Shown: positions 1 to 64,000 of the stretch, piece by piece | Layout: each line of letters begins with the position of its first letter | How positions within the stretch are numbered: position 1 is the stretch's first letter | Origin: an uncultured Planctomycetaceae bacterium | GTDB taxonomy: Bacteria; Planctomycetota; UBA1135; GCA-002686595 | DNA length: 64,000 nt | Assembly: GCA_964619265.1 (NCBI GenBank) | Contig: CAZUCE010000017.1 | Coordinates: 1 to 64,000, forward strand | Reading direction: 5' to 3' | Notes under the pieces: generated by a model | What the model saw: the letters and a program-made list of their open reading frames with translations, nothing else | Databases searched by the model: none | What the model was told of the DNA's origin: nothing | Position numbers and translations under genes: made by a program

Positions 1-13
1 CCCCCCACCCGCC

Positions 14-358
14 ATGAGCCACGTGTTCGAAACGAACGACGGCGAGTCGAATCCGCTGCTCAAGCCCCTGAGGGTTCCGAGCTTGGCGGACGGATTGATT
101 CAGACCGCGAAAGAGCTGGTCGACGACCTGCCCGAATGGACGCTGCTCGAGGCCGATGACGCCAAGGGAGTGCTGCTTTGCGAGCGTTCGGCCCGGATGC
201 TGAGCGGCAAATCGAAGGTCACGATTCGCATCGAGTCGCCAGAGGGGGTTCCCTCCACGACGGTGAACCTGCGCTCGGAGTCATCGGGCGGATTGCGCAA
301 GGGCGATCGTGCAAACGTCGTCGAGTTCATGCGCCTGTTCATGCGGCGAGTGGTCTGA
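14..358 (+). CDS. hypothetical small cytoplasmic protein (114 aa)
   Basis: ATG at 14 and a clean 114-aa ORF with genome-typical codon bias. No recognisable catalytic motif. The stop is followed directly by a hairpin. Confidence 0.5.
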   Translation: MSHVFETNDGESNPLLKPLRVPSLADGLIQTAKELVDDLPEWTLLEADDAKGVLLCERSARMLSGKSKVTIRIESPEGVPSTTVNLRSESSGGLRKGDRANVVEFMRLFMRRVV

Positions 359-384
359 GACCCGTCGCTTCGGACTCGGGTCTC
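357..384 (+). terminator. hairpin overlapping the stop codon of gene 14..358 (GAGACCCG ... CGGGTCTC, loop containing CUUCGG)
   Basis: 8-bp perfect inverted repeat at 357-364 / 377-384, with a UUCG-type loop inside. There is no clear U-tract after it. Confidence 0.3.
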
Positions 385-706
385 CCTAGCCTTCGCGAGG
401 GAAACCGCTCCGCGGGGCGCAGGGCTAGGTCGCGAGAGACATCCGAGCCAGGCCCGCGAGCGGCCCGCTGAGCAGGACCCCCGGGCGGCGCTTTCGAACG
501 GGCAGGCAGACGTGTCTGTCTTCACGGGGCAAGCGGCTCGCCGGGACAGGAGTACGATCCAGAGGCGCTCCGCGGAGCGCGCGCGTGGGGCCTGGTGCTG
601 GGGCGGCCCATGGGAGTGGCTCTTGGTGGATCGGCCTCCGCGAGATGCGGCCAAGGTGTGGCCACGGGATCCCGCGGGCCGCTCGTGGAGCCAGGTGCCT
701 TTAGAA

Positions 707-741
707 TTCCGGAAATTTGGTCCGGAATCGTTTTCTTGGTG
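707..741 (+). promoter_or_regulatory. inverted repeat TTCCGGA-N7-TCCGGAA followed by a T-rich tract (terminator or operator-like) inside the 600-nt leader of the lipoprotein gene
   Basis: Perfect 7-bp IR at 707-727, then TCGTTTTCTT at 728-737. It lies in an intergenic stretch with lower GC. Confidence 0.3.
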
Positions 742-995
742 TCCCCTCTAACGGCCTTACCCGGGCGGGCCGACGCCAGATCCATGCTCTGCGGGGTGTC
801 TCGAGTTCTCGCCCATGAATGGGGGCGGGCTACCTTTTCGGCAACGTCCTTCGCCGAGACCCACCGGGTTCCAGGGGTTTTGCCTCGGGATAGGACACTT
901 CCTTACAGACTTGGTCACGCACTTCGTGATGACCTTCCGACCTTCGCGGCTCAGCCTCGGTGGTCTTTCGATTCCGCTCGCTCCACGACACCGTC

Positions 996-3713
996 ATGCG
1001 ATCCACTTCATTTGCCTTCAGTCTCGGGCTCGCGGCCGTGAGCCCTTTCGTTCTCCAGAGCTGTGATTCCAGCTCTGGTGCAGTGGCTCCCACCGAAGCG
1101 CCCTCGAACCTCGACTATGGTTCGACGTTCTTCGGCCTCACCAACTGCGTTGGGCTTGCTCCGATTGTGCCAACCCTAGATGGCAGCGCAGGGACGACGT
1201 TCACGGTGGTCCCTTCGCTTCCTGCAGGGCTGATCTTGAACCCAGCCACGGGCGCGATTTCTGGTCAACTCGATGCCGCCACCGGCTCAAACTTCGTCAC
1301 GGTGACCGCGACGAACTCGCTGGGTTCGACCGACGTTGGTTTGACGTTCGACGTTCAAAACCCCCCGCCGCCGTCTGCGATTTCCTTCCCGACCTCCGAG
1401 TCGGCTTTGTTCGTTGGCGGACCGGTTGCGCTCGGCGCTCCCACCGTGAACGGAGCCGATGGGGTGGTCTACAGCTTTGACGTGGCTCCGCCGCTTCCTC
1501 CCGGCTTGATGCTCAACCCCGCGACGGGGGCCATCACCGGCACGCCCAGCGCTCCGGTCGGTCCTGCGGCCTACACCATTCGCGCCATCGACTGCACCGG
1601 TCAGGCCGCCCAAGGCAACGTCGTTCTCGGCGTGGGTGGCGGTGCGCTGAACCCGGCTACGCCGAACGCTCTTGCGGTGGCCAATGCCGACGGCACGATT
1701 TCGCTGTTCAAGATCGACCCGACCACCGGCGTGATGCAGCCTCTTGGCTACGCACCGATCGGCGGCGTTCCGATCGACGTTTCGACCTCGGCGGATCAGA
1801 CCCAGCTGTTCGCTCTCCTTCAGACCGGGGAGCTCGTCTCGGTGCCGCTTGACGCCACCGGCGCAGGCCTCTTGCCGAGCGCCTTTGGACCGGGTGCGAT
1901 CCCCGGCCTCGGCAGCCCGGGCGAACTCGTCACGGGCCCAGGCGGCACGGCGCTCTACGTCTCTGATCCGGGTTCCGGTCAACTGCACGCGCTGAATGTC
2001 GACGGGCTCGGGCGTCCGAGTCAACTCCCCGGGTCGCCGCTTGCGCTGCCCGGCGGAGGCTTCCCGAGCGAGATCGACGTGGCCGAGAACGGCCAGTTCC
2101 TGTTCGCTCTCGAGCAGGGCTCGGAGACTTTGGTTGCGACTCAGCTCGGAGCCGACGGCGCGTTCGGCGCCAGCACCCAGCTGTCGACCGGCCCTTCGCC
2201 CCAAGACGTCACGACGGTCAACCTCGCGAACGGAAACACCATCGTGTACGTCTCCAACGCCGGCGACTCGACGATTTCGGTGTTCGCAGCCACCAGCGGC
2301 CCGAGCCTGACCTTGCTTCAAACCCAATTGGTTCCGGCGGGCTCGTTCCCCGAGGAAATCGAAGTGGTTCGGGTAGGAGACCGGCTGTTCTTGTTCGTCT
2401 CCAAGTCGGCGACCAGCCTGATCACCTCGCTGGAGATCAACGCGGGAACCGGCGAGCTGTCCTTCGCCGAGAACGTCTTCGGTCAAGCGGGAGTTGTTGA
2501 CTTCAGCTTCGCCAACGATGGATCGGGCGGTTTCCTCGGTCTCGGCGCTGACAACGCGGTGAGCCCGATCGACATCGATCCGATCAACGGCGTGCTCTCG
2601 CCGGTGCTCGATGCCGGACGCCCGCAAAGCTGCCTGCGAACCCACGGAACGCCCGTGGCGACCACGCTCATTCACTCGAGCGCTGCCCGCCTGCTCCAGA
2701 CACGCAACGTGTTCACCGCGAACAGCGGCTCCGGCGACGTCAGTGAATTTGCCTTCAACGGAGGCCTTGGCTTCCTGGGCACTACTTCGATCGGCGAGGG
2801 TAGCTCACCCTTCGATCTCGCCACCTCGAACGACGGCCGCACGCTGTACGTCGTCGACGAAGCGGGCTTCTCGACCGACGACCTGTTCCAGTTCCTTGTC
2901 GATGATTCAGGTCTCGGTGAGGTGAGCAGCATCGACCTCGGCGGCATCTTCGGCGGTTCGCTCGCCGGGGCTCAGTCCCTCGCGGTCGATCCTTCCTCGC
3001 GCTTCTCCTTCGTCTCCCGCGACGGCGCCCCGGGCGCTCTTCACGGCTTCCGGGCCAATGGCTTCGGCGGATTCGAAGCTTCCTTTGTCGACGGTGCGGC
3101 CAACGGACCCCGCGGCACGCTGGCTGAGCCGGCTGGACGTTTCGTATACGTCGCCAACCGGTTCGGCAACCTGGTCTCCCAACACCGGATCGATGCGGTG
3201 AGCGGGGCCCTCTCCCTGGTGTCGACCTCGTCGACCGGCTCTGGCCCCGTGGCCTTGGCCAGCGACGTGGGTGGCTGCCTGCTCTACGTGCTGCTGGCCG
3301 ACACGGGTCAGGTCGAAACGCTTGCCACGAACCCGACCAGCGGGGTGCTCTCGCTGGTTGCTCGCACCGACGGAGCCGGCAACGAGCCGGTCGCCCTGGC
3401 CGTGCATCGCAGCGGTGCCTTCCTGGTCTCCGCCGACGCGTCGAGCGGTGAGCTGAGGCGATTCGCCCTCTCGGACGGTACGGACGGCTCCTTCCCCGGT
3501 GCGGCTGTGCTCCTCGGCGGGACCGCGACGGGCGGAATCCCCTCGGACGTGGAGTTCTCCGCGGACGGCGGGTCTCTGTTCGTCACCCTTCGCGACCTCA
3601 ATGTGGTCCGCCAATACCTGGTGGATGCGGCCGCCGGCACCCTGATCCCGGTTGGGGACGCCCCGGCTGGAAACAGCCCCCGGGCCGTGTCGGTGCGGAA
3701 CATCGTTCAGTAG
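996..3713 (+). CDS. large secreted lipoprotein: three Ig-like (He_PIG-type) domains followed by two lactonase-type 7-bladed beta-propeller regions
   Basis: ATG at 996 gives MRSTSFAFSLGLAAVSPFVLQSC, a signal peptide plus lipobox. The ORF-track start at 960 is GTG, 12 codons upstream. Repeats of LPAGL.LNPATGAI.G (putative Ig domain). Repeated YVSNAGDSTISVF, LYVVDE, VYVANRFGNLVSQHRID motifs typical of 3-carboxymuconate cyclase/lactonase propellers. Confidence 0.8.
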   Translation: MRSTSFAFSLGLAAVSPFVLQSCDSSSGAVAPTEAPSNLDYGSTFFGLTNCVGLAPIVPTLDGSAGTTFTVVPSLPAGLILNPATGAISGQLDAATGSNFVTVTATNSLGSTDVGLTFDVQNPPPPSAISFPTSESALFVGGPVALGAPTVNGADGVVYSFDVAPPLPPGLMLNPATGAITGTPSAPVGPAAYTIRAIDCTGQAAQGNVVLGVGGGALNPATPNALAVANADGTISLFKIDPTTGVMQPLGYAPIGGVPIDVSTSADQTQLFALLQTGELVSVPLDATGAGLLPSAFGPGAIPGLGSPGELVTGPGGTALYVSDPGSGQLHALNVDGLGRPSQLPGSPLALPGGGFPSEIDVAENGQFLFALEQGSETLVATQLGADGAFGASTQLSTGPSPQDVTTVNLANGNTIVYVSNAGDSTISVFAATSGPSLTLLQTQLVPAGSFPEEIEVVRVGDRLFLFVSKSATSLITSLEINAGTGELSFAENVFGQAGVVDFSFANDGSGGFLGLGADNAVSPIDIDPINGVLSPVLDAGRPQSCLRTHGTPVATTLIHSSAARLLQTRNVFTANSGSGDVSEFAFNGGLGFLGTTSIGEGSSPFDLATSNDGRTLYVVDEAGFSTDDLFQFLVDDSGLGEVSSIDLGGIFGGSLAGAQSLAVDPSSRFSFVSRDGAPGALHGFRANGFGGFEASFVDGAANGPRGTLAEPAGRFVYVANRFGNLVSQHRIDAVSGALSLVSTSSTGSGPVALASDVGGCLLYVLLADTGQVETLATNPTSGVLSLVARTDGAGNEPVALAVHRSGAFLVSADASSGELRRFALSDGTDGSFPGAAVLLGGTATGGIPSDVEFSADGGSLFVTLRDLNVVRQYLVDAAAGTLIPVGDAPAGNSPRAVSVRNIVQ

Positions 3714-3771
3714 CTCGATTCGAACGGGGGCCCTCTTGCGGGGCCTCTTCCGAGGGCAGAAGCCCTAAAGG

Positions 3772-3821
3772 GGAGCCCGAAAGCGGTTTAAGAGCCGCTT
3801 TCGGGCTCCTGCGCGTTTCAG
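3772..3821 (+). terminator. intrinsic terminator (15-bp perfect stem GGAGCCCGAAAGCGG / CCGCTTTCGGGCTCC, 8-nt loop, then TGCGCGTTTC)
   Basis: Seen directly, 59 nt after the stop of the lipoprotein gene. Confidence 0.6.
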
Positions 3822-3844
3822 AAGGGGGGTCGACCCGGGGAGCT

Positions 3845-4840
3845 ATGGATTATGTTCTGAAGGCGCGAAACCTGGCCGCTTCCGGCCTGTTGCACTCCGC
3901 TAGGCAGGGGCCGATCGGCCCGTTAGCGCCACCTTTCTCGCTTCGACCCGCTCACCGGGTCACGTTCACCGGGTCCTCTACGCACGGGGCCCCTCGAATC
4001 GAGCTTCCTCAGCCCAGCGACCGTTGCATCACGGCGGCGCACAAACTCTCGAGCCCTCCCATGAGTCAGTCCCTTCTTCCCGGCGCTCTTGCTGGCGCCG
4101 TTGCCGGCGGCCTTTGCTTCGGCATGCTCAGCCTGACCTCCGCCAGCCCCACCGTGGCGTCCGGGCCCAGCAACTCGGCCGTGGCCCCCGGCCCGGCTGC
4201 GGCAGAATCTGGGGTAGACGATCAGTTGGCCGCCCTGAAGGCCGAGAATCAGATGCTCTCCGGCCGACTCGGCGAGCTTGAGGCCCGCATGGCCTCCGGG
4301 GGCGGATTGGTCGCCGGGCGCCAGGTCCTAGGGGACGAAGTGGCTGCCCTTGCTCCGGAAGAGGTCGCTGTGCTCAAGCAGCTCGCTGGCTCGATGCCTG
4401 ACTCAAACGGACCGGTCCCCGCGGGGCTCTACGGCTCCGTCGCCCAGGTGGTCAGCGATCTCGAGGACCAGGAGCGCGAGGAGCGCGACGCCCGCCGCCG
4501 AGAGGCCGAGCTGGAGCGGTTCGACGAGCGGATGACCGAGATGCGAGCCGAGCTCGGTCTGGACGACGGCCAGGCGGATGCCATGCGAGGTCACTACATG
4601 CAGCGCATGGACTCGCGTGAGCAGATCTTCAACGAAGCCCGGGAGTCCGGTGACTTCTTCAGCATCCGCGATCAGGTGCGCGAGTCCCAGGATCTCTACG
4701 AGGCCGCTTTGGAGGGCGTCATGTCCCCGGCTCAGTATTCCTCCTACCAGGAGCAGTACAACAACAACGACCGCGGCTTCGGTGGCGGTGGTGGATTCGG
4801 CGGAGGAGGAGGACGCGGCGGCGGCCGAGGAGGCCGCTGA
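3845..4840 (+). CDS. membrane-anchored coiled-coil protein with a Gly/Arg-rich (GGGGGFGGGGGRGGGRGGR) C-terminal tail
   Basis: ATG at 3845 is preceded by GGGGAG. An alternative ATG at 4061 (MSQSLLPGALAGAVAGGLCFGMLSL) sits just before the single TM. The protein has a coiled-coil middle, an acidic ERE-rich region and a terminal RGG/GGF tail. Confidence 0.6.
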   Translation: MDYVLKARNLAASGLLHSARQGPIGPLAPPFSLRPAHRVTFTGSSTHGAPRIELPQPSDRCITAAHKLSSPPMSQSLLPGALAGAVAGGLCFGMLSLTSASPTVASGPSNSAVAPGPAAAESGVDDQLAALKAENQMLSGRLGELEARMASGGGLVAGRQVLGDEVAALAPEEVAVLKQLAGSMPDSNGPVPAGLYGSVAQVVSDLEDQEREERDARRREAELERFDERMTEMRAELGLDDGQADAMRGHYMQRMDSREQIFNEARESGDFFSIRDQVRESQDLYEAALEGVMSPAQYSSYQEQYNNNDRGFGGGGGFGGGGGRGGGRGGR

Positions 4841-5924
4841 GGTCAGGCTGTCTCGGGGAGGCAGGCCAGGGAGAGCTCAAGCTTCCCTGGCCAGGCGCTT
4901 GATGGGGGGCCGGGTTCTTACATCGATGATTCGGAATGTGGGTTGCGCCTTTACGGAGAGGGCGCATTTTGTATGCATTTAGTTGCGCTGAAGCTCGCAT
5001 GTTTATGCGTCCGGAGAGCTTGCCGAACTTGTGTCCGGCGCTCTCTCGTTGATCGCTTAGCCCATCGGAATCACGTGGGTTAGGAATCCCTTTCCTGATG
5101 CTGGACCCCGGGTCGCCCTTCAATCTGCGCATGACGATGCGCCTTCAGAAATTTGGGACTTTAAGGGACTTATTTGGAGCCCGGATCGTTCTCTTTGCGT
5201 GCCCCCGCGCTTGGAGAAGTGGGTGGGGCGACCGGACGGCTCCGTGGAACGTGAGTTCCACCTTCACCGCCCGGCCGACCCCGCGGCGATTTGGTCCCTG
5301 CCACTGACCAAACCACCGGTTTCTCTTCAGGAGAGCGTTTCTACTTCGCTAGAAGGTTGCTGATTGAACCGCGGCAACCTCACCCGGGCGTGGGGGCCTC
5401 CACTCTGGTCGCGTCTTCCGAATGTGATTCGTTGAACGCGGCCGATCGAACACGATCTCCCAAGGAATGGGAGAGGCGTTGATGGTAGGAGCTCAATGGA
5501 CATCATAGTCGGGTAGGTCCATTGTCGGTATCCGAACCCCCGATTGCCCGGGTTCGATTGTTCGAGTTGTGTAAGCTGTCGAGGCTTAAAGAAAGTGGCG
5601 CTGTACGCGATGTTGTTTTGGGAAACAACGAAGCGATGCTGGGCAGGGAATCTTCCCAGAATTCTGATTCTTCTCGGGGCTCACTAGGTTCAGGAGGAAG
5701 ATCAGGGATCGTTGGGGGGTGATTTTCTAGGAAGCCCCCCCGAATGGCTACCGGGAGTGGGAAGCAGCCCCGCGGCGGGGTCGTGGCGCAGGGCCACGGG
5801 CCGCCGGGAAGCCAGGTCTTGCTTGCGGGACAGGGCGCCTCGCTCGAAGGGAATTCGTTCCCTCGCGTAGGACAGATAAGCTGCGCCGGCCCCCTTCCCC
5901 GCCCCTTTGCGCTTCCGCACAACC

Positions 5925-6533
5925 ATGCCTGATCCCGCTGCCCTGTTCGAAGACTGGAGCCTGACCACGATCTACATCGGATGCGCGGCGTTTGGTGGCG
6001 TCGTGGTCTTGTTTCAGCTGGTCCTGGGGGCGCTTGGTCTTGGCGGGGACGAGCTCGACGCCGTGGACGCCTTGGATGCCGCTGACTCGTTGGACTCGCT
6101 GGAGGGTCACGACTCCGGTATGCACTTGTTCTCGCTGCGAGCCGTGGCCGGGTTCTTTGTGATGTTCGGCCTGATTGGTTGGGGAGGGACGAATGCCGGC
6201 TGGCCCTCGGGCGTAACGTTGTCCATCGCCTTCCTCGCGGGCTTTTCGACGCTGCTCCTGATCGCCTGGCTCCTCTCCCTCCAGGGCAAGTTGGATGCAA
6301 GCGGCAACCTGAAGCCCTCCGAGGCGGTCGGTGCCGCGGCCCGCGTCTACCTGCGAATCCCGGAGAAGGAGTCCGGCCACGGCAAGATCACTGTCGAGCT
6401 GGGCGGTCGCACCGCCGAGTTCGAGGCCTTTACTCGAGGCGCCGAAATCCCGACCGGCCACCAGGTTCGCATCCTTGCCATGCCGACCCCCGAGGTGTTC
6501 GAGGTCCAACCGCTTTCCTCCACAGACCGCTGA
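5925..6533 (+). CDS. NfeD-family membrane protein (YuaF/YqiJ-like, partner of flotillin)
   Basis: ATG at 5925 (the ORF-track start at 5907 is TTG). N-terminal TM helices and a C-terminal OB-fold beta domain (GKITVELGGRTAEFEAF..GHQVRILAM). The stop overlaps the next start as TGATG. Confidence 0.8.
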   Translation: MPDPAALFEDWSLTTIYIGCAAFGGVVVLFQLVLGALGLGGDELDAVDALDAADSLDSLEGHDSGMHLFSLRAVAGFFVMFGLIGWGGTNAGWPSGVTLSIAFLAGFSTLLLIAWLLSLQGKLDASGNLKPSEAVGAAARVYLRIPEKESGHGKITVELGGRTAEFEAFTRGAEIPTGHQVRILAMPTPEVFEVQPLSSTDR

Positions 6534-8206
6534 TGCTCTCCATGCTGCCCACACTCTTGCTCGCCCAAGGCGAACTGATCTCGTCCCAGGCGCTCTTCGC
6601 CGCGGCGGGGCTCGCACTGTTCCTCATTCTGGCGTCGCTGTTCTTCGCAATCGCGCGGCGCTACAAGCGCTGCCCCAGCAACAAGGTGCTGGTGATCTAC
6701 GGACGGACCAGCAAGGGCAAGTCGTCGAAGACTCTGCACGGCGGTGGTGCCTTCGTGTGGCCTCTGGTTCAGGACTACCAGTACCTGAGCCTCGACCCGA
6801 TCCAGATCGAGATTCCGCTCGAGAGCGCCCTGTCCTCCGAGAACATCCGAATCTCGGTGCCGAGTGTGTTCACGGTCGCCATCGGAACCTCCGACGGGAT
6901 CATGAACAACGCGGCGATGCGCCTGCTCGGGCTCTCTACCTCGGAGATCATGAAGCAAGCCGAGGACATCATCTTCGGTCAGCTCCGTCAGGTGATTGCG
7001 TCGATGGGCATCCAAGACATCAATCGCGACCGGGACCAGTTTCTGTCCAGTGTGCAGACGGGGCTCGAGCCCGAGCTCGCCAAGATCGGCCTGGTGTTGA
7101 TCAACGTGAACATCAAGGACATCACCGATGAGTCCGGCTACATCGAGGCCATCGGCCGCAAGGCGGCCGCCGAAGCGATCAACCAGGCCCAGATCGATGT
7201 CGCAGACCAAGAGCGCCGCGGCGCGATCGGTGTCGCCGAAGCCGAGCGGGTGCGAGCCGTCGAAGTCGCCAACGCGGAGAAAGTCCAGATGATCGGCACC
7301 AAGGAAGCCGAGCAGGAGCAATTCATCCGCGTGGCCGAACTGGAGCGAGATCAGACGGTCGGTGAGCAGAACGCTCAGTTTGAGCGGGAAGCTCAGGTCA
7401 AGCTGGCCGAGCGCGAAAAGCGGATCAAGATCGCGTCCTACAACGCTGCCGCCGTCGAGGGTGAGAACACGGCTAAGGCCCGCGTGGCGGAAACCAACGC
7501 CGAGCTGCAAGTCAAAGAAGCCGAGGCGTACCAGCTGGCCGAGACTCGCCGCCGGGAGGCTGAGGCCAACGTTCGCGAGGCCCAATACCTGGCCGAGGCG
7601 CGAGCCGCCGAAGCCGAAGCGAAAAAGCGCGAGGCCGAAAAGCGGGCCGAGCTCGAGTCGGTCGCGTTGGCTGAGAAGGCGCAGACCATCGTCGACGCCG
7701 AAGCGCGCGCGCAGAAGGTCCGCATCGCTGCCGAGGCGGATGCGGCGGCGGTCTATGCCAAGCTGGAAGCCGAGGCCCGCGGTCAGTTCGAGATCTTGGC
7801 CAAGAAGGGTCAGGGTCTCCAGGAAATCGTCAACAGTTGTGGCGGAGCCCAAGCTGCGTTCCAAATGCTCATGCTCGAGCACCTCGACGAGCTCTCCGCG
7901 AACGCAGCGCAGGCGATCAGCAACATCAAGTTCGACAAGGTCGTTGTCTGGGACGGTGGCTCGGAAAACGGGAAGAGCGCGACGTCGAACTTCCTGCAGA
8001 ACCTGGGCGGCTCGATTCCCCCGATGCTCCAAATGATGCGCGACATCGGCGGCGTCGACATGCCGGAGTTCTTCGGGAAGCTGATCGACGAGAAGGGCCG
8101 GCAAGAGCTGGCCGGCGACGGGGAAGAGGGTGCTGGGAGCGACGAAAGCGAGCCGGCCGGCCCCGCGGCGGGCGACCCCCCGTCAAACGGAGCGCCGAAC
8201 GCGTGA
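6533..8206 (+). CDS. flotillin-like SPFH/band-7 protein (FloT/YqiK family)
   Basis: ATG at 6533 gives MLSMLPTLLL plus a TM. SPFH domain followed by a long EA-rich coiled-coil (AEAERVRAVEVANAEK...). The real gene starts 118 codons into the ORF-track frame; the upstream part is a GC-frame artefact overlapping nfeD. Confidence 0.85.
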   Translation: MLSMLPTLLLAQGELISSQALFAAAGLALFLILASLFFAIARRYKRCPSNKVLVIYGRTSKGKSSKTLHGGGAFVWPLVQDYQYLSLDPIQIEIPLESALSSENIRISVPSVFTVAIGTSDGIMNNAAMRLLGLSTSEIMKQAEDIIFGQLRQVIASMGIQDINRDRDQFLSSVQTGLEPELAKIGLVLINVNIKDITDESGYIEAIGRKAAAEAINQAQIDVADQERRGAIGVAEAERVRAVEVANAEKVQMIGTKEAEQEQFIRVAELERDQTVGEQNAQFEREAQVKLAEREKRIKIASYNAAAVEGENTAKARVAETNAELQVKEAEAYQLAETRRREAEANVREAQYLAEARAAEAEAKKREAEKRAELESVALAEKAQTIVDAEARAQKVRIAAEADAAAVYAKLEAEARGQFEILAKKGQGLQEIVNSCGGAQAAFQMLMLEHLDELSANAAQAISNIKFDKVVVWDGGSENGKSATSNFLQNLGGSIPPMLQMMRDIGGVDMPEFFGKLIDEKGRQELAGDGEEGAGSDESEPAGPAAGDPPSNGAPNA

Positions 8207-9009
8207 GGTGGCTTGCGTCCCTGTGGCTCGCCGGGCTGGTCGCCTGCGCGAGCCCCGGCGAATCCGAGATCCGGTTTGCAAGTCCGGCGCTCGACGCTGC
8301 GCCGCACTGGGACTTTTCGAATCCCGCTGAATCGAAGCAGCGTTTTCTCGCCCTGGCACAGGGCGGCCAGGGAGATCTCAAGCTCGAGGCCTGGACCCAA
8401 GCGGCCCGGGCCGACGGGTTGCTCGGCCAATTCGACGCGGCCCGCAAGCGGCTCGCGGCCGTCGAGGCCCGGCTCGCCGGAGCCGGCGCCTCCGTCCAGG
8501 TGCGGCACGCGCTGGAGCTGGGCCGGGTTGAGAATTCGAGCGGCGCTCCCGAAGTCTCGGTCCCGCACTTCGTGCGCGCGCTGAATCTCGCCCAGGACGC
8601 GGGGTTCGGCGGACTCGCGGTGGACGCCGCGCACATGCTGGGCATCGCCGAACCGGGCGAAGCAGGCCTACGTTGGACCGAGCGCGCGATGGTGCTCGCC
8701 GAAACTTCGCAGGATCCGAGCGCGCGCCGCTGGCGCCCCGTGCTGTTCAACAACCTGGGCTGGGCCGAATTTGATGCGGGCCGGCCCGAGCGGGCCCTGG
8801 CGCACTTCGAGCGTGCGTTGCTCCTGCGGGAAGAGGTGGGCGAACAGGAGTCGATCTGGGTGGCGCGTTGGTGCGTCGCGCGTTGCTTGCGCGAGCTAGG
8901 CCGTCGCGGAGAGGCGCTCGCGGTTCAGCGGGCTCTGCGCGCCGATCGCGAAGCCGCGGGCCGTCCCTCGACCCACGTGGACGAGGAGATTCGGCTGCTC
9001 GAACGCTGA
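8203..9009 (+). CDS. TPR-like lipoprotein
   Basis: GTG at 8203 overlaps the flotillin stop (GTGA). VRWLASLWLAGLVACASP is a signal peptide plus lipobox. Helical-repeat composition (ALAHFERALLLREEVGE..). Confidence 0.6.
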   Translation: MRWLASLWLAGLVACASPGESEIRFASPALDAAPHWDFSNPAESKQRFLALAQGGQGDLKLEAWTQAARADGLLGQFDAARKRLAAVEARLAGAGASVQVRHALELGRVENSSGAPEVSVPHFVRALNLAQDAGFGGLAVDAAHMLGIAEPGEAGLRWTERAMVLAETSQDPSARRWRPVLFNNLGWAEFDAGRPERALAHFERALLLREEVGEQESIWVARWCVARCLRELGRRGEALAVQRALRADREAAGRPSTHVDEEIRLLER

Positions 9010-9023
9010 GGGGTCCCGAGGGG

Positions 9024-9941
9024 CTAAGTCGCTCGCCTGGCAAACAGGCTGTTCCAGCGCCCGGTTGTTCGGTGGGCGCAGAGCGAGAATCCGCCGGTGT
9101 TCAGGGTTTCGACCACGCCGTCCAGATGCCTCTCGTGAATGCCTGAGAAGGCGGCTACCCCATCGGGTTTCAGCGCGGTGCGCAGTTGCCCTGCGTGCTC
9201 AGTCAAGACGTCGGCGTAGATGTTCGCAAGGACGATGTCGTAGGCGCAGTCGACGCCGAGCAGGCACTCGAACCCGCCATGCAGGAAGCGGGTGCCCTGT
9301 TCGACTCCGTTGCGACGTGCCAGGGAAGTGCCTTCCGGCACGCTCCGCTCGTCGATGTCGAACCCGAAGGCTGATTCGGCGCCCAGCTTGCAGGCCGCCA
9401 CGGAGAGAATCCCGGAACCACAGCCCGCATCCAGCACGCGCTTGCCGACGAGGTCCTGGTGACTGAGCCACGCAAGCAGGTGCCTCGTTGTTGGATGACG
9501 CCCCGTGCCGAAGGCGCCGGCTGGCTCAAGGCGCAAGGGGACGTCGCGGTCGCGCAGTTCGCCCTTCCAGTCGTAGGTCACGACCGCCAGCCGTCCGGCG
9601 CGAAAGGGCTTCCAGCTCTTGCGCCAGGAGTTGGCCCAATCCTCAGGGGGCAGCGGTTTGAACAGCAGCTCGAGTCCGGACAAGCGCTCGTCCTCGGTGG
9701 ACTCGGCCAGGCAACCCAGCTGCTTGTCTAGACGCTCGCGAAGTTCGCTGGAGTCGCGTCCGGCGGGGTAGAAGCCGCGGACCAGCTCGGCGCCTTCGGG
9801 CACCGGATCGGCAGCGCGGGAAGAGCGCCCGAAGGCCACCGAGCCCTCGGTGACATCGGCCACGTGTTCGGCGACCAGCTCGCTCCACTCGGCCGGGCAA
9901 AGCACGCGCACTTCGATCCACTGGGGCTCGGCTTCTGTCAT
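9024..9941 (-). CDS. prmA: ribosomal protein L11 methyltransferase
   Basis: FGTGRHPTTRHLLAWL ... VLDAGCGSGILSVAACKLGA ... FDIDERSV motifs. The ATG (revcomp of 9939-9941) overlaps the helicase stop as ATGA. The ORF-track upstream extension is an artefact. Confidence 0.8.
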   Translation of the reverse strand: MTEAEPQWIEVRVLCPAEWSELVAEHVADVTEGSVAFGRSSRAADPVPEGAELVRGFYPAGRDSSELRERLDKQLGCLAESTEDERLSGLELLFKPLPPEDWANSWRKSWKPFRAGRLAVVTYDWKGELRDRDVPLRLEPAGAFGTGRHPTTRHLLAWLSHQDLVGKRVLDAGCGSGILSVAACKLGAESAFGFDIDERSVPEGTSLARRNGVEQGTRFLHGGFECLLGVDCAYDIVLANIYADVLTEHAGQLRTALKPDGVAAFSGIHERHLDGVVETLNTGGFSLCAHRTTGRWNSLFARRAT

Positions 9942-12814
9942 GAGGATTCGTCCGGTCGGGGCGCCGTGGACCGCAGGTGCCCAAAGGCCTCGCCGAGCAC
10001 GTGCTCGACGTCGCCGCGGACCAGCCTCGCGCCAGGGCGATCGGGAGTATCGAGCGGGAGCTCGCCTAGGAAAATGCGGTGCCGCGGATCGAGCACGCGA
10101 GCGTCGAGCACGAGCACGATGCCGCGGTCTTCGGTTCGGCGCATGAGTCGCCCAAAGCCTTGACGGAAGCGCGCGAGCGCGCGTGGCAGGTAGATGCGCT
10201 TGCGCTGGGCTCCATCGCCGATCGACGCGCACTGGGCGTGGTGATAACGATCGGGAACGCCGTAGGGCAGCTTCGCGATCACGACCGCGAGCAGGTCATC
10301 GCCGGGGAAGTCAGCGCCAAACCAGAAGGTGTCGAGCCCACACAGAACAGCTCGCCGGCTGGCGCGAAAGTGGTCGGCGAGCTGCTCGCTGGAAGTGCCG
10401 GGTTGGCCCTGCCAGAGGCTTTCGATGCCGTGGGGGGCGAGTCTGGCGGCGAGCTCACGCCCGACTTGGGCGCCGTCGTCCGCGTTGGTGAACAGGCACA
10501 GGATGCGTCCACCGAGTTCGAGTGCACAGCGTTCGACCAGGTCGGTCACCGCGCCCAGCCAGCGCGTTTTGTCGGTCGCGATGGCCGGCAGCCCGCGGGG
10601 AACCGCCACGAGCACCCGCCTGTAGTCGAAGGACTCGTCGACCTTGAGGGTGCGCAGGACGCGCGGCGCGAAGTCCGGGTCGTGTTCACGCGGGTTGCAG
10701 GCGCGGTCGAGCCCGAGGTAGGCGCTTGAGGTATCGAATCCGCCGCGCAGGTGTGTGGTGGCCGACAGGAATACCGCGTCTCCGAGGTCTGGGTGATAGA
10801 ACCGTCCCAGGTACTCGTTCGGCAGTAGGACGCGCGCCGCGAGAATCAACCCGCGCCGGGGATGGCGTTCGACGTCGTAGAAGGTCTCCGGCGCGAAGTG
10901 CACTTCTCCGTCCACGCGCGGAAGAAACGCTCCCAGTCCGGAGATCCGGTCTTCGAGCGACGTTCGCGTTCGGTCGAGCCGGAAGCGGAGCCGGCCGCGG
11001 CCGGTCAGCGGAAGATCGTCGAGCAATTCGGCCAGACCGGCCAGCGCCACCGCGATGCCGGTGAGCGCGGCTCCGAGCTCGAGGTGGGCGCTTTCCAAAA
11101 CGGGCGCGCCGGCGTTCTCGACGTACTCGCGCAGCAGGGAATGCGCTTCGCGGGCCTTGCGTTCGGCGAGTTTCTCCTCGCGCCACAGCAGGAAGCGTTC
11201 GCATTCGTCGGTGAGCCGGCGCAATTGGGCCAAAGCCCGGTCCCGGGCTTCCAGCGCGCGTCCGACCAGGCGTTCGGCTTCCGAGTCCGGGCCCGCGGCG
11301 CGGGCCAGGCGTTCGAGCAGCGCCGAGCCCCGGCGTTTGCGTCCTGCGCCGGTGCCGAGACCGTCGAGTTCCGTCGCGAGGCGAGCGAGAGGCAGGGTGT
11401 GACTGAACGCGTTGTGCGCCTGATCGTGAAGGTGCTCGCATTCGTCGAACACCACGTGGCGAACAAACTCGCGCCGCGCGAGGGCGAATGCGTGATTGGT
11501 GAGCACCACGTGGCTGCGCTCTGCACGACGTCGCGCGGATTCGGCCCCGCAAGTTCGGCGGTCTTCGGTGCGTGTGCAGCAGGCGGTCTCTGCGGAGACC
11601 AATCGCAGCAGGCTCTCGAGCTCTTCCTCGACTCCCGAAGCCAAGAGGAATTGTCCGACGTCGCGGCGGGGGAGCTGTTCCAGATCGCCGTCGCTTGAGA
11701 GCAACGCGAAGGTCAGCAGGTGGGAGTAGGCGAGCCAGCGAACTCCCGGATCCGACGGGGTCGGGCTGGCCGCCAGCAGGGCACGCCAACACAGGTAATT
11801 CGGGCGACCCTTGAGCAGCGCGACACGCGGCATCGGACGCCAGCCGGAGCGCTCCAGCATGGACATCGCGATCGGCACATCGCGTTCAAAAGCCTGGCGC
11901 TGCAGGGCGCGCGTGTAGGTGGCGACCCCGGCGCGTACATCGTTCTTCGAAGCGAATGCGAGCAGTGGCAGCAGGTACCCGAGTGTCTTGCCGGTTCCCG
12001 TGGGCGCGTGCACCAAGGAGAGTTCACCGCTGCCGAGCGTTGTGGCCACTTCCCGCGCCACCGCGATCTGCGCGGGGCGCTCGCGCAGGGCCGCGCCCGG
12101 ATGACTCGACGCGTTGACGAGCAGCTGCATCAACTTCTCCTGCTCGAGGTCGGTCAGCGGCACCGTCCCGTCGCGCTGGGGCGGCAGGATCGGACAATCG
12201 GCAAGCGACTGTTCGTCGAGCTCGGCCCAGGCCGGTTCGCAAAGCGCTGCCAAGAACTCGGTGTCCCCGGCGGGTTCGGTGGCGTCGGCTAACCCGTGCG
12301 CGAGGCGATCGGTCGCTTGGGTTCGCCAATCTTCGGGCCAGACATCGGGGCGATCCAGCACGCGCAGGGCCAAGGTCAAGCGACGGGCGCTGCGCGGGGA
12401 TTCGGAAAGCAGGGCTGCTTGCGCGCCCGACCAGGCGGCGAGGAGAGCCGAACGCCCGGCTTGGGGGAGTTCGGAGAAGCGCAGCAAGCACTCGCCCAGT
12501 CGCTCCCGGGGACTGGGTTTGCTGGAGCGCCATCCGGGCAGCAACCAGGCTCCGAATTCGAGGGGATCCAAGCGCTCGGCGGTGCCGCAAGCCGCGGCCA
12601 CAGGCAGCAGGGCGCGGTCGGGGACCAAAACGGCTTCGGCGGTGGCTTCGGATTCGCCGGGTCGACCCGCGACAGCGATCTTGGGAGCCGGTACCCGGCG
12701 CCCCCAGGGGGTGCCCGCCCAGTCTTCGGCCGGGGGGATCGATTCGGTCCCGTGCCGCGGCTGCCCAGAAGGGGCCTGGCCCGAAGGCGGGTCGAGGTCG
12801 AGGCGGTCGATCAT
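9938..12814 (-). CDS. ATP-dependent helicase, DinG/Rad3 family, with about 230-aa N-terminal extension
   Basis: Walker A VHAPTGTGKTLGYLLP, DECEH box (VVFDECEHLHD), and a C-terminal helicase motif (GIVLVLDARVLD). 958 aa versus about 716 aa for E. coli DinG. Confidence 0.75.
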   Translation of the reverse strand: MIDRLDLDPPSGQAPSGQPRHGTESIPPAEDWAGTPWGRRVPAPKIAVAGRPGESEATAEAVLVPDRALLPVAAACGTAERLDPLEFGAWLLPGWRSSKPSPRERLGECLLRFSELPQAGRSALLAAWSGAQAALLSESPRSARRLTLALRVLDRPDVWPEDWRTQATDRLAHGLADATEPAGDTEFLAALCEPAWAELDEQSLADCPILPPQRDGTVPLTDLEQEKLMQLLVNASSHPGAALRERPAQIAVAREVATTLGSGELSLVHAPTGTGKTLGYLLPLLAFASKNDVRAGVATYTRALQRQAFERDVPIAMSMLERSGWRPMPRVALLKGRPNYLCWRALLAASPTPSDPGVRWLAYSHLLTFALLSSDGDLEQLPRRDVGQFLLASGVEEELESLLRLVSAETACCTRTEDRRTCGAESARRRAERSHVVLTNHAFALARREFVRHVVFDECEHLHDQAHNAFSHTLPLARLATELDGLGTGAGRKRRGSALLERLARAAGPDSEAERLVGRALEARDRALAQLRRLTDECERFLLWREEKLAERKAREAHSLLREYVENAGAPVLESAHLELGAALTGIAVALAGLAELLDDLPLTGRGRLRFRLDRTRTSLEDRISGLGAFLPRVDGEVHFAPETFYDVERHPRRGLILAARVLLPNEYLGRFYHPDLGDAVFLSATTHLRGGFDTSSAYLGLDRACNPREHDPDFAPRVLRTLKVDESFDYRRVLVAVPRGLPAIATDKTRWLGAVTDLVERCALELGGRILCLFTNADDGAQVGRELAARLAPHGIESLWQGQPGTSSEQLADHFRASRRAVLCGLDTFWFGADFPGDDLLAVVIAKLPYGVPDRYHHAQCASIGDGAQRKRIYLPRALARFRQGFGRLMRRTEDRGIVLVLDARVLDPRHRIFLGELPLDTPDRPGARLVRGDVEHVLGEAFGHLRSTAPRPDESS

Positions 12815-13034
12815 CGCGGGGTGGCTCGGGGCTCACCCGGACAGGCCGGGCGGGCCGCTGGGCAGGTTAGGCCCGGTTTGGGTCCTTCACACGGGAGGCC
12901 TAGTCCGGATCCTCTGCAGTGGGTTTCCAAGTGGGTCCTGGGGAACGCCTAAGCCACTGGTGTCCAGTGGTTTGAGCCTAGCCCGCGGCTGCCCAAATCA
13001 GGGCCTGGAACGACCCGCTCCGGCCTGAGCTCCC

Positions 13035-13062
13035 TTGACTCTGATTCCTGCGCCTCTATTCC
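13035..13062 (+). promoter_or_regulatory. candidate sigma70-like promoter for topA (TTGACT-N16-TATTCC)
   Basis: Sequence match only. It lies 47 nt upstream of the topA GTG start. Confidence 0.2.
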
Positions 13063-13108
13063 TTGGGGGTCTTCGAGAGACCCTGCTCCGCCCCTCTACC
13101 CTTCATCC

Positions 13109-15847
13109 GTGGCCAAGAAATCCTCCTCCGGCACAACCCTCGTGATCGTCGAGTCGCCGACCAAGGCCAAGACGATCAAGAGCTTCCTGCCATCCGGCTT
13201 CGTCGTCGAGGCGAGCGTGGGGCACGTACGCGACCTACCGACCTCGGCCAAGGAGATCCCGGCCAAGGTCAAGGGTGAGAAATGGTCGCGCCTTGGGATC
13301 GACATCGAGAACGACTTCGCTCCGCTGTACGTGGTGCCCGAGGCGAAGAAGAAGCAAGTCAAGAAGCTGAAGGAACAGCTGGCCAAAGCCGACGTCGTCT
13401 ACCTCGCGACGGATGAAGACCGCGAAGGGGAGTCGATTTCGTGGCACTTGGTCGAGGTCCTGAAGCCCAAGGTTCCGATCAAGCGCCTGGTCTTTCACGA
13501 GATCACGAAAGCCGCGATTCACGAAGCGCTGGATAGTCCGCGCGACATGGATCAGGGCTTGATCCGCGCCCAGGAAACGCGCCGCATCCTGGATCGCCTC
13601 TACGGCTACGAGCTGTCGCCAATTCTGTGGCGCAAGATTGGCCCCGGGCTCTCCGCAGGGCGAGTCCAGTCGGTGTCCGTGAAGCTCATCGTGGAGCGTG
13701 AGCGCGAACGTCAGCGATTCGTTCGTTCGGTCTACTGGGACTTGGAAGGGTCGTTCTCGCCGGCCGCCAAGCCGGGGTCTCCGCGCGTCGACGCGAAGAT
13801 GATCGAGTTGGACGGCAAGCGGCTGGCCATCGGCAAGGACTTCGATTCAGCAACCGGCAAGCTGATCGGCGACAAGGTGTTGTTGCTCGGCGAAGAGCGC
13901 GCGAAGGAACTTGAAACCACCTTGCGCAAGGCCGACTTCAAGGTTCAGTCCGTCGAGCGCAAGCCCTATACGGACAAGCCCGCGCCGCCGTTCACGACCA
14001 GTACGCTTCAGCAGGAGGCCAACCGCAAGCTGCGCCTATCGGCGCGCGCCACGATGCAAGCGGCGCAGCGGCTGTACGAAAACGGTTTCATCACCTACAT
14101 GCGAACGGACTCGACCACGCTGTCGACCCAAGCTGTGGACAGTGCCCGGAAGATGATTGGCGAGCTGTACGGGAAGGAGTTCTTACCCGACGCGCCGCGA
14201 ACCTACCGCACCAAGGTCAAGAACGCTCAGGAAGCGCACGAAGCGATTCGCCCGTCCGGCGAGTTTGTTCAACCCGCCGATGTCAAGGCGCGCGTTGGCA
14301 TCGATGAAGCGCGCGTCTACGAGCTGATCTGGAAGCGAACGATGGCCTGTCAGATGGCTGATGCCCGCGGCTCGCGGGTCCAGCTTCGCGTCGAAGGCGA
14401 GGGCGCCGTGTTCCAAGCCTCGGGCAAGACGATCGAGTTCCCCGGCTACCTACGCGCCTATGTGGAAGGCGCTGATGACCCGGACGCCGAACTGGCCGAC
14501 AAGGAGACGATCCTCCCGGACGTAGCCGAGGGCGAGTCGATGAAGCTCGAGGACTTGGTCCCCAAAGAGCACGTAACCCAGCCGCCCGCGCGCTTCACCG
14601 AAGCCTCGCTGGTCAAGGAACTCGAGACCAACGGGGTGGGGCGTCCCAGCACCTACGCGATGATCATCGAGACGATTCTTCGTCGCGAGTACGTGACGAA
14701 GGAGCGCAATGCTCTGGTGCCGACGTTCATGGCCTTCGCCGTGGTGGGGCTGCTCGAACGATTCTTCGGGCACCTGATCGACGTGTCGTTTACGGCGCGA
14801 ATGGAGAACGATCTGGACCGCATCTCGCTCGGGCAGCTCGAATCGTTGCCCTATCTGAGGCATTTTTACTTCGGCGAAGGCGAAGACCTGGATGAGGACA
14901 GCAAGAAGGGCCTGAAAGACTTGCTCGGCGCCGAGATCGACCCGCGTGACGTCTGCACGCTCCCGCTCGGTCAAGACGAGGACGGCCAACAGATCAACAT
15001 CCGCATCGGTCGCTACGGCCCTTACCTCGAACGGGGGGAAGAGCGCGCGTCGATCCCTGATGGCACGGCGCCCGACGAGCTGGATCTAGCGAAGGGCATC
15101 GAGCTGTTAGCGCGCGGATCCGGGCCGACCGAACTCGGCGAAGATCCTGGCAGCGGCAAGCAGGTCTATCTGAAGTCAGGCCGCTTCGGTCCTTATGTGC
15201 AGCTCGGCGAGAACGGCGAAGAGCCGAAGATGAAGTCGTTGTTGCCCGGCATGTCCCCGGACGACGTGAAGCTCGAGGATGCGCTCAAGCTGCTGGCCTT
15301 GCCGCGCGAGGTGGGGATCGACCCGAAATCCGCCGACCCGGTGCTAGCCGACTTCGGTCGCTACGGGCCGTACCTCAAGTGTGGCGTGGAGACGCGTAGC
15401 CTCGAGTCGCCCGAGCAGGTCTTTGACGTCGATTTGGAAAAGGCGCTCGAGATCCTGGCTCAGCCCAAGAAAGGCGGGTTCCGGCGCGCGGCTCCCAAGA
15501 CCCTCAAGGAGCTGGGCAACAACCCCTCCGGCGAACCCGTGAAGTTGCTCGACGGTCGCTATGGGCCGTACGTGACCGACGGGACGACCAACGCTTCGCT
15601 GCCGAAGGGTTCGGATCCGGAGGACTTGACGCTGGAGGTCGCGCTCGGATTGCTCGAAGAGCGAGCCAAGCGGGGCCCGAAGAAGAAGAAAAAGAAGGCG
15701 GCCAAGAAGAAGGCAGCCAAGAAGGCAGCCAAAAAGGCCACCAAGAAAGCGACGAAGAAGACGGCCAAGAAGACCTCCAAGAAGGTCGCGAAGAAGGTCG
15801 CGAAGAAGACTGCCAAGGCCGAAGCCGACGAGTCCGAGGAGAGCTGA
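13109..15847 (+). CDS. topA: DNA topoisomerase I with lysine-rich C-terminal tail
   Basis: GTG start. TOPRIM/Toprim-topoIA motifs (VIVESPTKAKTI, LYELIWKR..). Repeated C-terminal domains and a terminal KKKKKKAAKKKAAKKAAKK tail with no zinc fingers. Confidence 0.95.
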   Translation: MAKKSSSGTTLVIVESPTKAKTIKSFLPSGFVVEASVGHVRDLPTSAKEIPAKVKGEKWSRLGIDIENDFAPLYVVPEAKKKQVKKLKEQLAKADVVYLATDEDREGESISWHLVEVLKPKVPIKRLVFHEITKAAIHEALDSPRDMDQGLIRAQETRRILDRLYGYELSPILWRKIGPGLSAGRVQSVSVKLIVERERERQRFVRSVYWDLEGSFSPAAKPGSPRVDAKMIELDGKRLAIGKDFDSATGKLIGDKVLLLGEERAKELETTLRKADFKVQSVERKPYTDKPAPPFTTSTLQQEANRKLRLSARATMQAAQRLYENGFITYMRTDSTTLSTQAVDSARKMIGELYGKEFLPDAPRTYRTKVKNAQEAHEAIRPSGEFVQPADVKARVGIDEARVYELIWKRTMACQMADARGSRVQLRVEGEGAVFQASGKTIEFPGYLRAYVEGADDPDAELADKETILPDVAEGESMKLEDLVPKEHVTQPPARFTEASLVKELETNGVGRPSTYAMIIETILRREYVTKERNALVPTFMAFAVVGLLERFFGHLIDVSFTARMENDLDRISLGQLESLPYLRHFYFGEGEDLDEDSKKGLKDLLGAEIDPRDVCTLPLGQDEDGQQINIRIGRYGPYLERGEERASIPDGTAPDELDLAKGIELLARGSGPTELGEDPGSGKQVYLKSGRFGPYVQLGENGEEPKMKSLLPGMSPDDVKLEDALKLLALPREVGIDPKSADPVLADFGRYGPYLKCGVETRSLESPEQVFDVDLEKALEILAQPKKGGFRRAAPKTLKELGNNPSGEPVKLLDGRYGPYVTDGTTNASLPKGSDPEDLTLEVALGLLEERAKRGPKKKKKKAAKKKAAKKAAKKATKKATKKTAKKTSKKVAKKVAKKTAKAEADESEES

Positions 15848-15995
15848 CCCCCGGGGTGGCCAGGGGAGGCTCCGGCGGACGTCTAGGGACCGCTAGCCCC
15901 GGGCATCCGGGGGCCTTTCCGAGTAGACTGTTCGGCCCGCTGCTCGGAATCGTCCGGCTGCCTCCCCGTTTCTGTCGCTCCCGAACCGCCTCCCC

Positions 15996-17051
15996 ATGGA
16001 CATCTCGGACATCCCCGTCGAAGGCTATGAGAAAGTCGCGCGCTGCCGCGACGAAGCCTCCGGTCTGCACGCCCTGATCGCCGTCCACGATACGACGCTC
16101 GGACCGGCCCTGGGAGGGATGCGAATGCTGCCTTACGCCTCCGAGGATGAGGCGCTCTTCGACGTCAAGCGACTGTCCCGCGGCATGACTTACAAGTCGG
16201 CCGTGGCCCGCACGGGCTTGGGTGGTGGAAAGTCGGTCATCCTTGGCGATCCCAAGCAGCTCAAGTCGCCGACTCTGTTTCAGGCCATGGGCCGCTTCGT
16301 GGAGAGCCTGGGGGGCAAGTACATCACCGCCGAGGACATGAACATCGGCATCGCAGATCTCGAGGAGGTCGCGAAGGAAACCAAGCATGTCACCGGTCTC
16401 TCCCGCGAGTCCGGCTCTTCGGGGAATCCGAGCCCCTACACGGCCCGCGGTGTGGTCGAGGGAATTCGCGCCACGCTGGAAGAGGCCTTCGGGACCGACA
16501 CTTTCCAGGACCGCTCGATCCTGATCCAGGGCGTCGGCGCCGTAGGCGGCGCGATGGCGGTCATGCTCAAGGAGCGCGGAGCCAAAATCCTGGTTTGTGA
16601 CATCAACGAAAAGCGCGCCCGCAGCTTGGCCGACGAGCACGGGTTCGAAGTCGTTCCCGACGCCGGACACCACAAGCTCGAAGTCGATGTCTACGCCCCC
16701 TGCGCCCGCGGGGCCGGCGTCAACGACGACACCGTCGGTGAACTTGGATGCCGCACCATTGCGGGCTGCGCCAACAACATCCTGCTCGAAGAACGCCACG
16801 GCTACGAGCTGAAGAAGCGCAACATTCTCTACGCCCCCGACTACGTCATCAACGCCGGCGGCATCATCAACGTCGGCGTCGAAGTTCGCCCGTCCGGCTA
16901 CGACGAGAAGATCGCCCTGGGCCTGGTCGACGGCATCTACGACAGCCTGAAAGAGGTCTTCCAGATCGCCCGCGAGCAAGATCTGCCGACCCACGAAGCC
17001 GCGGACCGTCTGGCCGAGAAGATCCTGGCCGACGCGCAGAGCAACGGCTGA
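15996..17051 (+). CDS. leucine/valine (Glu/Leu/Phe/Val family) dehydrogenase
   Basis: GGGKSVI active-site lysine motif, and a GVGAVGGAMA Rossmann motif. 351 aa. Confidence 0.85.
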   Translation: MDISDIPVEGYEKVARCRDEASGLHALIAVHDTTLGPALGGMRMLPYASEDEALFDVKRLSRGMTYKSAVARTGLGGGKSVILGDPKQLKSPTLFQAMGRFVESLGGKYITAEDMNIGIADLEEVAKETKHVTGLSRESGSSGNPSPYTARGVVEGIRATLEEAFGTDTFQDRSILIQGVGAVGGAMAVMLKERGAKILVCDINEKRARSLADEHGFEVVPDAGHHKLEVDVYAPCARGAGVNDDTVGELGCRTIAGCANNILLEERHGYELKKRNILYAPDYVINAGGIINVGVEVRPSGYDEKIALGLVDGIYDSLKEVFQIAREQDLPTHEAADRLAEKILADAQSNG

Positions 17052-17437
17052 CTCCCGAGAAAAAAATACAGGAGTCAGCGGCCGCGGAAGGCGAGCGTTC
17101 GCAGCGGACGAAACTTCTGTTCGTCTGCAGCCGCAATCTGTGGCGCAGCCCGGCCGCCGAGCAGCTGTTCCGAAATCGCTCCGGGTTCGAAGCGCGCTCG
17201 GCCGGAACCAGCGCGAGCGCCAAGCGCCGCGTTTCCCACCGCGACGTGGCCTGGGCGGACTGGATCTTGGTCATGGAGCCCAAACATCGGCGGCAGCTCG
17301 AACAGAGATTCGGCCGGGAAAATCTGCCGGGAATTCGGGTGCTCGATGTGCCCGACGACTACGTCGCGATGGATCCCGAACTGATCGAGCTCCTAGAAGG
17401 CCGGATGGAGGCTCTGCTAGAGGATCTGAGCGACTAA
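17048..17437 (+). CDS. low-molecular-weight protein tyrosine phosphatase (CX5R P-loop: LLFVCSRNLWRSP) lacking a canonical start codon
   Basis: Clear LMW-PTP/ArsC-like fold motifs in frame 2. No ATG/GTG/TTG is in frame between the LeuDH stop and the P-loop. Candidate initiators are CTG 17048 (CTGA overlap with the LeuDH stop) or AUA 17066. The 5-prime boundary is unresolved. Confidence 0.55.
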   Translation: MTPEKKIQESAAAEGERSQRTKLLFVCSRNLWRSPAAEQLFRNRSGFEARSAGTSASAKRRVSHRDVAWADWILVMEPKHRRQLEQRFGRENLPGIRVLDVPDDYVAMDPELIELLEGRMEALLEDLSD

Positions 17438-17692
17438 TTCCCCGGCAGACCAACCCCATCGGCACCGATTCGAAGACCAGAATTCGCTGGCTGCCGAGGG
17501 TGGAGGCTCGTTTGTGCCCTTGGGTTTGGCCTTGCTAGGAACCCAGATCGATCGGGTTTCTCCGTGGAGTACGCGACCGACGCGGTCGAGATTCGGCTTG
17601 CGCGCTGACGTCTCGGCCCCTGCTCCGGGTGCGGTGGTTGGCAGCCGGGCACCGCGCTCGGGGAGTCTTCGGGCTGTAGGGCGCTTGAGGAT

Positions 17693-18658
17693 CTAGAGGG
17701 CGGCCTCGAATTGGTCGACGACCTCGCGCACGGACAGAACCTTGTGGATGCCCGCGACGCTCTTGCCCGCTTGCCAGACGTCCTTGTTGCCAAGGCCCTT
17801 TTGGGAGGAGCGCTTGAGGGAGCGTAGGGCTTTGACGGTGTAAAAGGTGCGCATCCAGTGCTTCGTCTTTGAGTTGCGCAGGAGCCAGGCTCCGAGGCCG
17901 CTGGCGTTCGGGCCGAGGCGGTCGATCTCGGGCGTGCGGATGACGGCGCAGGGAACGCCAGAGAGCTTGTTGGTGAGGACGATGTCCTGTTCGTCCGCTT
18001 CGACGATGGCCTTGCGGTACTCGGGGTGGACTTGGCATTCCTCGGTGGCGATGAACCGCGTGCCGGCCTGGACTCCGTCGTAGCCGAGGGCGAGGCGCCC
18101 GGCGAAGGTCTCGGGGTCACCGACGCCGCCGGCGCTGACCAGGGGAACGCCGAGGGGCTGTAGTTCTTCGAACAGGTCGCGGGGGGACTTGGCTCCGGCG
18201 TGTCCGCCGGCGTGGGAGTTGACGCAGATCAGGCCGTCGACGCCCTCGGCCAGGGCCTTTTCAGCCCACTTTCGCTCGGTGACGTCGTGGTAGACGATGC
18301 CGCCTTGATCGTGAACCGCATCGACGACCCAACGCGGATTTCCGAGCGCGGTGACAAAGAAGCGAACGCCTTCTTCGAGGGCGATAGCGACCCACTCCCG
18401 CATGCGGCGCTCGTAGCTCTTGGCGCTTTTTTCGACGATCGCATTGAACCCAATGGGAGCCCCGGCCGACTCGAGGATCGAGCGCAGCGCCTCGCGCAGG
18501 TCGTTTCCGTGCACGTAGATCAGCGACAGAGGCTGGACGATGCCGAGGGCTCCGGCTGCGCTGGCGGCGGCGACCAGTTCGGCGTTGCTGCACGGGTACA
18601 TGGCGCCGCAGATCAGGGGCACCCGGCAGCCGGCGTGTTCGGTGAAGCGCGTCTTCAA
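17693..18658 (-). CDS. nitronate monooxygenase / 2-nitropropane dioxygenase family (FabK-like FMN enzyme)
   Basis: KTRFTEHAGCRVPLICGAM..ELVAAASAAGALG N-terminus, and a GGHAGAKSPRDL FMN motif. Proposed TTG start (revcomp 18656-18658) overlapping the upstream stop as TTGA. The ORF-track N-terminus is an artefact. Confidence 0.75.
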   Translation of the reverse strand: MKTRFTEHAGCRVPLICGAMYPCSNAELVAAASAAGALGIVQPLSLIYVHGNDLREALRSILESAGAPIGFNAIVEKSAKSYERRMREWVAIALEEGVRFFVTALGNPRWVVDAVHDQGGIVYHDVTERKWAEKALAEGVDGLICVNSHAGGHAGAKSPRDLFEELQPLGVPLVSAGGVGDPETFAGRLALGYDGVQAGTRFIATEECQVHPEYRKAIVEADEQDIVLTNKLSGVPCAVIRTPEIDRLGPNASGLGAWLLRNSKTKHWMRTFYTVKALRSLKRSSQKGLGNKDVWQAGKSVAGIHKVLSVREVVDQFEAAL

Positions 18659-19155
18659 GGCTTGGCGGGGGCGATGGGGCCGATGCGCCAGTCGACCGTT
18701 ACGCGACAGACGAGGGTTCCGGAGGCGTCGGTGATGTTGGAGAGGACTTGGACGTCTCGCTCGTTCGAGTCTTGGGGCGGTTCGCAGCTGCATTCCGCGA
18801 GCAGGGTTCCGCGCGCCTTGGCGAGGTACTCGGCCGAAAGCGAGACGACGATTCCACGCGCGTCCGCGGGGAGCCCGGAGAGCATGGCGAGGCCGGAGCT
18901 CAACTCGCCCACGTTGACGAGGGCGACCGCGTGGATCGAGCGCAGGTGGTTGCGCACGCGCTTGCGATCTTCGAGGCGAATGCGCGCGTAGCCGGGTCGC
19001 AGCTCTTCGATGCGGGGCGAGACGCTGCCCGAATAGGGCACGAACTTGCCGATCAGCTTCGAGAACAGGAACTTGCCGCCGGGCTTGGCCGACAGCTGAT
19101 TCCACTTGGCGATCAGCTGCGCCGGACCGTTTGGTGTGGTTTGGGAAGCACTCAT
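18655..19155 (-). CDS. DUF4442 hotdog-fold (thioesterase-like) protein
   Basis: AKPGGKFLFSKLIGKFVPYSGSV ... NHLRSIHAVAL signature. ATG (revcomp 19153-19155) preceded by GAGGGGAG. Confidence 0.8.
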   Translation of the reverse strand: MSASQTTPNGPAQLIAKWNQLSAKPGGKFLFSKLIGKFVPYSGSVSPRIEELRPGYARIRLEDRKRVRNHLRSIHAVALVNVGELSSGLAMLSGLPADARGIVVSLSAEYLAKARGTLLAECSCEPPQDSNERDVQVLSNITDASGTLVCRVTVDWRIGPIAPAKP

Positions 19156-19213
19156 GACTCCCCTCAGCATGCCAGGCTGGAGGCCTGGCTCTCCGCTGGT
19201 TGTTCCTCGATCG

Positions 19214-20140
19214 TTACTGCTTGCGCAGGAACGAGACGAAGTCGGCCTCGAGCTCGGGCAGGCCGTAGTCCGGCACGGTGAGGCAGCGGTACACGATCTG
19301 CGCCAGCGGCTCGGGGGTGTTCGGGTTGAGCTCGCGCGGCGGCGGGTAGGAGAGGAAGTAGGAGAGCGACAGGCGCTCGATCTCTCCGCCCTGTTCACGG
19401 CCGGCGTAGCGCCACGGCACTTCGTCAAAGGGCAGCGTGCCGGTGAGGATCTCGTACAGCATCACGCCGATGCCCATGACGTCGGCCTTGGGCGAGCGCA
19501 GCAACAGCGGGTTGTAGTGCGGCGTGGTCGAGATCAGCTGTCGGCCAGACTGGCGCATAGCCGGGTCGATCATGACCACCGATCCTGACGGCTTGACCAG
19601 GATGTTCTCGGGCTTGAGATCGCCGTGATAGCCCATCGGGCTGTTCTTCTCGAGCCGCTGCAGGGCGCGTACCAACGAGAGGAACCAGTTGAGCCGGATG
19701 CCTTCCAACGCGCGGATCTTCTCGCGCAGGGTCTTGCCGCGGACGAAGTCCATCACCAGGATCGGGCGACCCTCATGTTCGACCACCTCGCGCAAACGGA
19801 CCAAATTCTGGCTCTTGGTCTGGGAGAGCAACTCGCCCTCGGAGCGCAGTAGCTCGTCGATCTCGATGACGTCGAGGAAGTCGACGCGAATGCCGTCGTT
19901 GCGGAAGAAGATGGCTTCGCCCGGCGTCTCGTCGGGGCTGAGCCAATCGGGTGAGCGGTGGCTTGTGACTTCGAGGCAGCGCGTGATGTAGCGGCCGCCT
20001 CCGGCCAGGTCCCCGATTTTCAGAGCGACTTTTTGGCCCTTCGCGTCTTCGGCTTGGTAGACGCAGGCGAAGCCCCCGCGGGCCAAGAATTCCACGATGC
20101 GGTAAGTGCCGATGGTCTCGCCAGTTTCGAGCCGGATCAT
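19214..20140 (-). CDS. small atypical Ser/Thr protein kinase-like protein (HGD catalytic loop, DPA in place of DFG)
   Basis: ATG revcomp 20138-20140. Gly-rich loop LARGGFACVY, VALKI lysine, HGDLKPENILV; degenerate DFG/APE. 308 aa with no TM. Confidence 0.7.
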   Translation of the reverse strand: MIRLETGETIGTYRIVEFLARGGFACVYQAEDAKGQKVALKIGDLAGGGRYITRCLEVTSHRSPDWLSPDETPGEAIFFRNDGIRVDFLDVIEIDELLRSEGELLSQTKSQNLVRLREVVEHEGRPILVMDFVRGKTLREKIRALEGIRLNWFLSLVRALQRLEKNSPMGYHGDLKPENILVKPSGSVVMIDPAMRQSGRQLISTTPHYNPLLLRSPKADVMGIGVMLYEILTGTLPFDEVPWRYAGREQGGEIERLSLSYFLSYPPPRELNPNTPEPLAQIVYRCLTVPDYGLPELEADFVSFLRKQ

Positions 20141-20451
20141 TGGGGGAGCTCCGCGTCGTGGGCCTCGGAAGAGGCGCCGTAGGGAAAAGAGAGGCTTTTC
20201 GAGTCGGGTCAGCCGGTCCGCGGAAAGGCTCTCGTGGGTCGAGAGGAAGGGGGCACGGATCGGAGTCGGTGATCGCTTGGGATCCCCGGCTGACCCCCTC
20301 TTCGATCGGGGCGCAGGCTTGGCTGAAACCCAGATGGCCTGCTCAGCGCGGAACGCGCGGCATTCCCACGTCTGGGCTGCTTTGAGCCCGATTTCCCAGC
20401 CCGACCCCCCCTCCGCGAGCTTCTTTCCACCCCCCCGAGGGTTCCCCTGAT

Positions 20452-20886
20452 CTAGCGGGGCGCGGGTTCCAACGGCTCGAGCTCGAGGTTCTCGTCGAGC
20501 TCCAGGACTTCCGCGACGCCTTCGGCCACGGTCCCTGTCCCGACCCACTCGGGTCCCGATCGATGGGGCCGCAGCCGCCAGGCTCGTCCGAGCTCGTCGA
20601 TCAAGCCGAGCTCCTGAGCCCAGCGATTTTGAACCGCGTACCACGGACCGTAGCCGGCTTCCTCCGGTGCGGCCGGGTCCCTGTGCTCGGGAGAATAGCG
20701 CCGGACGAACCCGACCAGCTCGCCGCCTGCGGTGACCCGCCACGAGGCTTCGTTGATGCCGACCACCGGGGGAACGGCTTCCGGCGACGAGATGCGCTCG
20801 GTGCGCGTCTCCACGCAGCCACACAGGAGAGCGGCCAGGGTCCAGGGCCCGAGGCGGCTGTGTCGTCGGGGTCGAGAGTCGCTCAT
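20452..20886 (-). CDS. small lipoprotein (144 aa)
   Basis: ATG revcomp 20884-20886 overlapping the upstream stop (ATGA). LAALLCGCVE lipobox. Confidence 0.55.
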   Translation of the reverse strand: MSDSRPRRHSRLGPWTLAALLCGCVETRTERISSPEAVPPVVGINEASWRVTAGGELVGFVRRYSPEHRDPAAPEEAGYGPWYAVQNRWAQELGLIDELGRAWRLRPHRSGPEWVGTGTVAEGVAEVLELDENLELEPLEPAPR

Positions 20887-23126
20887 GTTCCGGTCGCAGG
20901 TCGCTTGCGGGGCCACAGGAAGGCCAACAGGATCAGCAGCGCGCAGATTCCTGACAGCACGGCCCCTAGCCGGAAGCTGGAAGGAGCGTAGCGCACGACC
21001 AGCTCGTGCTGACCTTCGGGGATCCAGACGCCTCGCAAGGCGTGGTTGGTTCGCACAATCGGGACCTGGTGTCCGTCGAGCTCGGCCTTCCAGCCGGGGG
21101 TCCAAGCCTCGGTCCAGACCAGCAGCGAAGGGGCCAGAGCTTCGAGATCGAAGGCAACTTGGGTGCCGGAGCCCGTTGCCTCTCGAACGCGACCCCGCGG
21201 CCCGTCGCCCCGATAGGTCTCGAAGCCGGCTGGCGGAGGACTCTCGATAAGGGCGAGCCACGGGTCGAAGTCGGGTGCCCCCAGCTGCGCGAGTCGATCT
21301 TCGCGGCCGGGCGCGAACTCCACCGAGCGCGCGAAGAACCAGCGGGGGAGCGCCAACGGATTGGCGTAGACGAGCGGCCCGTCCTCGGACTCATGGAGCA
21401 GCTCAAGAGGCGGAGGAAGTTGCTGACCCGAAACCACGCAGTCGATTCCCAGCATCGACCCAAGCGGAAGCTGGCGGTCGAAGTAGCGGATCTCCTTCAG
21501 AAACAGCTCGGCGCGCGGGTCGCCGGTGAGCAAAGCAATCAGCTCCGCCACGCGATCGTCTTCGATCGAGTCGTAGCCGGTCACGAGCGGAATGTCGAAG
21601 AACAGGTTCGCGCTTGGAATCAACGTGGAGTTGTCGAGACACAGAACGCGAGTCTCGGGTTGCTCGGCGACTCGCGTGCTCAGGAAGGCCGTGAGCGGAG
21701 TTTCGGGAAGTGCACGATCCGGTTCGATCGCCGGTTGGAATCCGCTTCCGAACGAAACGAGTTCGAAACCAACGGCGAGAACGGCGAGCGAGCCGACCCA
21801 GAGAGCGCGCGATCCCCCGAGCGCGCGTTGAAGCGCGGCGGCGCCTTGTGCGGCGAGCACCGCGATTCCAAGCGCGACGAGCAGCAGAAGTCGCAGGAGT
21901 TTGGTTTGCCGCAGTGGACCGATCTCGCGTGCCAGCTCGTAGAACGGCGGCAGTTGCCAGGCGACGGCACCGGCCACCAGCGCGAGCCCCGCGAAAAACC
22001 ACCGGTCCCGGGAAGAACCGCGCGCAAATAGACCGAGCAGGGCGAAGACCAGGGCCACGCGGCCGACGTAGCCGCCGATCAATTCGCTGTAGTTGAGGTT
22101 GTCGCCTTGGGGCCCGGTGTATTCACCACGATCGGGACGGCCGTGGGCGTTCGGATCGACCAGCAGCACGGCGGCCTCGCCAAAGCCGACCTCGGCGGTC
22201 GGGTCGAGCTGGTCGAAGATCTGAGCCGCCCGGGAGTGACCCAGGTATTCGAGGGTCGGCCACAGCTGCAGGGCGCCGAGACCGAGGCCGAGCAAAGCGC
22301 CGAGCGCGAGGGCGCCCAGCCCCCTCCAGCGGAGGCTGGGGCCGAGCCCGCCGGGCAGCAAGCGGAACGCGGCGTACAGCGCGACCGCCAAGCCGGCGTG
22401 GAGCGCGGTCTGCAGGTGGCCTCCGAGCGCAACGCCGCCGACCACCAAGGCGGCCCAGGCGACGGCTTTTGGATCGGCGCGGCGCGCCGCCCGTTCGACG
22501 CACCACAACGAAGCCGGCAGCAGCAGCGCGACGTTGGTGTGCGGATGCCCAAGCCAGGCGATCAAAAAGCCTGAGCCTGCGAAGGCGATGCCGCCGAGTG
22601 TGGCCGGGAGGCCGGGCAGCCCGCGGGCTCGCAGGAACGCTCGCAGGAACAGACCGGCCGCCAGCAGCTTGCTGAACGCGATCCACTCGAGCGTCTGGAA
22701 GCTCGGAAAGAGGTAGTAGAGGAACGAGAGCGGGAAGGCGAGGGCGCCACTCGCCGAAGCGTGCAGCGGCTGGCCCAGATAGTTGTCCGGATTCCACAGC
22801 GGGAGCTCGCCCTGCCGAAGTCCGCGGGCCGTTCGGTCGAGCCAGGGAATCGTCACGATCGCCTGGTCGAGCAGCAGAGGATTGCTCGGTGGTTCGGGGC
22901 GCGTGGAGCTCCAAGGTTCGAAAGCAGCCAGGGTGTCCAGGGGCGCGAGGATCCGATCGCTGCCGAGCGCCGGCCAGAGCAGGACCAGAGCAAACAGCGG
23001 GATCGCGAGCCAAGAAAGGCGCTCTGCGAGCCCGAGGGGCCGGCCCACGGGCAGGCCCGGCCGCTCCACCGGATCGTGGGGCAGCCGTTCGGAGGAGCGG
23101 GAAGAGGGGGGACCGGTGGCACCCAT
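20883..23126 (-). CDS. polytopic membrane protein, YfhO-like / GT-C-type glycosyltransferase-like (about 12 TM plus C-terminal periplasmic domain)
   Basis: 747 aa. The N-terminal 470 aa are strongly hydrophobic with multiple TMs; the C-terminal domain is soluble and ends in a final TM. The family call is from architecture only. Confidence 0.55.
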   Translation of the reverse strand: MGATGPPSSRSSERLPHDPVERPGLPVGRPLGLAERLSWLAIPLFALVLLWPALGSDRILAPLDTLAAFEPWSSTRPEPPSNPLLLDQAIVTIPWLDRTARGLRQGELPLWNPDNYLGQPLHASASGALAFPLSFLYYLFPSFQTLEWIAFSKLLAAGLFLRAFLRARGLPGLPATLGGIAFAGSGFLIAWLGHPHTNVALLLPASLWCVERAARRADPKAVAWAALVVGGVALGGHLQTALHAGLAVALYAAFRLLPGGLGPSLRWRGLGALALGALLGLGLGALQLWPTLEYLGHSRAAQIFDQLDPTAEVGFGEAAVLLVDPNAHGRPDRGEYTGPQGDNLNYSELIGGYVGRVALVFALLGLFARGSSRDRWFFAGLALVAGAVAWQLPPFYELAREIGPLRQTKLLRLLLLVALGIAVLAAQGAAALQRALGGSRALWVGSLAVLAVGFELVSFGSGFQPAIEPDRALPETPLTAFLSTRVAEQPETRVLCLDNSTLIPSANLFFDIPLVTGYDSIEDDRVAELIALLTGDPRAELFLKEIRYFDRQLPLGSMLGIDCVVSGQQLPPPLELLHESEDGPLVYANPLALPRWFFARSVEFAPGREDRLAQLGAPDFDPWLALIESPPPAGFETYRGDGPRGRVREATGSGTQVAFDLEALAPSLLVWTEAWTPGWKAELDGHQVPIVRTNHALRGVWIPEGQHELVVRYAPSSFRLGAVLSGICALLILLAFLWPRKRPATGT

Positions 23127-24048
23127 GGGGTTCGGAGACTATCTTCCCGCGGTGGACCAAGAAGGAATTGAACTCACGCGCCGTGCCGGCGCCATCGCCG
23201 CCCGCTGCCGAGAGTGGGCCCGCACGACCATCGCGCCCGGCGTGAAGCTCCGCGATGTCCTCGAGGGCATCGAGGATCGGATCCGCGCCGAGGGGGCCCA
23301 GCCGGCCTTTCCAGCCCAGACCAGCCGGAATTCGATCGCCGCGCACTACTGCTCCTCCCCGGACGACGAATCGGCCTACGAGGCCGGAGACTGCGTCAAA
23401 GTCGACCTGGGGGTCCACGTGGACGGCTATATCGCCGACACGGCCTGCACGGTGGATTTGTCCGAGGACGGCCGCTGGGGCGACCTGATCGGAGCTTCGG
23501 CCGCCGCCCTCGAGGCCGCCATTGAGACAATCAAGCCCGGTCTACCCGTCGGAGAGGTCGGCGCGGTCGTCGAGCGCACGATTCTCGAACGCGGGTTTGA
23601 GCCGGTCCGCAACCTGACCGGCCACGGCCTGGCCCGCTGGCGCGTTCATACGCCGCCGCAGATTCCCTCCTACGCCGAGCGCGGTGGGGGCAGCTTCCAG
23701 GCCGGCATGATCGTGGCGGTTGAACCGTTCGCGTGCACCGGCCGCGGCTACATCCGCGAGCAGGGCAAGGCCGAGGTGTTCATGATGAGCGGCCCGCCGG
23801 CGCGGGCGAAGGGGCTCGACAAGGACATCCTCGCGGCGATTCAGAGTTGGCGCGGCTTGCCGATCGCACGGCGTTACTTCAGCGAATTTGAACCGAAGAA
23901 GCTCGAAGAGACGATCTCGAAACTGGCGCGGCAGGGCGTGCTGCATCGTTACCCGCCGCTCGTTGAAGAGCCGAACGTGATGGTCGCTCAAACCGAGCAT
24001 TCGCTCTACATCGGACCCAACGGCGTCGAGGTCCTCACGGCGGCTTAG
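23125..24048 (+). CDS. map: methionine aminopeptidase, type II (archaeal-like M24 peptidase)
   Basis: AHYCSSPDD, VDLGVHVDGYIADTA, HGLARWRVHTPPQIP and MIVAVEPF metal-ligand motifs. ATG 23125 overlaps the divergent YfhO start (CATG); an alternative GTG start lies at 23152. Confidence 0.8.
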   Translation: MGFGDYLPAVDQEGIELTRRAGAIAARCREWARTTIAPGVKLRDVLEGIEDRIRAEGAQPAFPAQTSRNSIAAHYCSSPDDESAYEAGDCVKVDLGVHVDGYIADTACTVDLSEDGRWGDLIGASAAALEAAIETIKPGLPVGEVGAVVERTILERGFEPVRNLTGHGLARWRVHTPPQIPSYAERGGGSFQAGMIVAVEPFACTGRGYIREQGKAEVFMMSGPPARAKGLDKDILAAIQSWRGLPIARRYFSEFEPKKLEETISKLARQGVLHRYPPLVEEPNVMVAQTEHSLYIGPNGVEVLTAA

Positions 24049-24118
24049 CCCGCTGGTCCTCCGCCGGCTGGCACCTGCCAGTCGATCCCGGCATTCTCCC
24101 TCTTTCTCCCAAGGATCT

Positions 24119-25810
24119 TTGAAGGTCGCTCTCGTGACCACGTCCCCGGCCATTCGGTCTGGGATTGGTGACTACACGCGGCACTTGTTGCCGTATCTGC
24201 TCGAGCACTTCGAGGTCGACCTGTACGTCGAGCCCGGGGCGCGGATCGAGGGTGTGAGGATTGTGGATCTCGCGCTGCGCTCCAGCGACGATTTGGATCC
24301 CACGCAGTACGACCGCGTGCTCTACCAGCTCGGCAACGAGCGCAATCATGCGTTCATGTCGCGCCTGATCCGGCGCATCGGGGGCGTGGTCGTTCAGCAC
24401 GACTGGGTGCTGTTCGACCTGGCGCTCGCGTCGTTCCCTGCGCTCACGCGCGGCGGCTTGAAGGGCGCGGCTCTGGCGACGCGCGAAGGTGGAACCCAGG
24501 GATTGGGCACCTATCTGGGCAACTGGCGGGATCGCCGAAACAGCCGCACCAAGCGGGTCGAGAGCCCCGCAGGTCCGCTCCCGCCCGGCGAGTTGTTGGC
24601 CGGATGGCACGACCCCGACGACCACGGACGGTGGTGCGCGGACTTCGCTCGCTTTCGGCTCCCCGCCGAAGGCGTTCGTTCGGTCACCGTGGCCGGGGCT
24701 GCGCCGGCAGGCACGCAACTCGACCTGAACCTGCTCGACGACAACGGCCGGGTAGCACGCACACTCGTGAGGCACGAATGCTCGAAAACTGAGCCTTGGG
24801 GCATCTTGACCAGCCAGCTCGATGGCCTGGATCAGCCCGTCCTGCAGCTCGAGGTCTCGCCGGTCCAAGTGACGGCCGAACAGCGCAGGCACGGCGATTC
24901 ACGTCGGTTGGGCTGTCACGTGGAGCGCATCGAATGGGAGAACCAAAGCGGCGCGCACGGACTCGACCTCGCGGGTCCCGCGGCCCACCCGATCCCGGTC
25001 GTCACGCTCTCCAGGGATCGCTTCCAACTTGCGCTGAACCGCTCCATCGTTCGCCAGGCGGACGGGTTCATCGTTCACAGCAACTACGTCGGCGACAACA
25101 TCCGCCGGGTGCGTGGCTCATCGAGCCACGTGGGTCTCGTTCCGCACGGCGCGGAGCGTCGCTGGCACGACAAACCGCTGGGCGAAGCGCGCCGCGAGCT
25201 AGGCCTCCCCGAGTCCTGGGCTCGCGGATTCCTCCTGGCCAGCTTCGGCGGCGTACAAGCGCACAAACGCGTCGATCGAGTGCTCGAAGGCCTGGCGCTC
25301 GCGAGGGAGCGTCGCCAGGACGTTCACCTCGTGATGGTCGGAGACGTTTGCTCGGAGAGTCTCGACGCACGGCTTGAAGCCAAGCGGCTGGGGGTTGAAG
25401 ACGCGGTGCATTTCGCCGGCTTCGCGCCGGAAGAGGAGGTCTTCCAGTGGCTCCATGCGGCCGATGCCGCGATCAACCTGCGCGGCCCAACCAGTGGCGG
25501 CAGCTCGGGCGGCATTTTCCAGACCTTCGCCTTCGGCCGGCCGGTGATCGCCTCGAATGCTGCTGAGCAGGCGGAGCTACCGGCGTCGTGCACCCTGCGC
25601 GTTCCACTCGGCGAGGGCGAAGTCGAATCGATCGCGGACCATCTCGTCGAGTTGGCCGGAAACGCCGCGCGCCTCGCTGAGTTGCAGGCCGCAGCGCGCG
25701 AGTTCGTGGAGACCGAGGCGCATTGGAGCCTGTGCGCCAAGCGCTACGCGGACTATCTCGCGAGCTTCCCCGCACACCGCGGGGCGCGCGGATCCTCCAC
25801 GGCGGTTTGA
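24119..25810 (+). CDS. glycosyltransferase family 4 (GT-B) with internal insertion
   Basis: TTG start preceded by AAGGA. MKVALVTTSP N-terminus. C-terminal GT4 signature (FAGFAPEEEV..LHAADAAINL..E..PVIASN). Confidence 0.8.
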   Translation: MKVALVTTSPAIRSGIGDYTRHLLPYLLEHFEVDLYVEPGARIEGVRIVDLALRSSDDLDPTQYDRVLYQLGNERNHAFMSRLIRRIGGVVVQHDWVLFDLALASFPALTRGGLKGAALATREGGTQGLGTYLGNWRDRRNSRTKRVESPAGPLPPGELLAGWHDPDDHGRWCADFARFRLPAEGVRSVTVAGAAPAGTQLDLNLLDDNGRVARTLVRHECSKTEPWGILTSQLDGLDQPVLQLEVSPVQVTAEQRRHGDSRRLGCHVERIEWENQSGAHGLDLAGPAAHPIPVVTLSRDRFQLALNRSIVRQADGFIVHSNYVGDNIRRVRGSSSHVGLVPHGAERRWHDKPLGEARRELGLPESWARGFLLASFGGVQAHKRVDRVLEGLALARERRQDVHLVMVGDVCSESLDARLEAKRLGVEDAVHFAGFAPEEEVFQWLHAADAAINLRGPTSGGSSGGIFQTFAFGRPVIASNAAEQAELPASCTLRVPLGEGEVESIADHLVELAGNAARLAELQAAAREFVETEAHWSLCAKRYADYLASFPAHRGARGSSTAV

Positions 25811-25917
25811 GAGGCAGCCGGCCCGAGGCTTCGCGGACCCCGGGCCACCGGGTTTCCGATGGAATCCCGCCGCTCTTGGTTCGTTGACCAGGCTCGCCGC
25901 CGGCAGCGCACCGGATC

Positions 25918-25976
25918 TTTGGCTGGTGACAGCTTGGCCGGTGACAGCCTTGCCGGGTGACAAACTGGCCGGGACC
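25918..25976. repeat. 3.5 tandem copies of about 15-bp unit TGGC(C/T)GGTGACAGC(C/T)
   Basis: Seen directly between the convergent GT4 and YceH genes. Confidence 0.6.
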
Positions 25977-26638
25977 TAGGACCGTGTTCCAAGTTCCCGC
26001 TCGAGCGCATCTAGGCGACGCTCGAGCTCGGCTACTCGCTGTGCAAGGGAGGGCTGGTCTCCCCTCGCGGGTGAATCGCCAGCAGGCTGAGGGGCAGCCG
26101 TTGCTGCGGGAGGCGGCTCGGCTGGGGCTACGGCGGCGTCCGGCGTGGAGAGGTGTTCGGTCAGCGTCGCGGTCCAGCGCTCGGAACGCGAGCCGCCTCC
26201 GGGGGGCAGGCGGCGGACGAGTTTCTTGGCCGACAGTCGGTCGAGGGTCGGGAGCAGGTCGGGCAGAGTCGGGATGTCGTGCATCCGCGAGGCGCGTTGG
26301 CGCAGGGCGCCCGGCGCTTGGGGGCCGCGCAGAAGCAGTTCGGCAAGGACGGCGAGTTCGGCGGTGGAGACGGCTAGCTTGTCGGCGGCACGATGTTCCC
26401 AGCGTTCGACGCGCGAGCCGCGGCCAGCGGGCAATCGTTCAGCGAGGTCTTTTTCCATCAGGCCGCCCATGCCGACCAGGACTTCGGCCTCCATGTAGTC
26501 CACGTGTGGGTCGCGGTTGGACTTTTGGTTGGAGCCGGCACGCAGTGCGTTGGCGCTCAAGGGATAGGCGTCCGGCGTGGTGAGCTGTTTCTCAATCAAG
26601 ACTCCCAGAAGGCGGGCTTCGACATCAAGCAGATGCAT
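25976..26638 (-). CDS. YceH/DUF480 (UPF0502) family protein
   Basis: ATG revcomp 26636-26638. MHLLDVEARLLGVLIEKQLTTPDAYPLS N-terminus typical of YceH, and a C-terminal coiled-coil. Confidence 0.8.
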   Translation of the reverse strand: MHLLDVEARLLGVLIEKQLTTPDAYPLSANALRAGSNQKSNRDPHVDYMEAEVLVGMGGLMEKDLAERLPAGRGSRVERWEHRAADKLAVSTAELAVLAELLLRGPQAPGALRQRASRMHDIPTLPDLLPTLDRLSAKKLVRRLPPGGGSRSERWTATLTEHLSTPDAAVAPAEPPPAATAAPQPAGDSPARGDQPSLAQRVAELERRLDALERELGTRS

Positions 26639-26805
26639 GGCGAGGAAGGAAGCGAGGCGTAGGCACTTTGGAGGAGCCCTGGGCGGAGGCTCTAGGCGGG
26701 AACTCGGACGGTTGGCCGAGGCGAGCATCCGATTCTAGGGCCGGAGTCGCGGGAGCAGGGTGCTCGGTGGGCGGCTGGAATCCCCGGCGCGTGACTGGGC
26801 CTCCG

Positions 26806-27759
26806 TCAGGAGCGCGAGATAGGACGTACACCAAGCTTGGGGTGTTGGTACCAGCACACCGCGCCGCCACCGGGAAGGTTGAGCTTGCCGGAGTGTTCGT
26901 ACTCCGCGAAGTAACCGGGGTCGCGCCGCTTGGGGCAGTAGTGGGTGACCAAGCTCTTGCGCGTGCCCTTGGGTTCGCTGTCCATGCGGCCGCCGTGGAC
27001 GAGGTCCGCGGACCAAATGAGTAGGTCACCCTGTTTGGGGAGGAATCGCTGTAGCTTGAGGCCCATCGCTTGGCAGCGGGCATGCAGCTCGTGGGGATAG
27101 GCCGGATCCGTGGCGAATTCTGCTGGGATACGCTTGCTGTCCGTGCCGGGGAACTTGATTTCGGGGATACGGTGGCTGCCCACGAAGTACTCGAGTTCCC
27201 CGGACCCCTCGCGCACGTCCTCAAGAGCCAGCCAGCTCGCGCATAGTTCGAGCGGGGACTCCTGGATCGGGACAAAGGCCGTGTCCTGGTGAACCGGCTG
27301 GCGAGTGCCGCGCTCGAACAGCAGCGTGGTGATGGCCAGCGGATCGTCCTCGAAGACGGTGCGCAGAAACGCAAGCACACGCGGAGCGAAGAACGCTTCG
27401 CGAACCTTCATGCACTCACCCTGGAGGTTGGTGAGCTTATGGGGTTGTTGGCGCAGCTCCGGCTGGGGCCAGGACATGCGCAATTCACCCTCTGAGTAGT
27501 GCTCGCAGTAGACGCTGCCGAACGCTCCCGCCCAGGCTTGTTCGGCCTCAGCCAGGATGCCCTCACAGATTTCAGCCGAAACCGCTCCTTCGAGGATCAC
27601 GTAGCCGTCGCGAATCCAGCTGTGAATCAGCTGGCCCTGGTCGCGCGCCACCTGCCCGGACGCGAGCCGGCGTTCCAGTTCTTCCCGGGCGTCGAGACGA
27701 TCCGTCCACAGGCCACCATGTCGACTGAAGGTGACGGGTGAATCGGAAGGCAACGTCAT
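26806..27759 (-). CDS. phytanoyl-CoA dioxygenase (PhyH) family Fe(II)/2OG oxygenase
   Basis: HQD..H iron-binding pattern (PVHQDTAF ... GGAVCWYQHPKLG). The ATG overlaps the upstream stop (ATGA). Confidence 0.75.
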   Translation of the reverse strand: MTLPSDSPVTFSRHGGLWTDRLDAREELERRLASGQVARDQGQLIHSWIRDGYVILEGAVSAEICEGILAEAEQAWAGAFGSVYCEHYSEGELRMSWPQPELRQQPHKLTNLQGECMKVREAFFAPRVLAFLRTVFEDDPLAITTLLFERGTRQPVHQDTAFVPIQESPLELCASWLALEDVREGSGELEYFVGSHRIPEIKFPGTDSKRIPAEFATDPAYPHELHARCQAMGLKLQRFLPKQGDLLIWSADLVHGGRMDSEPKGTRKSLVTHYCPKRRDPGYFAEYEHSGKLNLPGGGAVCWYQHPKLGVRPISRS

Positions 27760-30700
27760 GGGCAGAACCGAATTTCGAGCCCCGGCGAGAAGCTGAGAGC
27801 CGAGGCTCCGATGTGGACGCCTTGAAGGAACAGGCTTCCGCCGAACAGCGTGGGGTTCGCGACGGCAGGGAAAGTCAGCAGAGCTTCGCCTGCGCTGTCG
27901 AATGGAATGGTCAGGGTGGACAGCGGTCCGGCCGGATCGACCAGCATCCAAATGCCAGCTCCCAGGGGGATTTCGGCGCTCCCTAAGGACACTCCGATGA
28001 TCCCGATGCCCGGGCCCGGACCGAGAGCAAGCACGGCCATGGGCGCTCCGGCGATCGGCACCGTGGCGGTCGACCAACTGACTCCAAACGGGCCGAACTG
28101 CTCTCCGTAGAGGAAAGTTCCACAGTTTGGATTGGGCGGTTCCGGTCCGTAAACCCGCAACTCGCTCAAGGAGGCGAACCAGCCAGGGATGGTCGTGTTC
28201 CCAATCACCCGGACTTCGCGAGCGATCGTCGGATCAAACGACAATTCGAAGCGCTCGAATCCGACCCAGGCGTCCGCCGAACTCAAAGGCGGCTCGATGG
28301 TGAGGCCGGCCGCTGGCGTCCACGGACTATCCGGGGTGAGCCGCGTTTCGACTCTCATATCCTTGAACGCTCCGCCGCCGGAGTGCACGGCGCCTTCAAA
28401 CAGGTCCACGCGCGAGACGAGTGCAGGCGCCAGGAGCTTGAACCCGAACCAGTCTTCGCCTGGGACCGGAGCGAGCGCTGCGGAGTCGAAACTGGCGTGA
28501 AGGCTGAAGCTGCCCGGTTGGGGCGTGATCCCGTCGACGAGGACACCGGGGTCGGAGTTGGCCGGGCCCAGGGGCCAACCGGATTCGAGCGCGAGGGCGA
28601 TCGGTTCGCCGAGCGGTGTGAAATCGGTGAGTCCCTCTGGCGTCGGATCCGACGTGACGGCGAGTACGCGCAGTTCGCTTGCGCTTACAAAGCCCAGCGT
28701 GCCTCCCGGCACGCCGCGCAATCGAAGGCCGTCGGCCTCGACCGGGTCGAAGCGGAAGTGGGTGGTGCGGAAGTTCTCGGTGGGGACCTCTGGGCCACCC
28801 GGGTAGGGCGGAGAGCTACTGAGGTTTTCGACTTCGGTCCACACCCCGTTCGCTCGCGCTTCGACGGTCACCGACTCGAACCAACCACCCTCGCTGGTGG
28901 CGATCCCCTCCGTGAACACGAGTTCGACCAGCCGTTGATGGGGGTCCGCGGGTTCGACGGCGACCCATCCGATCCAGTCGTCGGCTCCCTGGTCGCCGCC
29001 GTGTTCGGTGCTGAACGTCTGGGAGGCGATGCCGGTCAATGCGCTGGGAACGACCCCGTCGCGCAGGACTTCGGAGTCCGGATTCGTTGCACCCGCCTGC
29101 GCCGGAGGTGTGAACGAATCGAGCGAGCTGGTGAAAACCAAATTGCCTGACACATCGCGCACCTGCCCAGCGGTGTAGATGTAGACGTGTTCGCTCTCGG
29201 GAGGATCGATCCCATTGTCGCCGGTGACCGAAACGCGGTAATAGAACAAGTCGCCTCCGACACCGTGCTCTTCCAAGGGGAAGCTAGCCAAGGGGCCCTC
29301 GGCCTGGAAGAACGCGGGGTGGGCGTGGGAGTTGTGGTACAGGTCGACCGTGAAGGAAAGCTCCAGGCTCGAGTCCTCGGCTTGGGCGGAGAGAACGACC
29401 GAGTCGCCGCCGTGGAACGCCTCGTTTTGCAGCGGAGCGATCAGCCCCAGGCCACTGAGTCCCGTCCCGATCGAGATCACTTCGGAAGCAAGGTCCTCGG
29501 TGCCGTTGGAACTCGTTACACGCACACTCGCGGTGAAATTGCCGGCGGTCTCGTAGATGTGACTCTGCAACGGTTCCGCTCCAGTCATCGAGGGGCTTCC
29601 GTCACCGAACTCGAACTCGTAGGAAAGCTCGCCCATTGCAGGGTCGCTCGTCGCGGAAGCGTCCAGCTGGACCGCTAGCGGGGCCAGCCCCGAGCTGGGC
29701 GTGGCCTGGAGCACGGCGGCGGGGGAAGGCAGCCCGGAGTACACGAGTTCCTCGACTGTTCCCGAAAGCACGAAGGTGCCATAGGACAGGATCCACAGAT
29801 TGCCGGTCTCGGGATGTCGAACGATGTCGATGAGCGTCTCAAAGCCGCTTCCGAACTCATGGACGCTCACACTTCCGTCGATCGGGTCGCTCTCGATGGC
29901 GGCCAGCCAACCCAGACCGAAGTCACCTGCGAAAAAACGCCCGTCGAACTCATCCGGGTACGCGCCGCCCGCGTAGTCGACGCCTGCGATGGTGCAGAAC
30001 CCTGTGAGTCCCGGCGAAGGTTCTCCCGAGGCCTCGAAGAACCCGCCCTCCGGAATTGCATCCGCAGGATCAAACCGGGGCCATGCGATGAGAGGCGAGG
30101 CGAAGGGCAGGTCGCTCAGGTCTTCGCAGCTTGGGCAACCGTGAGGATTGGGGTCGAGCGCGCCCGCAGCATCGAACTGGGCTTGAGCATCCGGGCCCTC
30201 GCGACACGGCCAGCCGAAATTGGCCCCGGGGGTGTCGATGCGGTCGAGCTCCTCGAACGCGGTACGGCCCACATCGCCGACCCACAGGGTGCCCGGATCG
30301 CCGTCCGCCGGGTCCAAACTCCCTCCGCTCGCCGTGCGCTCCAGGGTGAAGGGATTGCGCAGCCCGAGTGCGAACACGCGGGATGCAGCACTCGTTGGAT
30401 CTCCGTCGAAGAACGGGTTGGAGGGCAGTCCGAGCCCAGTCGCTGGATCCACGCGCAAGATCTTGCCGGCCAGGCTGTTCAGCAGTTGCGAGCGCATGGC
30501 TCCGCAATCTTGATCGGCGGGAATCGGACCCACCAAGCCGGTGACCGGATCGACCCAGTCGTCAAACGCCGCGGGCTCTTCCCCGCCCAGATCGGTCTTA
30601 TCGACTCGAGCGCCGTCCCCGGCGGCAATCAGCAAGGTTCCATCGCTTCCGAACGTGAGCGATCCCGCAGCGTGCACGTCGGAGACTGTCGCCAACGCGG

Positions 30701-31220
30701 TGGGCGAGCTTCCATCGGAGAGCAGGGCGCCGAGCAAGATCTCCCGGGACTGCGAGTCGGCGATCCAGTTCCCATCGGGCTCGATGATCAAGGGCCAACG
30801 CTCGACGACCCCGCGTGAGACCGGGCCGAACGAGTCGTGCGGCGGGTCCGCGTCCAGGACCGGGCTCGCCGTGTAGGAGAGGTAGATCCAGCCGTCCGGG
30901 ATCGGACCCGGTCCGCCCGAGGGGTCCAGGTTCGGCGACAAGGCCATTCCGTTGAGCCCGCGATCTCCTGACTCGTTGACCTCGGCCGATAGGTCGAGAA
31001 TCGAGGACCCCTGGGGGAGCAGGGTTCCGTTCGGGTCGAGCGGATCGACGACGAATCGCTGGACCTCACCTCGTTTGAGGGCGACCAGCAGCGAACCGTC
31101 GGGCGCGAAGCAAGCGCCGGTGGGGCGATCGATCGACTGCAGGCGGTCGACGGTTTGGAATCCGAGGGGAATCTCAGGACCACCCACTTGAAGGAGGGCG
31201 GCCAACAGCCAGGAGGCCAT
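27756..31220 (-). CDS. large secreted protein: GSDH-type (soluble PQQ-dependent sugar dehydrogenase) beta-propeller fused to PKD domains and C-terminal beta-rich domains
   Basis: Signal peptide. FGSDGTLLIAAGD, ALGLRNPFTL, LWVGDVGRTAFEELD and GANFGWPCREG GSDH motifs. PKD motif YEFEFGDGSP...GNFTASVRV. 1154 aa. Confidence 0.75.
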   Translation of the reverse strand: MASWLLAALLQVGGPEIPLGFQTVDRLQSIDRPTGACFAPDGSLLVALKRGEVQRFVVDPLDPNGTLLPQGSSILDLSAEVNESGDRGLNGMALSPNLDPSGGPGPIPDGWIYLSYTASPVLDADPPHDSFGPVSRGVVERWPLIIEPDGNWIADSQSREILLGALLSDGSSPTALATVSDVHAAGSLTFGSDGTLLIAAGDGARVDKTDLGGEEPAAFDDWVDPVTGLVGPIPADQDCGAMRSQLLNSLAGKILRVDPATGLGLPSNPFFDGDPTSAASRVFALGLRNPFTLERTASGGSLDPADGDPGTLWVGDVGRTAFEELDRIDTPGANFGWPCREGPDAQAQFDAAGALDPNPHGCPSCEDLSDLPFASPLIAWPRFDPADAIPEGGFFEASGEPSPGLTGFCTIAGVDYAGGAYPDEFDGRFFAGDFGLGWLAAIESDPIDGSVSVHEFGSGFETLIDIVRHPETGNLWILSYGTFVLSGTVEELVYSGLPSPAAVLQATPSSGLAPLAVQLDASATSDPAMGELSYEFEFGDGSPSMTGAEPLQSHIYETAGNFTASVRVTSSNGTEDLASEVISIGTGLSGLGLIAPLQNEAFHGGDSVVLSAQAEDSSLELSFTVDLYHNSHAHPAFFQAEGPLASFPLEEHGVGGDLFYYRVSVTGDNGIDPPESEHVYIYTAGQVRDVSGNLVFTSSLDSFTPPAQAGATNPDSEVLRDGVVPSALTGIASQTFSTEHGGDQGADDWIGWVAVEPADPHQRLVELVFTEGIATSEGGWFESVTVEARANGVWTEVENLSSSPPYPGGPEVPTENFRTTHFRFDPVEADGLRLRGVPGGTLGFVSASELRVLAVTSDPTPEGLTDFTPLGEPIALALESGWPLGPANSDPGVLVDGITPQPGSFSLHASFDSAALAPVPGEDWFGFKLLAPALVSRVDLFEGAVHSGGGAFKDMRVETRLTPDSPWTPAAGLTIEPPLSSADAWVGFERFELSFDPTIAREVRVIGNTTIPGWFASLSELRVYGPEPPNPNCGTFLYGEQFGPFGVSWSTATVPIAGAPMAVLALGPGPGIGIIGVSLGSAEIPLGAGIWMLVDPAGPLSTLTIPFDSAGEALLTFPAVANPTLFGGSLFLQGVHIGASALSFSPGLEIRFCP

Positions 31221-31395
31221 GACAATCGGGGGCAGGCGTTGGGGATTGACGTCGTCGTTTCGCAGGCCTGGAGCCGAGGCCGGAAAGGCGATGAGGCCTA
31301 GAGCCTACGGTTGCTTAGGCCGCGGAGCGGGAGGCAAGCCCACACCCGGGAAGGAACCCCTTGTGGGAAGCCCCTGAGCCGCCCAGGATCGTCCT

Positions 31396-31887
31396 ATGGC
31401 CACCGCGACTCCTCCCCTCGCCCAAGCCCTCCGGACGACTGCCGCCCGCCTGCGTGAAGGCGCCGGATTCGCCTGGGGCCACATGGGCTCCTGCAACTGT
31501 GGGCACCTGGCCCAGACCGTAACCCGGCTCTCGGCTGCCGAGATCCACCGCGCTGCCATGGAGCGCTACGGCGACTGGTCGACCCAGACCCTGGATCACT
31601 GCCCGGCGTCGGGACTCACGATCGATCACGTTTTCGACGCGCTACTCGAACTCGGTCTGACCCACACGGACCTCCGTCGCCTCGAACATCTTTCGGACCC
31701 CAAGGTCCTGGCCCGCGTCCCCTCGCGCCACTTGCGTCGCCAGGACGTTCGTCACGCGATTCAGTACTTTGAAGCCTGGGCCGAGTTGATCGAGGACGAA
31801 CTCAGCCTGTCCGGTCCGGCTCCGGTTGCAAAGAACCAGGCAGGGCCATCGCTTAGACCCACGCAGGAGCAAGCGCTTCCGACTTAG
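31396..31887 (+). CDS. hypothetical protein (163 aa)
   Basis: ATG, good coding statistics, HMGSCNCGH motif. No family recognised. Confidence 0.5.
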   Translation: MATATPPLAQALRTTAARLREGAGFAWGHMGSCNCGHLAQTVTRLSAAEIHRAAMERYGDWSTQTLDHCPASGLTIDHVFDALLELGLTHTDLRRLEHLSDPKVLARVPSRHLRRQDVRHAIQYFEAWAELIEDELSLSGPAPVAKNQAGPSLRPTQEQALPT

Positions 31888-31900
31888 GGGGGGCGGGCCG

Positions 31901-34678
31901 CTAGCTCAGCCGGTCCTTGAGGTCGCGCAGGGCAAGCAGCGCATCGATCGGGGTGAGTCGATCGAGGTCGAGCTTCGCGAGTTGGCGCTCTACTTCGCTG
32001 GGCGCGTTGCCGAACAGGCTGAGCTGCTGGTTGCTGGTTGCCTGGTCGGCTTGGGCCCTTGGGGCCGGGGGGGCGCCGGTTCCGGCCATGCGGGGAGCGA
32101 GGTGTTCCGAGTCGCCCTCGATCTCGGACAAAAGCTGCTTGGCGCGATCGATGACGTCCTGGGGCACACCGGCCAAGCGCGCCACATGAATGCCGTAAGA
32201 ACGGTCGGTGCCGCCCTCGATGATCTTGTGTAGAAACACGATCTCCTCGCCCCATTCGCGGACCGCGACCGAGAGGTTGAACGCGCCCGTGTGGACGTTC
32301 GCCAGTTCGGTGAGCTGGTGATAGTGCGTGGCAAACAGCGTGCGTCCGCCGATGCGTTCATGGACGAATTCGGCGATCGACCAGGCCAGCGCGAGTCCGT
32401 CGAAGGTCGATGTGCCGCGGCCGACCTCGTCGAGAACGATCAGACTCTTCTCGCTGGCGTTGTTCAAGATGCCGGCGATCTCGACCATCTCGACCATGAA
32501 GGTGGATTCGCCGCGACTGATGTCGTCGCCCGAGCCGACCCGGGTGAAAATACGATCCACGACGCCAACGTGAGCCGTGTCGGCCGGAACGAACGAGCCG
32601 ATTTGGGCCAACAGCACGATCAGCGCTGTTTGCCGGATGAAGGTCGATTTACCGGCCATGTTCGGGCCAGTGAGGATGCCGAGCGTGCGGGACGAACCCT
32701 TTTCCTGCGGACCAAGGTGCGTGTCGTTGGGGACGAAGGTCTCGACGGCGGCCGAGAGTTCGAGAACCGGATGGCGACCCTCTGTGACCGCGAGCACGCC
32801 GGAGTCATCGACGGTGGGGGCCGTGTAGCGGTTTTCGACGGCCTTCTGCGCGAGAGAAGCGAGCGCGTCGAGTTCAGCCACGGCGCGCGCGGTATCGAGG
32901 ATGCGCGGCATGGCGGCCGTCAGCTCGTCGCGCAGCTTGCAAAAAATGTCGTACTCGAGCTCTTTGGCACGATCTTCGGCTTTCAGGACCTTGGTCTCGA
33001 ACTCCTTTAGCTCGGGCGTGATGTAGCGTTCGCCGGTTTTGATCGTCTGCTTGCGAATGTAGTGCTCGGGGACGCGCTCGACCTGTCCGCGGGGGACTTC
33101 GAGGAAGTAGCCGAACACCGAGTTGAAGCCGATCTTGAGGCCCGGAATTCCCGTGCGTTCCGACTCGGTTGCCTGGAATCTAGCCATCCAGCTCTTGCCA
33201 TCGCCGGCGATCGTACGCAGCTCGTCTAGATTGGCGTCGTAGCCATCGCGCACCACGCCGCCTTCGCGGATCTGCAGCGGCGGCTCTTCGACCAGCGTGC
33301 GCGCAATACGCTCGGTGACGTCGTCGAGTGGGTCGAGCCCTTCGCGCAAGGCGTCGAGCAACACCGATTGCCGCTCGTTCAGCAATTCGATCAAGCGTGG
33401 GATCTGTTCGGTGGATTGCCCCAGGCTGGCCAGGTCGCGCCCGTTCGCGCGCCCGGTAGAGAGCTTGGCAACCAGGCGTTCCAGGTCGCGAATCTCGCCC
33501 AGCACTTCGCGGGCCTCTTCGCGCAAGAAGGGTTGTTCGACCAGTTCGGCGACAGCGCGCTGACGGCCGAGGATCGGCTGGACGTCGCGCAGCGGATTGA
33601 GGACCCACTCGCGCAGCAAGCGCCCGCCCATCGGCGTGCGCGTCGCATCGAGCACGTCCAGCAACGTGCCTTCACGGCGGGCTCCGCGCTGGGTTTCGAC
33701 CAGTTCGAGGCAGCCGCGGGTCGCGCGGTCGAGGACCAGGTGCTCGCCGGGATCGGATCGCTCGATGCGACGGATGTGCTCGCAGGCGGTCTTTTGGGTT
33801 TCGCCCAGATACTCGAGCAGCGCACCGGCCGCGCGTACGGCTTCGGCGTCGTCCTCGAGTCCGTAGCCGGCTAGGGTCTGGACCCCGAAGTGACGCTTGG
33901 TCACGCGCAGCATCGAATCGGCGTCGAACCGCCACTCCTCGCGGAAGGTCAGCCGCGCGCCAAACTGCCGGTCCAGTTCGTTCCAAAGGCCGGGGTTGAC
34001 TTGCTCGATGGATGGAGCCACCAGGCACTCGGCCGCGGCCAGTCCGGCCAGCACGTCGCCTGCTTCGCGTGGCTCAACTTCGGCCACGTGGAAGCGGCCG
34101 GTGGATAGGTCGACCCAGGCCAGGCCGGTGCCGTGCTTGCCCTGGCTCACAGCGACGAGATAGTTCGAGGCGCGCGCGTCGAGCGCGTTCTCCTCGGTGA
34201 TCGTCCCGGCGGTGACGACCCGCACGATGCCGCGGTCGACAATCCCCTTGGACTGCTTGGGATCGGAAAGCTGCTCGCAGATCGCCACGTGGTGACCCCG
34301 CTGGACCAGCTTGAGGAGATAGCCCTCCATGGCCTTCACCGGGACGCCGGCCATGGGCATGGCGTTGGCACCCTTGTCGCGTTTGGTCAGCGTGATGCCC
34401 AGCTCCCGCGAAGCCGTCACGGCGTCGTCTCCGAACAGCTCGTAGAAGTCGCCCATCCGGAAGAACAGCAGAGCGTTCGGAGCCTCGTCCTTGGCGCGCC
34501 AGAACTGCTCCATCATCGGCGTCTTGGCGCGGCCAGGCTTGGCCTTGGCCTTTGCGGCCGCGCTCTTGCTGCTGTCCTTCGGGCGGCCAGGTTTGCGCTT
34601 TTGGGGGGCCGGCTCGATCTCAGGTGCGCTCTTGCGGGCTTCGGGATCGGGGGCCTGGGTGTCCTTTGCAGGGGTCAT
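31901..34678 (-). CDS. mutS: DNA mismatch repair protein MutS with K/P/R-rich N-terminal extension
   Basis: MMEQFWRAKDE..GDFYELF, Walker A GPNMAGKST, and a C-terminal HTH. ATG revcomp 34676-34678 is preceded by GAGGA; an alternative ATG lies at 34711. Confidence 0.95.
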   Translation of the reverse strand: MTPAKDTQAPDPEARKSAPEIEPAPQKRKPGRPKDSSKSAAAKAKAKPGRAKTPMMEQFWRAKDEAPNALLFFRMGDFYELFGDDAVTASRELGITLTKRDKGANAMPMAGVPVKAMEGYLLKLVQRGHHVAICEQLSDPKQSKGIVDRGIVRVVTAGTITEENALDARASNYLVAVSQGKHGTGLAWVDLSTGRFHVAEVEPREAGDVLAGLAAAECLVAPSIEQVNPGLWNELDRQFGARLTFREEWRFDADSMLRVTKRHFGVQTLAGYGLEDDAEAVRAAGALLEYLGETQKTACEHIRRIERSDPGEHLVLDRATRGCLELVETQRGARREGTLLDVLDATRTPMGGRLLREWVLNPLRDVQPILGRQRAVAELVEQPFLREEAREVLGEIRDLERLVAKLSTGRANGRDLASLGQSTEQIPRLIELLNERQSVLLDALREGLDPLDDVTERIARTLVEEPPLQIREGGVVRDGYDANLDELRTIAGDGKSWMARFQATESERTGIPGLKIGFNSVFGYFLEVPRGQVERVPEHYIRKQTIKTGERYITPELKEFETKVLKAEDRAKELEYDIFCKLRDELTAAMPRILDTARAVAELDALASLAQKAVENRYTAPTVDDSGVLAVTEGRHPVLELSAAVETFVPNDTHLGPQEKGSSRTLGILTGPNMAGKSTFIRQTALIVLLAQIGSFVPADTAHVGVVDRIFTRVGSGDDISRGESTFMVEMVEIAGILNNASEKSLIVLDEVGRGTSTFDGLALAWSIAEFVHERIGGRTLFATHYHQLTELANVHTGAFNLSVAVREWGEEIVFLHKIIEGGTDRSYGIHVARLAGVPQDVIDRAKQLLSEIEGDSEHLAPRMAGTGAPPAPRAQADQATSNQQLSLFGNAPSEVERQLAKLDLDRLTPIDALLALRDLKDRLS

Positions 34679-34867
34679 TGAGTCGTCCTCGTCGTAGCGC
34701 GGGCCGGTCATGGTAGGAGCCGCTGGCGAGCGTTGCGAATGCCGTGGCGGTTGGCCCGAAGGTTGCTTGAGGTCCGAGCGGTCCGCCCAAAGGTGGCTCT
34801 GGGGTGCCCCACGCGGCTTGCCTCGGAGCCCCCTTTGAGCCTGTGATGGCGGACCCACGGTTCCCCC

Positions 34868-36211
34868 ATGCCTCCTCCCTGCCGTTTTCTACTCCTCGCC
34901 CTGCTTTGGGCGGGGCTGCATTCCAGCTGCGCCAGCTACCCCCAGCGGGTCTCCGGCGCGATGCAGGTTTTCGAGCAGGCTCGGTTCGCCGATGCGGCGG
35001 TGCAATTCGAGAAGGCGGCGGCCAGGGAGAGCGACTTCCTGGCTGGGGCCGAAGCAGGCCTGTGCTGGCTAGCGGCCGGGGAATGGGAGCTCGCCGAGCA
35101 GTCTTTAGAGCGCGCCGTGGGTTCGATCCGCTCGATCGAAGAGCGTGGAGCGATCGGGGTCGGTGCCGGCGCTGACTTGGCCGCGGGCTTGCTGGTCAAC
35201 GACGCCGCGCGCACCTACCTCGGCGAGGGCTTCGAACGATTGACGGTTCACAACGCTCTCGCGCTGGCTTACCTGGCCCGCGGCGACCTTCAAGGCTTGC
35301 GCGTCGAGACCAAGCGGTCCGAGCTCGTGCTTGATTCAGAGGAAGATCTTTACGAATCGGACTACGCGGCCGGCGGACTGGCGCACTTTCTTTCGGCGAC
35401 GTCGTACCTGCTTGAAGAAGATCTCGACGATGCGCTGATTGATTTTCGGCGCATGGTTGACCGCGGGGCTGGACTCGAGCTTGCGGGACCCGAAGCCTTA
35501 CGAATCGCCCAGGCCCTTGGGCGTCAGGATTTGGTGCGGGACCTAAAGACTCGCTTCGAGCCCACGCCGGTTCCGGATCACCCCGAGCCGGCCTGGGTCG
35601 TTTTGATCGCGGGCGTTGGGTACGCGCCGACCAAGTACGAGACACGCCTCGATTGGCCGACCTCGGCGGGCGTCGTCAGTTTTGCGGCCCCCCAGTACAC
35701 CCCGCGTTACGACACAGGCGAACGAATCGAAGTCATCGCGGGCTCCTACGGCGTCCAAAGTGCGATTGTTGAGGACCTCGACCTGGTGGCCCGCGAGAAC
35801 CTCAAGGATCGGCTGGGAGCCGTCGCCTTGAGGTCGGCTGCGCGCAATGCGGGACGCCTCGCCCTGCGCAAGACGTTCGAAGACGACGATCAACACGCGG
35901 CCGCTGCACTGGTGGATCTCTGGTCGATTTTCGCGGAGCGCGCCGATCTACGTTCGATTTGGACGCTGCCCGCGAACTGGCAGGCGCTGCGCATGGCGGT
36001 CCCCCCCGGCATCCACGACATCGAATTGCGTTCCACGCAAGGCGCCAGCGGATCGCTAGGACGCTATGAGCTGCTCCCTGGCGAAACCCTGTTCATCCTC
36101 GCGCGTACGATCGGTCCATCGATCCACGCCCACCCGGTCGGCGGCCTTCGCCTCGATCCGACCGTGCCTCTTTCTCCTCCCGGCGATTTTTCCGCCCCTA
36201 TCCAGCCATGA
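34868..36211 (+). CDS. lipoprotein of unknown function (447 aa)
   Basis: LLALLWAGLHSSC lipobox. Helical-repeat N-terminal region. First gene of a three-lipoprotein operon. Confidence 0.7.
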   Translation: MPPPCRFLLLALLWAGLHSSCASYPQRVSGAMQVFEQARFADAAVQFEKAAARESDFLAGAEAGLCWLAAGEWELAEQSLERAVGSIRSIEERGAIGVGAGADLAAGLLVNDAARTYLGEGFERLTVHNALALAYLARGDLQGLRVETKRSELVLDSEEDLYESDYAAGGLAHFLSATSYLLEEDLDDALIDFRRMVDRGAGLELAGPEALRIAQALGRQDLVRDLKTRFEPTPVPDHPEPAWVVLIAGVGYAPTKYETRLDWPTSAGVVSFAAPQYTPRYDTGERIEVIAGSYGVQSAIVEDLDLVARENLKDRLGAVALRSAARNAGRLALRKTFEDDDQHAAAALVDLWSIFAERADLRSIWTLPANWQALRMAVPPGIHDIELRSTQGASGSLGRYELLPGETLFILARTIGPSIHAHPVGGLRLDPTVPLSPPGDFSAPIQP

Positions 36212-36615
36212 ACCACGCAGCCAAACTCTTCGCCCTGTGCGCGCTTCTCGCGCTGCCCGCCTGCAGAAGCTCGCATCCGGTCACCAGCTACTTGGTCAAC
36301 GAGAGCGTGACCGAAGTCGATGTCGTGAGCCGGTTCAAAGGCCTGTCCGGGATCGATGTGCTCGACACACGCAACATGCGCCAGGCCGGATTCCTGGTCG
36401 TCCAAATGACTGTGCGCAACGATCGCAGGGGCGACTTCCAACTTGAGTCCCAGGCCGAGTGGCTCGACGAGAACCTGTTCGTGGTGGACGATGCAGACGG
36501 TTGGGAGGGCACTCGGATCGGCCGGGGCGAAACCCGCGTGCTGACGTTTACCGCCGGATCTCAGGCCGCCCAAATGGCTCGCATCAACCTCCGCGAGCGT
36601 CACACCGTTCGATAA
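36208..36615 (+). CDS. YcfL-like (DUF1425) lipoprotein
   Basis: The ATG overlaps the upstream stop (ATGA). ALLALPAC lipobox. Small beta-rich protein (GFLVVQMTVRN). Confidence 0.65.
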   Translation: MNHAAKLFALCALLALPACRSSHPVTSYLVNESVTEVDVVSRFKGLSGIDVLDTRNMRQAGFLVVQMTVRNDRRGDFQLESQAEWLDENLFVVDDADGWEGTRIGRGETRVLTFTAGSQAAQMARINLRERHTVR

Positions 36616-36678
36616 CTCAAACGGCCGCCTTCTTCCGGCCGAATCCAGTCTCCGCCACGCCTTCCGCCCCGCTATCCG

Positions 36679-37311
36679 ATGAAGCTTCTTCTCTCCCGCC
36701 TCGCGCTCACCGCTCTTGTCCTCCCGATCGTCGCTTGCAGCTCGACCCGTTACGGGGATCCCAACCAGGTCGAAACGGTCAACATCGACTACGGGTTGAG
36801 CGACCTGCAAAAGCTGGCCGGTGGGATGTCCGATTCACTGGTCCGGGCGCCCCAGCTCAGCTACTTGCAGGGCGGCACCGACGCCGACCCGCGCATCAAG
36901 GTGTACGTGGGCGGCGTCGAGAATCGCACCTACGAGCACATCGACACCGAAGGGATCACTTCGTCGATCCAGTCCAAGCTGCTGAACTCGGGCAAGTTCC
37001 GGATCGTGGCGAACGATCAGGGACAAACCGAGATCGGCGATCAGGTTCGATTCCAGCAGGACTCCGGGCGCGTCAGCGTAGAAACCGCCAAGGCCTTTGG
37101 TTCGCAGCTGGGGGCCGACGTGATCCTCTACGGCAAGCTGTTTGCCTACGACAAGCGCTCGGGCCGCACGATCGAGAGCCTCGGTACAAAGACCCAAAAC
37201 CTCGACTATCAGTTCATTCTCGAGCTGGTCGACATCACGACGGGCGAACTTCTGTGGACCGACGAGGAACTGGTCCGCAAGACCAAGCGGACCGGTCTGT
37301 TCGGGGGTTGA
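36679..37311 (+). CDS. lpoB: penicillin-binding protein activator LpoB-like lipoprotein
   Basis: LVLPIVACSS lipobox. IKVYVGGVENRT ... GKFRIVANDQ ... ADVILYGKL motifs characteristic of LpoB. Confidence 0.7.
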   Translation: MKLLLSRLALTALVLPIVACSSTRYGDPNQVETVNIDYGLSDLQKLAGGMSDSLVRAPQLSYLQGGTDADPRIKVYVGGVENRTYEHIDTEGITSSIQSKLLNSGKFRIVANDQGQTEIGDQVRFQQDSGRVSVETAKAFGSQLGADVILYGKLFAYDKRSGRTIESLGTKTQNLDYQFILELVDITTGELLWTDEELVRKTKRTGLFGG

Positions 37312-37539
37312 CCCCAGCCGGTTGACGGCCCGCCCTTTGGCCTCCCTTCCCTGGGGCGCCGCTCGCCACCGGATCCGGATTCTGAGCCGCAACCGGGGCC
37401 AGGGGCCGAATCTCGTGGGATTCGCAAACAAGCTGGGTGCAACCCCGTATCCAGGTTGTTCGCGGTCCCAAGGGGGTTCCGAAGGCCCTCCGCGAGCTTC
37501 CTGACGATCTGCGCCTCGTTCCGGGCTTCCCGGGCGGGG

Positions 37540-37582
37540 CGCCGTTCGTAGGGGCCCCGTTCGTAGGGGCGCTGCCGAACGG
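37540..37582. repeat. tandem 15-nt direct repeat (CGCCGTTCGTAGGGG / CCCCGTTCGTAGGGG) followed by inverted CCGAACGG
   Basis: Seen directly in the 370-nt region upstream of the epimerase gene. Confidence 0.5.
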
Positions 37583-37685
37583 ACCGCTCCCCGGTGCTGC
37601 TTCCCATCGGAAGCCCCTCTGGGCCTGGGCGAGCCGCCGGCGGAAGGAGTTTTCGGAGGTCTCGCGCCGATAGGATCCCTCTCCC

Positions 37686-38654
37686 ATGGATCGCTATCTC
37701 ATCACCGGCGGCGCCGGCTTCATCGGATCGCACCTAGCCCACGGACTCGTGGCGCGCGGAGATTCGGTTCGTGTCTTGGACAGCCTGGCCACCGGTCGCC
37801 GGGAGAACATCGCGGACCTCGAGGTCGGGGCCGTGGGCAGTGGAGCTCCGGTGGAGTGGCTGCACGGCGATCTCCTCGATCGCGGGGCTTTGGAGCGAAG
37901 CTTGGCCGGGATTCGCGGAGTCTTCCATGAGGCCGCCCAGGTGTCGGTGCCGCGCAGCGTGGCCGAGCCCGAGTCCAGCCTGGAGCTCAACGCGATGGGA
38001 ACGGCTCGGCTGCTCGAGGGAATGCGGCGCGTAGGTGTGAAAGCGATCGTGGCCGCCGCTTCCTCGGCGGCCTACGGAAATTCGGTCGAGCTCCCCAAGC
38101 ACGAAGACCTGCCGGTTCAGCCCCTTTCGCCCTACGCGATCGGCAAGGTTGCTATGGAGCAGATGCTCAGCGTGTGGGGCGAGTTGCACGGGATGAACAC
38201 CGTCTCGCTGCGCTATTTCAACATCTTCGGGTCGCGCCAACGGGACGACAGTCCCTACACCGGCGTGATCGCGATCTTTGCGCGGCGCCTACTGGACGGC
38301 TTGCCGGTCACCATTCATGGGGACGGCGGGCAGACCCGTGACTTCACGTATGTCGACAATGCTGTTTCGGCGAACCTCTTGGCGATGGATGCTGCCTTGG
38401 CCGGGAGAGTGGCTCCTGGACGAGTGTTGAACGTCGGGGCCGGCGAACGGACCTCGGTGCTCGACCTGTACAACGCGCTCGCCGAGCTGGCCGGTACCAA
38501 AGCGCGACCGGAGTTTTCCGAGTCGCGAGCCGGCGATGTCCGTGACAGCTTCGCTTCCCTGGACCGCATTCGCGCTGAACTCGGCTACGAACCGGTGGTG
38601 GGGTTCCGCGAGGGGCTCGAGCGCACGCTCGAGTGGTATCGCAACTCCGCCTGA
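37686..38654 (+). CDS. NAD-dependent UDP-sugar 4-epimerase (SDR, extended family)
   Basis: ITGGAGFIGSHL Rossmann motif and YxxxK (YAIGK). 322 aa. Confidence 0.9.
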   Translation: MDRYLITGGAGFIGSHLAHGLVARGDSVRVLDSLATGRRENIADLEVGAVGSGAPVEWLHGDLLDRGALERSLAGIRGVFHEAAQVSVPRSVAEPESSLELNAMGTARLLEGMRRVGVKAIVAAASSAAYGNSVELPKHEDLPVQPLSPYAIGKVAMEQMLSVWGELHGMNTVSLRYFNIFGSRQRDDSPYTGVIAIFARRLLDGLPVTIHGDGGQTRDFTYVDNAVSANLLAMDAALAGRVAPGRVLNVGAGERTSVLDLYNALAELAGTKARPEFSESRAGDVRDSFASLDRIRAELGYEPVVGFREGLERTLEWYRNSA

Positions 38655-38774
38655 TCGGGGACTGCCAGCTTCCCGAAGCAGAACTTCCGCCGCCGGCTGC
38701 GCGCGGGAATCCTGCCCCTTGCTGCGCGTTGCAGCTCCTCCGGGTCCTTGGGACTTTACGTTCGCCCGGAAATC

Positions 38775-38813
38775 AGCGAGGCCCGCTCTCCGGTTTGGAG
38801 AGCGGGCCTCGCT
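38775..38813. terminator. bidirectional terminator hairpin, 17-bp perfect stem (AGCGAGGCCCGCTCTCC / GGAGAGCGGGCCTCGCT), loop GGTTT
   Basis: Seen directly between the convergent epimerase and zinc-ribbon genes. Confidence 0.6.
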
Positions 38814-38858
38814 CGTTGCTCTTCGAACCAACTCGAAGTGCTTGCGGTGGGCGAGCCG

Positions 38859-39062
38859 TCAGATGGCGGCGCGCTCGAGGGTCGCGTTCTGATCGAGAGC
38901 GCGAGGAGTCATTTCGGAGTACTGGCAGCGGGGCTCGGGGCAGGTTTGCCCGATCACCACGCGACGTCCTTCACGAATTTTGTGGACGTTGACCAGCGAG
39001 TGCCCGTGTTCAGGGCAGTTGTGGCGGTCCGGGCCGCCTTCGTCATTTTTAGGGTTCTTCAT
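38859..39062 (-). CDS. small zinc-ribbon protein (67 aa, CPEHG...CPEPRC)
   Basis: ATG revcomp 39060-39062, preceded by AGAGG at -7. Four Cys in a C-P-x-H-G / C-P-x-P-x-C arrangement. The ORF-track 189-aa version has a low-complexity N-terminus that is probably not coding. Confidence 0.45.
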   Translation of the reverse strand: MKNPKNDEGGPDRHNCPEHGHSLVNVHKIREGRRVVIGQTCPEPRCQYSEMTPRALDQNATLERAAI

Positions 39063-39768
39063 AGCTTGCCTCTTTGGCGTCTTCTTCTGGGTGTCGGCTT
39101 TGTCTTGCCGACTGTCGTGGGCCTCTGGGGGCCGAAATGGCGGGCCTGCTGAAGGCTTGGAAGGGCCGGACCGATGCGGGGGGGTCCACAGCGGTGATTC
39201 CGCAGTGGGGGTCCACATGGGGCCTGGGCAGCGCCGGTTGTTTTGGAAGGCGCACCCTTTCGGAGCTGGAGCAGGCTGGCTGGAGCGCGCTCGGATCGAG
39301 GGGACCCCTGATTTGGGTCTTGGCCTCGAGGGCCGGCTCGCCTGGCATCCTCCAAATCCCTCTTCGGTCGCGAATGCGTCCAAACTGGAGAGGAGGTCGG
39401 TGACCGTCCCGGGGTTGGTCCGGGCCACTCGGGCCGGATTCGCCGGTAGGTACGGATGCCACGCCGTGCCGAGACCCAGGGGGGCCTATTGGGAGCCGAG
39501 GTGGCGGGCTTTTCGCGCCCTGCCCCTCTGACCTCACCGGCAGCCCGGGTCTCATTCGTTCAGAGCGGGATAGAAACCTTTTCCGAACGCCCAGATTGTA
39601 CGTTCCAGTAGGTCTCGGGTTGTCGCCCGCACACCCTCGGAGTACCCTTTTCGGCCCTCTTTAGGGAACTTTCACCCTCTGGGCTCTCTTGGGCGCCGCG
39701 GGTATACCCCTATTCGGCAGAGCCCCCTCACGTCCTCTCCCCATCCGCCCCCTCGACGGGCACCGCCC

Positions 39769-41427
39769 ATGGACCTCGCCGCCACGCTCAAGGATCAGTT
39801 CGGTTTCACCTCGATTCGATTTGCTCACAACCTCTCCAAGGAGGAGTTGTTCCACGCAGCCATCGAGAACGATCGTGGACGCGTCCGCGAAGGCGGTCCC
39901 GACGACGAACAAAAGGCCTTCCCGACCAAGCTCGGGGCCAAGGGTCCACTCGTTTACTACTCAGACCCCAGCTGCACCGGCCGCCCGGTGCAGGACACCT
40001 TCGGTGTGGCTCGGGCCTCGGTGGATGACAAGGTCTGGTGGAAGAACGACTTCAAGAAGTTCGACCCCACGAAGTTCGACGCCCTGGTGGACCGAGTCGT
40101 GGCCCACCTGAACGAGCGCGGAGGCACCCTGTACGTCAAGGACGTCTACGCCGGCACCGATCCGAGTTACGCGCGGCCGTACCGACTCATTTCCGAGTTC
40201 GCGACGCACTCGCTGTTTTGCCACAACATGTTCCCGAAGGATGTGGCCGGCGTTCAGGACGAGGACTCCAAGCGTTGGACGATGATCAACGCGCCGTCGT
40301 TCACCTGTGACCCCGGGCGCGACGGCACCGCTTCGGCGCGCTGCGTGATCCTCGACTTCGAGCGGCGCATGGCGCTGGTCTGCGGCCGCGCCGACTACTG
40401 CGGCGTCGTCAAGAAGAGCATGTTCACCGTGATGAACTACATGCTCCCTGAGCTCGGCGAGATGTCGATGCACTGCTCGGCGAACGTGGGCTCGAGCGGC
40501 GACTGCGCAATCCTCTTTGGCCTCTCGGGCACGGGCAAGACGACGCTTTCCGCCGACGCGGCGCGCAAGCTGATCGGAGATGACGAGCACGCCTGGACCG
40601 CTTCCGGCGTTTCGAACCTCGAGGACGGTTGCTACGCCAAGCTGATCGACCTGGATAAGGAGGCCGAGCCGGTCATCGCGCAGGCGCTGTCTAAGCCCGG
40701 AACGATCATCGAGAATGTTCCCCCGCTCAAGGGGCGCAAGCTCGAGGACACCGATCCTCAAGAGCTCGACCTGACCGACGGTTCGGTCACCGAAAACACG
40801 CGGTTCTCCTACCCGCTCGATGCGAACCCGAACGTGATGGCTGGCGCGAAGGGCCCGCATCCGCAAACGATCGTGCTGCTGACCGCCGATGCGTTCGGCG
40901 TGTTGCCGCCGGTTTCGGTGCTCGAACCGAAGGACGTGATGTACCACTTCGTCCAGGGCTTCACAGCCAAGTTGGCCGGAACCGAAGTCGGCGTCACCGA
41001 GCCCAAGGCGGCCTTCTCCGCGTGTTTCGGCGCACCGTTCATGGCCCAGCAGCCCTCGGTGTACGCCGAGCGTTTGGCCGAGAAGATGAAGCAGAACAAG
41101 ACGCGCTGCATCCTGCTCAACACGGGTTGGTCGGGCGGCGGCTTCGGCGAGGGCAAGCGCATGTCCCTGAAGCACACGCGCGCGCTGCTCGATGCCGCCC
41201 TCGAAGGTCAGCTCGACGAGGGCAAGGTGGAATTTGACATCCACCCGACCTTGAACCTCAGGATGCCCAAGGCCTGCCCGGGCGTTCCGGCCGAGATCTT
41301 GAACCCCCGCAATACGTGGGAGGACAAGGCGGCCTACGACGCAGCGGCTGAAAAGCTGCGCGCCATGTTCCAGAAGAACTTCGAGGACAAGAACTTCGGC
41401 GCCCTGGGCATCGAGCCGGTCATGTGA
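39769..41427 (+). CDS. pckA: phosphoenolpyruvate carboxykinase (ATP)
   Basis: GLSGTGKTT kinase-1a motif and full-length PckA similarity features. 552 aa. Confidence 0.95.
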   Translation: MDLAATLKDQFGFTSIRFAHNLSKEELFHAAIENDRGRVREGGPDDEQKAFPTKLGAKGPLVYYSDPSCTGRPVQDTFGVARASVDDKVWWKNDFKKFDPTKFDALVDRVVAHLNERGGTLYVKDVYAGTDPSYARPYRLISEFATHSLFCHNMFPKDVAGVQDEDSKRWTMINAPSFTCDPGRDGTASARCVILDFERRMALVCGRADYCGVVKKSMFTVMNYMLPELGEMSMHCSANVGSSGDCAILFGLSGTGKTTLSADAARKLIGDDEHAWTASGVSNLEDGCYAKLIDLDKEAEPVIAQALSKPGTIIENVPPLKGRKLEDTDPQELDLTDGSVTENTRFSYPLDANPNVMAGAKGPHPQTIVLLTADAFGVLPPVSVLEPKDVMYHFVQGFTAKLAGTEVGVTEPKAAFSACFGAPFMAQQPSVYAERLAEKMKQNKTRCILLNTGWSGGGFGEGKRMSLKHTRALLDAALEGQLDEGKVEFDIHPTLNLRMPKACPGVPAEILNPRNTWEDKAAYDAAAEKLRAMFQKNFEDKNFGALGIEPVM

Positions 41428-41876
41428 CCGGAGCGAGCCTGCCGGCCGAGACTGTCCTTGGCCGGGGCAAGCTCCCCACACCGACCCGAGGATCCGAACA
41501 AACTATGTCCGACTGGAAAGAAGCTTGGATGCGCGGCCTGAAGCTGCACGGCGAAGCTGATCACAAGGGGGCCGCCGAGGCCCAGAAAGAAGCGCTCGCG
41601 CTCGATCCGGACAACGTCGAAGTCATGCACGCTCTGGCCGTGGCTTTGATGAACGCTGGAGAACTCGATGAGGCCGCCAAAGTCGGCAACCGCATCGTCG
41701 AGCTCGCACCTGACGATGCGTTCGCACACACGACCCTGTCGATGATCTATCAGCGCCAGGATCGAATCGACGACGCGGAGGCCGAAGGCGCCAAGGCTCG
41801 CATGAAGGCCTGGAAGGCGGAACTCAAGACCAATCCCGATGCGCCGCCGCCCCAGGGAATCAACGTGATCCAGTAG
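41424..41876 (+). CDS. small TPR-repeat protein
   Basis: GTG 41424 overlaps the pckA stop (GTGA); an alternative ATG lies at 41505. TPR-like helices (EAQKEALALDPDNVEVMHALAVALMNAGELDEA). Confidence 0.6.
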   Translation: MTGASLPAETVLGRGKLPTPTRGSEQTMSDWKEAWMRGLKLHGEADHKGAAEAQKEALALDPDNVEVMHALAVALMNAGELDEAAKVGNRIVELAPDDAFAHTTLSMIYQRQDRIDDAEAEGAKARMKAWKAELKTNPDAPPPQGINVIQ

Positions 41877-41937
41877 ACGCTGCATGGGCGGCGATGTGGT
41901 CGGCTGAGGAACGGCTGCCACAACACGGCTGGCTATA

Positions 41938-41975
41938 AACAAGGGCGGCTCAGCTTTGACTGAGTCGCCCTTGTT
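41938..41975. terminator. bidirectional terminator hairpin (about 16-bp stem AACAAGGGCGGCTCAG / CTGAGTCGCCCTTGTT)
   Basis: Seen directly between the convergent TPR and sufT-like genes. Confidence 0.55.
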
Positions 41976-42024
41976 CGTGCTCGGGGGGAGCGGGCTCGGC
42001 GGGTGTGCCCGCCGAGGCAGATTG

Positions 42025-42351
42025 CTACTCGTCGTCTTCGTCTTCGTCGTCTTCGATTCCGAGAATCTTGCGACCATCCTCGGTGATGCGCTGGGGCGAC
42101 CACGCAGGCTCCCACACGATTTCGACGTCGGTGTTCTCGATGCCTTGAACGGAGTTCGAGCGGCGCTTCACCATGTCGGGGATGGTGCGGGCCTCGGGGC
42201 ACGACTGGGAGGTCAGGGTCATCGTCACCTTGGCGGTGGTTTCCTCAACCTCCACGTCAATGATGAGGCCTAGGTCGACGATGTTGACCGGGATCTCCGG
42301 GTCGAACACCTGCTTGAGTTGAAGAATGACTTCTTCCTTGAGATCGGGCAT
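42025..42351 (-). CDS. sufT: Fe-S cluster assembly protein SufT / DUF59 (MIP18 family)
   Basis: VFDPEIPVNIVDLGLI ... LTSQSCP signature. Acidic C-terminal tail. Confidence 0.85.
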   Translation of the reverse strand: MPDLKEEVILQLKQVFDPEIPVNIVDLGLIIDVEVEETTAKVTMTLTSQSCPEARTIPDMVKRRSNSVQGIENTDVEIVWEPAWSPQRITEDGRKILGIEDDEDEDDE

Positions 42352-42471
42352 GGCGGGGAGTCTCGGGGGTGAATGGGCAGAGCAGCCTAGTGACTCTGGA
42401 ACGGATCGGCTACGGGTGGCCCCGGTCCAAGGGCCTAGCGGCCGAATTCGTGTTGCCGGCCGCCCAGGCCT

Positions 42472-43551
42472 TCACAGGCCCTGGGCGAAGTCGACCACCC
42501 GGGACTCAGCCCAGTGGCAACCGGGGTCGGGGCCGAAGGGACCCTCGGCGGGACGGGCGCCTTGAAAGGCCACGTGGCCGCCGTGGCGGACCAGGTGCAG
42601 GTCGAGGCAAGCAGGCGCTGAGGAGGCCAGTGCGAGGGGCGCCGCGGGGGGGATCAGGGGGTCGTCGAGGGCGTGAAGGACCCGAGTGGGCAAGTCCAGG
42701 CCGTGCATCCGGTCCGCGACGCTGCCCGCCCGGTAGTAGGCATCCAGGGACGGAAAGCCGCCCAGGGGCGCGGTGACGAGGGCGTCGAATTCGCGGAGCG
42801 TTCGGGTCCGATCCAAGGCCCGCTCATCGACCTGGGGACCGTGGTGGCGAGCTCGCTCGCGCATGATGCCCTTGAGAGTACGGGTGAACCTGCGGCCGGC
42901 GAGCCTCCCGAGCCAAGTGGTTTCCAGATGGCCTGAGCAGGCGGCCAGGTTGAGGGGAGGCGAAACGGCACAAATCGAACGCAGGCCGGCCGGGCGTTCG
43001 GCTGGCGGGCGCAGGGCGAGCAGGAGCGAAAGGGAGCCGCCGAGCGAGAATCCGGCCAGGTGAAAAGCCCGGCCGGGGCGTTCGGCACCGAGCTGGGTGA
43101 TCACCTCGCCGGCGTCCTGCCACAGAGCGCCGTGATGGGTGGTTTGGGAGAGCGCTTCGGTCCCGCCGCAGTTGCGGGCGTTGAGGCGCAAGACGGCGAA
43201 TCCTCGGCCGTGGGCGACCTGCGCCGTGCCGACCATGTAGTTCGAGGCGATCGACCCGCCAAGCCCGTGTTGAAGGACCAGCGTGGGGGCGTCCCGATCC
43301 GGTTGCGGGTGCCAAGCGCCGGCGACGAAGGTCCCGGGCGCGACCTCAAAGCGGCGAGTTTCCGCGGTGGTCTCGAACTCCTTTAGGCTCCGGGCCCGGA
43401 GCGAAGCCAGCGTCATCCAGCGGCCGTCTCGCAGCCACCAGGGGGGCTCGAACGGCGGCAGGGGAATGCGTTCGCCTGCTAGGCAAATGGGGAGCGAGGT
43501 GGTGGGCACGGGTGACAAGTTAGACTCCGATCCGCCGTGATTCGCTACCAA
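42472..43551 (-). CDS. alpha/beta hydrolase, YheT-like
   Basis: PPWWLRDGRWMT N-terminal motif, GFSLGG nucleophile elbow, and a C-terminal HGGH. The start is uncertain: TTG 43551 or GTG 43509. Confidence 0.7.
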   Translation of the reverse strand: MVANHGGSESNLSPVPTTSLPICLAGERIPLPPFEPPWWLRDGRWMTLASLRARSLKEFETTAETRRFEVAPGTFVAGAWHPQPDRDAPTLVLQHGLGGSIASNYMVGTAQVAHGRGFAVLRLNARNCGGTEALSQTTHHGALWQDAGEVITQLGAERPGRAFHLAGFSLGGSLSLLLALRPPAERPAGLRSICAVSPPLNLAACSGHLETTWLGRLAGRRFTRTLKGIMRERARHHGPQVDERALDRTRTLREFDALVTAPLGGFPSLDAYYRAGSVADRMHGLDLPTRVLHALDDPLIPPAAPLALASSAPACLDLHLVRHGGHVAFQGARPAEGPFGPDPGCHWAESRVVDFAQGL

Positions 43552-44421
43552 GAACCTTTGTTCCGCCCGCCTTCGGAGGCCGACAGCCTGATTCTTCAGG
43601 CTACGTTGGGGTGCTCCTACAACGAGTGCGCTTTCTGTGGGATGTATCGGACCAAGCGCTTCCGCGTGCGGCCGATCGACGAGCTGCGAGAGGAAATTCG
43701 CTGGGCCGCCAATAACATCGGGGAGCTCGGGGTTCGGAAGGTGTTTTTGGCCGATGGCGATGCGCTGGTGGCGAAACCGGCGTTCCTGCTTGAGGTGCTC
43801 GCTGAACTGAAGGAGCGCTTCCCGTCCCTGCGCCGGGTCAGTTGCTACGCCTCACCCCAGGCGCTTGCGATTCGCAGCGTCTCGGATATGGCGCGGCTCC
43901 GCGAGGCCGGGCTGGTGCAGTACTACTTGGGGATCGAATCGGGACACGACGCGGTGCTCGAACGATTGACCAAGGGCGTGGACGCAGACGAAATGGTGCG
44001 GGTGGCGAACAAGGCCACCGAGGCTGGCGTCAAGCTCTCGACGATGATTCTGCTGGGGGCGGGTGGGCGTGCTCTCAGCGAGTCGCACGCCCGGGCTTCC
44101 GCCGAAGTCGTCAATCGGATTCAGCCGCGGTTCGTTTCTACGCTGGTGGTCACGCCGGTCGAGAACACGCCGCTTTGGGATCAAGATCAGCGCGGCGAAT
44201 TCGAACACCTCGAGCCGGTCGAGCTAGCCGCCGAGCTTCGGACCTTCGTCGCCGGGCTCGAGCTGACCGCGTCGATTTTCAGATCCAATCACGCTAGCAA
44301 CACGCTGACCCTGGCGGGGACTCTCCCGAAGGACAAGCCGACCTTGGTGGCCGCCCTGGATCGGGTGCTGGCCGATCCAGCCCACGCTCCGTTCGTCCCG
44401 AACTGGATGCGCGCCCTCTAG
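43537..44421 (+). CDS. radical SAM protein with CX4CX2C cluster motif
   Basis: GTG start. LFRPPSEADSLILQATLGCSYNECAFCGMY. The TIM-barrel radical SAM core continues to the C-terminus. Confidence 0.75.
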   Translation: MIRYQEPLFRPPSEADSLILQATLGCSYNECAFCGMYRTKRFRVRPIDELREEIRWAANNIGELGVRKVFLADGDALVAKPAFLLEVLAELKERFPSLRRVSCYASPQALAIRSVSDMARLREAGLVQYYLGIESGHDAVLERLTKGVDADEMVRVANKATEAGVKLSTMILLGAGGRALSESHARASAEVVNRIQPRFVSTLVVTPVENTPLWDQDQRGEFEHLEPVELAAELRTFVAGLELTASIFRSNHASNTLTLAGTLPKDKPTLVAALDRVLADPAHAPFVPNWMRAL

Positions 44422-44472
44422 GATTCGGGCAGGATCCTTTCATCAGCCGCTCCGGAGCCGCAACGTACGGGG

Positions 44473-45349
44473 ATGGCAAATCCGTCCCCCCAGGCAGTCC
44501 GGAGCCCCTACCTGGTCCCGTTCGACGGGTCGTTTCGCATAGCGAACGCTCCGACCGCGAAGCCCAAGGATGCACCCGGCAAGCAAGAACGGGCCGAGAA
44601 GCTCGCCGAGCACGTCGAGGCGATCGCGGCGAGTCAAGAGGCACTCTACGCCGAGGACAAGCACTCGATCCTGCTCGTTTTCCAGGCCATGGACGCGGCT
44701 GGCAAAGACGGAACGATTCGCGCGGTGGCTTCGGGCTTGAACCCCGCTGGGTGTCAGGTCGTTTCGTTCAAGCAGCCTTCCAAAGAGTCCCTCGACCACG
44801 ACTTTCTGTGGCGAGTGGCGAAGCGCACTCCCGAGCGCGGTCGCATCGGAATTTTCAACCGCAGTCACTACGAAGAGGTGCTGGTGGTGCGCGTGCATCC
44901 GGAGTACCTGACCGGCCAGCGGCTGCCTGCCAAGGAGATCAACAAGAAGTTCTGGAAGGGGCGCTACGAGTCCTTACGGGAGTTCGAACAGCACCTCGCA
45001 CGCAACGGGACTGTCGTACTGAAGTTCTTCCTGAACGTTTCTCGCGAGGAACAGCGTGAACGATTCCTCGCGCGGATCGACACCGACGAGAAGAACTGGA
45101 AGTTCAATGCAGGTGACGTTCGCGAGCGCAAGCTGTGGGATCGCTATATGGAGGCCTACGAGGAGGCGCTGAACGAGACGTCGCGCCCCCATGCACCGTG
45201 GTATGCGATTCCCGCAGATTCCAAGTCGTTCATGCGCATGACCGTCGCCGACATCGTGCGGCGAACGATCGAGAACTTAGACCTTGAATTTCCGGTCCTG
45301 AGCAAAGAAGAACGGCGAGAAATGCACGCGCTGCGCGAGGAGCTCGAAC

Positions 45350-45360
<11 letters not shown>
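44473..45360 (+). CDS. ppk2: polyphosphate kinase 2 (PPK2 family, single-domain)
   Basis: Walker A FQAMDAAGKDGTIR. Lid and Walker B regions typical of PPK2. 295 aa. Confidence 0.9.
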
Positions 45361-46899
<1,539 letters not shown>

Positions 46900-46903
<4 letters not shown>

Positions 46904-47601
46904 AAGCGGGTCAAGCCCAAGTCGTCAACGAAACCAGCGAGTTCGAAAGAGCCGCCGTCGATTTCGCCGAAAAAGCCCTGAGCGAAGCTCTCGCCGAACG
47001 AGGCACGGCTTCGGTCGCCCTCGCCGGGGGGGGCACGCCACGTGGCATGCATCGCCTGTGGGCCACGAGTTCGAAGCTCGCCTGGGGCGAGATCGATCTG
47101 TTCTTTGGGGATGAACGCTGCGTTCCGCCCGACGACGAACAGTCGAACTACCGCGCTGTGCTCGAAGACTTCCTCTCGGCGTTGCCGCTGCCAGGTCCAC
47201 GGGTTCACCGGATTCGGGGCGAGGAGACCGATCATCAGCGCGCCGCGAGGCGTTATGCGGCCGAACTCCCCGATCGTCTGGACCTACTGATTCTGGGCGT
47301 TGGGCCCGATGGGCATACCGCTTCGATCTTCCCGGGCGATGCGGCGGTCCTAGCCCAAACCCAGGCCCGGGCGTTTGCGGTCGAAGCCCCGAAGCCGCCG
47401 GCCGAGCGAATCACGATCACGCCTCCGGTGTTGGTCGGCGCTCGCAAGATTCTCGTGCTCGCCCGCGGCGAAGACAAAGCTCAGGCGATCTTCGAGGCGC
47501 GCCATGGTCTTTGGGATCCGTTGGTCACTCCCGCGCAACTCGCCCGGCGCGGTACCTTCCTCCTCGACGCGGCTGCGGCCCGTCTTGAGCCTTCCGCCTG
47601 A
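46900..47601 (+). CDS. pgl: 6-phosphogluconolactonase
   Basis: LAGGGTP and GVGPDGHTASIFPG motifs. GTG 46900 overlaps the zwf stop (GTGA); the ORF-track TTG at 46882 is the alternative. Confidence 0.85.
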
Positions 47602-47612
47602 CTCCCTCTCTC

Positions 47613-49025
47613 ATGCCCGATTCGCCCGCGCGCTCGTTCGCTGTTCTCGGTCTTGGAACGATGGGGAGCAACTTGGCCCTCAATGTTCTCGATCACGGCT
47701 TCCCAATCGGTGCTTACAACCGCAGCGCCGATGGCCGCGAGGCCTTCTCGGCTCAGTTGGAAGGCCGGGATGCTGTCGTGACCGGAGATCTTCGCGAGTT
47801 GGTTGAGGCCCTGGAGCGCCCACGCCAGCTGCTGTTGATGGTGCCTGCTGGCAAGATCGTCGACGCGGTCATCGGGGAGGTTGCCCCCTTGCTCGAGCCT
47901 GGCGACATCGTGATCGACGGGGGCAACTCCTGGTACGAAGACACCGAGCGCCGGGACGCCGATCTCACGAAGCGAGGGCTTCGCTTCTTGGGCGTCGGAA
48001 TCTCGGGCGGTGAGGAAGGCGCTCGTTTCGGTCCCAGCCTGATGCCCGGTGGCGATGCTGAGGCCTACCGCGCACTGGCGCCGCTGCTGGAAGCGATTTC
48101 AGCCAAGACCGAGTCCGGACCGTGCGTGACTCACGTGGGTCCCGGGGGATCGGGGCATTTTGTCAAGATGGTGCACAACGGCATCGAATACGCCGACATG
48201 CAATTGATCGCAGAGGCCTACGACCTGCTGCGCCGGGGACTCGATCAGGAGGTCGGCGCGGCGGCAGACGTGTTCGAGCGCTGGAACGAAGGGGCCTTGC
48301 GCTCCTTCCTGATCGAAATCACGGTTCCGATTCTCCGCAGGCTCGATTCCGACGGAACGCCGCTGGTGGAACGCGTCCTCGATCGCGCCGGTCAAAAGGG
48401 AACCGGACGCTGGACGGCTTCGATTGCTCTCGAATTGGGTGTCGCGGTTCCCTCGATCGCGGCTGCTGTCGACGCCCGCGTGCTGTCCTCCCAAAAGGAA
48501 GCGCGGGTTCAGGCCGAGGCCCTGCTGGGTCCGCTCGACACAACCCAGAACTTCGAGCTCTCTTTGAAGGACCTTGAGTCGGCTCTTCTGCTCGCCAAGT
48601 CCTGCGCTTACGCCCAGGGGTTCGAGCTAATCCGCGCCGGATCCGACAAGTTCACATGGAACGTCGACCTGGCCGAGACCGCTCGCATTTGGAAAGGCGG
48701 CTGTATCATCCGCGCCAGGTTATTGGATGACATCCGCGCTGCCTTCGGTTCCAAGCCGGAGCATCCGAACCTCTTGCTGACTTCGGCGTTCCGCGACTTG
48801 GTGCGCGAGCATCACACGGGGCTGCGGCGGACCGTGGCGTTCGCGGCGGAGCGGGGCCTTCCCGCTCCGGCGTTTGCCACAAGCCTGGCCTACCTGGACG
48901 CCCTGAGAACCGGCCGGCTGCCCCAGAGCCTGACGCAGGCCCAGCGGGATGCGTTTGGCGCTCACACCTACGTGCGAGTTGACGATGCGGAAGGCCAGGC
49001 GGTTCACACCGACTGGCTCAGCTGA
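47613..49025 (+). CDS. gnd: 6-phosphogluconate dehydrogenase (decarboxylating)
   Basis: GLGTMGSNLALN Rossmann motif and GSGHFVKMVHNGIEY. 470 aa. Confidence 0.95.
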   Translation: MPDSPARSFAVLGLGTMGSNLALNVLDHGFPIGAYNRSADGREAFSAQLEGRDAVVTGDLRELVEALERPRQLLLMVPAGKIVDAVIGEVAPLLEPGDIVIDGGNSWYEDTERRDADLTKRGLRFLGVGISGGEEGARFGPSLMPGGDAEAYRALAPLLEAISAKTESGPCVTHVGPGGSGHFVKMVHNGIEYADMQLIAEAYDLLRRGLDQEVGAAADVFERWNEGALRSFLIEITVPILRRLDSDGTPLVERVLDRAGQKGTGRWTASIALELGVAVPSIAAAVDARVLSSQKEARVQAEALLGPLDTTQNFELSLKDLESALLLAKSCAYAQGFELIRAGSDKFTWNVDLAETARIWKGGCIIRARLLDDIRAAFGSKPEHPNLLLTSAFRDLVREHHTGLRRTVAFAAERGLPAPAFATSLAYLDALRTGRLPQSLTQAQRDAFGAHTYVRVDDAEGQAVHTDWLS

Positions 49026-49056
49026 CTTTCGCGCCGCGGCTCGCCCAGGGGGCCCG

Positions 49057-50010
49057 TCAAGCCCAGGCGCCCCGTCCGCGAAAGGCCTCGCGGGCAGGGC
49101 CGGCTAACCAAAGGGCGGACTGCCCGTCCCAGCGGGCGATCAGCGTGCCGCCCGGCTGGCGGATCGATAGTTCATGGCCTTCGGACACGGCTCCAAGGGA
49201 TGTGAAGGCCACGGTGATGGCGCACGCACTGGAACCGCAGGCCAGCGTTTCCCCCGAGCCTCTCTCGCAGGTTCGCGAGGTGATCAGGCCCTCCGAATCG
49301 AGGTGAGCGAAGGCGACGTTGACGCCTTCGGGAAAGGCGGGATGGGCTTGGAGAGCGGCTCCGAGTTCAGGGACCGGGAGCTTCGCCGGCGGAGCTTTCA
49401 AGGGGATGACCAAGTGCGGATTGCCAACCGACAGCGCCAGTCCCTCCCAGGTTTCGCCGAGGGCCGGAAGCCGGATCGAAAGGGCCTTTTGAACCGAAGC
49501 GGGAGCAGTCTCGAGCTGCTTGACGTCGAGAGGGATGTGTTCGGGATCGAAACGAGGGGATCCGATCTCGACTTCGCACCACACGACTCGTCCGTTCTCC
49601 CGGTGGGCGAGCACCCGGTGGGCAGCGGCGTCGGTTTCCACCAGGAATTCTTCGAGCTGAGAGGCTTCGGAGTCCCCGATGAGTTTGACGAGGCAGCGCA
49701 CAGCGTTACCGCACAGGGAGCCGCGACTTCCGTCAGCGTTCCACATGATCATGCGGAGCTGGCCGGCCCTGACGGTTCGGCGGAACAGGACGAGTCCGTC
49801 GGCCCCGACGCCAAAGTGCCGGTGACAGAGGCGGGTGGCGTTGCGCGGTGCGTCCAGCTCGAAGCGCTCGGCTAGGTCGCCTGGAAGCGCATCCCCATCC
49901 ACGAACAGGTAGTCATTGCCGCAACCCTCCAGCTTTACGAAGTCGAGGGCGGTGCGGGGCTCCGCTGAGTCCGGGCGACGGGCAGGAATCGGGGGCGGAG
50001 CGGAGGACAT
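49057..50010 (-). CDS. dapF: diaminopimelate epimerase
   Basis: GCGNDYLFVD, and NADGSRGSLCGNAVRC and ERGSGETLACGS active-site cysteines. About 20-aa N-terminal extension. Confidence 0.9.
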   Translation of the reverse strand: MSSAPPPIPARRPDSAEPRTALDFVKLEGCGNDYLFVDGDALPGDLAERFELDAPRNATRLCHRHFGVGADGLVLFRRTVRAGQLRMIMWNADGSRGSLCGNAVRCLVKLIGDSEASQLEEFLVETDAAAHRVLAHRENGRVVWCEVEIGSPRFDPEHIPLDVKQLETAPASVQKALSIRLPALGETWEGLALSVGNPHLVIPLKAPPAKLPVPELGAALQAHPAFPEGVNVAFAHLDSEGLITSRTCERGSGETLACGSSACAITVAFTSLGAVSEGHELSIRQPGGTLIARWDGQSALWLAGPAREAFRGRGAWA

Positions 50011-50339
50011 GCCGCCAGGTTACGAGTCAGGCCCGGAACAGGTCGAGCGTTCGAGCTTGGGTTCGGGGGGAGGAGGCCGAGCCGATCGCTCGCGCCGAAC
50101 CCTAGAGGTAAGCGGAAACAAGTGACGGTGCGGCGCTTGGAGTACTCGAAGCGGCTAGCGCAAGGGGTGCCCGTAGCGCCCTTCTCCGGCGGCAGGTTCA
50201 AGGCGGCTCCTTGATCCCGCAGGCCCTGGAGGAGCGCGGCCGGTCCGCCAGGCTGTGTTGGGCGAGTCCGTTCCAGGGCTCACGGAAGCACGGAGCCTTC
50301 GATTTTGAACGACGGGTCTTCGCGGGTGAAGCGCCCGAT

Positions 50340-50356
50340 CCTAGAGATCATCTAGG
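50340..50356. promoter_or_regulatory. inverted repeat CCTAGA-N5-TCTAGG in the dapF / FG-GAP divergent intergenic region (candidate operator)
   Basis: Seen directly; 6-bp perfect arms. Confidence 0.25.
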
Positions 50357-50490
50357 GTCTACCAGGGGTTCTCGGATGAGGCGGGCGGGTTTGCGAGAGC
50401 AGAAAACGCATTCCGGGCCCGTCATTTACACTAAAACGGTCTCCCTGCCGGTCTCCCTTACTTCCTTGCAACAGGCCCTGTTCTATTCCC

Positions 50491-52518
50491 ATGTTCCTTG
50501 CCGAACGACTCGCGTTACTTGATGTTTCCAAGCGCACCCTTCTTGGCCTCAGTCCGGGGCTGATGCTCGGCCCAGGGCTGCTGCTGTGGACTCCTGTTGC
50601 CTTCGGGCAAACTTATTTCGAGGACGTCACCCTCGACCTTGGCGTTGCCTTTGAGCACGCCGACGGAAGCTTCACTTACGCGATGGGCGGCGGCGCGGCT
50701 TGGCTTGACTACGATCGCGACGGCGATGACGATCTCTTGGCGTCTAGCTCGGACGGCCGGCACGGTTTGTTCCGGAACGAGGGATCCAGTTTCACGGACG
50801 TCAGTGCAAGTTCGGGCCTGTTTGTTTCGCAGCTAACGGACTCGATCGGTTCGCTCGTATTCGATCACGACTCCGATGGTTGGATCGACATCTACTTCAC
50901 GAATGCCGATCGAAACGAGCTGTTTCGCAATGCGGGGGACGGGACCTTTGACGAAATCGGCGGTTCGCTCGGGATCGATTCGGACTCCTGGACTTCCTGC
51001 GCGGCCGCGGCCGACTTTGATCTGGACGGAGACCTCGACCTGTACCTAGGGAATTACATCGAGACCCTGAACTTCCCGTATCACTTCGGGGCACCGAATC
51101 AGTTTTTCCGGAATGTTGGGACCGCTACGGAGCCGGCCTTCGAGGAACAAGCTGTTGCGCTCGGGATCGACAACACGATTGTGTTCGGGGCCGGCAATCC
51201 GTTGTTTCCCCAGTTCCTCGCTCCGACTGGGCTGCCGAGCGGAGGCTGCACGCTTTCGGTGGTCACCCCTGATCATGACGAAGACGGGGATCCGGACCTG
51301 ATGGTCGGCAACGACTTTGGGCTGTTCGTCTCGCCCAACCGGTTTTTCCGAAACGACTTCGCGCCGGGGACTGGGCTGGTTTTTGCCGATGTGACCACCC
51401 AAACCGGCTTCGACGTCCGGCCGCATTACAACATGGGCATCGCGCAATGCGACTTTGACCACGACGGAGATTGGGACTACTACAAGTCGAGCCTGGGCGA
51501 CAATCTGCTGCTGCGCAACGACGACGGCTTGTTCACGGAAGTGGTCTATGACGCTGGCCCAGTGGAAGGGCAGAGTCCGGTCCCGGGTCTGCTGCTCACT
51601 TCCTGGGGCACTGTTTTTCAGGATCTCGACAACGACGGCTGGGAAGATCTCTATGTGTCGAATGGCCTGATTCCGGCCGCGAATTTTATTCTCAACGACG
51701 AGGATGCACCGAACGGCTTGCACCTGAACAACGCCGATGGGACCTTCACTCAGGTTCCGTATGCGGACTCGGGAGCTGACGACCAGGGCGCGGGGCGTGG
51801 TGTGGCCTGGTACGACGTCGATCGCGACGGGTTGTTGGATTTTTACCAGATGAACAACGGCGCGCCCGGCGTCGGAGAATTGGGCGAGCGCTGCGCGCTG
51901 TATCGCAACACCGCGGCGTCCCTTGGCGAGGTGGGTTCCTATGCGCGCGTTCGGCTGCGGTCGCGTGCGGACAACTGGGAGGCCATCGGTTCGAGGCTGG
52001 TTCTAGAGGCAGGTGACTTGACCCTGCGCCGGCAGATCACCGCTGACCAGATTTACCTGTCGAGCCCCAGCCGCGAAGTCCACTTCGGATTGGGCGACAA
52101 CGCCTTCGTGGATCGCGTGTCGATCGACTGGCAAACCGGAGTCCATTCGGAGCTAGTGGACCTTCCGGCGCCGGTCACCGGAGAGGTGCTTGAGCCCATC
52201 GCGCTCATGACCGAATTGCTCGACCCGGTTTGGATCCCAAGCGAGGCACACCTTCGGTTCCAAGTCAGGCTTGTGAACACGACCGATGCTCCGCTGACGG
52301 TCAGCGGCCTGTTGCAGATAGCCCTGCCCGACAAAACGAGCGTGGTCGATTTGCCTTCCTCGGCGACACTCCCGCCCGGCGAGACGCTGGTGACCCAAGT
52401 CTTGAGGGTTGCTCCTGAGGTGCACGCGTTGTTTGAGGGACAGCCCTTCCGCGTGAGGGCCTACGTGGTAGCCGATGGTGGCGTGGACAGCCGGGCCCTC
52501 GATTTTCTGCTTCCCTAG
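50491..52518 (+). CDS. secreted FG-GAP/VCBS-repeat protein with C-terminal ASPIC/UnbV domain (CRTAC1-like)
   Basis: Signal peptide. Repeated FDHDSDGWIDIY / DFDLDGDLDLY / DHDEDGDPDL calcium-binding FG-GAP motifs. UnbV_ASPIC motif YLSSPSREVHFGLGD..VDRVSIDWQTG. Confidence 0.8.
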   Translation: MFLAERLALLDVSKRTLLGLSPGLMLGPGLLLWTPVAFGQTYFEDVTLDLGVAFEHADGSFTYAMGGGAAWLDYDRDGDDDLLASSSDGRHGLFRNEGSSFTDVSASSGLFVSQLTDSIGSLVFDHDSDGWIDIYFTNADRNELFRNAGDGTFDEIGGSLGIDSDSWTSCAAAADFDLDGDLDLYLGNYIETLNFPYHFGAPNQFFRNVGTATEPAFEEQAVALGIDNTIVFGAGNPLFPQFLAPTGLPSGGCTLSVVTPDHDEDGDPDLMVGNDFGLFVSPNRFFRNDFAPGTGLVFADVTTQTGFDVRPHYNMGIAQCDFDHDGDWDYYKSSLGDNLLLRNDDGLFTEVVYDAGPVEGQSPVPGLLLTSWGTVFQDLDNDGWEDLYVSNGLIPAANFILNDEDAPNGLHLNNADGTFTQVPYADSGADDQGAGRGVAWYDVDRDGLLDFYQMNNGAPGVGELGERCALYRNTAASLGEVGSYARVRLRSRADNWEAIGSRLVLEAGDLTLRRQITADQIYLSSPSREVHFGLGDNAFVDRVSIDWQTGVHSELVDLPAPVTGEVLEPIALMTELLDPVWIPSEAHLRFQVRLVNTTDAPLTVSGLLQIALPDKTSVVDLPSSATLPPGETLVTQVLRVAPEVHALFEGQPFRVRAYVVADGGVDSRALDFLLP

Positions 52519-52531
52519 CAGCCGGTGAAGG

Positions 52532-52562
52532 GGCGAGCGCATCGGCGCTCTCCCTGTTTTCA
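52532..52562 (+). terminator. intrinsic terminator after the FG-GAP gene (GAGCGC-ATCG-GCGCTC stem followed by CCTGTTTTC)
   Basis: Seen directly, 14 nt after the stop. Confidence 0.45.
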
Positions 52563-52581
52563 GAACGTTCCCTGAAAAGCT

Positions 52582-52628
52582 GACGATTCGCGCGGGCTAG
52601 ACTGCCGTCCATGAACGTGCGAATCGTC
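52582..52628 (+). promoter_or_regulatory. 12-bp hairpin (GACGATTCGCGC / GTGCGAATCGTC) enclosing the selenoprotein start codon in its loop
   Basis: Arms at 52582-52593 and 52617-52628, with one G-U pair. ATG 52611 sits in the 23-nt loop. Confidence 0.4.
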
Positions 52629-52865
52629 TACTGCCACTTGTGAGGCTACGCGGAGCAAGCGGCGAGTTACGCCGCTGCGATTCGCGAAGCCACTGGCCTG
52701 GAGGTTCAGACCGAGGCCGGGACTCGCCGCGGGCAATTCGAGGTGTTCGTGAACGACAGCTCGACCTTCAAGCGGCGCGGAGGACTGATCAAGAGGATTC
52801 TCGGCAAGCCCTTCGAGCCGCCCGATCAGGCGATCGAAGCCGTGCGGGCTGCCGTCGCCAAGTGA
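52611..52865 (+). CDS. selW: SelW-like (Rdx family) selenoprotein with in-frame UGA (Sec) at 52641-52643: MNVRIVYCHL-U-GYAEQ...GQFEVFVNDSSTFKRRGGLIKRILGKPFEPPDQAIEAVRAAVAK
   Basis: Not in the ORF track because of the internal TGA. ATG 52611; C-x-x-U redox motif (YCHLU) exactly where Rdx proteins have CxxC/CxxU; the rest matches the Rdx consensus (FEV..dg..ifsk....fP). Sustained codon bias through and beyond the TGA. 84 aa. Confidence 0.7.
52655..52678 (+). promoter_or_regulatory. candidate bacterial SECIS element (9-bp stem with 1-nt bulge, AGUUA loop) starting 11 nt after the UGA
   Basis: GC(A)AGCGGCG-AGUUA-CGCCGCUGC. The spacing to UGA (11 nt) matches the canonical bacterial SECIS geometry. 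Confidence 0.55.
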
Positions 52866-53614
52866 GCGCTTCCGAAGATTGCGGCAAGTGGGACTTTTAC
52901 ACGTGTCAGGTTGAAGATCGGCCGGGATCGATCTTCCTGAACCTGGATCTAGCGGGGGAACATCCGCCGCTCGACACGATGTACTTCGCGGCGATCGAGC
53001 TACTGGACCCCGCAGAGCACGGGATGGGATCCAAGGCCGAGGCGGAACTCATGGGACCCCTTGAGGACGGCATCCTGGAGGAACTGCGGGCCATGGGGTT
53101 GTGCTTTGTTGGCCGGCTGCGGAACAACTCGGCCTGGCAGTTGACGCTTTATGGGGAAGCCGGGCGTGACGCGGATTTGGAGCAAGTCATCTCCGAGGCT
53201 CTCCAGGGCGGGAAGCGCCGTTTTCAGGTTGGAAGCGGGCCGGACCCGGAGTGGAGCTACTACCACGGGTTCCTCTATCCGAACACCGAGCGCTGGCAGT
53301 GGATGCAGGATCGCAAGGTGGTTCAGGCCTTGACGAACAACGGAGACGCCGGCCAGCGTTCCCGCGAAGTCGATCATTGGGCCGGGTTCGAAGCGGAGCC
53401 CTCTCGTGCGGCTTTTGTGGCTTCCGCGGAGAAGCTCGGGTTCTCGGTTCGCGCGTTGCCCGAACCGAAGGGGGGGCTCTATTTGGTTCAGGTCGTTCGC
53501 GAAGATCCAGTGCTGCTCGAGCACATCCATCCGGTCGTGATGCAGCTCGTCGATTTGGCGGAGCAGAACGGCGGGACCTATGACGGCTGGGAGTCTCCGG
53601 TCGTGTCGACCTGA
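52862..53614 (+). CDS. DUF695 + RraB (regulator of ribonuclease activity B)-like two-domain protein
   Basis: GTG 52862 overlaps the selW stop (GTGA). DCGKWDFYTCQVEDRPGSIFLNLDL (DUF695-like) then a YYHGFLYPNTERWQWM ... RraB-like C-terminus. The first 74 residues of the ORF-track version are selW read in another frame. Confidence 0.7.
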   Translation: MSASEDCGKWDFYTCQVEDRPGSIFLNLDLAGEHPPLDTMYFAAIELLDPAEHGMGSKAEAELMGPLEDGILEELRAMGLCFVGRLRNNSAWQLTLYGEAGRDADLEQVISEALQGGKRRFQVGSGPDPEWSYYHGFLYPNTERWQWMQDRKVVQALTNNGDAGQRSREVDHWAGFEAEPSRAAFVASAEKLGFSVRALPEPKGGLYLVQVVREDPVLLEHIHPVVMQLVDLAEQNGGTYDGWESPVVST

Positions 53615-53675
53615 TCCAAGCGACCTTCGGAACGCCCGGGTTGCTCGGGCGCGAGCGCGTCCGATCTATGAAGTC

Positions 53676-53720
53676 GGCCCGATCTCTCCCCCCGGAGAGA
53701 TCGGGCCTTTCGCTTCTTCC
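53676..53720. terminator. bidirectional terminator: 14-bp perfect stem GGCCCGATCTCTCC / GGAGAGATCGGGCC, loop CCCC, then TTTCGCTTCTTCC
   Basis: Seen directly between convergent genes. Confidence 0.65.
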
Positions 53721-53779
53721 CTAATGTCCGGCAGGCTCCCGGGTGGGGGCCGCCGGCACCTTTGGACCGTTGCTTGAGA

Positions 53780-54658
53780 TCAGTTGCGGGGGATCAGCTG
53801 CAGGGGCTGTTCGCTATGCAGGATCGTCGTGGCGCGGGTCTCGTCCTCGAGTTCCATACGAGCCATGTCTTCGTAGGAGACCTGACGAGTTTGGTTGGTG
53901 AGGACGTCGAGTTCAGCCTCTTGGCGACTCGTGATGGCGTTCAGGCGACCGACCACGTCGTCGAGCTTGGCGGCCTGGTAGCGGTTCAGTTCGTCGAGCG
54001 TGTGCTGACGCTTCTCCATCATTTCGATCAGGCGCTCGTTGCGGGCGATGGCGTCGACTTGGCGCTCGATGGAGACGAGTTGGGCCTGGAATTGGGCTTG
54101 CTCGGTTTGCAGTTGTTGGAGGGCTTGCTCAAGACGATCGCGCTGATCGGATAGCACAGCGATTTCGCGGCCCGCTTCGGAAGCGCGGTTGGAATAGACC
54201 AAGCGCGTCTGCTGGATCTGGTGCTGGCGAGTCACGAGCTGTTGGGTGTCGTAGCCCGCTTGAGCGACCTGAATGTTGGAAGCCGGACGGAGTCCTTCGA
54301 GGCCGCCGAGTTGCTCGCCGAGGGCGGTGAGGTCCCGGTCGGCGAGCTCGACGACGCGTTCGGCGATCGCGGTCTCGCGGCGGGCTCGCTCGATCTCTTG
54401 GTTGACCTCAGCCACATCGGCAGACAAGGTGGCGATCCGCTCGGGATAGGCCTGTTCGAGGCGGCGGAGTTGGGAGCGCAGGGCGGTCGGGTCGTCAACG
54501 GCGGCGTCCAGACGTTCGTGGATGCCCTGCTGAACCTGGGAGATCAGCGCGTCGGTGCGCTCGGTTCCGAGGACGGAAGAGCCGACCGCAAGGGCGCCGA
54601 GGCCGAGGCCGCCGACGACGGCGGCGCGGAACGCGAATTTGAAGACTTTGGTGATCAT
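53780..54658 (-). CDS. membrane-anchored coiled-coil protein (292 aa)
   Basis: ATG revcomp 54656-54658. An N-terminal TM (FKFAFRAAVVGGLGLGALAV) followed by Q/E/R-rich coiled-coil. Confidence 0.55.
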   Translation of the reverse strand: MITKVFKFAFRAAVVGGLGLGALAVGSSVLGTERTDALISQVQQGIHERLDAAVDDPTALRSQLRRLEQAYPERIATLSADVAEVNQEIERARRETAIAERVVELADRDLTALGEQLGGLEGLRPASNIQVAQAGYDTQQLVTRQHQIQQTRLVYSNRASEAGREIAVLSDQRDRLEQALQQLQTEQAQFQAQLVSIERQVDAIARNERLIEMMEKRQHTLDELNRYQAAKLDDVVGRLNAITSRQEAELDVLTNQTRQVSYEDMARMELEDETRATTILHSEQPLQLIPRN

Positions 54659-55045
54659 GGGAGTTGGGCCTTTCGGAGGTTGGTGCTCAGGCTTTCGGGC
54701 CACCCCGCTTGGGTGGCCGCGCCGAGAGCCTTCGGAGCGCTGGCGGGTCTTCCCGCCGGCCCTGTGGTCTCGTGCCTAGTTCTTGGGGAAAGGCCCCGGG
54801 GGCTTTCGCTCCTGGGGGAAAATTCCCCCGGCGAACCGACTGGGGCAGCCGGGAGGCCCGCTTAGGGGAGGCGAGACCCCTCTGCGAGTGGCTGAAACCG
54901 CCGGACGGCCCCATCGGAAGCTGTCTCCGAATGCCCTCCGCCCTGCGGCGTAGAGTTGGGGGACGGGCTGTCAGGCCCGGCCCCCTGGCTTCTTCCAAGG
55001 GCTGGGGGCTTTCTTCAGCCCGATTCGAATCCCCGGTTCCCCCCT

Positions 55046-55807
55046 ATGGTTGTCGACATCACCACCGGCTTCGTCGGACGCCTGCGCGCTCGCGATCCTG
55101 ACGCTTGGTTCGAACTGTGGGAGACGTTTGGGCCCGTGATCAGTTCGCAACTCCAGCGCTGGGGGCGTGGCCAAATCGGCTTCGAGACGGTTCAAGATCT
55201 CTCCCAGGAAACGCTGACGGCTCTGGCTAGCGCGATCGACACCCACGATCCCTCGCGAGGAGTGCGCTTTTCGACCTGGCTGCTGGCGATCGCGCGCTAC
55301 ACGCTCACCGACGAATTCGACCGCCGCAACGCCCAGAAGCGGGGTTCTGGCAAGAAGCCTGTCGAGCTCGAGGCCGCCTCGGGCCAGGGCGACGGTCAAG
55401 CCGGGCCCGATGAGGTTTACGCCACGGCGATCTTCGGCGCCAAGGTCGATCGAGCCCTCAAGCTGGTCGAGCGCGAATCGGACTTCGTCGACTTCTCCGT
55501 CTTCCGGATGCGGATCCTCGAGGGTCAACCCGGCAAGCGGGTCGCCGGGGATCTGGGCCTTTCAGAGGCGGGAGTCAGCCGGCGGCTCACGAAGGTCCGA
55601 ACCGCCCTTAGAAGTCGCCTCAGCGAGGTCATGGAGCGATTCAGCTTCACGGAAGAGGAATTGAGCGAAGCGGAGCGCAAGGGGCTCGATCCAAATCCCA
55701 AGAAGGCTCAGGACGCCCTCTTCGATGAGGCGCTGGCGGAGATTTTCCATCGCTACAGCGCTTTTCGAACCCAAACCGAGGGGCCGGCGGGGGGCCTGGC
55801 CCGCTAG
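55046..55807 (+). CDS. RNA polymerase sigma factor, ECF family, with about 60-aa C-terminal extension
   Basis: Sigma-2 (LSQETLTALASAIDTHDP..FSTWLLAIARYTLTDEFDRR) and sigma-4 (GDLGLSEAGVSRRLTKVRTALR) regions. ATG 55046. Confidence 0.85.
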   Translation: MVVDITTGFVGRLRARDPDAWFELWETFGPVISSQLQRWGRGQIGFETVQDLSQETLTALASAIDTHDPSRGVRFSTWLLAIARYTLTDEFDRRNAQKRGSGKKPVELEAASGQGDGQAGPDEVYATAIFGAKVDRALKLVERESDFVDFSVFRMRILEGQPGKRVAGDLGLSEAGVSRRLTKVRTALRSRLSEVMERFSFTEEELSEAERKGLDPNPKKAQDALFDEALAEIFHRYSAFRTQTEGPAGGLAR

Positions 55808-55886
55808 CCGCCGAGGACCTCCCCGTCTTCGAGCCGCAGACTCCACAGAGCCACCGCCCAACCAAGCCTCCCCAAGGAGCCCGCCC

Positions 55887-58559
55887 ATGTCCGCCTTCTC
55901 AGGTGCCCTCTTTTCCTTTGTCGCTGCAGCGGCCGTGGTTTCCGCGGCCCTGGTGGCGGTGTTCGTGGTGGCCAAGGTTGCTTGGGGCATCGGTATGGCG
56001 ATCGGCGGAGTGTTCACCGGTGTTGGGCGGTTCGTCCTGCATATCGCCTCGACGCTGCGCGATTGGGTCACGGACGTCACTCGGATCCTGGGCGGAACCC
56101 TCACCGGCGTCGCCTACGTTCCGCTCTCCCTGTTCAGCGTCGCGCTTGGTCGCTGGTCGAGCGCGAAGCACTACGGCAAGGCGATGCGCGGCGAGTTTGG
56201 GCTCGCGGCGCTGTCGACCTACAAAGCCGGTATCTCGCATCCCCTGCGACTGATCGGTCTTGGTTCTCTACTCGATGGCTTTGAGCGCCGCCTGCCCGAG
56301 GTGGTGCTGTACGCGCCCGGCGCTGACACGCCGAAGGAAGGCAAGAACGCGTTCGAGGGCTGGAAGGTCGTGGGCTCGCTGCCGGCCGGAGGGTCTGGGG
56401 GCAAGCTGTACCTAGCCGAGCCGAAGGCCGAGAAAGTCGAGAAGCTTGCGCGGGTTGGCGTGACGGCCCCCGCCAAAGCGGTGATCAAGTCGTTCTCGTT
56501 GGCTTCGGGCTCGACCCTGCCCCAAATAGTTCGTGAGAGTCGCGCGCTCGAGGCGGCCAAAAGCCTCGGCCTGGTGGTGGAACACGAGCTGAGTCCGACG
56601 CGTTTCCACTATGTGATGCCGTTCGTGCCGGGGGAGGACCTGTCCAAGGTCTCGACCGCCCTGCACTCGCGGGCCGGCCGCAACGGCTTGCGCGACGCTG
56701 GCATTCGTGCCGTCATCGGCTATGGCGCTGGGCTGTGTGAAATTCTCGATCGCTTCCACGCGGCGGGCCTTTGGCACAAGGACATCAAGCCCTCGAACAT
56801 TCTGGTGTGCGGGGACCGCGTGGAACTGGTCGACCTAGGACTGGTGACGCCGCTCGGTTCGGCGATGACGCTGACCACCCACGGTACCGAGTACTACCGC
56901 GACCCCGAGATGGTCCGCCTCGCGCTCAAGGGCGTGAAGGTTCACGAAGTCGATGGCGTCAAGTTCGATCTCTACTCGACCGGCGCGGTGCTGTACTCGC
57001 TTGTGGAGGGCTCCTTCCCGGCGCATGGCAACCTCTCGAGTTTCTCGAAGCGTTGCCCGGACGCGCTGAGCTGGGTGATCCGCCGTGCGATGGCGGATGT
57101 CAACCAGCGCTACGCCGGCGCTGACGAGATGCTGACCGATTTGCGAGTCTTGCTCGCCGCAACCGATCCGTTCAGCGTAAAGCCGGCCGATTTGCCCTCC
57201 ATGGGCGGCAGCCGCTCCGCGGTACGTCCCGTGCCGGCGCCGCCGGAAGAACTGGTTCCCGCCGAGTTCGCCTCCGATACGGACACTCCTTCCCCGGATG
57301 CCTCCGAGGGAGCCCCGCCGCCGTTGCCGTTGCACCGGCTTTCAGCGCACGAGTTGCGCCAAGAAGTTCGTCGCGCCGCTCGCGACACAGCACGGGAGGC
57401 TCGCGTGCGTGCTCGCCGCGTGGGTTCCCAAGCGAGGAAGGAAGCTCGGGCCGCGGCGGGTAGGGCTACTTTGGAGGCTCGCCAGGCACTGCGCGCGGCC
57501 AACGTGCGCGCCAAGGAGCAGGCTCGCGCCGCTTTTGCGGCGTCCGAGGAGTGGCACGTCAAGCGCCGCATGACGAAGGAGAAGTCTCGCCAGGAAACCC
57601 AGGAGAGGCGGAAGACCCGTTCGCGTCAGAGCGCTACCGGCTTCCTCGCGCTGTTTGCGGTCGGTTTCCTGTGGATCGTTGCCATGAGTTCGAACGGGGA
57701 ACGTCCGGGCGGCGGAAATCCGGTGGAGGTGCCCGTTGTTCAAGGGCTGATCCGGGCGCAGTCCAAGGAGATTCAGAGGGTCCACGAGCAACTCATCAGC
57801 CAGGGCCGCACCACCCCGCGTCCGCCGCGCAGCCTGAATTCAACCGGCAGCCTGACTTCAGCCGGAGGCAAGCAAGCTCCCCAGGTCCTCCTGCTCTCCG
57901 AGCGCCCGCTGGTCGCCGGCGTGGACGCCGAACGCCGGCTCGCCGCGGCCCTCGAGCAACAGCTCGGCTGGCGCGTGCTCGGCGAAGAAGGAACTCTCCC
58001 GCGAAGCGGCTCCGAGTTGGACCTGCTGGCTCGGGTTCGCAGCACGGCAGGCCTCAGTTCGCTGGGCGACAGCGCGGCTTCCAAGCGACTGGTCGATCTG
58101 ATCGAACGCCGCGACGACCTGGACGCGATCGTGTGGTTCGGAGTTGACGAAGGTGAACACCTCCAGGTCGAGCTGCTGGCCCCGCGCAATACAGATTGGG
58201 GGGCTCAATGGGACCTCGGACGGGTGCGGCCAAACGAACCTAGCCGGACTCCGGATCAGCTCTCCCGAGATTTGCGTGGGCTGGAGCGGGATCTGAGAGA
58301 GCTGTTCGACCAGATGGGTTCGAATCAGGTTCTGCGCCAGGCGTTCGAGTCCCGGGAGTTCGAAGGCGGCTTCGAGAATCAGTTCCAGGGTTTGGAGCGG
58401 TTTGAGGGTCGGGAAGTCCTCGAAAACAGCCTGTTCGGCGAGCCCATCCAACAGGAGTGTGGTGGCTCCGAACCGGCGCCCTCGTGCCAGAGCCTGATGG
58501 AGTCCTGCTGGGAGGAGCCGGGCTCCTGCGCAAACGGGCGGCTCGCTCACGCCGGCTAA
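55887..58559 (+). CDS. polytopic membrane Ser/Thr protein kinase (N-terminal TM bundle, kinase core, TM, large C-terminal extracytoplasmic domain)
   Basis: ATG 55887 preceded by AAGGAG. 3-4 N-terminal TM helices, kinase motifs (KAVIKSF, WHKDIKPSNILV, VDLGL, YYRDPE), a second TM (FLALFAVGFLWIVAM), and a 280-aa C-terminal domain. Confidence 0.8.
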   Translation: MSAFSGALFSFVAAAAVVSAALVAVFVVAKVAWGIGMAIGGVFTGVGRFVLHIASTLRDWVTDVTRILGGTLTGVAYVPLSLFSVALGRWSSAKHYGKAMRGEFGLAALSTYKAGISHPLRLIGLGSLLDGFERRLPEVVLYAPGADTPKEGKNAFEGWKVVGSLPAGGSGGKLYLAEPKAEKVEKLARVGVTAPAKAVIKSFSLASGSTLPQIVRESRALEAAKSLGLVVEHELSPTRFHYVMPFVPGEDLSKVSTALHSRAGRNGLRDAGIRAVIGYGAGLCEILDRFHAAGLWHKDIKPSNILVCGDRVELVDLGLVTPLGSAMTLTTHGTEYYRDPEMVRLALKGVKVHEVDGVKFDLYSTGAVLYSLVEGSFPAHGNLSSFSKRCPDALSWVIRRAMADVNQRYAGADEMLTDLRVLLAATDPFSVKPADLPSMGGSRSAVRPVPAPPEELVPAEFASDTDTPSPDASEGAPPPLPLHRLSAHELRQEVRRAARDTAREARVRARRVGSQARKEARAAAGRATLEARQALRAANVRAKEQARAAFAASEEWHVKRRMTKEKSRQETQERRKTRSRQSATGFLALFAVGFLWIVAMSSNGERPGGGNPVEVPVVQGLIRAQSKEIQRVHEQLISQGRTTPRPPRSLNSTGSLTSAGGKQAPQVLLLSERPLVAGVDAERRLAAALEQQLGWRVLGEEGTLPRSGSELDLLARVRSTAGLSSLGDSAASKRLVDLIERRDDLDAIVWFGVDEGEHLQVELLAPRNTDWGAQWDLGRVRPNEPSRTPDQLSRDLRGLERDLRELFDQMGSNQVLRQAFESREFEGGFENQFQGLERFEGREVLENSLFGEPIQQECGGSEPAPSCQSLMESCWEEPGSCANGRLAHAG

Positions 58560-58634
58560 CCGGGGCCGTGTGCTGAGAGCAGGGCTTGGGGCGAAGGGAC
58601 GGCAGCGGTGGGCTAAGCTTCAAGGGCCCCCATC

Positions 58635-60131
58635 ATGTTTCCCGCAGACCTCGCTTCCTCTCCGCCGACCCGCAGCCCAGCGCTGGCGCTGGCACTCCTG
58701 GCCGCCTCCTGCGGGCGACCGGCTGGGGACCTCGATTCGGGGCCGGCGCCGGCCGAGACTTCCCAGCCGCCGCTGCTCGTGATCTCGCTCGACACCCTGC
58801 GCGCGGATCGCTTGGGCTGTTATGGATACGAGCGACCGACTTCCCCTGCGGTGGACTCGCTTGCGGCGGGCGGCGTTCTGTTCGAAGACGTGGCTTCCCC
58901 CTCGGCGAAGACGGCAACTTCGCACATGTCTATGTTCACCGGGCTGCACCCGGGCGTCCATGGGGTTCGCAACACCTACGGAGGCACTGCGTTCGCTCCC
59001 CACCGAGATTTGATCACGATCTTCGAGGCGGCCAAGCGCGACGGCTATGTCACGGTCGGTTTCACCGGCGGCGGGATGATGTCGGCCGAGCTTGGCTTCG
59101 GCCGGGGATTTGACCTGTACGACGCGCGCGGTGGGGGCGGCGATCGAGTCTTTGCTCGCGCCAGCGAATGGCTGGAAACCGAAGTGGCGTTGATCGAAGA
59201 CGAGCCGCTGGCGCTGCTGGTGCACACCTACGAGATTCACGATCCGTACACGCCGCCGGCCCCCTGGCGCGAACGATTCGTCGACCCGGACTACGCGGGC
59301 GCGATCGACCCCACGCGGGTCGAGTTGCCGATCGACGCCGCCGAAACCTGGAAGACGAACCCCCAGTTTTATACAGAGGTTCAGGATCGATTCTGGGGTG
59401 GTTACGACGGCGCGAGCACCGCGGACCTCGCGTACTTGAGCGACCTGTACGACGCAGGCATCGCCTACACCGACTCACTGCTGGGGGAATTTCTGACCGA
59501 CGTCTCCGCAACACGGCTCGGCCGGGAGGGGCTGATCGTTCTGACCTCCGATCACGGGGACGAGTTCTCCGAGCATGGCAATCTGACCCACCAGTCGATT
59601 TACCAGGAAATCCTGCATGTGCCGCTGGTGTTTCGATTGCCGCCCGGTGATCCGGATGCGGCCGTTCGAGCTGGCGCTCGCATCCAGCGTCCGGTGCGCG
59701 GCATCGATCTGGGGCCTAGCCTGGCCGAGTGGTGCGGGGTCGCTCTGTCCGAGCAGGTACAGGGAATCTCGCTGTTGCCCGAAGTCCGCGGTGGCGTGGC
59801 TCTCAATCTACCGACCTGGTCCGAGATCGGTTCGGTGGCCAACGAATTCGCCAGTCTTCGGGACGGGCCCTACAAGTTGATCGCGCGCAAAGCTGAAACC
59901 GGCTTGGGCGAACTCTACGACTTGAATCTCGATCGCGGCGAGCGCTTCGATCGGCGCGAGGCCTACCCCGAAAAGTTCGAGCAGTTCCGATCCGAGCTAG
60001 ACCGAATCGTTCAGGCCCATCGTGACCTGGCGGTTCGTTTCCCCCCCGCGGTCGTCGAGATGGGGGCCGAAGCACTCGGTGCGTTGCAGGCGCTTGGGTA
60101 TACCGAAGAGAGCAAGAAAGAGGAGGAATAA
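58635..60131 (+). CDS. sulfatase-like hydrolase/transferase lipoprotein (alkaline phosphatase superfamily)
   Basis: ALALLAASCG lipobox. LLVISLDTLRADRLGCYG metal-binding N-terminus and a DHGDEFSEHGNLTH C-terminal metal site. The nucleophile region is SPSAKTATSH rather than C/S-x-P-x-R. Confidence 0.75.
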   Translation: MFPADLASSPPTRSPALALALLAASCGRPAGDLDSGPAPAETSQPPLLVISLDTLRADRLGCYGYERPTSPAVDSLAAGGVLFEDVASPSAKTATSHMSMFTGLHPGVHGVRNTYGGTAFAPHRDLITIFEAAKRDGYVTVGFTGGGMMSAELGFGRGFDLYDARGGGGDRVFARASEWLETEVALIEDEPLALLVHTYEIHDPYTPPAPWRERFVDPDYAGAIDPTRVELPIDAAETWKTNPQFYTEVQDRFWGGYDGASTADLAYLSDLYDAGIAYTDSLLGEFLTDVSATRLGREGLIVLTSDHGDEFSEHGNLTHQSIYQEILHVPLVFRLPPGDPDAAVRAGARIQRPVRGIDLGPSLAEWCGVALSEQVQGISLLPEVRGGVALNLPTWSEIGSVANEFASLRDGPYKLIARKAETGLGELYDLNLDRGERFDRREAYPEKFEQFRSELDRIVQAHRDLAVRFPPAVVEMGAEALGALQALGYTEESKKEEE

Positions 60132-60136
60132 GCCGA

Positions 60137-60171
60137 AACCCAGCGCGAGGTTTGCGCCTCGCACTGGGTTT
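60137..60171. terminator. bidirectional hairpin (AAACCCAG..GCGAGG..CCTCGC..CTGGGTTT) between convergent sulfatase-like and TelA-like genes
   Basis: Seen directly, 6 nt after the TAA stop. Confidence 0.45.
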
Positions 60172-60207
60172 CAAGTCAAAGGGCCTCTGGCCTGATTCTT
60201 CGCAGAC

Positions 60208-61404
60208 TCAGGACTCGAGCGCAAACTTGGCCAACGTCTGCTGGACCTTGCGCTTGCCATCCTCGACCACGCGACGGATCTCTTTCGCGTTTTCTTCGCT
60301 CTCCCGTCGCAGCTCCGCGATCATCTCAAGCGATTCGACCTGGTAGGAGGAGATCGCGTTGACGAGCTTCTCGACGGACTCGGGGCTGATGGTGGACCCG
60401 TACCCTGCTTTCAGCGCGGCACGTTCCAGTTCGCGCCCCAGCTCGGCGACATCTTCGATGCCTTTGTTGACGCCTTCCTTCATGGCCTCGGTCGATTGGG
60501 TCGCCTCGTGCAGGCCGTGCTGGGAGGTGTAAACCGCGCCAAGGATCGTGAAGACGTGCTCGTTGGTGGTGAAGAAGGTCACCGAACGACGGTAGACCTG
60601 GTCTTTTACATCATGCGTTTGCTTTAGCTTCGCGATCAGCGTCTCGCCAACGTCGTAGCCGATCGACAAGTTCTCGGCGATGTCCTTGATGAGCTGGAAG
60701 GCGCGGTCCTGGACGCTGAACAGGTGGTTGGCCTCGTCGCGCTTGAGCTCGAGCTTGGATTTGTCGTTTTCGGCGTCGCCGGCGTAAGCGTCGACGGCTT
60801 CCTGGGCCGCTTTGAGCTGAGCCCGGTGCTCTTCGAGGATCTCTGACTGCATGACTTGCAGTTCGCGAGCTGCGACCTCGGATTCCTTGAGGGCGAAGCG
60901 GAAGTCGATGTAGCCATCCATGATGGCCTGTTCCTTCTCGAGCTGCGTGCGCGTGTCCTTGGACACGTCCTGATAGACCTCGGTGATCTTCTCGAAACGA
61001 TCCGAGGGCGTGCCGCGGCGAATCTTCATCCAGACGTTCGAGACTTTCTCGGTCAGGCTGATTTTGCCATCGTCCAGTTGAGCGATCAGGCGCTTCGAGT
61101 CGTCGCGGACCGAGTCGAACAGTTGCGTGATCTCCATGTAGCGGTTGCCGATTTGAATGTCCTGGACGTTGTCCCGGACCATGGCATTGAACGCGCTCAT
61201 GTATTTGACGGTCTTGGCGATCGAGAGCACGCGGGCCTCGTCGATGGGGCGTACCTCATCGAGCAGGCGCGTCAATTCGGGTTGCTGGTCGTCCTTGGGA
61301 AGGATTCCGTAGTCGCCGAGCACCTCGACGGCACGGTCCAGATACTTGGCGAGGCCGCGCGTTTCGGGCACGACGGCGGGGTGAGTGGTGGACTCGGGGC
61401 TCAT
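60208..61404 (-). CDS. TelA/YaaN-like (toxic anion resistance family) all-alpha protein
   Basis: ATG revcomp 61402-61404, preceded by AGGAGG at -7. 398 aa, all-helical with the TelA-like length and pattern. The family assignment is from memory and not verified. Confidence 0.6.
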   Translation of the reverse strand: MSPESTTHPAVVPETRGLAKYLDRAVEVLGDYGILPKDDQQPELTRLLDEVRPIDEARVLSIAKTVKYMSAFNAMVRDNVQDIQIGNRYMEITQLFDSVRDDSKRLIAQLDDGKISLTEKVSNVWMKIRRGTPSDRFEKITEVYQDVSKDTRTQLEKEQAIMDGYIDFRFALKESEVAARELQVMQSEILEEHRAQLKAAQEAVDAYAGDAENDKSKLELKRDEANHLFSVQDRAFQLIKDIAENLSIGYDVGETLIAKLKQTHDVKDQVYRRSVTFFTTNEHVFTILGAVYTSQHGLHEATQSTEAMKEGVNKGIEDVAELGRELERAALKAGYGSTISPESVEKLVNAISSYQVESLEMIAELRRESEENAKEIRRVVEDGKRKVQQTLAKFALES

Positions 61405-61502
61405 GGCTACCTCCTGGGTGGGCCGGAGGTTAGCATCCCCCGGGCTTCCTCCGATCAAGACGCCGAGTTGTTCGCGCATCCGGCGCCCTGCCCGCCCACG
61501 AT

Positions 61503-62543
61503 TTGACCGAGTCCTCCGCCAGCCCGACCGAGCCAGCCCCGGGTCCCAGCTCCACGAGCCTGGGCCGGCGCCCGGTCGGTGCGTCGCTGGAGCCGGCGCT
61601 GCCCGGTTCGACGGACGATTTGGCGCTGAACGAGATGCTCCAGATCCTCGATGCGGCCAGCACGCTGAGGAAGGAGCGCACCAAAGCGAGTCTGGCGCTT
61701 GAGGACCACGAAACGAAGCGGATGCTGCGCGATCGCCTGCTGGAGGCCGCGAGGGTTTCTGGCGACCGCGTGACCGACGCCGAAGTCGAGGCGGCGATCG
61801 AACGTTACTACGCAACGCTGCACGCCTTCGAGCCGGCGGAAGCCGGCCTGGAACGCTGGTTGGCCCATCTTTACATTCGGCGTGGCCGCATCGTCGCGAT
61901 CGGCGGGGGAGTCCTTGTCTGGCTCGGCCTGGTTTGGTGGTTGTTCCTTTCAGGCTCCGGTCCGTTCTCCAGCTCCGGACGTGAATCGCGCGCTCTGCGC
62001 AGCGCGATGGAGAGTATCGAGTCCAACCACTCCGAACTCACCGCCCTCGCGATCGACCCCGGCGTCGACGCTCAACTCGACCAGACTCTTCGCCGTGCGC
62101 GGGATCTAGAGCAAGCGCGGAGCGTCAATGAGCTGAAAGAGCTCGATGCGGAGTTGGACAAACTCGGTCAGCAGCTCCGGCGCGAGTTTCGCTTGTTGGT
62201 GGTGTCCGAATCCGGCGAACTCTCCGGCGTGATTCGAGATTTTGACGGCGAGCTCTCTGGCCACTACCTGATTGTCGAAGCGGAAGGCCCGGATGGGAAG
62301 CCTGTTCGGCTTCCGGTGCGGTCGGCTGAATTCGATCGGGTGCGTGTCGTTGCGCGCTGGGGTGAGTGGGTTCCCGAAGCCGTTTACAATCGGATCCTTG
62401 CGGACAAACGTGCCGATGGGATCGTCGACGAGCGGCTGGTCGCTGAAAAAGAACGCGGACGACTCGAGCTCCAGATTCGACTGCTTGGCGCCGATGGCGC
62501 GCCGGTGGAATTGCGACGCCAGATCACGGAGTGGGACGAGTAA
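61503..62543 (+). CDS. single-TM hypothetical protein (346 aa)
   Basis: TTG start at 61503; an alternative ATG lies at 61635. TM IVAIGGGVLVWLGLVWWLFL. Divergent from the TelA-like gene. Confidence 0.5.
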   Translation: MTESSASPTEPAPGPSSTSLGRRPVGASLEPALPGSTDDLALNEMLQILDAASTLRKERTKASLALEDHETKRMLRDRLLEAARVSGDRVTDAEVEAAIERYYATLHAFEPAEAGLERWLAHLYIRRGRIVAIGGGVLVWLGLVWWLFLSGSGPFSSSGRESRALRSAMESIESNHSELTALAIDPGVDAQLDQTLRRARDLEQARSVNELKELDAELDKLGQQLRREFRLLVVSESGELSGVIRDFDGELSGHYLIVEAEGPDGKPVRLPVRSAEFDRVRVVARWGEWVPEAVYNRILADKRADGIVDERLVAEKERGRLELQIRLLGADGAPVELRRQITEWDE

Positions 62544-62547
62544 AGCG

Positions 62548-64000
62548 ATGTGCAACGGCGGTGAGTACTTTCAACGATTGCGGCGCGCCGCGGTGGATCT
62601 TCGCCAGCGTGCGGACCGTTCGTCCAGCAAGCTGGACGGGCGTCGCGCGCGACTCAAGGACATCGTCGCCAAGCGTGGGGACTCCCTGCTCGAGTTGGCC
62701 CGCCACTACTTGCCCGAATTCAACGAGGGCTCGGTTTCCGAGACCTTTGGCGAGGTGCGCCACGATCTCGAACTCCTGCTAGAGGAACGCTCAGGCCGGC
62801 TCGAGGAACTGGACCGCGGCATCGAGGCCGCCGATCGCGAGTTGGATCTGGCGGAGTCCGACCTGGATCAACTGACCGAGGAGCTCGACGCCAAGGTTGC
62901 CGAGCGGGACGATCTGGAGGAGCAGCTGGCGGAGATGCTGACCCGAGACGAGGTGTTTATCGAGCTGTCTCGTTCCGCCGCCGAGTCCGAGGACCGGCTA
63001 GAGCGCAATGAAGAGCGCATCGCGGAGCTTGAGCGTGAGGCTGCCGAGAAGCTCCCCGCCTACGAGAGCGACCGGCTGTTCCGCTATCTGGTGGATCGCA
63101 AATTCGGAACCGCGGACTACACCCGTCGAGGATTGATCCGACGACTGGATCGTTGGGTGGCCGGACTCGTGAAGTTTCAGGCCGCAAAGCGCAGCTACGA
63201 CTTCCTGCGAGTGACGCCGCTGCTGGTTCGGCAAGAGGTCGAGCGTCGCGGTGAGCAATTCGAGCAGCTCATGAAGCAAGTCGAAGAACACCGCGACAGG
63301 TTGGCCGGGGAACTAGGCCTCGAAGCGGCCCTAGCTGAAGGCATCCGGCTGGGGCAACGCCGCGACGACCTGGCCGAGCGGACCGAAGCGCTGCATGCCG
63401 AGCAGGAGGAGCGCCTGGTGGAACGCAGCGCGATCGAACAGAGCAGGGGCCGCTTTTACGGAGAGGCGCTTCAGCAGTTGCGCGACTTCTTGGCGCGCAC
63501 GAAGGAAGCAGCCCTGGCGGATCACGCCCGCTCCACGCCGTCGCGCCGCGACGATCAACTGGTCGAGCGCATTCGAGACGCGAACGAGGATCTCGACGAC
63601 CTCGGTGAGGATCTCGAAGAAGACGAGCGCAAGGTTGGAGACCTACTTTCGCGCGCCAGTGGGCTGGAGGAACTGCTGGGTCTATACCGGCGACAGAACT
63701 TTGATTCCTCACGCTCCCGATTCCAAGGTGACGCTCCCAAGCGTGAACTCAAGGACTACACCCGGGGCTTTCTGAGCAAGGCTCAGCTGTGGGATGCGAT
63801 CAAGCGCCGCCAGCGGTTCTTGCCCCAAAGCCGCCGATCGAGCCGCTCCGGTTCGCGGGGTAGGTCGCGCTCGTATCCGGGCGGCCAACGCCCGGGCAAG
63901 CCGGTCACCGAATCCGTGATCGACGCCGTCGGCGACGCGCTGCGAGGCGCGATGGCCCGCGGGATCTTCCGGCGCGGGCGCCAAGGCGGCTGGCAGTGGG
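62548..64000 (+). CDS. long coiled-coil protein, 3-prime partial (runs off the window end)
   Basis: ATG 62548, 4 nt after the upstream TAA. Frame 1 is open for at least 484 codons to the end of the window, with strong coding bias. Absent from the ORF track because there is no stop inside the window. E/R/L-rich coiled-coil, and a C-terminal RS-rich region. Confidence 0.6.
   Translation, partial: MCNGGEYFQRLRRAAVDLRQRADRSSSKLDGRRARLKDIVAKRGDSLLELARHYLPEFNEGSVSETFGEVRHDLELLLEERSGRLEELDRGIEAADRELDLAESDLDQLTEELDAKVAERDDLEEQLAEMLTRDEVFIELSRSAAESEDRLERNEERIAELEREAAEKLPAYESDRLFRYLVDRKFGTADYTRRGLIRRLDRWVAGLVKFQAAKRSYDFLRVTPLLVRQEVERRGEQFEQLMKQVEEHRDRLAGELGLEAALAEGIRLGQRRDDLAERTEALHAEQEERLVERSAIEQSRGRFYGEALQQLRDFLARTKEAALADHARSTPSRRDDQLVERIRDANEDLDDLGEDLEEDERKVGDLLSRASGLEELLGLYRRQNFDSSRSRFQGDAPKRELKDYTRGFLSKAQLWDAIKRRQRFLPQSRRSSRSGSRGRSRSYPGGQRPGKPVTESVIDAVGDALRGAMARGIFRRGRQGGWQW

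What the first reader, a model, noticed from the sequence alone, without database searches (positions are those of the whole stretch)
17048..17437. LMW protein tyrosine phosphatase gene with no canonical start codon, next to an A7 homopolymer
The CX5R P-loop phosphatase (KLLFVCSRNLWRSP...) is clearly coding. However, between the LeuDH stop (17049-17051) and the P-loop there is no in-frame ATG, GTG or TTG. The only options are CUG 17048 (which would form a CTGA overlap like the other coupled junctions here) or AUA 17066. A run of seven A (17060-17066) sits just upstream, unusual in a 68% GC genome. It could be a homopolymer indel or assembly error, a phase-variable or slippage site, or a recent pseudogenisation.
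Basis: seen in the sequence. Interest (0 to 1): 0.5.

Follow-up and report, generated by a model that had tools for sequence, protein, structure and literature searches.

The report
Acquired phosphatase gene lacking start codon
A small, recently acquired tyrosine-phosphatase-like gene really does lack any normal start codon, in five independent assemblies, so it is most likely a freshly silenced gene, or at best one translated at trace level from a rare start codon; the run of seven A's does not explain it.

Summary
An intact 109-codon LMW-PTP-like ORF (17108-17437, P-loop CSRNLWRS) follows the LeuDH-type gene. No ATG, GTG or TTG occurs in any frame from 16759 to 17140.

Five independent metagenome assemblies are 100% identical here, so this is not an assembly error. 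Changing the A7 run by one base cannot create a start in any frame.

No orthologue exists. A sister species (about 82% nucleotide identity) and six other relatives lack the gene at this locus, so it looks like a lineage-specific acquisition.

In homologues the Met codon lies 2-7 codons (once 15) before the LLFVCS strand. The window has ACG, CGG, CAG, TCG, CGT and GAG at those positions.

The protein is barely decayed. Its family HMM score is at the 20th percentile, and it has one private change at an otherwise invariant Thr. Codon adaptation is below that of neighbouring genes, and the leader shows no coding signal.

A perfect 9-bp hairpin (17047-17079) holds the LeuDH UGA and CUG17048 in one arm, AGGAG in the other, and A7/AUA17066 in its loop.

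Best reading (about 0.5): the start codon was lost in a young accessory gene that is now silent or trace-translated. Main rival (about 0.33): LeuDH-coupled initiation on CUG, AUA or ACG. Interest is low to moderate.

The parts
15996..17051 (+).
   Evidence: Pfam ELFV_dehydrog_N and ELFV_dehydrog. 81% identical to Rohdeia mirabilis Pla163 and 92% to the sister species L099.
17047..17079 (+). Hairpin HP1. Perfect 9-bp stem GCUGACUCC / GGAGUCAGC with a 15-nt A-rich loop. The 5' arm contains the LeuDH UGA and CUG 17048. The 3' arm contains AGGAG. The loop holds A7 and AUA 17066.
   Evidence: the repeat finder I5. dG -16.6 kcal/mol, z -4.75 against shuffles. However, 6% of random 39-nt windows in this GC-rich sequence fold as well, and HP1 is unlike the window's real terminators.
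17048..17050 (+). In-frame CTG overlapping the LeuDH stop (CTGA); a candidate reinitiation codon
   Evidence: Its upstream context scores at the 32nd percentile of the host start-context matrix.
17060..17066 (+). A7 homopolymer, in the HP1 loop. In the LeuDH frame it reads A_AAA_AAA, but it lies 3 codons after the stop.
   Evidence: Identical in 5 assemblies.
17066..17068 (+). In-frame ATA near-cognate codon, exposed in the HP1 loop
   Evidence: Context percentile 12.
17071..17075 (+). AGGAG, Shine-Dalgarno-like. The host does not visibly use SD, so this may be a remnant of the donor's ribosome-binding site.
   Evidence: AGGAG occurs 140 times in the window and is not linked to starts. Host starts have a C-rich context.
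17084..17086 (+). In-frame GCG, 8 nt after AGGAG. It has the best host-like start context in the leader. It may be a former GTG (inference only).
   Evidence: Context score at the 88th percentile. The spacing is read from the sequence.
17093..17110 (+). Codons GAG CGT TCG CAG CGG ACG, 7 to 2 codons before the LLF motif. These are the positions where eight of nine homologues have their start. CAG aligns with the ATG of L107 (MRTKLLF), CGG with the ATG of L108 (MTKLLF), and ACG with the TTG or GTG of L086, L088 and L091.
17108..17437 (+). Conserved core of the short LMW-PTP-like protein (109 codons plus stop). P-loop C27-S-R-N-L-W-R33-S34 at 17126-17149.
   Evidence: Pfam PF01451. Homologues up to 60% identical and 107-118 aa long. 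AF2 model with beta1 at residues 21-27 and pLDDT 87.6. Foldseek top hits are LMW-PTPs. HMM score 154.7 against a family mean of 163.5 +/- 11.
17273..17437 (+). The 54-aa fragment that gene callers annotate in public assemblies, starting at the internal ATG for Met76
   Evidence: Gene tables of L001-L003. P0121 is its only database entry.
17438..17692 (.). 255-nt spacer between the convergent PTP and NMO genes. It contains a roughly 14-bp hairpin at about 17624-17662 that may be a bidirectional terminator.
   Evidence: The sister species has only 73 nt between LeuDH and NMO.
17693..18658 (-). NMO (nitronate monooxygenase family) gene, convergent with PTP. It starts with TTG in a TTGA overlap with DUF4442.

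Best explanation
The ORF is a genuine short LMW-PTP-family gene. This species appears to have acquired it on its own, as a single promoter-less gene placed directly behind the LeuDH-type gene. It no longer has a usable canonical initiation codon.

Shown:
- The lack of a start is real and fixed in the sampled population.
- The A7 run is irrelevant to it.
- The gene is absent from the same locus in all sampled relatives.
- The positions where homologues carry their Met codon are occupied by non-start codons.

Inferred:
- The start was lost after acquisition by point mutation. One candidate is GTG to GCG at 17084, which lies 8 nt behind the AGGAG. Another is ATG to ACG at 17108.
- Alternatively, the start was clipped at the recombination junction.
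- The gene is probably still transcribed with LeuDH, because no terminator separates them.
- It is now untranslated, or translated only at about the 1% level through near-cognate codons.
- In short, it is a very young pseudogene that has not yet accumulated further lesions.
For: - No ATG, GTG or TTG in any frame from 16759 to 17140.
- Five independent assemblies are identical across the junction.
- The sister species (L099-L101), Rohdeia mirabilis (L006), L007, L008 and L102-L105 all lack the gene at this locus.
- No close orthologue was found in the 5.8-billion-protein search or in the genome and metagenome scans. The best identity is 60%.
- In homologues the start lies 2-7 codons (once 15) before LLF. 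The window has GAG, CGT, TCG, CAG, CGG and ACG at those positions.
- None of the four near-cognates sits in the host's C-rich start context. They score at the 12th to 52nd percentile.
- The leader 17048-17107 has no coding signal in any frame. The PTP core has lower codon adaptation (0.24-0.29) than neighbouring genes (0.39-0.55) and GC3 of 0.77 against 0.82-0.88.
- There is one private substitution (Thr to Ala) at a residue invariant in 99 homologues.
- In E. coli, near-cognates give only 0.02-3% of AUG activity (bioRxiv 10.1101/063800).
Against: - The ORF has no other lesion.
- The sequence matches all 24 columns that are invariant in the 36-sequence alignment and 30 of 31 columns conserved at 90% or more. 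Its HMM score is within the family range. A non-functional gene must therefore be very young.
- Losing a start homologous to the MRTK or MTK type would need two substitutions.
- The single-step routes (17084, 17108, 17066) are conjecture, because there is no orthologue to test them.
- The perfect hairpin spanning the LeuDH stop is not explained by simple decay. Nor are the in-frame CUGA overlap and the 381-nt start-free zone.
- The family itself often uses weak TTG or GTG starts, so low initiation may be tolerated.
Confidence: 0.5

Rival explanations
1. The gene is functional and is translated from a non-canonical start, coupled to LeuDH translation. A ribosome terminating at UGA 17049-51 melts hairpin HP1. 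It then reinitiates one base back on CUG 17048 (CUGA overlap), 15 nt downstream on AUA 17066 in the A-rich loop, or on ACG 17108. The result is deliberately low phosphatase levels.
For: - The ORF is intact and well conserved. The AF2 model gives a complete LMW-PTP fold from residue 21.
- CTG is in frame with no intervening stop.
- HP1 places the LeuDH stop and CUG in one arm and AUA in the loop. This fits the RNA-unfolding and reinitiation models of coupling (review PMC12548453).
- In this clade the coupled NMO start drifts between ATGA, GTGA and TTGA.
- The PTP family often uses weak starts (6 of 9 loci are GTG or TTG). The start often abuts or overlaps an upstream stop: TAGTTG, TAAATG, ATGA.
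- ACG 17108 aligns with the start codon of L086, L088 and L091.
- No terminator lies between LeuDH and PTP.
- The 381-nt start-free zone is the longest in the window.
Against: - No orthologue shows conservation of any of these codons.
- Near-cognates are 30 to 5000 times weaker than AUG in E. coli.
- Their contexts do not resemble host starts.
- The leader lacks any coding signal.
- HP1 is not exceptional in energy for this GC content: 6% of random windows fold as well.
- The start-free zone is only weakly significant once LeuDH homologues are used as the null. They have 0-8 NTG triplets in the same tail, and one of 18 has none.
- The gene is dispensable in all relatives.
Confidence: 0.33
2. 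Translation starts at the in-frame ATG 16748 inside LeuDH. This would give a 229-aa protein whose first 120 or so residues are read out of frame over the LeuDH 3' end.
For: the ORF listing gives ORF 16748-17437 with an ATG start. The frame is open throughout. No canonical start triplet follows for 381 nt.
Against: - The 300-nt same-strand overlap would be extraordinary.
- The extension is Arg/Pro-rich, as expected from off-frame reading of GC-rich DNA.
- The same frame is also open in Rohdeia, which has no PTP, so its openness is chance.
- Homologues are 107-118 aa long.
- Gene callers rejected this ORF in the public assemblies.
Confidence: 0.03
3. A sequencing or assembly error, or phase variation, at the A7 run hides a normal start.
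For: Homopolymers are classic sites of error and of phase variation. A7 is the longest A or T run in the window.
Against: - Five assemblies from different samples and assemblers are identical.
- No frame contains ATG, GTG or TTG on either side of the run, so A6 or A8 restores nothing.
- One A7 in 64 kb is the chance expectation (my estimate).
Confidence: 0.02
4. Recoding produces a fusion protein. UGA 17049 is read through (UGA-C context), followed by a -1 frameshift on A_AAA_AAA (17060-66). This joins LeuDH to the phosphatase.
For: In the LeuDH frame, A7 is a perfect X_XXY_YYZ heptamer, and a -1 shift enters the PTP frame. It is the only such heptamer in the stretch where the PTP frame is open.
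Against: - It needs two rare events in succession.
- The phase match has a 1 in 3 chance expectation.
- No stimulatory structure lies 5-9 nt downstream once HP1 is melted.
- No LeuDH-PTP fusion was seen among the 120 listed homologues.
Confidence: 0.02

Closest known systems
Young bacterial pseudogenes with a single lesion (start-codon loss) in recently acquired accessory genes
   Same: One disabling feature in an otherwise intact ORF. The gene is lineage-specific, less codon-adapted than its neighbours, and dispensable in relatives.
   Different: No functional orthologue or allele is available to prove the loss. An RNA hairpin and an in-frame CUGA overlap at the junction leave room for residual coupled translation.
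Genes with natural non-canonical initiation codons (for example E. coli infC and pcnB with AUU; from my own knowledge)
   Same: An intact conserved protein without ATG, GTG or TTG. Near-cognate codons (CUG, AUA, ACG) are available in frame.
   Different: In infC the unusual codon is conserved across species and is part of a known autoregulatory loop. Here no orthologue exists, so conservation cannot be shown. The codon contexts are also poor.
Translationally coupled gene pairs with 4-nt NTGA overlaps (termination-reinitiation; PMC6728339, PMC12548453)
   Same: The two genes are on the same strand, and the downstream frame overlaps the upstream TGA by 4 nt. An RNA structure covers the junction. 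The neighbouring DUF4442/NMO pair uses TTGA.
   Different: The overlapping codon is CTG, which is not a canonical start. It would add a 20-residue N-terminal extension that the structure model predicts with low confidence and that shows no coding signal. No homologue carries this extension sequence.
Short 'predicted protein tyrosine phosphatase' subfamily of LMW-PTPs (about 110 aa, CSRNQWRSPTAE motif; JGI label, possibly COG4551)
   Same: 58-60% identity to the best members, the same length core, the P-loop and the predicted fold.
   Different: Thr after RSP is invariant in 99 homologues but is Ala here. There is no start codon. The neighbouring genes differ from those in homologous loci.

Membership tests
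LMW-PTP superfamily (Pfam PF01451 LMWPc) | N-terminal P-loop C-X5-R-(S/T) directly after strand beta1 | tested here: met
   C27-S-R-N-L-W-R33-S34 at 17126-17149. These columns are invariant in the 36-sequence alignment.
LMW-PTP superfamily (Pfam PF01451 LMWPc) | Profile match above the curated threshold | tested here: met
   33.6 bits against a cut-off of 23.2. Only profile positions 2-52 of 144 are matched.
LMW-PTP superfamily (Pfam PF01451 LMWPc) | Four-stranded parallel alpha/beta fold | tested here: met
   AF2 model with pLDDT 87.6 and strands at 21-27, 47-53, 72-75 and 95-98. The listed Foldseek PDB hits are nearly all LMW-PTPs (Wzb, YfkJ, YwlE), plus two related arsenate reductases. TM-scores are 0.6-0.7 and probability 1.0. 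This rests on a predicted structure only.
LMW-PTP superfamily (Pfam PF01451 LMWPc) | General-acid Asp on the DP loop, and phosphatase activity | not testable with these tools
   Conserved D103 and D109 in PDDY..MDPEL are candidates.
Short ~110-aa 'predicted protein tyrosine phosphatase' subfamily | Motif LLFVCSRN(Q/L)WRSPTAE, with Thr invariant | tested here: not met
   The window has RSP-A-AE. Thr is invariant in 99 homologues. All other invariant columns are met.
Short ~110-aa 'predicted protein tyrosine phosphatase' subfamily | Canonical start 2-7 (rarely 15) codons before the LLF strand | tested here: not met
   Nine independent loci: ATG x3, GTG x3, TTG x3. The window has GAG, CGT, TCG, CAG, CGG and ACG at these positions.
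Genes with a conserved non-canonical initiator (infC-type) | The unusual codon is conserved in orthologues | not testable with these tools
   No orthologue was found in any collection.
NTGA-overlap translational coupling | The overlapping triplet is a canonical start (ATG, GTG or TTG) | tested here: not met
   The junction is CTGA. The neighbouring pair uses TTGA, and its orthologues use ATGA or GTGA.
Phase-variable homopolymer (contingency) locus | Tract length varies between isolates and switches the reading frame on or off | tested here: not met
   A7 is identical in 5 assemblies. A change of one base creates no start in any frame.
Programmed -1 ribosomal frameshift site | X_XXY_YYZ heptamer inside the upstream ORF, with a downstream stimulator | tested here: not met
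   The heptamer is in phase but lies 3 codons after the LeuDH stop. No suitable downstream structure is present.
Pseudogene | A disabling lesion plus signs of relaxed constraint | tested here: inconclusive
   Start loss is present. There are no frameshifts or stops. The HMM score is at the 20th percentile. One private change occurs at an invariant site, as in 3 of 99 homologues. Codon adaptation is lower than in neighbours. The population is clonal, so dN/dS cannot be measured.

The most novel reading that the evidence does not exclude
The phosphatase is a working gene in a planctomycete-like organism that does not use Shine-Dalgarno-led initiation. It is expressed only through LeuDH translation. 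The terminating ribosome opens hairpin HP1 and reinitiates on a non-canonical codon: CUG of the CUGA overlap, AUA in the A-rich loop, or ACG at the family's usual start position. The surrounding 381 nt are kept free of canonical start triplets so that nothing competes with this weak start.
Probability: 0.3. Interest if true: 0.5.

Novelty: new member of a known kind. Interest (0 to 1): 0.27.

Why it matters
The main value is for annotation. Public assemblies of this organism carry only a meaningless 54-aa fragment. The locus should be recorded either as a start-less, probable pseudogene copy of an LMW-PTP-family gene or as a candidate non-canonical start.

If the gene proved to be translated, it would be a natural example of coupled reinitiation on a near-cognate codon in a lineage without Shine-Dalgarno-type start signals. 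That is a modest but useful data point for gene callers and for understanding start selection outside model bacteria.

The case also shows that an eye-catching homopolymer next to an odd gene start can be irrelevant.

Tried and rejected
1. **A7 indel rescue.** I enumerated all frames and found no start triplet anywhere, and the LeuDH stop lies upstream of the run.
2. **Assembly artefact.** Five assemblies are identical.
3. **Orthologue comparison.**
   - The genome scan with LeuDH returned 80 loci with no PTP next to LeuDH.
   - The metagenome scan with PTP reached at most 57% identity.
   - A protein search with the 54-aa fragment found only itself.
   - A search with NMO found the sister species and others, none with PTP.
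4. **Conserved gene neighbourhood around the best PTP homologue.** P0001 has an unrelated context.
5. **AGGAG as a host ribosome-binding site.** The host shows no SD use.
6. **HP1 as the LeuDH terminator.** Real terminators in the window have 13-17 bp stems, 4-6 nt loops and -25 to -35 kcal/mol. HP1 is different.
7. **Known RNA family.** Rfam gives only sub-threshold miRNA-hairpin noise.
8. **Remnant of the ancestral terminator, or conserved intergenic DNA, at the junction.** blastn-short found nothing beyond chance.
9. **Repeat or mobile-element ends around the insert.** No other copy exists in the window.
10. **Integron-cassette-like attC core sites in the 3' flank.** None was seen by eye. 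This was not formally tested.
11. **Recombination tract in the LeuDH 3' end.** Divergence from the sister species is uniform.
12. **The 381-nt start-free zone as strong evidence of selection.** It is weakened by the empirical null from 18 LeuDH homologues.
13. **Compositional anomaly of the insert.** GC content is unremarkable.
Full report
**Observation**

An ELFV-type amino-acid dehydrogenase ('LeuDH', 15996-17051) ends with TGA at 17049-17051.

The next reading frame encodes a short LMW-PTP-like protein with P-loop C27-SRNLW-R33-S at 17126-17149 and a stop at 17435-17437. Pfam LMWPc matches at 33.6 bits against a cut-off of 23.2.

There is no ATG, GTG or TTG in any + strand frame between 16990 and 17135. 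The start-free stretch actually runs from 16759 to 17140.

In-frame near-cognates are CTG 17048 (CTGA overlap with the stop), ATA 17066, ACG 17108 and CTG 17117.

A7 (17060-17066) is the only A or T run of 7 or more in the window. From base frequencies I estimate about 0.5 such runs per 64 kb, so it is not statistically unusual. Window GC is 65.2%, not 68%.

The PTP frame is open upstream to an ATG at 16748, inside LeuDH.

**Not an artefact, and A7 is irrelevant**

The exact LeuDH protein is encoded on contigs from five different samples and assemblers (ENA x3, Logan x2).
- All five are 100% identical to the window over 17000-17140.
- They are 99.95-100% identical overall, with no difference inside the PTP region.

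No frame holds a start triplet on either side of A7, and the LeuDH stop precedes the run. Neither A6 nor A8 restores a start or fuses anything.

Gene callers in those assemblies annotate only a 54-aa fragment from the internal Met76 (17273-17437).

**What the protein is**

The closest of 206 homologues are 58-60% identical. Most are 107-118 aa long, and JGI labels them 'predicted protein tyrosine phosphatase'.

The window sequence keeps all 24 columns that are invariant in a 36-sequence alignment.
- An HMM built from half of the homologues scores it at 154.7 bits. The held-out half averages 163.5 +/- 11, which puts the window at the 20th percentile.
- It deviates at 1 of 31 columns conserved at 90% or more. 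That one change is Ala for a Thr (RSP-T-AE) that is invariant in 99 homologues. Only 3 of 99 homologues have a comparable private change.

AlphaFold2 gives a confident model (pLDDT 87.6). The fold begins with strand beta1 at residues 21-27 (T-K-L-L-F-V-C), and residues 1-20 have low confidence. Foldseek against the PDB returns almost only LMW-PTPs such as Wzb, YfkJ and YwlE, plus two related arsenate reductases.

A start at 17048, 17066 or 17108 would therefore give a complete domain. A start at CTG 17117 would truncate beta1.

**Where homologues start**

In nine independent homologous loci the nearest possible start lies 2-7 codons before the LLF motif, and 15 codons in one locus.
- The codons are ATG x3, GTG x3 and TTG x3.
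- TTG is the only possible canonical start in L088 and L091.
- The start abuts or overlaps the stop of an upstream ORF in L091 (TAGTTG), L107 (TAAATG) and L108 (ATGA).

Alignment with the window:
- L107: ATG CGG ACC AAG CTG ... (MRTKLLF)
- L108: ATG ACC AAA CTT CTG TTC ... (MTKLLF)
- Window: CAG CGG ACG AAA CTT CTG TTC

The window therefore has CAG, CGG and ACG where homologues have their initiator.
- ACG 17108 is one step from ATG and coincides with the start position two codons before LLF in L086, L088 and L091.
- CAG and CGG would each need two changes.

**Genomic history**

The organism belongs to the Saltatorellus/Rohdeia group of Planctomycetota. Its LeuDH is 81% identical to that of Rohdeia mirabilis Pla163 (clade described in bioRxiv 10.1101/817700).
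- In Rohdeia, LeuDH is followed after 125 bp, including a long hairpin, by the convergent Ser/Thr kinase gene.
- A search with the neighbouring NMO protein found a sister species (L099-L101). It is about 82% identical in nucleotides over topA-LeuDH, and its LeuDH is 92% identical in amino acids.
- In the sister species the order is kinase, NMO, then convergent LeuDH and topA. Only 73 nt separate the two stop codons, and there is no PTP.
- Other relatives (L102-L106, L007, L008) also lack it.
- No closer PTP exists in the protein database or in the genome and metagenome scans.

The PTP, together with the surrounding non-alignable spacer, is therefore most simply a gain specific to this species. 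Repeated loss in the relatives cannot be excluded.

GC content in the region is unremarkable. However, PTP codon adaptation (0.24-0.29) and GC3 (0.77) are below those of neighbouring genes (0.39-0.55 and 0.82-0.88). The 60-nt leader has no coding signal in any frame.

**Initiation signals**

The host does not appear to use Shine-Dalgarno sites.
- AGGAG occurs 140 times in the window without any link to starts.
- Confident starts are preceded by C-rich sequence. C occupies positions -1 and -2 in 15-16 of 19 starts.
- CTCCC is enriched 14-fold upstream of starts, although it is depleted window-wide.

A position matrix built from 14 unbiased starts scores the PTP candidates as follows:

| Codon | Percentile |
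|---|---|
| CTG 17048 | 32 |
| ATA 17066 | 12 |
| ACG 17108 | 21 |
| CTG 17117 | 52 |
| GCG 17084 | 88 |

GCG 17084 has the best context in the leader. It also lies 8 nt after the AGGAG at 17071-75. A former GTG at that position is a tidy single-transition scenario, but it is only an inference.

**RNA structure**

A perfect 9-bp inverted repeat (17047-17055 with 17071-17079) forms hairpin HP1, with dG -16.6 kcal/mol and z -4.75 against shuffles.
- The 5' arm contains the LeuDH UGA and CUG 17048.
- The 3' arm contains the AGGAG.
- The 15-nt loop contains A7 and AUA 17066.

HP1 is unlike the window's real terminators, which have 13-17 bp stems, tetra- to hexaloops and -25 to -35 kcal/mol. However, 6% of random 39-nt windows in this GC-rich DNA fold equally well.

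There is no terminator between LeuDH and PTP. A hairpin of about 14 bp sits at about 17624-17662, between PTP and the convergent NMO. Co-transcription with LeuDH is therefore likely, though inferred.

A second, imperfect hairpin (17101-17131) is at chance level. Rfam finds nothing.

**Weighing the explanations**

Start loss in a young accessory gene explains several things:
- the missing initiator at the homologous positions;
- the poor contexts of the near-cognates;
- the non-coding-like leader;
- the weaker codon adaptation;
- the private change at an invariant residue;
- the gene's dispensability in relatives.

This reading requires the loss to be recent, because nothing else in the ORF is broken. 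I give it about 0.5.

The main rival, at about 0.33, is real low-level expression coupled to LeuDH. The arguments for it are:
- The terminating ribosome would necessarily melt HP1. It could then reinitiate on CUG (one base back), AUA (15 nt ahead) or ACG.
- In this clade the coupled NMO start drifts between ATGA, GTGA and TTGA.
- The PTP family commonly uses weak starts that are tightly coupled to an upstream ORF.
- Both the RNA-unfolding and the reinitiation models of coupling are established (PMC12548453).

Against it, CUG and AUA give only 1-2% of AUG activity in E. coli (0.02-3% in other constructs), and other non-canonical codons give 0.1-1% or less (bioRxiv 10.1101/063800). No conservation can be shown either.

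Minor rivals are the 229-aa overlapping ORF from ATG 16748 (0.03), an A7 error or phase variation (0.02), and UGA readthrough followed by a -1 shift on A_AAA_AAA (0.02).

**Unexplained residue**

The 381-nt stretch without any canonical start triplet is the longest in the window on either strand. The next longest are 206 and 238 nt.

All six NTG triplets in the sister species' LeuDH tail are synonymously absent in the window. However, 18 GC-rich LeuDH homologues carry only 0-8 (mean 4.9) in the same tail, and one has none. The signal is therefore weak.

**Verdict**

This is an ordinary kind of feature: a start-less, probably silenced, horizontally acquired gene. A non-trivial but unproven alternative is coupled non-canonical initiation. 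Interest is low to moderate.

Noticed in passing
window-wide; examples 13087-13108, 15974-15995, 37664-37685, 47591-47612: Gene starts are not preceded by Shine-Dalgarno motifs. They are preceded by C-rich sequence, with C at positions -1 and -2 in 15-16 of 19 starts. 'CTCCC' is enriched 14-fold in the 25 nt upstream of starts, although it is depleted window-wide (182 observed against 256 +/- 14 expected).
   Followed up: partly
window 16759-17140: This is the longest stretch in the window (381 nt, either strand) without any ATG, GTG or TTG in any frame. All six such triplets in the sister species' LeuDH tail are removed in the window by synonymous differences. An empirical null from 18 LeuDH homologues (0-8 triplets, mean 4.9, one with 0) makes it only weakly significant.
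   Followed up: yes
window 18655-18658 (- strand); L102 5001-5004; L103 2071-2074: At the 4-nt overlap between DUF4442 and NMO, the NMO start codon differs between relatives: TTGA in the window, GTGA in L102 and ATGA in L103. Start-codon strength therefore drifts at a coupled junction.
   Followed up: partly
L086, L088, L090, L091, L092, L093, L098, L107, L108: In the short PTP family, 6 of 9 independent loci use GTG or TTG as the nearest possible start. The start often abuts or overlaps an upstream ORF's stop (TAGTTG, TAAATG, ATGA). Database entry P0031 (129 aa) probably carries a spurious N-terminal extension, because related loci L088 and L089 have an in-frame stop there.
   Followed up: partly
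window 17047-17079: The perfect 9-bp hairpin spans the boundary between conserved LeuDH sequence (GCTGA, also present in the sister species) and lineage-specific DNA. The 3' arm TCAGC is an inverted copy of the LeuDH end. Whether this reflects selection or the way the junction was formed is unknown.
   Followed up: partly
window 17693-19214 compared with L099, L006, L102, L103, L105: Gene content between the kinase and LeuDH varies in this clade. Rohdeia has neither NMO nor DUF4442 there. The sister species has NMO but no DUF4442. The window, L102 and L103 have both. L102 and L105 have extra genes between the kinase and DUF4442.
   Followed up: partly
window 17153-17155 (codon GCC, residue 36 counted from CTG 17048): Ala replaces a Thr that is invariant in 99 homologues, directly after the P-loop (RSP-T-AE). 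This could be a sign of relaxed constraint or a specificity change.
   Followed up: partly
window 15700-15847: Topoisomerase I ends in a long Lys/Ala-rich tail (KKKKKKAAKKKAAKKAAKK...). This causes a strong local AT skew and another long stretch free of start triplets (15650-15856).
   Followed up: no
window 16748-16750 compared with L099 and L006: The out-of-frame ATG inside LeuDH (GGA TGC, using a rare Gly codon) is TTG in the sister species (GGT TGT) and CTG in Rohdeia (CGC TGC). The -1 frame of the LeuDH tail is also open in Rohdeia, which lacks the PTP.
   Followed up: yes

What the first reader, a model, noticed from the sequence alone, without database searches (positions are those of the whole stretch)
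52611..52865. Unannotated SelW/Rdx-family selenoprotein gene with in-frame UGA and SECIS-like hairpin
A short gene invisible to the ORF caller encodes MNVRIVYCHL-U-GY... in which the TGA at 52641-52643 falls exactly on the second position of the CxxC/CxxU redox motif of Rdx (SelW/SelT) proteins. The downstream sequence (GQFEVFVNDSSTFKRRGGLIKRILGKPFEPP) matches the Rdx fold consensus. A 9-bp bulged stem-loop begins exactly 11 nt after the UGA, which is the canonical bacterial SECIS spacing. Reading through a UGA here means this organism should carry selA, selB, selD and tRNA-Sec elsewhere.
Basis: partly seen in the sequence, partly recalled or inferred. Interest (0 to 1): 0.8.

Follow-up and report, generated by a model that had tools for sequence, protein, structure and literature searches.

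The report
Uncalled SelW-like selenoprotein gene with SECIS
A small gene that gene finders miss because it contains an in-frame UGA is a genuine member of the well-known bacterial SelW-like (Rdx) selenoprotein family, with a conserved selenocysteine-insertion hairpin; it is real and correctly read, but an ordinary new member of a known kind.

Summary
Window 52611-52865 (+) reads MNVRIVYCHL-UGA-GYAEQ...AVAK-stop. With Cys, or even X, at the UGA it passes the curated thresholds of Pfam Rdx (36.5 and 29.4 bits against 22.6). With Cys it also passes TIGR02174 SelT/SelW/SelH (38 against 34.2).

The UGA sits at the U of CxxU in all 37 related loci I read (27 distinct sequences). These include planctomycete MAGs, the isolate Mariniblastus fucicola and soil and marine metagenomes. 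No locus has Cys there.

A hairpin follows the UGA, with -30.9 kcal/mol and z = -3.9. Its 6-bp apical stem and A-G-U-N-N loop are conserved in every relative, with 99.4% of cells paired and compensatory changes at 3 of 6 pairs. It meets all four criteria of the published bacterial SECIS model.

UGA is otherwise the normal stop here: 17 of 30 Pfam-supported genes end in it.

A predicted structure of a 42%-identical relative matches bacterial SelW-related crystal structures.

Not shown: selA/selB/selC/selD of this organism, which are absent from the 64 kb; and selenium incorporation.

Bacterial SelW-like selenoproteins have been known since 2005, so this is a new, unannotated member of a known kind. 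It belongs to a subgroup with a 7-residue insertion.

The parts
52611..52865 (+). SelW-like / Rdx-family selenoprotein gene, 84 codons including Sec11, ATG start and TGA stop
   Evidence: Translation. Pfam Rdx 36.5 bits against GA 22.6, and TIGR02174 38 bits against 34.2. X control 29.4 bits. Differences from close relative L001 fall 5/4/20 by codon position.
52632..52643 (+). CxxU redox motif: TGC CAC TTG TGA (Cys8-His-Leu-Sec11)
   Evidence: Aligned with the CxxC of solved Rdx proteins 3DEX and 2LJK. The Cys codon varies TGC/TGT while TGA is invariant in 37 loci.
52644..52691 (+). Full hairpin immediately downstream of the UGA: 19 bp in three helices with bulges
   Evidence: MFE -30.9 kcal/mol, z -3.86, 0 of 200 shuffles as stable. 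Only the apical part is conserved in relatives.
52659..52675 (+). Conserved SECIS core: 6-bp stem GCGGCG/CGCCGC with 5-nt apical loop AGUUA (loop at 52665-52669, G at loop position 2, followed by U). It is encoded within Ala-Ala-Ser-Tyr-Ala-Ala.
   Evidence: 26 distinct sequences: 99.4% of cells paired, 3 of 6 pairs with compensatory changes, slid controls 21-74% paired. The loop lies 21 nt after the UGA. All four bSECIS criteria are met (PMC13188914).
52862..53614 (+). Downstream gene, DUF695 + RraB domains. Its GTG start overlaps the selenoprotein stop (GTGA), so this is probably a two-gene operon.
   Evidence: Pfam. GTG 52862 is the only usable start, because the relative L001 has a stop upstream in that frame. 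The same arrangement is present in L001/L002 but is not kept in distant relatives.
52535..52550 (+). Terminator-like hairpin after the upstream ASPIC/FG-GAP gene; likely 5' boundary of the transcription unit
   Evidence: Consensus scan only; weak evidence.
53676..53707 (+). 14-bp terminator-like hairpin after the DUF695/RraB gene; likely 3' boundary of the unit
   Evidence: Consensus scan only.

Best explanation
This is a functional gene for an 84-residue SelW-like (Rdx family) selenoprotein, in an uncultured and probably planctomycete bacterium.

Translation starts at ATG 52611. At UGA 52641-52643 a SelB-type elongation factor carrying Sec-tRNA(Sec) is recruited by the hairpin just downstream in the coding sequence. 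That hairpin has a 6-bp apical stem and an AGUUA loop 21 nt after the UGA. Selenocysteine is inserted and translation runs on to TGA 52863.

The product has the small thioredoxin-like Rdx fold. Cys8 and Sec11 sit at the junction of strand 1 and helix 1, where they can cycle between a reduced selenol/thiol pair and a selenenylsulfide. The protein is therefore most likely a thiol-dependent redox protein.

Shown here: the gene, family membership, conservation of the UGA, and conservation and covariation of the hairpin.

Inferred: that the inserted residue is Sec, the presence of the Sec machinery, and the redox role.
For: - Rdx and TIGR02174 matches are above curated cut-offs and span the UGA.
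- TGA is at the same codon in 37 of 37 loci. These are the window; two ENA contigs; eight GTDB planctomycete MAGs; 26 JGI metagenome loci covering both this subgroup and canonical SelW-like genes; and the Mariniblastus fucicola isolate.
- The eight codons before the UGA vary mostly at third positions: entropy 8.0/4.2/11.4 by codon position. Window against L001 differs 5/4/20 by codon position. The reading frame is therefore under purifying selection on both sides of the UGA.
- The hairpin has -30.9 kcal/mol and z -3.86. The apical stem is 99.4% paired across 26 distinct sequences, with compensatory changes at 3 of 6 pairs, and A-G-U in the loop is invariant in 25 of 26 (one AGA).
- All four criteria of the bSECIS model are met.
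- UGA is the ordinary stop codon of this organism: 17 of 30 Pfam-supported genes end in it.
- An AlphaFold model of relative P0012 (42% identical; pLDDT 89.6) has the order strand-helix-strand-strand-strand-helix-helix. Its 20 best PDB matches are all bacterial SelW-related/Rdx structures, with TM 0.67-0.78.
- The literature reports SelW-like as the most abundant selenoprotein family in the Sargasso Sea, with few Cys homologues (PMC1088965, PMC1794560). Some Planctomycetes carry complete selA/B/C/D sets (PMC4807772).
Against: - No selA, selB, selD or tRNA-Sec lies in the 64-kb window or in any fetched flank. The Sec-decoding capacity of this organism is therefore inferred only.
- No Rfam model exists to score a bacterial SECIS; only chance-level hits were returned.
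- The two loop-closing positions of AGUUA (A and A) cannot pair as in the commonest bSECIS loop pattern.
- The structure was predicted for a relative carrying Trp at the Sec site, not for the window protein itself.
- No expression or selenium-labelling data exist.
Confidence: 0.9

Rival explanations
1. The UGA and hairpin are read by a SelB-dependent system, but the residue inserted is cysteine, or another amino acid, rather than selenocysteine. This happens in bacteria that carry a UCA-anticodon tRNA charged by CysRS ('recoding of Sec'; from my own knowledge of the literature, not checked here).
For: Nothing in the sequence distinguishes Sec from Cys insertion at a SECIS-directed UGA. The tRNA and the sel genes of this organism were not seen.
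Against: Such systems are rare. UGA is kept in 37 of 37 loci over wide phylogenetic distance, with no TGC/TGT replacement. That fits a residue Cys cannot replace better than one that is Cys anyway.
Confidence: 0.04
2. It is a decaying pseudogene: a Cys-type Rdx gene hit by a TGC/TGT to TGA nonsense mutation.
For: TGC to TGA is a single-base change. No gene is called here in public assemblies.
Against: TGA is at this codon in all 37 loci, including distant subfamilies. Substitutions are biased to third positions on both sides of the UGA. A covarying hairpin sits at a fixed distance. The start codon is kept in all loci.
Confidence: 0.02
3. The real product is the shorter protein that gene callers predict, starting after the UGA (for example the 67-aa P0001 or the 65-aa M. 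fucicola ORF). The upstream ten codons would then be a leader or a coincidence.
For: About 200 database entries of this subgroup are called in this truncated form.
Against: - The window has no start codon at the position used in the relatives. The first in-frame start after the UGA is GTG 52743, which leaves only 40 aa.
- The truncated form lacks strand 1 and the catalytic CxxU and scores below the Pfam threshold: 15.9 bits.
- The pre-UGA peptide (V/I)-(K/R)-I-(I/V/L)-(H/Y)-C-x-x is conserved with synonymous variation.
Confidence: 0.02
4. UGA is reassigned genome-wide (code 4 or 25), so the codon simply means Trp or Gly.
For: Several database entries of relatives show W at this position (P0012, P0007, P0013-15).
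Against: 17 of 30 Pfam-supported genes in the window end in TGA, including this gene itself. The W entries come from short contigs and are most simply gene-caller artefacts. Planctomycete MAGs and the M. fucicola isolate use the standard code (inference).
Confidence: 0.01

Closest known systems
Bacterial SelW-like selenoproteins (Zhang, Fomenko & Gladyshev 2005, PMC1088965; Zhang et al. 2006, PMC1794560); Pfam Rdx PF10262 / TIGR02174
   Same: - Length of about 80-90 residues.
- CxxU at the junction of strand 1 and helix 1.
- Sec encoded by UGA, with a SECIS hairpin inside the coding region just downstream.
- Few or no Cys homologues.
- The canonical soil members found here (L027-L041) even share the A-G-U loop at the same distance, +25 to +27 from the UGA.
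   Different: - The window protein and its planctomycete relatives carry a 7-residue insertion (R-[KR]-G-G-L-x-x-x-L) between strand 4 and the (K/R)-P-(W/F)-(P/E) turn. Canonical members read SK-x-x-x-GRFP there.
- The CxxU spacer is HL, or PT in relatives, instead of SA.
- Only profile positions 1-57 of 74 of Pfam Rdx align.
Solved bacterial Rdx / SelW-related proteins: 3DEX (SAV_2001), 2P0G (Vibrio cholerae), 2FA8 (Agrobacterium), 2OJL, 2OBK, 2OKA
   Same: Same fold: TM 0.67-0.78 to the model of relative P0012. Profile match E = 4e-4 to 3DEX, with the redox motif aligned.
   Different: The two aligned here, 3DEX and 2LJK, carry CxxC, not CxxU. Sequence identity is 11-22%. No insertion helix follows strand 4.
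Mammalian SelW (2NPB) and MIEN1/C17orf37 (2LJK)
   Same: Rdx family; the CxxU (SelW) or CxxC (MIEN1) motif is in the same place. Both are weaker fold matches: TM 0.56-0.58 normalised to the query, 0.43-0.55 to the target.
   Different: In eukaryotes the SECIS lies in the 3' UTR and has a different structure (PMC1088965 Fig. 7 legend). Here it lies inside the ORF, next to the UGA.
E. coli fdhF SECIS (established knowledge, not re-tested here)
   Same: A stem-loop directly 3' of the UGA, with G-U exposed in a small apical loop. In the window the upper 9-bp bulged stem starts 11 nt after the UGA, as in fdhF.
   Different: No sequence similarity. In relatives the conserved stem starts 15-18 nt after the UGA, so the 11-nt figure is not the conserved feature.

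Membership tests
Rdx family (Pfam PF10262) / SelT-SelW-SelH (TIGR02174) | Profile HMM score above the curated cut-off | tested here: met
   PF10262: 36.5 bits against 22.6 with Cys, 29.4 with X, 28.5 with Trp at the UGA. TIGR02174: 38 against 34.2. All 10 full-length relatives in A4 also match.
Rdx family (Pfam PF10262) / SelT-SelW-SelH (TIGR02174) | CxxC/CxxU motif directly after the first beta strand | tested here: met
   The sequence is IVY-C-H-L-U-GY. It aligns to the CxxC of 3DEX and 2LJK. In the model of relative P0012 the motif lies between strand 3-7 and helix 14-29.
Rdx family (Pfam PF10262) / SelT-SelW-SelH (TIGR02174) | Thioredoxin-like beta-alpha-beta-beta-beta-alpha fold | tested here: met
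   Tested on relative P0012 (42% identical), not on the window protein, which the tool would not accept with a stop codon. pLDDT is 89.6. The 20 best PDB matches are all bacterial SelW-related/Rdx chains, TM 0.67-0.78.
Rdx family (Pfam PF10262) / SelT-SelW-SelH (TIGR02174) | Thiol/selenol redox activity | not testable with these tools
   Biochemical property, inferred from the motif only.
Bacterial selenoprotein gene (Sec-decoding) | In-frame UGA conserved in orthologues, or paired with Cys in homologues | tested here: met
   TGA in 37 of 37 loci (27 distinct). Solved Rdx homologues have Cys there.
Bacterial selenoprotein gene (Sec-decoding) | bSECIS model: apical loop of 3-9 nt with an upper stem of 4-16 bp; G in the first two loop positions; 16-37 nt from UGA to loop; MFE at or below -7.5 kcal/mol (PMC13188914, after Zhang & Gladyshev 2005) | tested here: met
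   - Loop AGUUA is 5 nt.
- The stem is 6 bp, or 9 with the bulge.
- G is at loop position 2, followed by U.
- The spacing is 21 nt.
- MFE is -30.9 kcal/mol.
- The stem covaries.

bSECISearch itself was not available.
Bacterial selenoprotein gene (Sec-decoding) | selA, selB, selC (tRNA-Sec) and selD present in the same genome | not testable with these tools
   None is among the 40 long ORFs scanned, and there is no tRNA in the 64 kb. There is none in the flanks of relatives. The literature shows that some Planctomycetes have the full set (PMC4807772).
Bacterial selenoprotein gene (Sec-decoding) | Selenium actually incorporated | not testable with these tools
   Needs 75Se labelling or mass spectrometry.
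NCBIfam NF041051 SelTWH_Campy (equivalog) | Score at or above 88 bits | tested here: not met
   34.9 bits. It is not a member of that Campylobacter-type equivalog.

The most novel reading that the evidence does not exclude
The DUF695/RraB-domain gene starts at a GTG that overlaps the selenoprotein's stop codon (GTGA at 52862-52865). No other start is available for it. Its translation, and through polarity perhaps its transcription, could therefore depend on ribosomes getting past the Sec-UGA 220 nt upstream. Expression of an RraB-like regulator would then be coupled to selenium supply.

Separately, the planctomycete clade would be a distinct Rdx subgroup that always carries Sec. Its helix-1 sequence (A-S-Y-A) would be dictated by the SECIS.
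Probability: 0.12. Interest if true: 0.4.

Novelty: new member of a known kind. Interest (0 to 1): 0.22.

Why it matters
The main value is in annotation.
- It adds a selenoprotein to an uncultured, probably planctomycete, genome.
- It implies that the organism carries the Sec-decoding machinery.
- It exposes a systematic database error. About 200 public entries of this subgroup are truncated after the UGA, or carry Trp at the Sec position. This includes the cultured Mariniblastus fucicola, whose 65-aa fragment NCBI names 'SelT/SelW/SelH family protein'.

It does not change what is known about selenoproteins. SelW-like genes with an in-ORF SECIS were described in bacteria in 2005-2006 and are abundant in marine metagenomes.

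Tried and rejected
The post-UGA fragment was used instead and found mostly truncated relatives, plus three spurious coiled-coil repeat proteins.
- The first attempt at a genome scan with a nine-sequence alignment failed for lack of a conserved stretch. A four-sequence alignment worked.
- Rfam gave nothing at gathering thresholds and only chance-level hits at E up to 10 (a snoRNA and a miRNA model). There is no usable bacterial SECIS family.
- I looked for sel genes and tRNA-Sec among 40 long ORFs of the window and in 38 fetched loci. None was found.
- I looked for a second selenoprotein gene in the window through CxxU/UxxC TGA sites. The other 25 sites were not examined individually. The one checked (11888) lies out of frame inside an uninterrupted ORF, and all have weaker folds.
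- I tested whether the upstream ASPIC/FG-GAP gene has a UGA-interrupted N-terminal extension, since that family is listed as a candidate selenoprotein in PMC4807772. No N-terminal extension through an upstream in-frame UGA was evident.
- I tested whether the link to DUF695/RraB or any other neighbour is conserved in distant relatives. It is not. Neighbours there are a beta-lactamase-fold protein, methylmalonyl-CoA mutase, arginine decarboxylase and a chlorite-dismutase-like protein, with no common theme.
- Cluster look-ups to name the organism returned no names.
- Literature searches for Mariniblastus with selenocysteine found nothing.

Full report
**1. The observation**

The sequence at 52611-52865 on the + strand is as described. 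ATG is at 52611 and ten sense codons follow (MNVRIVYCHL). An in-frame TGA lies at 52641-52643. Then come 73 more sense codons and a TGA stop at 52863-52865.

A mechanical ORF list shows only a 40-aa GTG ORF in this frame. Public assemblies that carry the identical neighbouring gene call nothing in this interval.

**2. Family membership**

- With Cys written for the UGA, the 84-residue protein matches Pfam Rdx (PF10262) at 36.5 bits against a gathering score of 22.6 (E = 5.7e-9). It matches NCBIfam TIGR02174 'SelT/SelW/SelH family' at 38 bits against 34.2.
- The match does not come from the substitution. X at the site gives 29.4 bits and Trp gives 28.5. The fragment after the UGA alone gives only 15.9 bits, below threshold. 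The ten residues before the UGA therefore contribute about 13 bits, and the match spans the UGA.
- A profile of ten full-length relatives hits the solved Rdx proteins 3DEX, 2LJK (MIEN1) and 2P0G ('selenoprotein W-related'). In the two alignments shown (3DEX, 2LJK) the CxxC aligns with CxxU.
- An AlphaFold model of relative P0012 (42% identical; pLDDT 89.6) has the expected order: strand, helix, three strands, helices. Its 20 best PDB matches are all bacterial SelW-related/Rdx chains with TM 0.67-0.78. Thioredoxins, MIEN1 and mouse SelW follow.
- The Campylobacter-type equivalog NF041051 is not met (34.9 bits against 88).

**3. Conservation of the UGA**

I read 37 loci:
- the window;
- two ENA metagenome contigs 89% identical in protein;
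- eight planctomycete MAGs from GTDB, either Pirellulaceae or Mariniblastus;
- 26 JGI metagenome loci;
- the genome of the cultured Mariniblastus fucicola.

All 37 (27 distinct sequences) have TGA at the U of CxxU. The neighbouring Cys codon alternates between TGC and TGT.

The eight codons before the UGA have summed entropies of 8.0, 4.2 and 11.4 bits at codon positions 1, 2 and 3. Window against L001 differs at 5, 4 and 20 sites by codon position over the whole gene. Both patterns mark a translated frame under purifying selection on both sides of the UGA.

The search patterns (GQF[DE]V[FL]VN and so on) lie downstream of the site, so they do not favour TGA.

No Cys homologue turned up in this subgroup. 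This agrees with the literature remark that SelW-like proteins have few Cys homologues in Sec-using organisms (PMC1794560).

UGA is not reassigned. 17 of 30 Pfam-supported genes in the window end in TGA.

**4. The hairpin**

- In the window, RNA 52644-52691 folds into a 19-bp interrupted hairpin. MFE is -30.9 kcal/mol against a shuffle mean of -21.2; z = -3.86, and 0 of 200 shuffles fold as well.
- Only the apical element is conserved in relatives. It is a 6-bp stem and a 5-nt loop beginning A-G-U. The loop lies 21 nt after the UGA in the window and in canonical SelW-like genes, and 24 nt after it in the Mariniblastus-type genes, which have one extra codon.
- On 26 distinct sequences, 99.4% of cells pair. 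Three of six pairs show compensatory changes: G-C/C-G; C-G/U-G/U-A; G-C/G-U/A-U. No shuffle reaches the observed covariation score. Registers slid by 1-3 columns pair only 21-74%.
- Some covarying positions are synonymous third positions. Others couple amino-acid changes (Val...Thr against Ala...Ala). RNA pairing is therefore selected in addition to the protein sequence.
- The element meets the four criteria of the published bacterial SECIS model as quoted in PMC13188914: loop 3-9 nt with stem 4-16 bp; G in the first two loop positions, usually followed by G or U; 16-37 nt from the UGA; MFE at or below -7.5.
- Among 26 TGA sites in the window with a CxxU or UxxC context and open flanks, this site has the most stable downstream fold.

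**5. Context**

The gene lies 92 nt after an ASPIC/UnbV FG-GAP gene, which is followed by a weak terminator-like hairpin at 52535-52550.

Its stop overlaps the GTG start (GTGA) of a DUF695 + RraB-domain gene at 52862-53614. That gene is followed by a 14-bp terminator-like hairpin at 53676-53707. GTG 52862 is the only usable start for the downstream gene. A two-gene operon is therefore likely.

This pairing is kept in the close relatives L001/L002 but not in more distant ones. Their neighbours share no theme.

The rest of the window is ordinary chromosomal sequence of about 65% G+C (topA, mutS, pckA, zwf-pgl-gnd, dapF). It also carries a planctomycete-style ECF sigma factor, Ser/Thr kinases and a sulfatase. 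Together with the Pirellulaceae and Mariniblastus relatives, this suggests a member of the Planctomycetota.

**6. What is not shown**

No selA, selB, selD or tRNA-Sec lies in the 64 kb or in the fetched flanks. The Sec-decoding capacity of this organism is therefore inferred from two things. One is the conserved UGA and SECIS. The other is the report that some Planctomycetes carry complete selA/B/C/D sets (PMC4807772). Selenium incorporation and redox activity are untested.

**7. Comparison with what is known, and novelty**

Bacterial SelW-like selenoproteins with CxxU and an in-ORF SECIS were described in 2005-2006. They were the most abundant selenoprotein family in the Sargasso Sea data, with 48 genes (PMC1088965, PMC1794560).

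The present gene belongs to a subgroup, found mainly in planctomycete genomes among the named sources, that has a 7-residue insertion (R-[KR]-G-G-L-x-x-x-L) before the (K/R)-P-(W/F)-(P/E) turn. This is a minor variant.

In public databases this subgroup is almost always mis-called. About 200 entries are truncated after the UGA, including a 65-aa M. fucicola ORF that NCBI already names 'SelT/SelW/SelH family protein'. A few full-length entries carry Trp at the Sec site.

**8. Verdict**

This is a new, unannotated member of a known kind, and interest is low to modest.

The only less ordinary possibility is that the GTGA overlap makes expression of the RraB-like gene depend on Sec insertion. That is speculative.

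Noticed in passing
L043:9951-10198 (Mariniblastus fucicola, GCA_001642875.1 contig LWSI01000030.1): The cultured isolate carries the orthologue ATG CAA ATC AAG ATC ATC CAC TGT CCG ACC TGA CAG..., which translates as MQIKIIHCPT-U-QSYVPKVASYA. The public annotation starts the gene after the UGA (65 aa), and NCBI names that fragment 'SelT/SelW/SelH family protein'.
   Followed up: yes
Database proteins P0012, P0007, P0013, P0014, P0015: Full-length public entries of this subgroup carry Trp at the Sec position (for example IIHCPRWKSY). The most likely cause is gene calling with a UGA=Trp table on short contigs. About 200 other entries are truncated after the UGA.
   Followed up: partly
Database protein P0048 (86 aa, ENA, 660-nt contig): One relative reads YCET-R-TTTRTKAASF, with Arg where all others have Sec. 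This could be a real loss of the redox residue or a sequencing error.
   Followed up: no
window 50491-52518 (+): The gene directly upstream encodes an ASPIC/UnbV + FG-GAP protein. That family is listed among candidate selenoproteins of planctomycetes P1 and P2 (PMC4807772, Table S9). Here the 675-aa ORF is uninterrupted, and no UGA-bridged extension lies upstream.
   Followed up: yes
window 52862-53614 (+): The DUF695 + RraB-domain gene has a GTG start that overlaps the selenoprotein stop (GTGA). The same arrangement is found in the close relatives L001/L002 only. Coupling to Sec read-through is possible.
   Followed up: partly
window 54956-58559 (+): An ECF-type sigma factor (Sigma70_r2, PF07638) is followed, with the mechanically listed ORFs overlapping, by a 944-aa protein with a Ser/Thr kinase domain. 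This pairing is typical of planctomycete genomes (my own knowledge).
   Followed up: no
window 45350-49025 (+): A compact pentose-phosphate cluster: zwf (G6PD), pgl (6-phosphogluconolactonase) and gnd (6PGD). A PPK2 gene and a radical-SAM gene lie just upstream.
   Followed up: no
L027-L041 (JGI soil metagenome loci): Canonical SelW-like genes (ILYCSA-U-GYKPRAASLAAS...FSKAKTGRFP) place the A-G-U of their SECIS loop at +25 to +27 from the UGA, exactly as in the window. This holds despite only 36-40% protein identity and a flipped closing pair (C-G against G-C).
   Followed up: yes

What the first reader, a model, noticed from the sequence alone, without database searches (positions are those of the whole stretch)
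55046..60131. ECF sigma factor with C-terminal extension, followed by a polytopic membrane Ser/Thr kinase and a sulfatase-like lipoprotein
ECF sigma factors are usually paired with anti-sigma factors. Here the downstream gene (80-nt gap, same strand) is an 890-aa Hanks-type kinase with an unusual topology: 3-4 TMs N-terminal to the kinase core, another TM after it, and a large extracytoplasmic C-terminal domain. No anti-sigma is evident. ECF groups linked to Ser/Thr kinases have been predicted but are poorly characterised experimentally. The sigma also has a 60-aa C-terminal extension, and the next gene is an alkaline-phosphatase-superfamily lipoprotein lacking the Cys/Ser-x-Pro-x-Arg formylglycine sulfatase motif.
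Basis: partly seen in the sequence, partly recalled or inferred. Interest (0 to 1): 0.55.

Follow-up and report, generated by a model that had tools for sequence, protein, structure and literature searches.

The report
Kinase-linked sigma factor module, Planctomycetota

Summary
Window 55046-55807 encodes a 253-aa ECF-type sigma with a conserved 58-aa helical C-terminal extension. 55887-58559 encodes an 890-aa catalytically intact Hanks kinase with transmembrane segments on both sides of the kinase core. 58635-60131 encodes a Thr-type (not formylglycine) sulfatase-family lipoprotein.

Across more than 80 Planctomycetota loci the conserved unit is different. It is a divergent gene for a membrane-anchored coiled-coil protein (53780-54658, minus strand), then the sigma, then the kinase. 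The sulfatase-like gene is missing even in an 85%-identical relative.

No anti-sigma domain was found. In sigma region 2.2 the usual DxxDxxQE is T48-V-Q-D51-L-S-Q54-E55, which is not the uncharged ECF43 pattern.

A bipartite promoter-like motif, TTGGGA-N15-TTTCA, lies upstream of the sigma gene in 49 of 53 loci. It recurs on the opposite strand inside the sigma ORF in 54 of 61 loci. There it is held by strong selection on synonymous sites (AAT in 57 of 57 Asn codons at position 217; CGA in 79% of the 53 codons scored at position 211).

Best reading: a kinase-controlled, self-activating sigma module with convergent promoters. It is a new variant of a known kind (kinase-linked ECF sigmas). Phosphorylation and promoter activity are inferred, not shown.

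The parts
53780..54658 (-). Divergent gene for a 292-aa membrane-anchored coiled-coil protein ('up292'). An alternative GTG start at 54703 would give 307 aa. It is the third conserved member of the module.
   Evidence: tblastn finds it on the minus strand directly upstream of the sigma in nearly all loci with enough flank, at 32-54% identity. A homologue in the 43%-identity branch scores hhalign probability 99.7%. It has one N-terminal hydrophobic segment preceded by K/R residues, then about 260 aa of coiled coil. Only generic coiled-coil matches appear in Pfam and PDB.
54783..54808 (+). Promoter-like bipartite motif upstream of the sigma gene (P_sigma): TTGGGG (54783-54788), 15-nt spacer, TTTCG (54804-54808). 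It lies about 240 nt before the sigma ATG.
   Evidence: The consensus gTTnTTGGGA-N15-(a/c)TTTCA has fixed spacing and is found on the sigma strand in 49 of 53 intergenic regions (PWM score >=12; the 99th percentile of shuffles is 8.2). The window site scores 29.0 and is the only + strand hit >=14 in the 64 kb.
55046..55807 (+). ECF-type sigma factor, 253 aa. Sigma2 is roughly residues 1-98, a disordered basic linker (KRGxGKKP) follows, sigma4 is roughly 123-198, and a conserved helical C-terminal extension covers 199-253.
55676..55701 (-). Second copy of the same bipartite motif on the opposite strand, inside the sigma ORF (P_as): TTGGGA (55701-55696), 15-nt spacer, TTGCG (55680-55676). It overlaps codons R211 to K219 (RKGLDPNPK). 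It points back through the sigma gene towards up292.
   Evidence: The window site scores 20.4 and is the only minus-strand hit >=14 in 64 kb. The same position scores >=12 in 54 of 61 orthologous ORFs; controls give 0 of 61 on the sigma sense strand and 2 of 60 per strand in the kinase ORF. Synonymous-site selection: third base A at codon 211 in 55 of 62 (expected 6.0, z=21); third base T at codon 217 in 61 of 62 (expected 13.5, z=14.7); AAT in 57 of 57 Asn codons against 16% background usage. The window's own -10-like box is the weaker TTGCG variant.
55887..58559 (+). Membrane Hanks-type Ser/Thr kinase, 890 aa. It has an N-terminal transmembrane hairpin region (1-88), juxtamembrane helices (90-142), the kinase core (about 150-430), a disordered then helical Arg/Ala-rich linker, a transmembrane segment at 581-604, and a variable extracytoplasmic C-terminal region.
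   Evidence: Across loci the catalytic domain is 54-70% identical and the N-terminal region 30-53%. The linker and most of the C-terminal region are not conserved.
58635..60131 (+). Sulfatase-family (alkaline-phosphatase superfamily) putative lipoprotein with a Thr-type nucleophile region. It is a neighbour, possibly co-transcribed here, and is not part of the conserved module.
   Evidence: PF00884 110 bits. It is absent downstream of the kinase in every other locus, including the 85%-identical relative.
60133..60174 (.). Terminator-like hairpin (18 pairs) between the sulfatase-like gene and the convergent gene at 60208-61404. It is the likely end of the rightward transcript.
   Evidence: This is a consensus scan only, and the total count in the region is not above that of shuffles.

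Best explanation
This is a conserved three-gene signalling module of one branch of Planctomycetota. Its parts are an ECF-type sigma factor with a built-in helical C-terminal extension, a co-transcribed membrane Hanks-type Ser/Thr kinase, and a divergently encoded membrane-anchored, probably periplasmic, coiled-coil protein.

Shown:
- The three genes travel together across the family.
- The kinase has every catalytic residue.
- No anti-sigma domain is present.
- A family-specific bipartite motif, TTGGGA-N15-TTTCA, sits upstream of the sigma gene.
- A second, inverted copy is kept by DNA-level selection inside the sigma ORF in the main branch. In one locus of a 43%-identity branch (L087) it lies in the intergenic region just upstream of the coiled-coil gene.

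Inferred:
- The kinase, rather than an anti-sigma factor, controls the sigma by phosphorylation. Candidate sites are the near-invariant T48 (which replaces the first Asp of region 2.2), S53 and T56, and S200/T202 at the hinge where the C-terminal extension begins.
- The conserved parts of the kinase are its N-terminal transmembrane and juxtamembrane region, while its outer domain varies. The signal is therefore probably sensed in or at the membrane, perhaps together with the coiled-coil protein.
- The active sigma recognises both motif copies. One raises transcription of its own operon (sigma and kinase). The other drives the coiled-coil gene.
- In the main branch this second promoter faces the first one across the sigma ORF. 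Induction would then also produce antisense transcription through the sigma gene, which would limit the positive feedback loop.
For: Synteny:
- 552 species-level genomes encode a relative. In the best 80 loci the order up292(-)/sigma(+)/kinase(+) holds wherever flanks exist.
- The order also holds at 43% identity.
- Sigma-kinase gaps are typically 5-75 nt, and four are 4-nt overlaps.

Family boundary:
- Full-length members extend down to 33-35% identity (E about 1e-27).
- The next hits are generic 200-aa ECFs at E about 1e-10 that lack the extension.

Sigma:
- ECF fold and domains.
- Region 2.2 aligns to CnrH DVDDVVQD, with T48 opposite the first Asp.
- ETV[QKER]D.SQET is conserved in 180 or more sequences.
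- The nearest generic ECFs mostly have Asp at that first position.
- The extension helices 203-211 and 220-245 are predicted with pLDDT 87-96, alongside sigma4 at 97.

Kinase:
- Catalytic residues are invariant.
- The topology is conserved.

Promoter motif:
- upstream copy; internal inverted copy and synonymous-site selection; both copies intergenic in the divergent branch.
- Extra minus-strand intergenic copies occur in some Phycisphaerales loci.

Precedent: direct phosphorylation activates the ECF43 sigmas EcfP and EcfK (PMC8999054, PMC13147305). Kinase-linked ECF groups typically lack anti-sigma factors (PMC7826278).
Against: - Nothing here shows phosphorylation, promoter activity or a transcription start.
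- D51, Q54 and E55 are invariant. From my own knowledge, not tested here, these correspond to the core-binding residues D403, Q406 and E407 of sigma70. The sigma may therefore bind core RNA polymerase without modification, unlike EcfP.
- The window's own internal copy has the weaker TTGCG box (score 20.4 against 29.0).
- The two most divergent loci (L088, L089) show no motif with this matrix and no adjacent up292.
- The motif lacks the AAC/CGT signature described as typical of ECF promoters (PMC8103513).
- I could not inspect model coordinates, so where the extension packs is unknown.
- Only the top AlphaFold model of the sigma was confident (79 against 61-67 for the other four).
Confidence: 0.55

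Rival explanations
1. This is an ECF43-type charge switch. The sigma cannot bind core RNA polymerase until the kinase phosphorylates the region 2.2 threonine (T48). That restores the missing negative charge of the DAED motif, and this is the whole mechanism.
For: T48 replaces the first Asp and is near-invariant. The nearest ordinary ECFs mostly keep Asp there. The mechanism has been demonstrated for EcfP, and in part for EcfK (PMC8999054, PMC13147305).
Against: The phospho-Thr of ECF43 is at the third motif position, within an otherwise uncharged QTTA/STTA. Here the fourth-position Asp (D51), the preceding Glu (E47), Q54 and E55 are all retained and conserved. EcfK, which also keeps a charge, does not depend on that Thr alone (PMC13147305). 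This reading gives no role to the conserved C-terminal extension or to S200/T202.
Confidence: 0.2
2. The kinase does not regulate the sigma. It is simply a co-transcribed output or a parallel sensor with other substrates. Sigma activity is set by transcription (the convergent promoters) or by an unlinked regulator.
For: The core-binding residues of region 2.2 are intact. The locus has an elaborate two-promoter layout that could regulate on its own. Planctomycetota encode very many kinases with diverse partners (PMC11032199).
Against: Strict adjacency and near-coupled translation hold across the whole family down to 32-43% identity. That is the pattern used to infer partnership in other ECF groups (PMC7826278). 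An ECF sigma that activates itself with no post-translational brake would be unusual.
Confidence: 0.15
3. The repeated bipartite motif is an operator for a separate DNA-binding regulator, for example one that loops the two inverted copies about 900 bp apart. It is not a pair of promoters read by this sigma.
For: There are two inverted copies per locus. The motif lacks the usual ECF AAC/CGT boxes. No transcript data exist.
Against: Two short boxes separated by a fixed 15-nt spacer of unconserved sequence is the architecture of a -35/-10 promoter. Each copy is oriented towards a gene of the module: the upstream copy in 49 of 53 loci, and the inverted copy in the one divergent-branch locus examined (L087), where it sits about 90 nt before up292. 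A group-specific motif upstream of an ECF gene is the usual signature of autoregulation (PMC8103513).
Confidence: 0.1
4. The divergent coiled-coil protein is an unconventional anti-sigma factor that holds the sigma at the membrane, and the kinase releases it.
For: It is the only other conserved partner, it is membrane anchored, and it appears to be co-regulated.
Against: Its N-terminal tail before the hydrophobic segment is 20 residues or fewer, and it carries the positive charges. The bulk of the protein should therefore face outward. It has no anti-sigma domain or zinc motif, and no match beyond coiled-coil noise. It is not adjacent in L088 or L089.
Confidence: 0.05

Closest known systems
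ECF43 sigma/kinase pairs: EcfP-PknT (Vibrio parahaemolyticus) and EcfK-PknS (Xanthomonas citri)
   Same: An ECF-type sigma is encoded next to a membrane Hanks kinase with no anti-sigma factor. A conserved Thr lies within the region 2.2 motif that normally contacts the beta' clamp. Direct phosphorylation is the demonstrated control in those systems (PMC8999054, PMC13147305).
   Different: The motif here is TVQD: Thr at position 1 and Asp kept at position 4. ECF43 has uncharged QTTA/STTA with the phospho-Thr at position 3. This sigma also has a conserved 58-aa helical C-terminal extension. The kinase has transmembrane helices before the catalytic domain as well as after it. There is a third conserved gene. 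The family is restricted to Planctomycetota and is separated from all other ECFs by a wide score gap.
Planctomycete kinase-linked ECF groups ECF59, ECF61, ECF62 and ECF217 (and the original ECF60), which are predicted only
   Same: Same phylum, same sigma-kinase gene pairing, and no anti-sigma factor (PMC7826278, PMC8999054). A Ser or Thr in or near the DAED motif has been noted for some of them (PMC8103513, PMC8999054).
   Different: Membership could not be tested. No group models or reference sequences were available, and the papers that describe these groups were not held. The named representatives come from Pirellulales and Planctomycetales. This family was found in the Engelhardtia/Rohdeia clade and in MAGs labelled Phycisphaerales or Planctomycetota.
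ECF sigmas regulated by fused C-terminal extensions (ECF41 SigJ, ECF42, ECF238 CorE)
   Same: A conserved extension follows sigma4 and no anti-sigma factor is present. In those groups the extension modulates activity by contacting the sigma domains (PMC8999054, PMC5766207).
   Different: Those extensions are larger folded domains (SnoaL_2, TPR, Cys-rich) and act without a partner kinase. Here the extension is two short helices with no Pfam match, and it co-occurs with a kinase.
Convergent-promoter and antisense autoregulatory layouts (general class)
   Same: Two promoters face each other across a regulatory gene, so transcription from one interferes with the other.
   Different: Here both promoters would be read by the protein encoded between them. 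One of them is written into that protein's own codons. I found no described ECF example in the held literature.

Membership tests
ECF (group 4) sigma-70 family | Sigma2 domain present | tested here: met
   PF04542 scores 40.1 bits (cut-off 24) and TIGR02937 scores 51.8 bits (cut-off 42.9).
ECF (group 4) sigma-70 family | Sigma4 domain present, with no sigma1.1 or sigma3 | tested here: met
   PF08281 reaches only 18.6 bits (cut-off 25.7). However, the AlphaFold model has a four-helix sigma4 (123-198, pLDDT 97) that matches SigL sigma4 in 3hug (TM-score 0.8 on the target) and whole ECF sigmas at probability 1.0. There is no domain between the linker and sigma4.
ECF43 (EcfP/EcfK type) | Hanks kinase gene adjacent and no anti-sigma factor | tested here: met
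ECF43 (EcfP/EcfK type) | Region 2.2 DAED replaced by uncharged residues, with a conserved Thr at the third position (QTTA/STTA) | tested here: not met
   The motif here is T48-V-Q-D51: Thr at position 1, Gln at position 3 and Asp retained at position 4. The definition is taken from PMC13147305 and PMC8999054.
ECF43 and ECF59/61/62/217 (ECF Hub groups) | Score above threshold with the group's own HMM (ECF Finder) | not testable with these tools
   No ECF Hub models or reference sequences were available. The NCBIfam planctomycete ECF subfamilies all score far below their cut-offs: TIGR02999 18.5/126, TIGR02989 23.7/125, TIGR02984 18.8/184.
Hanks-type (eukaryote-like) Ser/Thr protein kinase | Pkinase domain with the catalytic Lys, the alphaC Glu, HxD...N, and DFG/DLG | tested here: met
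   PF00069 scores 55.9 bits (cut-off 31.7). K201, E217, D299, N304 and D316 are invariant in 34 sequences. All five motif patterns (G-loop, catalytic Lys, HxD, DLG, GT..YRDPE) are matched by 80 of 120 homologues, and the HxD motif by all 120.
Formylglycine-dependent sulfatase | C/S-x-P-x-R motif for formylglycine generation | tested here: not met
   The corresponding stretch is T-A-T-S-H (AKTATSHMSMFTG), read from the translation. The PF00884 fold family is matched. Weak N-terminal matches to phosphoethanolamine-transferase models fit a Thr nucleophile.
Class I anti-sigma factor (tested for up292) | N-terminal cytoplasmic anti-sigma domain of about 70-90 aa before the transmembrane helix | tested here: not met
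   The hydrophobic segment starts within about 10-20 residues of the N-terminus. No anti-sigma Pfam family matches at E<=1 in 21 members.

The most novel reading that the evidence does not exclude
The sigma factor activates two facing promoters, and one of them is encoded on the antisense strand of its own C-terminal extension. Each burst of self-activation would then also transcribe the partner membrane-protein gene and send antisense transcription back through the sigma gene, making a self-limiting circuit. The PNPxKA loop of the protein, which is absent from the divergent branch where the second promoter is intergenic, would have been shaped largely by the need to spell a promoter on the other strand.
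Probability: 0.4. Interest if true: 0.7.

Novelty: new variant of a known kind. Interest (0 to 1): 0.55.

Why it matters
Direct control of sigma factors by Ser/Thr kinases has been demonstrated only for ECF43 in Proteobacteria. The planctomycete kinase-linked groups remain predictions.

This family is tight, very conserved and present in at least 552 species genomes. Two cultured hosts exist, Engelhardtia mirabilis Pla133 and Rohdeia mirabilis Pla163, with complete genomes. It offers specific candidate phosphosites, a defined candidate promoter, and a three-component design: kinase, sigma with built-in extension, and a periplasmic coiled-coil partner.

The promoter copy written into the sigma's own codons is a clear case of overlapping protein and DNA-level constraints. 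It predicts a testable convergent-transcription feedback. The work also removes the sulfatase-like gene from consideration.

Tried and rejected
- Rfam over the whole window: no match at gathering thresholds.
- Sigma-70-type promoter scan of 53600-60300: none found. Terminator-like sites were not above the shuffled count.
- Pfam at E<=1 and a PDB profile search for up292 gave only coiled-coil noise.
- NCBIfam gave no subfamily assignment for the sigma.
- The papers that define the planctomycete kinase-linked ECF groups and ECF43 (Jogler 2012, Iyer 2020, Wiegand 2020) are not held. The supplement of the reclassification paper is not held either. The ECF group could therefore not be assigned.
- Cluster names for divergent members and nearest outgroups were uninformative.
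- The two most divergent loci (L088, L089) gave no motif hit and no adjacent up292. This may reflect motif drift in lower-GC genomes.
- Long antisense ORFs within the sigma gene occur in the codon-aligned antisense frame (stop-free run of 150 aa or more in 54 of 62 loci). I treated them as the shadow ORFs expected in GC-rich coding DNA, not as genes.
- The sulfatase-like gene was considered as a module member or regulon target and rejected on synteny.
- A literature search for antisense promoters inside ECF genes found nothing relevant.
- I could not read model coordinates, so the contacts of the C-terminal extension and the number of N-terminal membrane passes remain unresolved.
Full report
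**What is in the window**

Sigma, 55046-55807, 253 aa:
- It scores above threshold for Sigma70_r2, Pfam Sigma70_ECF and TIGR02937.
- An AlphaFold model built on 25 homologues has pLDDT 79 and pTM 0.80. It shows a sigma2 helical bundle, a disordered basic linker (102-117), a four-helix sigma4 (123-198, pLDDT about 97), and two further confident helices (203-211 and 220-245).
- Foldseek places the model with sigmaE, AlgU, SigL, SigH, SigW and CnrH.
- It is therefore an ECF-type sigma with a 58-aa helical C-terminal extension.

Kinase, 55887-58559, 890 aa, 79 nt downstream of the sigma stop:
- It is a divergent but complete Hanks kinase.
- K201 (AVIK), E217, H297-K298-D299, N304, D316 (DLG) and an activation loop TLTTHGT are invariant in 34 aligned homologues.
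- Hydropathy shows hydrophobic blocks at 1-45 and 67-88 before the kinase core, and one at 581-604 after it. Sixty orthologues show the same layout.
- AlphaFold predicts long confident helices (2-86, 90-122, 126-142) before the core, and a helix from 487 running into the last transmembrane segment.
- I count 2-3 N-terminal membrane passes rather than 3-4.

Sulfatase-like gene, 58635-60131:
- It matches PF00884 and has a lipobox-like signal peptide.
- Its nucleophile region reads AKTATSHMSMFTG, which is Thr-type and lacks C/S-x-P-x-R.

**What is conserved elsewhere**

- The sigma has more than 1,600 close relatives at 60-70% identity over its whole length, extension included.
- A scan of one genome per species found 552 genomes with a relative. 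Nearly all are Planctomycetota MAGs. Two are cultured strains, Engelhardtia mirabilis Pla133 and Rohdeia mirabilis Pla163.
- In the 80 best loci the kinase follows the sigma on the same strand wherever sequence is available. Its catalytic domain is 54-70% identical and its N-terminal membrane region 30-53% identical. The linker and most of the outer C-terminal region are not conserved.
- Sigma-kinase gaps are mostly 5-75 nt, and four are 4-nt overlaps.
- A third gene is equally conserved: a protein of about 300 aa on the opposite strand directly upstream of the sigma (window 53780-54658). It has one N-terminal hydrophobic segment and a long coiled coil. It has no informative family or structure match.
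- The sulfatase-like gene appears only on the window's own contig. It is absent from the 85%- and 70%-identical relatives and from every other locus. It is a neighbour and not a component.

**How distinct the family is**

- In a search of 1.84 billion cluster representatives, full-length members extend down to 33-35% identity (E about 1e-27).
- The next matches are ordinary 200-aa ECFs at E about 1e-10 that lack the extension.
- A member at 43% identity (locus L087) still has the coiled-coil homologue (hhalign probability 99.7%), the sigma and the kinase in the same arrangement.
- The two most divergent loci keep the sigma-kinase pair but lack the adjacent coiled-coil gene.

**Region 2.2 and candidate phosphosites**

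- A profile alignment to CnrH puts T48 opposite the first Asp of DxxDxxQE.
- The family motif is E47-T48-V-Q-D51-L-S53-Q54-E55-T56. It is essentially invariant in more than 180 sequences. T48, D51, Q54 and E55 are retained in divergent members.
- The nearest ordinary ECFs mostly carry Asp at the first position.
- This differs from ECF43. There the motif is uncharged (QTTA; STTA in EcfP) and the phospho-Thr is the third residue (PMC13147305, PMC8999054).
- D51, Q54 and E55 correspond, from my own knowledge, to the key core-binding residues D403, Q406 and E407 of sigma70. Because they are intact, the sigma need not be inactive by default.
- Other conserved Ser/Thr positions are T6/T7, S76/T77, S173, T176, S178 and S200/T202. 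The last pair lies at the hinge before the extension.

**A conserved promoter-like motif, present twice**

- The intergenic regions between the coiled-coil gene and the sigma share a bipartite motif with fixed spacing, gTTnTTGGGA-N15-(a/c)TTTCA.
- It lies on the sigma strand 100-290 nt before the start codon in most loci, and is found in 49 of 53 loci. The 99th percentile of shuffled sequences is 8.2, and most real sites score 20-32.
- The window copy is at 54783-54808 (score 29.0). It is the only + strand hit in the 64 kb.
- The only other window hit is on the minus strand at 55701-55676, inside the sigma ORF.
- That position carries the motif in 54 of 61 orthologous ORFs. Controls give 0 of 61 on the sense strand and about 2 of 60 in the kinase ORF.
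- The internal copy overlaps codons R211 to K219 (R-N/K-G-L-D-P-N-P-x-K).

**Evidence that the internal copy is under DNA-level selection**

- Arg211 is CGA in 79% of the 53 codons scored at that position, against 6% background usage. The third base is A in 55 of 62 (z=21).
- Codon 217 ends in T in 61 of 62. It is AAT in 57 of 57 Asn codons, against 16% background usage. The T is kept even where the residue is Ser or Asp (z=14.7).
- Pro218 is CCC in 81% of sequences.
- No other codon in the gene exceeds z=6.4.
- Codon 217 is the only conserved column fixed on a disfavoured codon. The median pairwise codon identity at conserved residues is 0.47, so synonymous sites are otherwise well mixed.
- In the AlphaFold model these codons encode the loop between the two extension helices.
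- In the divergent branch this PNPxKA loop is absent.
- The one locus of that branch with the coiled-coil gene adjacent (L087) has both motif copies in its 137-bp intergenic region, one facing each gene.
- Some Phycisphaerales loci have an additional minus-strand copy just upstream of the coiled-coil gene.
- No minus-strand terminator-like site lies between the internal copy and the coiled-coil gene.

**Interpretation**

The best-supported reading is a self-contained module.
- The sigma is controlled by its partner kinase rather than by an anti-sigma factor.
- The sigma activates its own operon from the upstream motif.
- It activates the coiled-coil gene from the inverted copy.
- In the main branch the inverted copy sits inside the sigma gene, so the two promoters face each other across the ORF.

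Shown: the synteny, the intact kinase, the motif, and the synonymous-site selection.
Inferred: phosphorylation, the sites, recognition of the motif by this sigma, and any interference between the two promoters.

The conserved membrane-proximal part of the kinase and its variable outer domain suggest that sensing occurs in or near the membrane, possibly with the coiled-coil protein. That last point is speculation.

**Comparison with known systems**

- The module works like the kinase-linked ECFs, and that class is known (PMC7826278).
- It fails the defining region 2.2 feature of ECF43.
- Its membership of the planctomycete groups ECF59, 61, 62 and 217 could not be tested.
- Four features are not described for those systems in the literature I could read: the conserved extension, transmembrane helices before the kinase core, the third gene, and the promoter copy embedded in the coding sequence.
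- I therefore rate it a new variant of a known kind, of moderate interest. The embedded inverted promoter is the most unexpected element.

Noticed in passing
window 60208-61404 (-), 61503-62543 (+), and about 62548 onward (+): This is a small cluster of uncharacterised genes just past the sulfatase-like gene. It comprises a 398-aa helical protein with no family match, a DUF6384 protein (PF19911, 157 bits), and a 531-aa protein with no family match.
   Followed up: no
window 54982-55008 (+) and 54814-54829 (+): A terminator-like hairpin followed by CTTTCTTC lies 38 nt before the sigma start codon, inside the roughly 230-nt leader. A perfect GGGGGAAAATTCCCCC hairpin follows directly after the -10-like box. 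Neither was checked for conservation, and the terminator-like count is not above that of shuffles.
   Followed up: no
window 50491-52518 (+): An FG-GAP / ASPIC-UnbV repeat protein lies a few kb upstream of the module. It does so here and in Engelhardtia mirabilis and two closer relatives (L001, L085, L086). This is local synteny within that clade only.
   Followed up: partly
window 52862-53614 (+): A two-domain DUF695 + RraB (regulator of ribonuclease activity B) protein lies between the FG-GAP gene and the coiled-coil gene.
   Followed up: no
window 58380-58559 (kinase residues about 830-890): The kinase ends in a Cys-rich tail (ECGGSEPAPSCQSLMESCWEEPGSCANG). It has no counterpart in orthologues, whose C-terminal regions are shorter and variable. 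A weakly conserved small alpha/beta-like segment (VLVL.D ... LDAVLW.G) follows the last transmembrane helix in many orthologues.
   Followed up: partly
L001 4109-6574 (-), Engelhardtia mirabilis: In E. mirabilis an 821-aa protein with sigma-70 region 2/4 matches fused to a long extension (faint CarboxypepD_reg match) lies just beyond the coiled-coil gene. It is not conserved in other loci.
   Followed up: no
window 1-50000: The surrounding DNA is ordinary core chromosome: topoisomerase I (13109-15847), MutS (31901-34858, minus strand), PEP carboxykinase (39769-41427), pentose-phosphate genes (about 45.3-49 kb) and DapF (49057-50010, minus strand). The module is therefore not on a mobile element.
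   Followed up: partly
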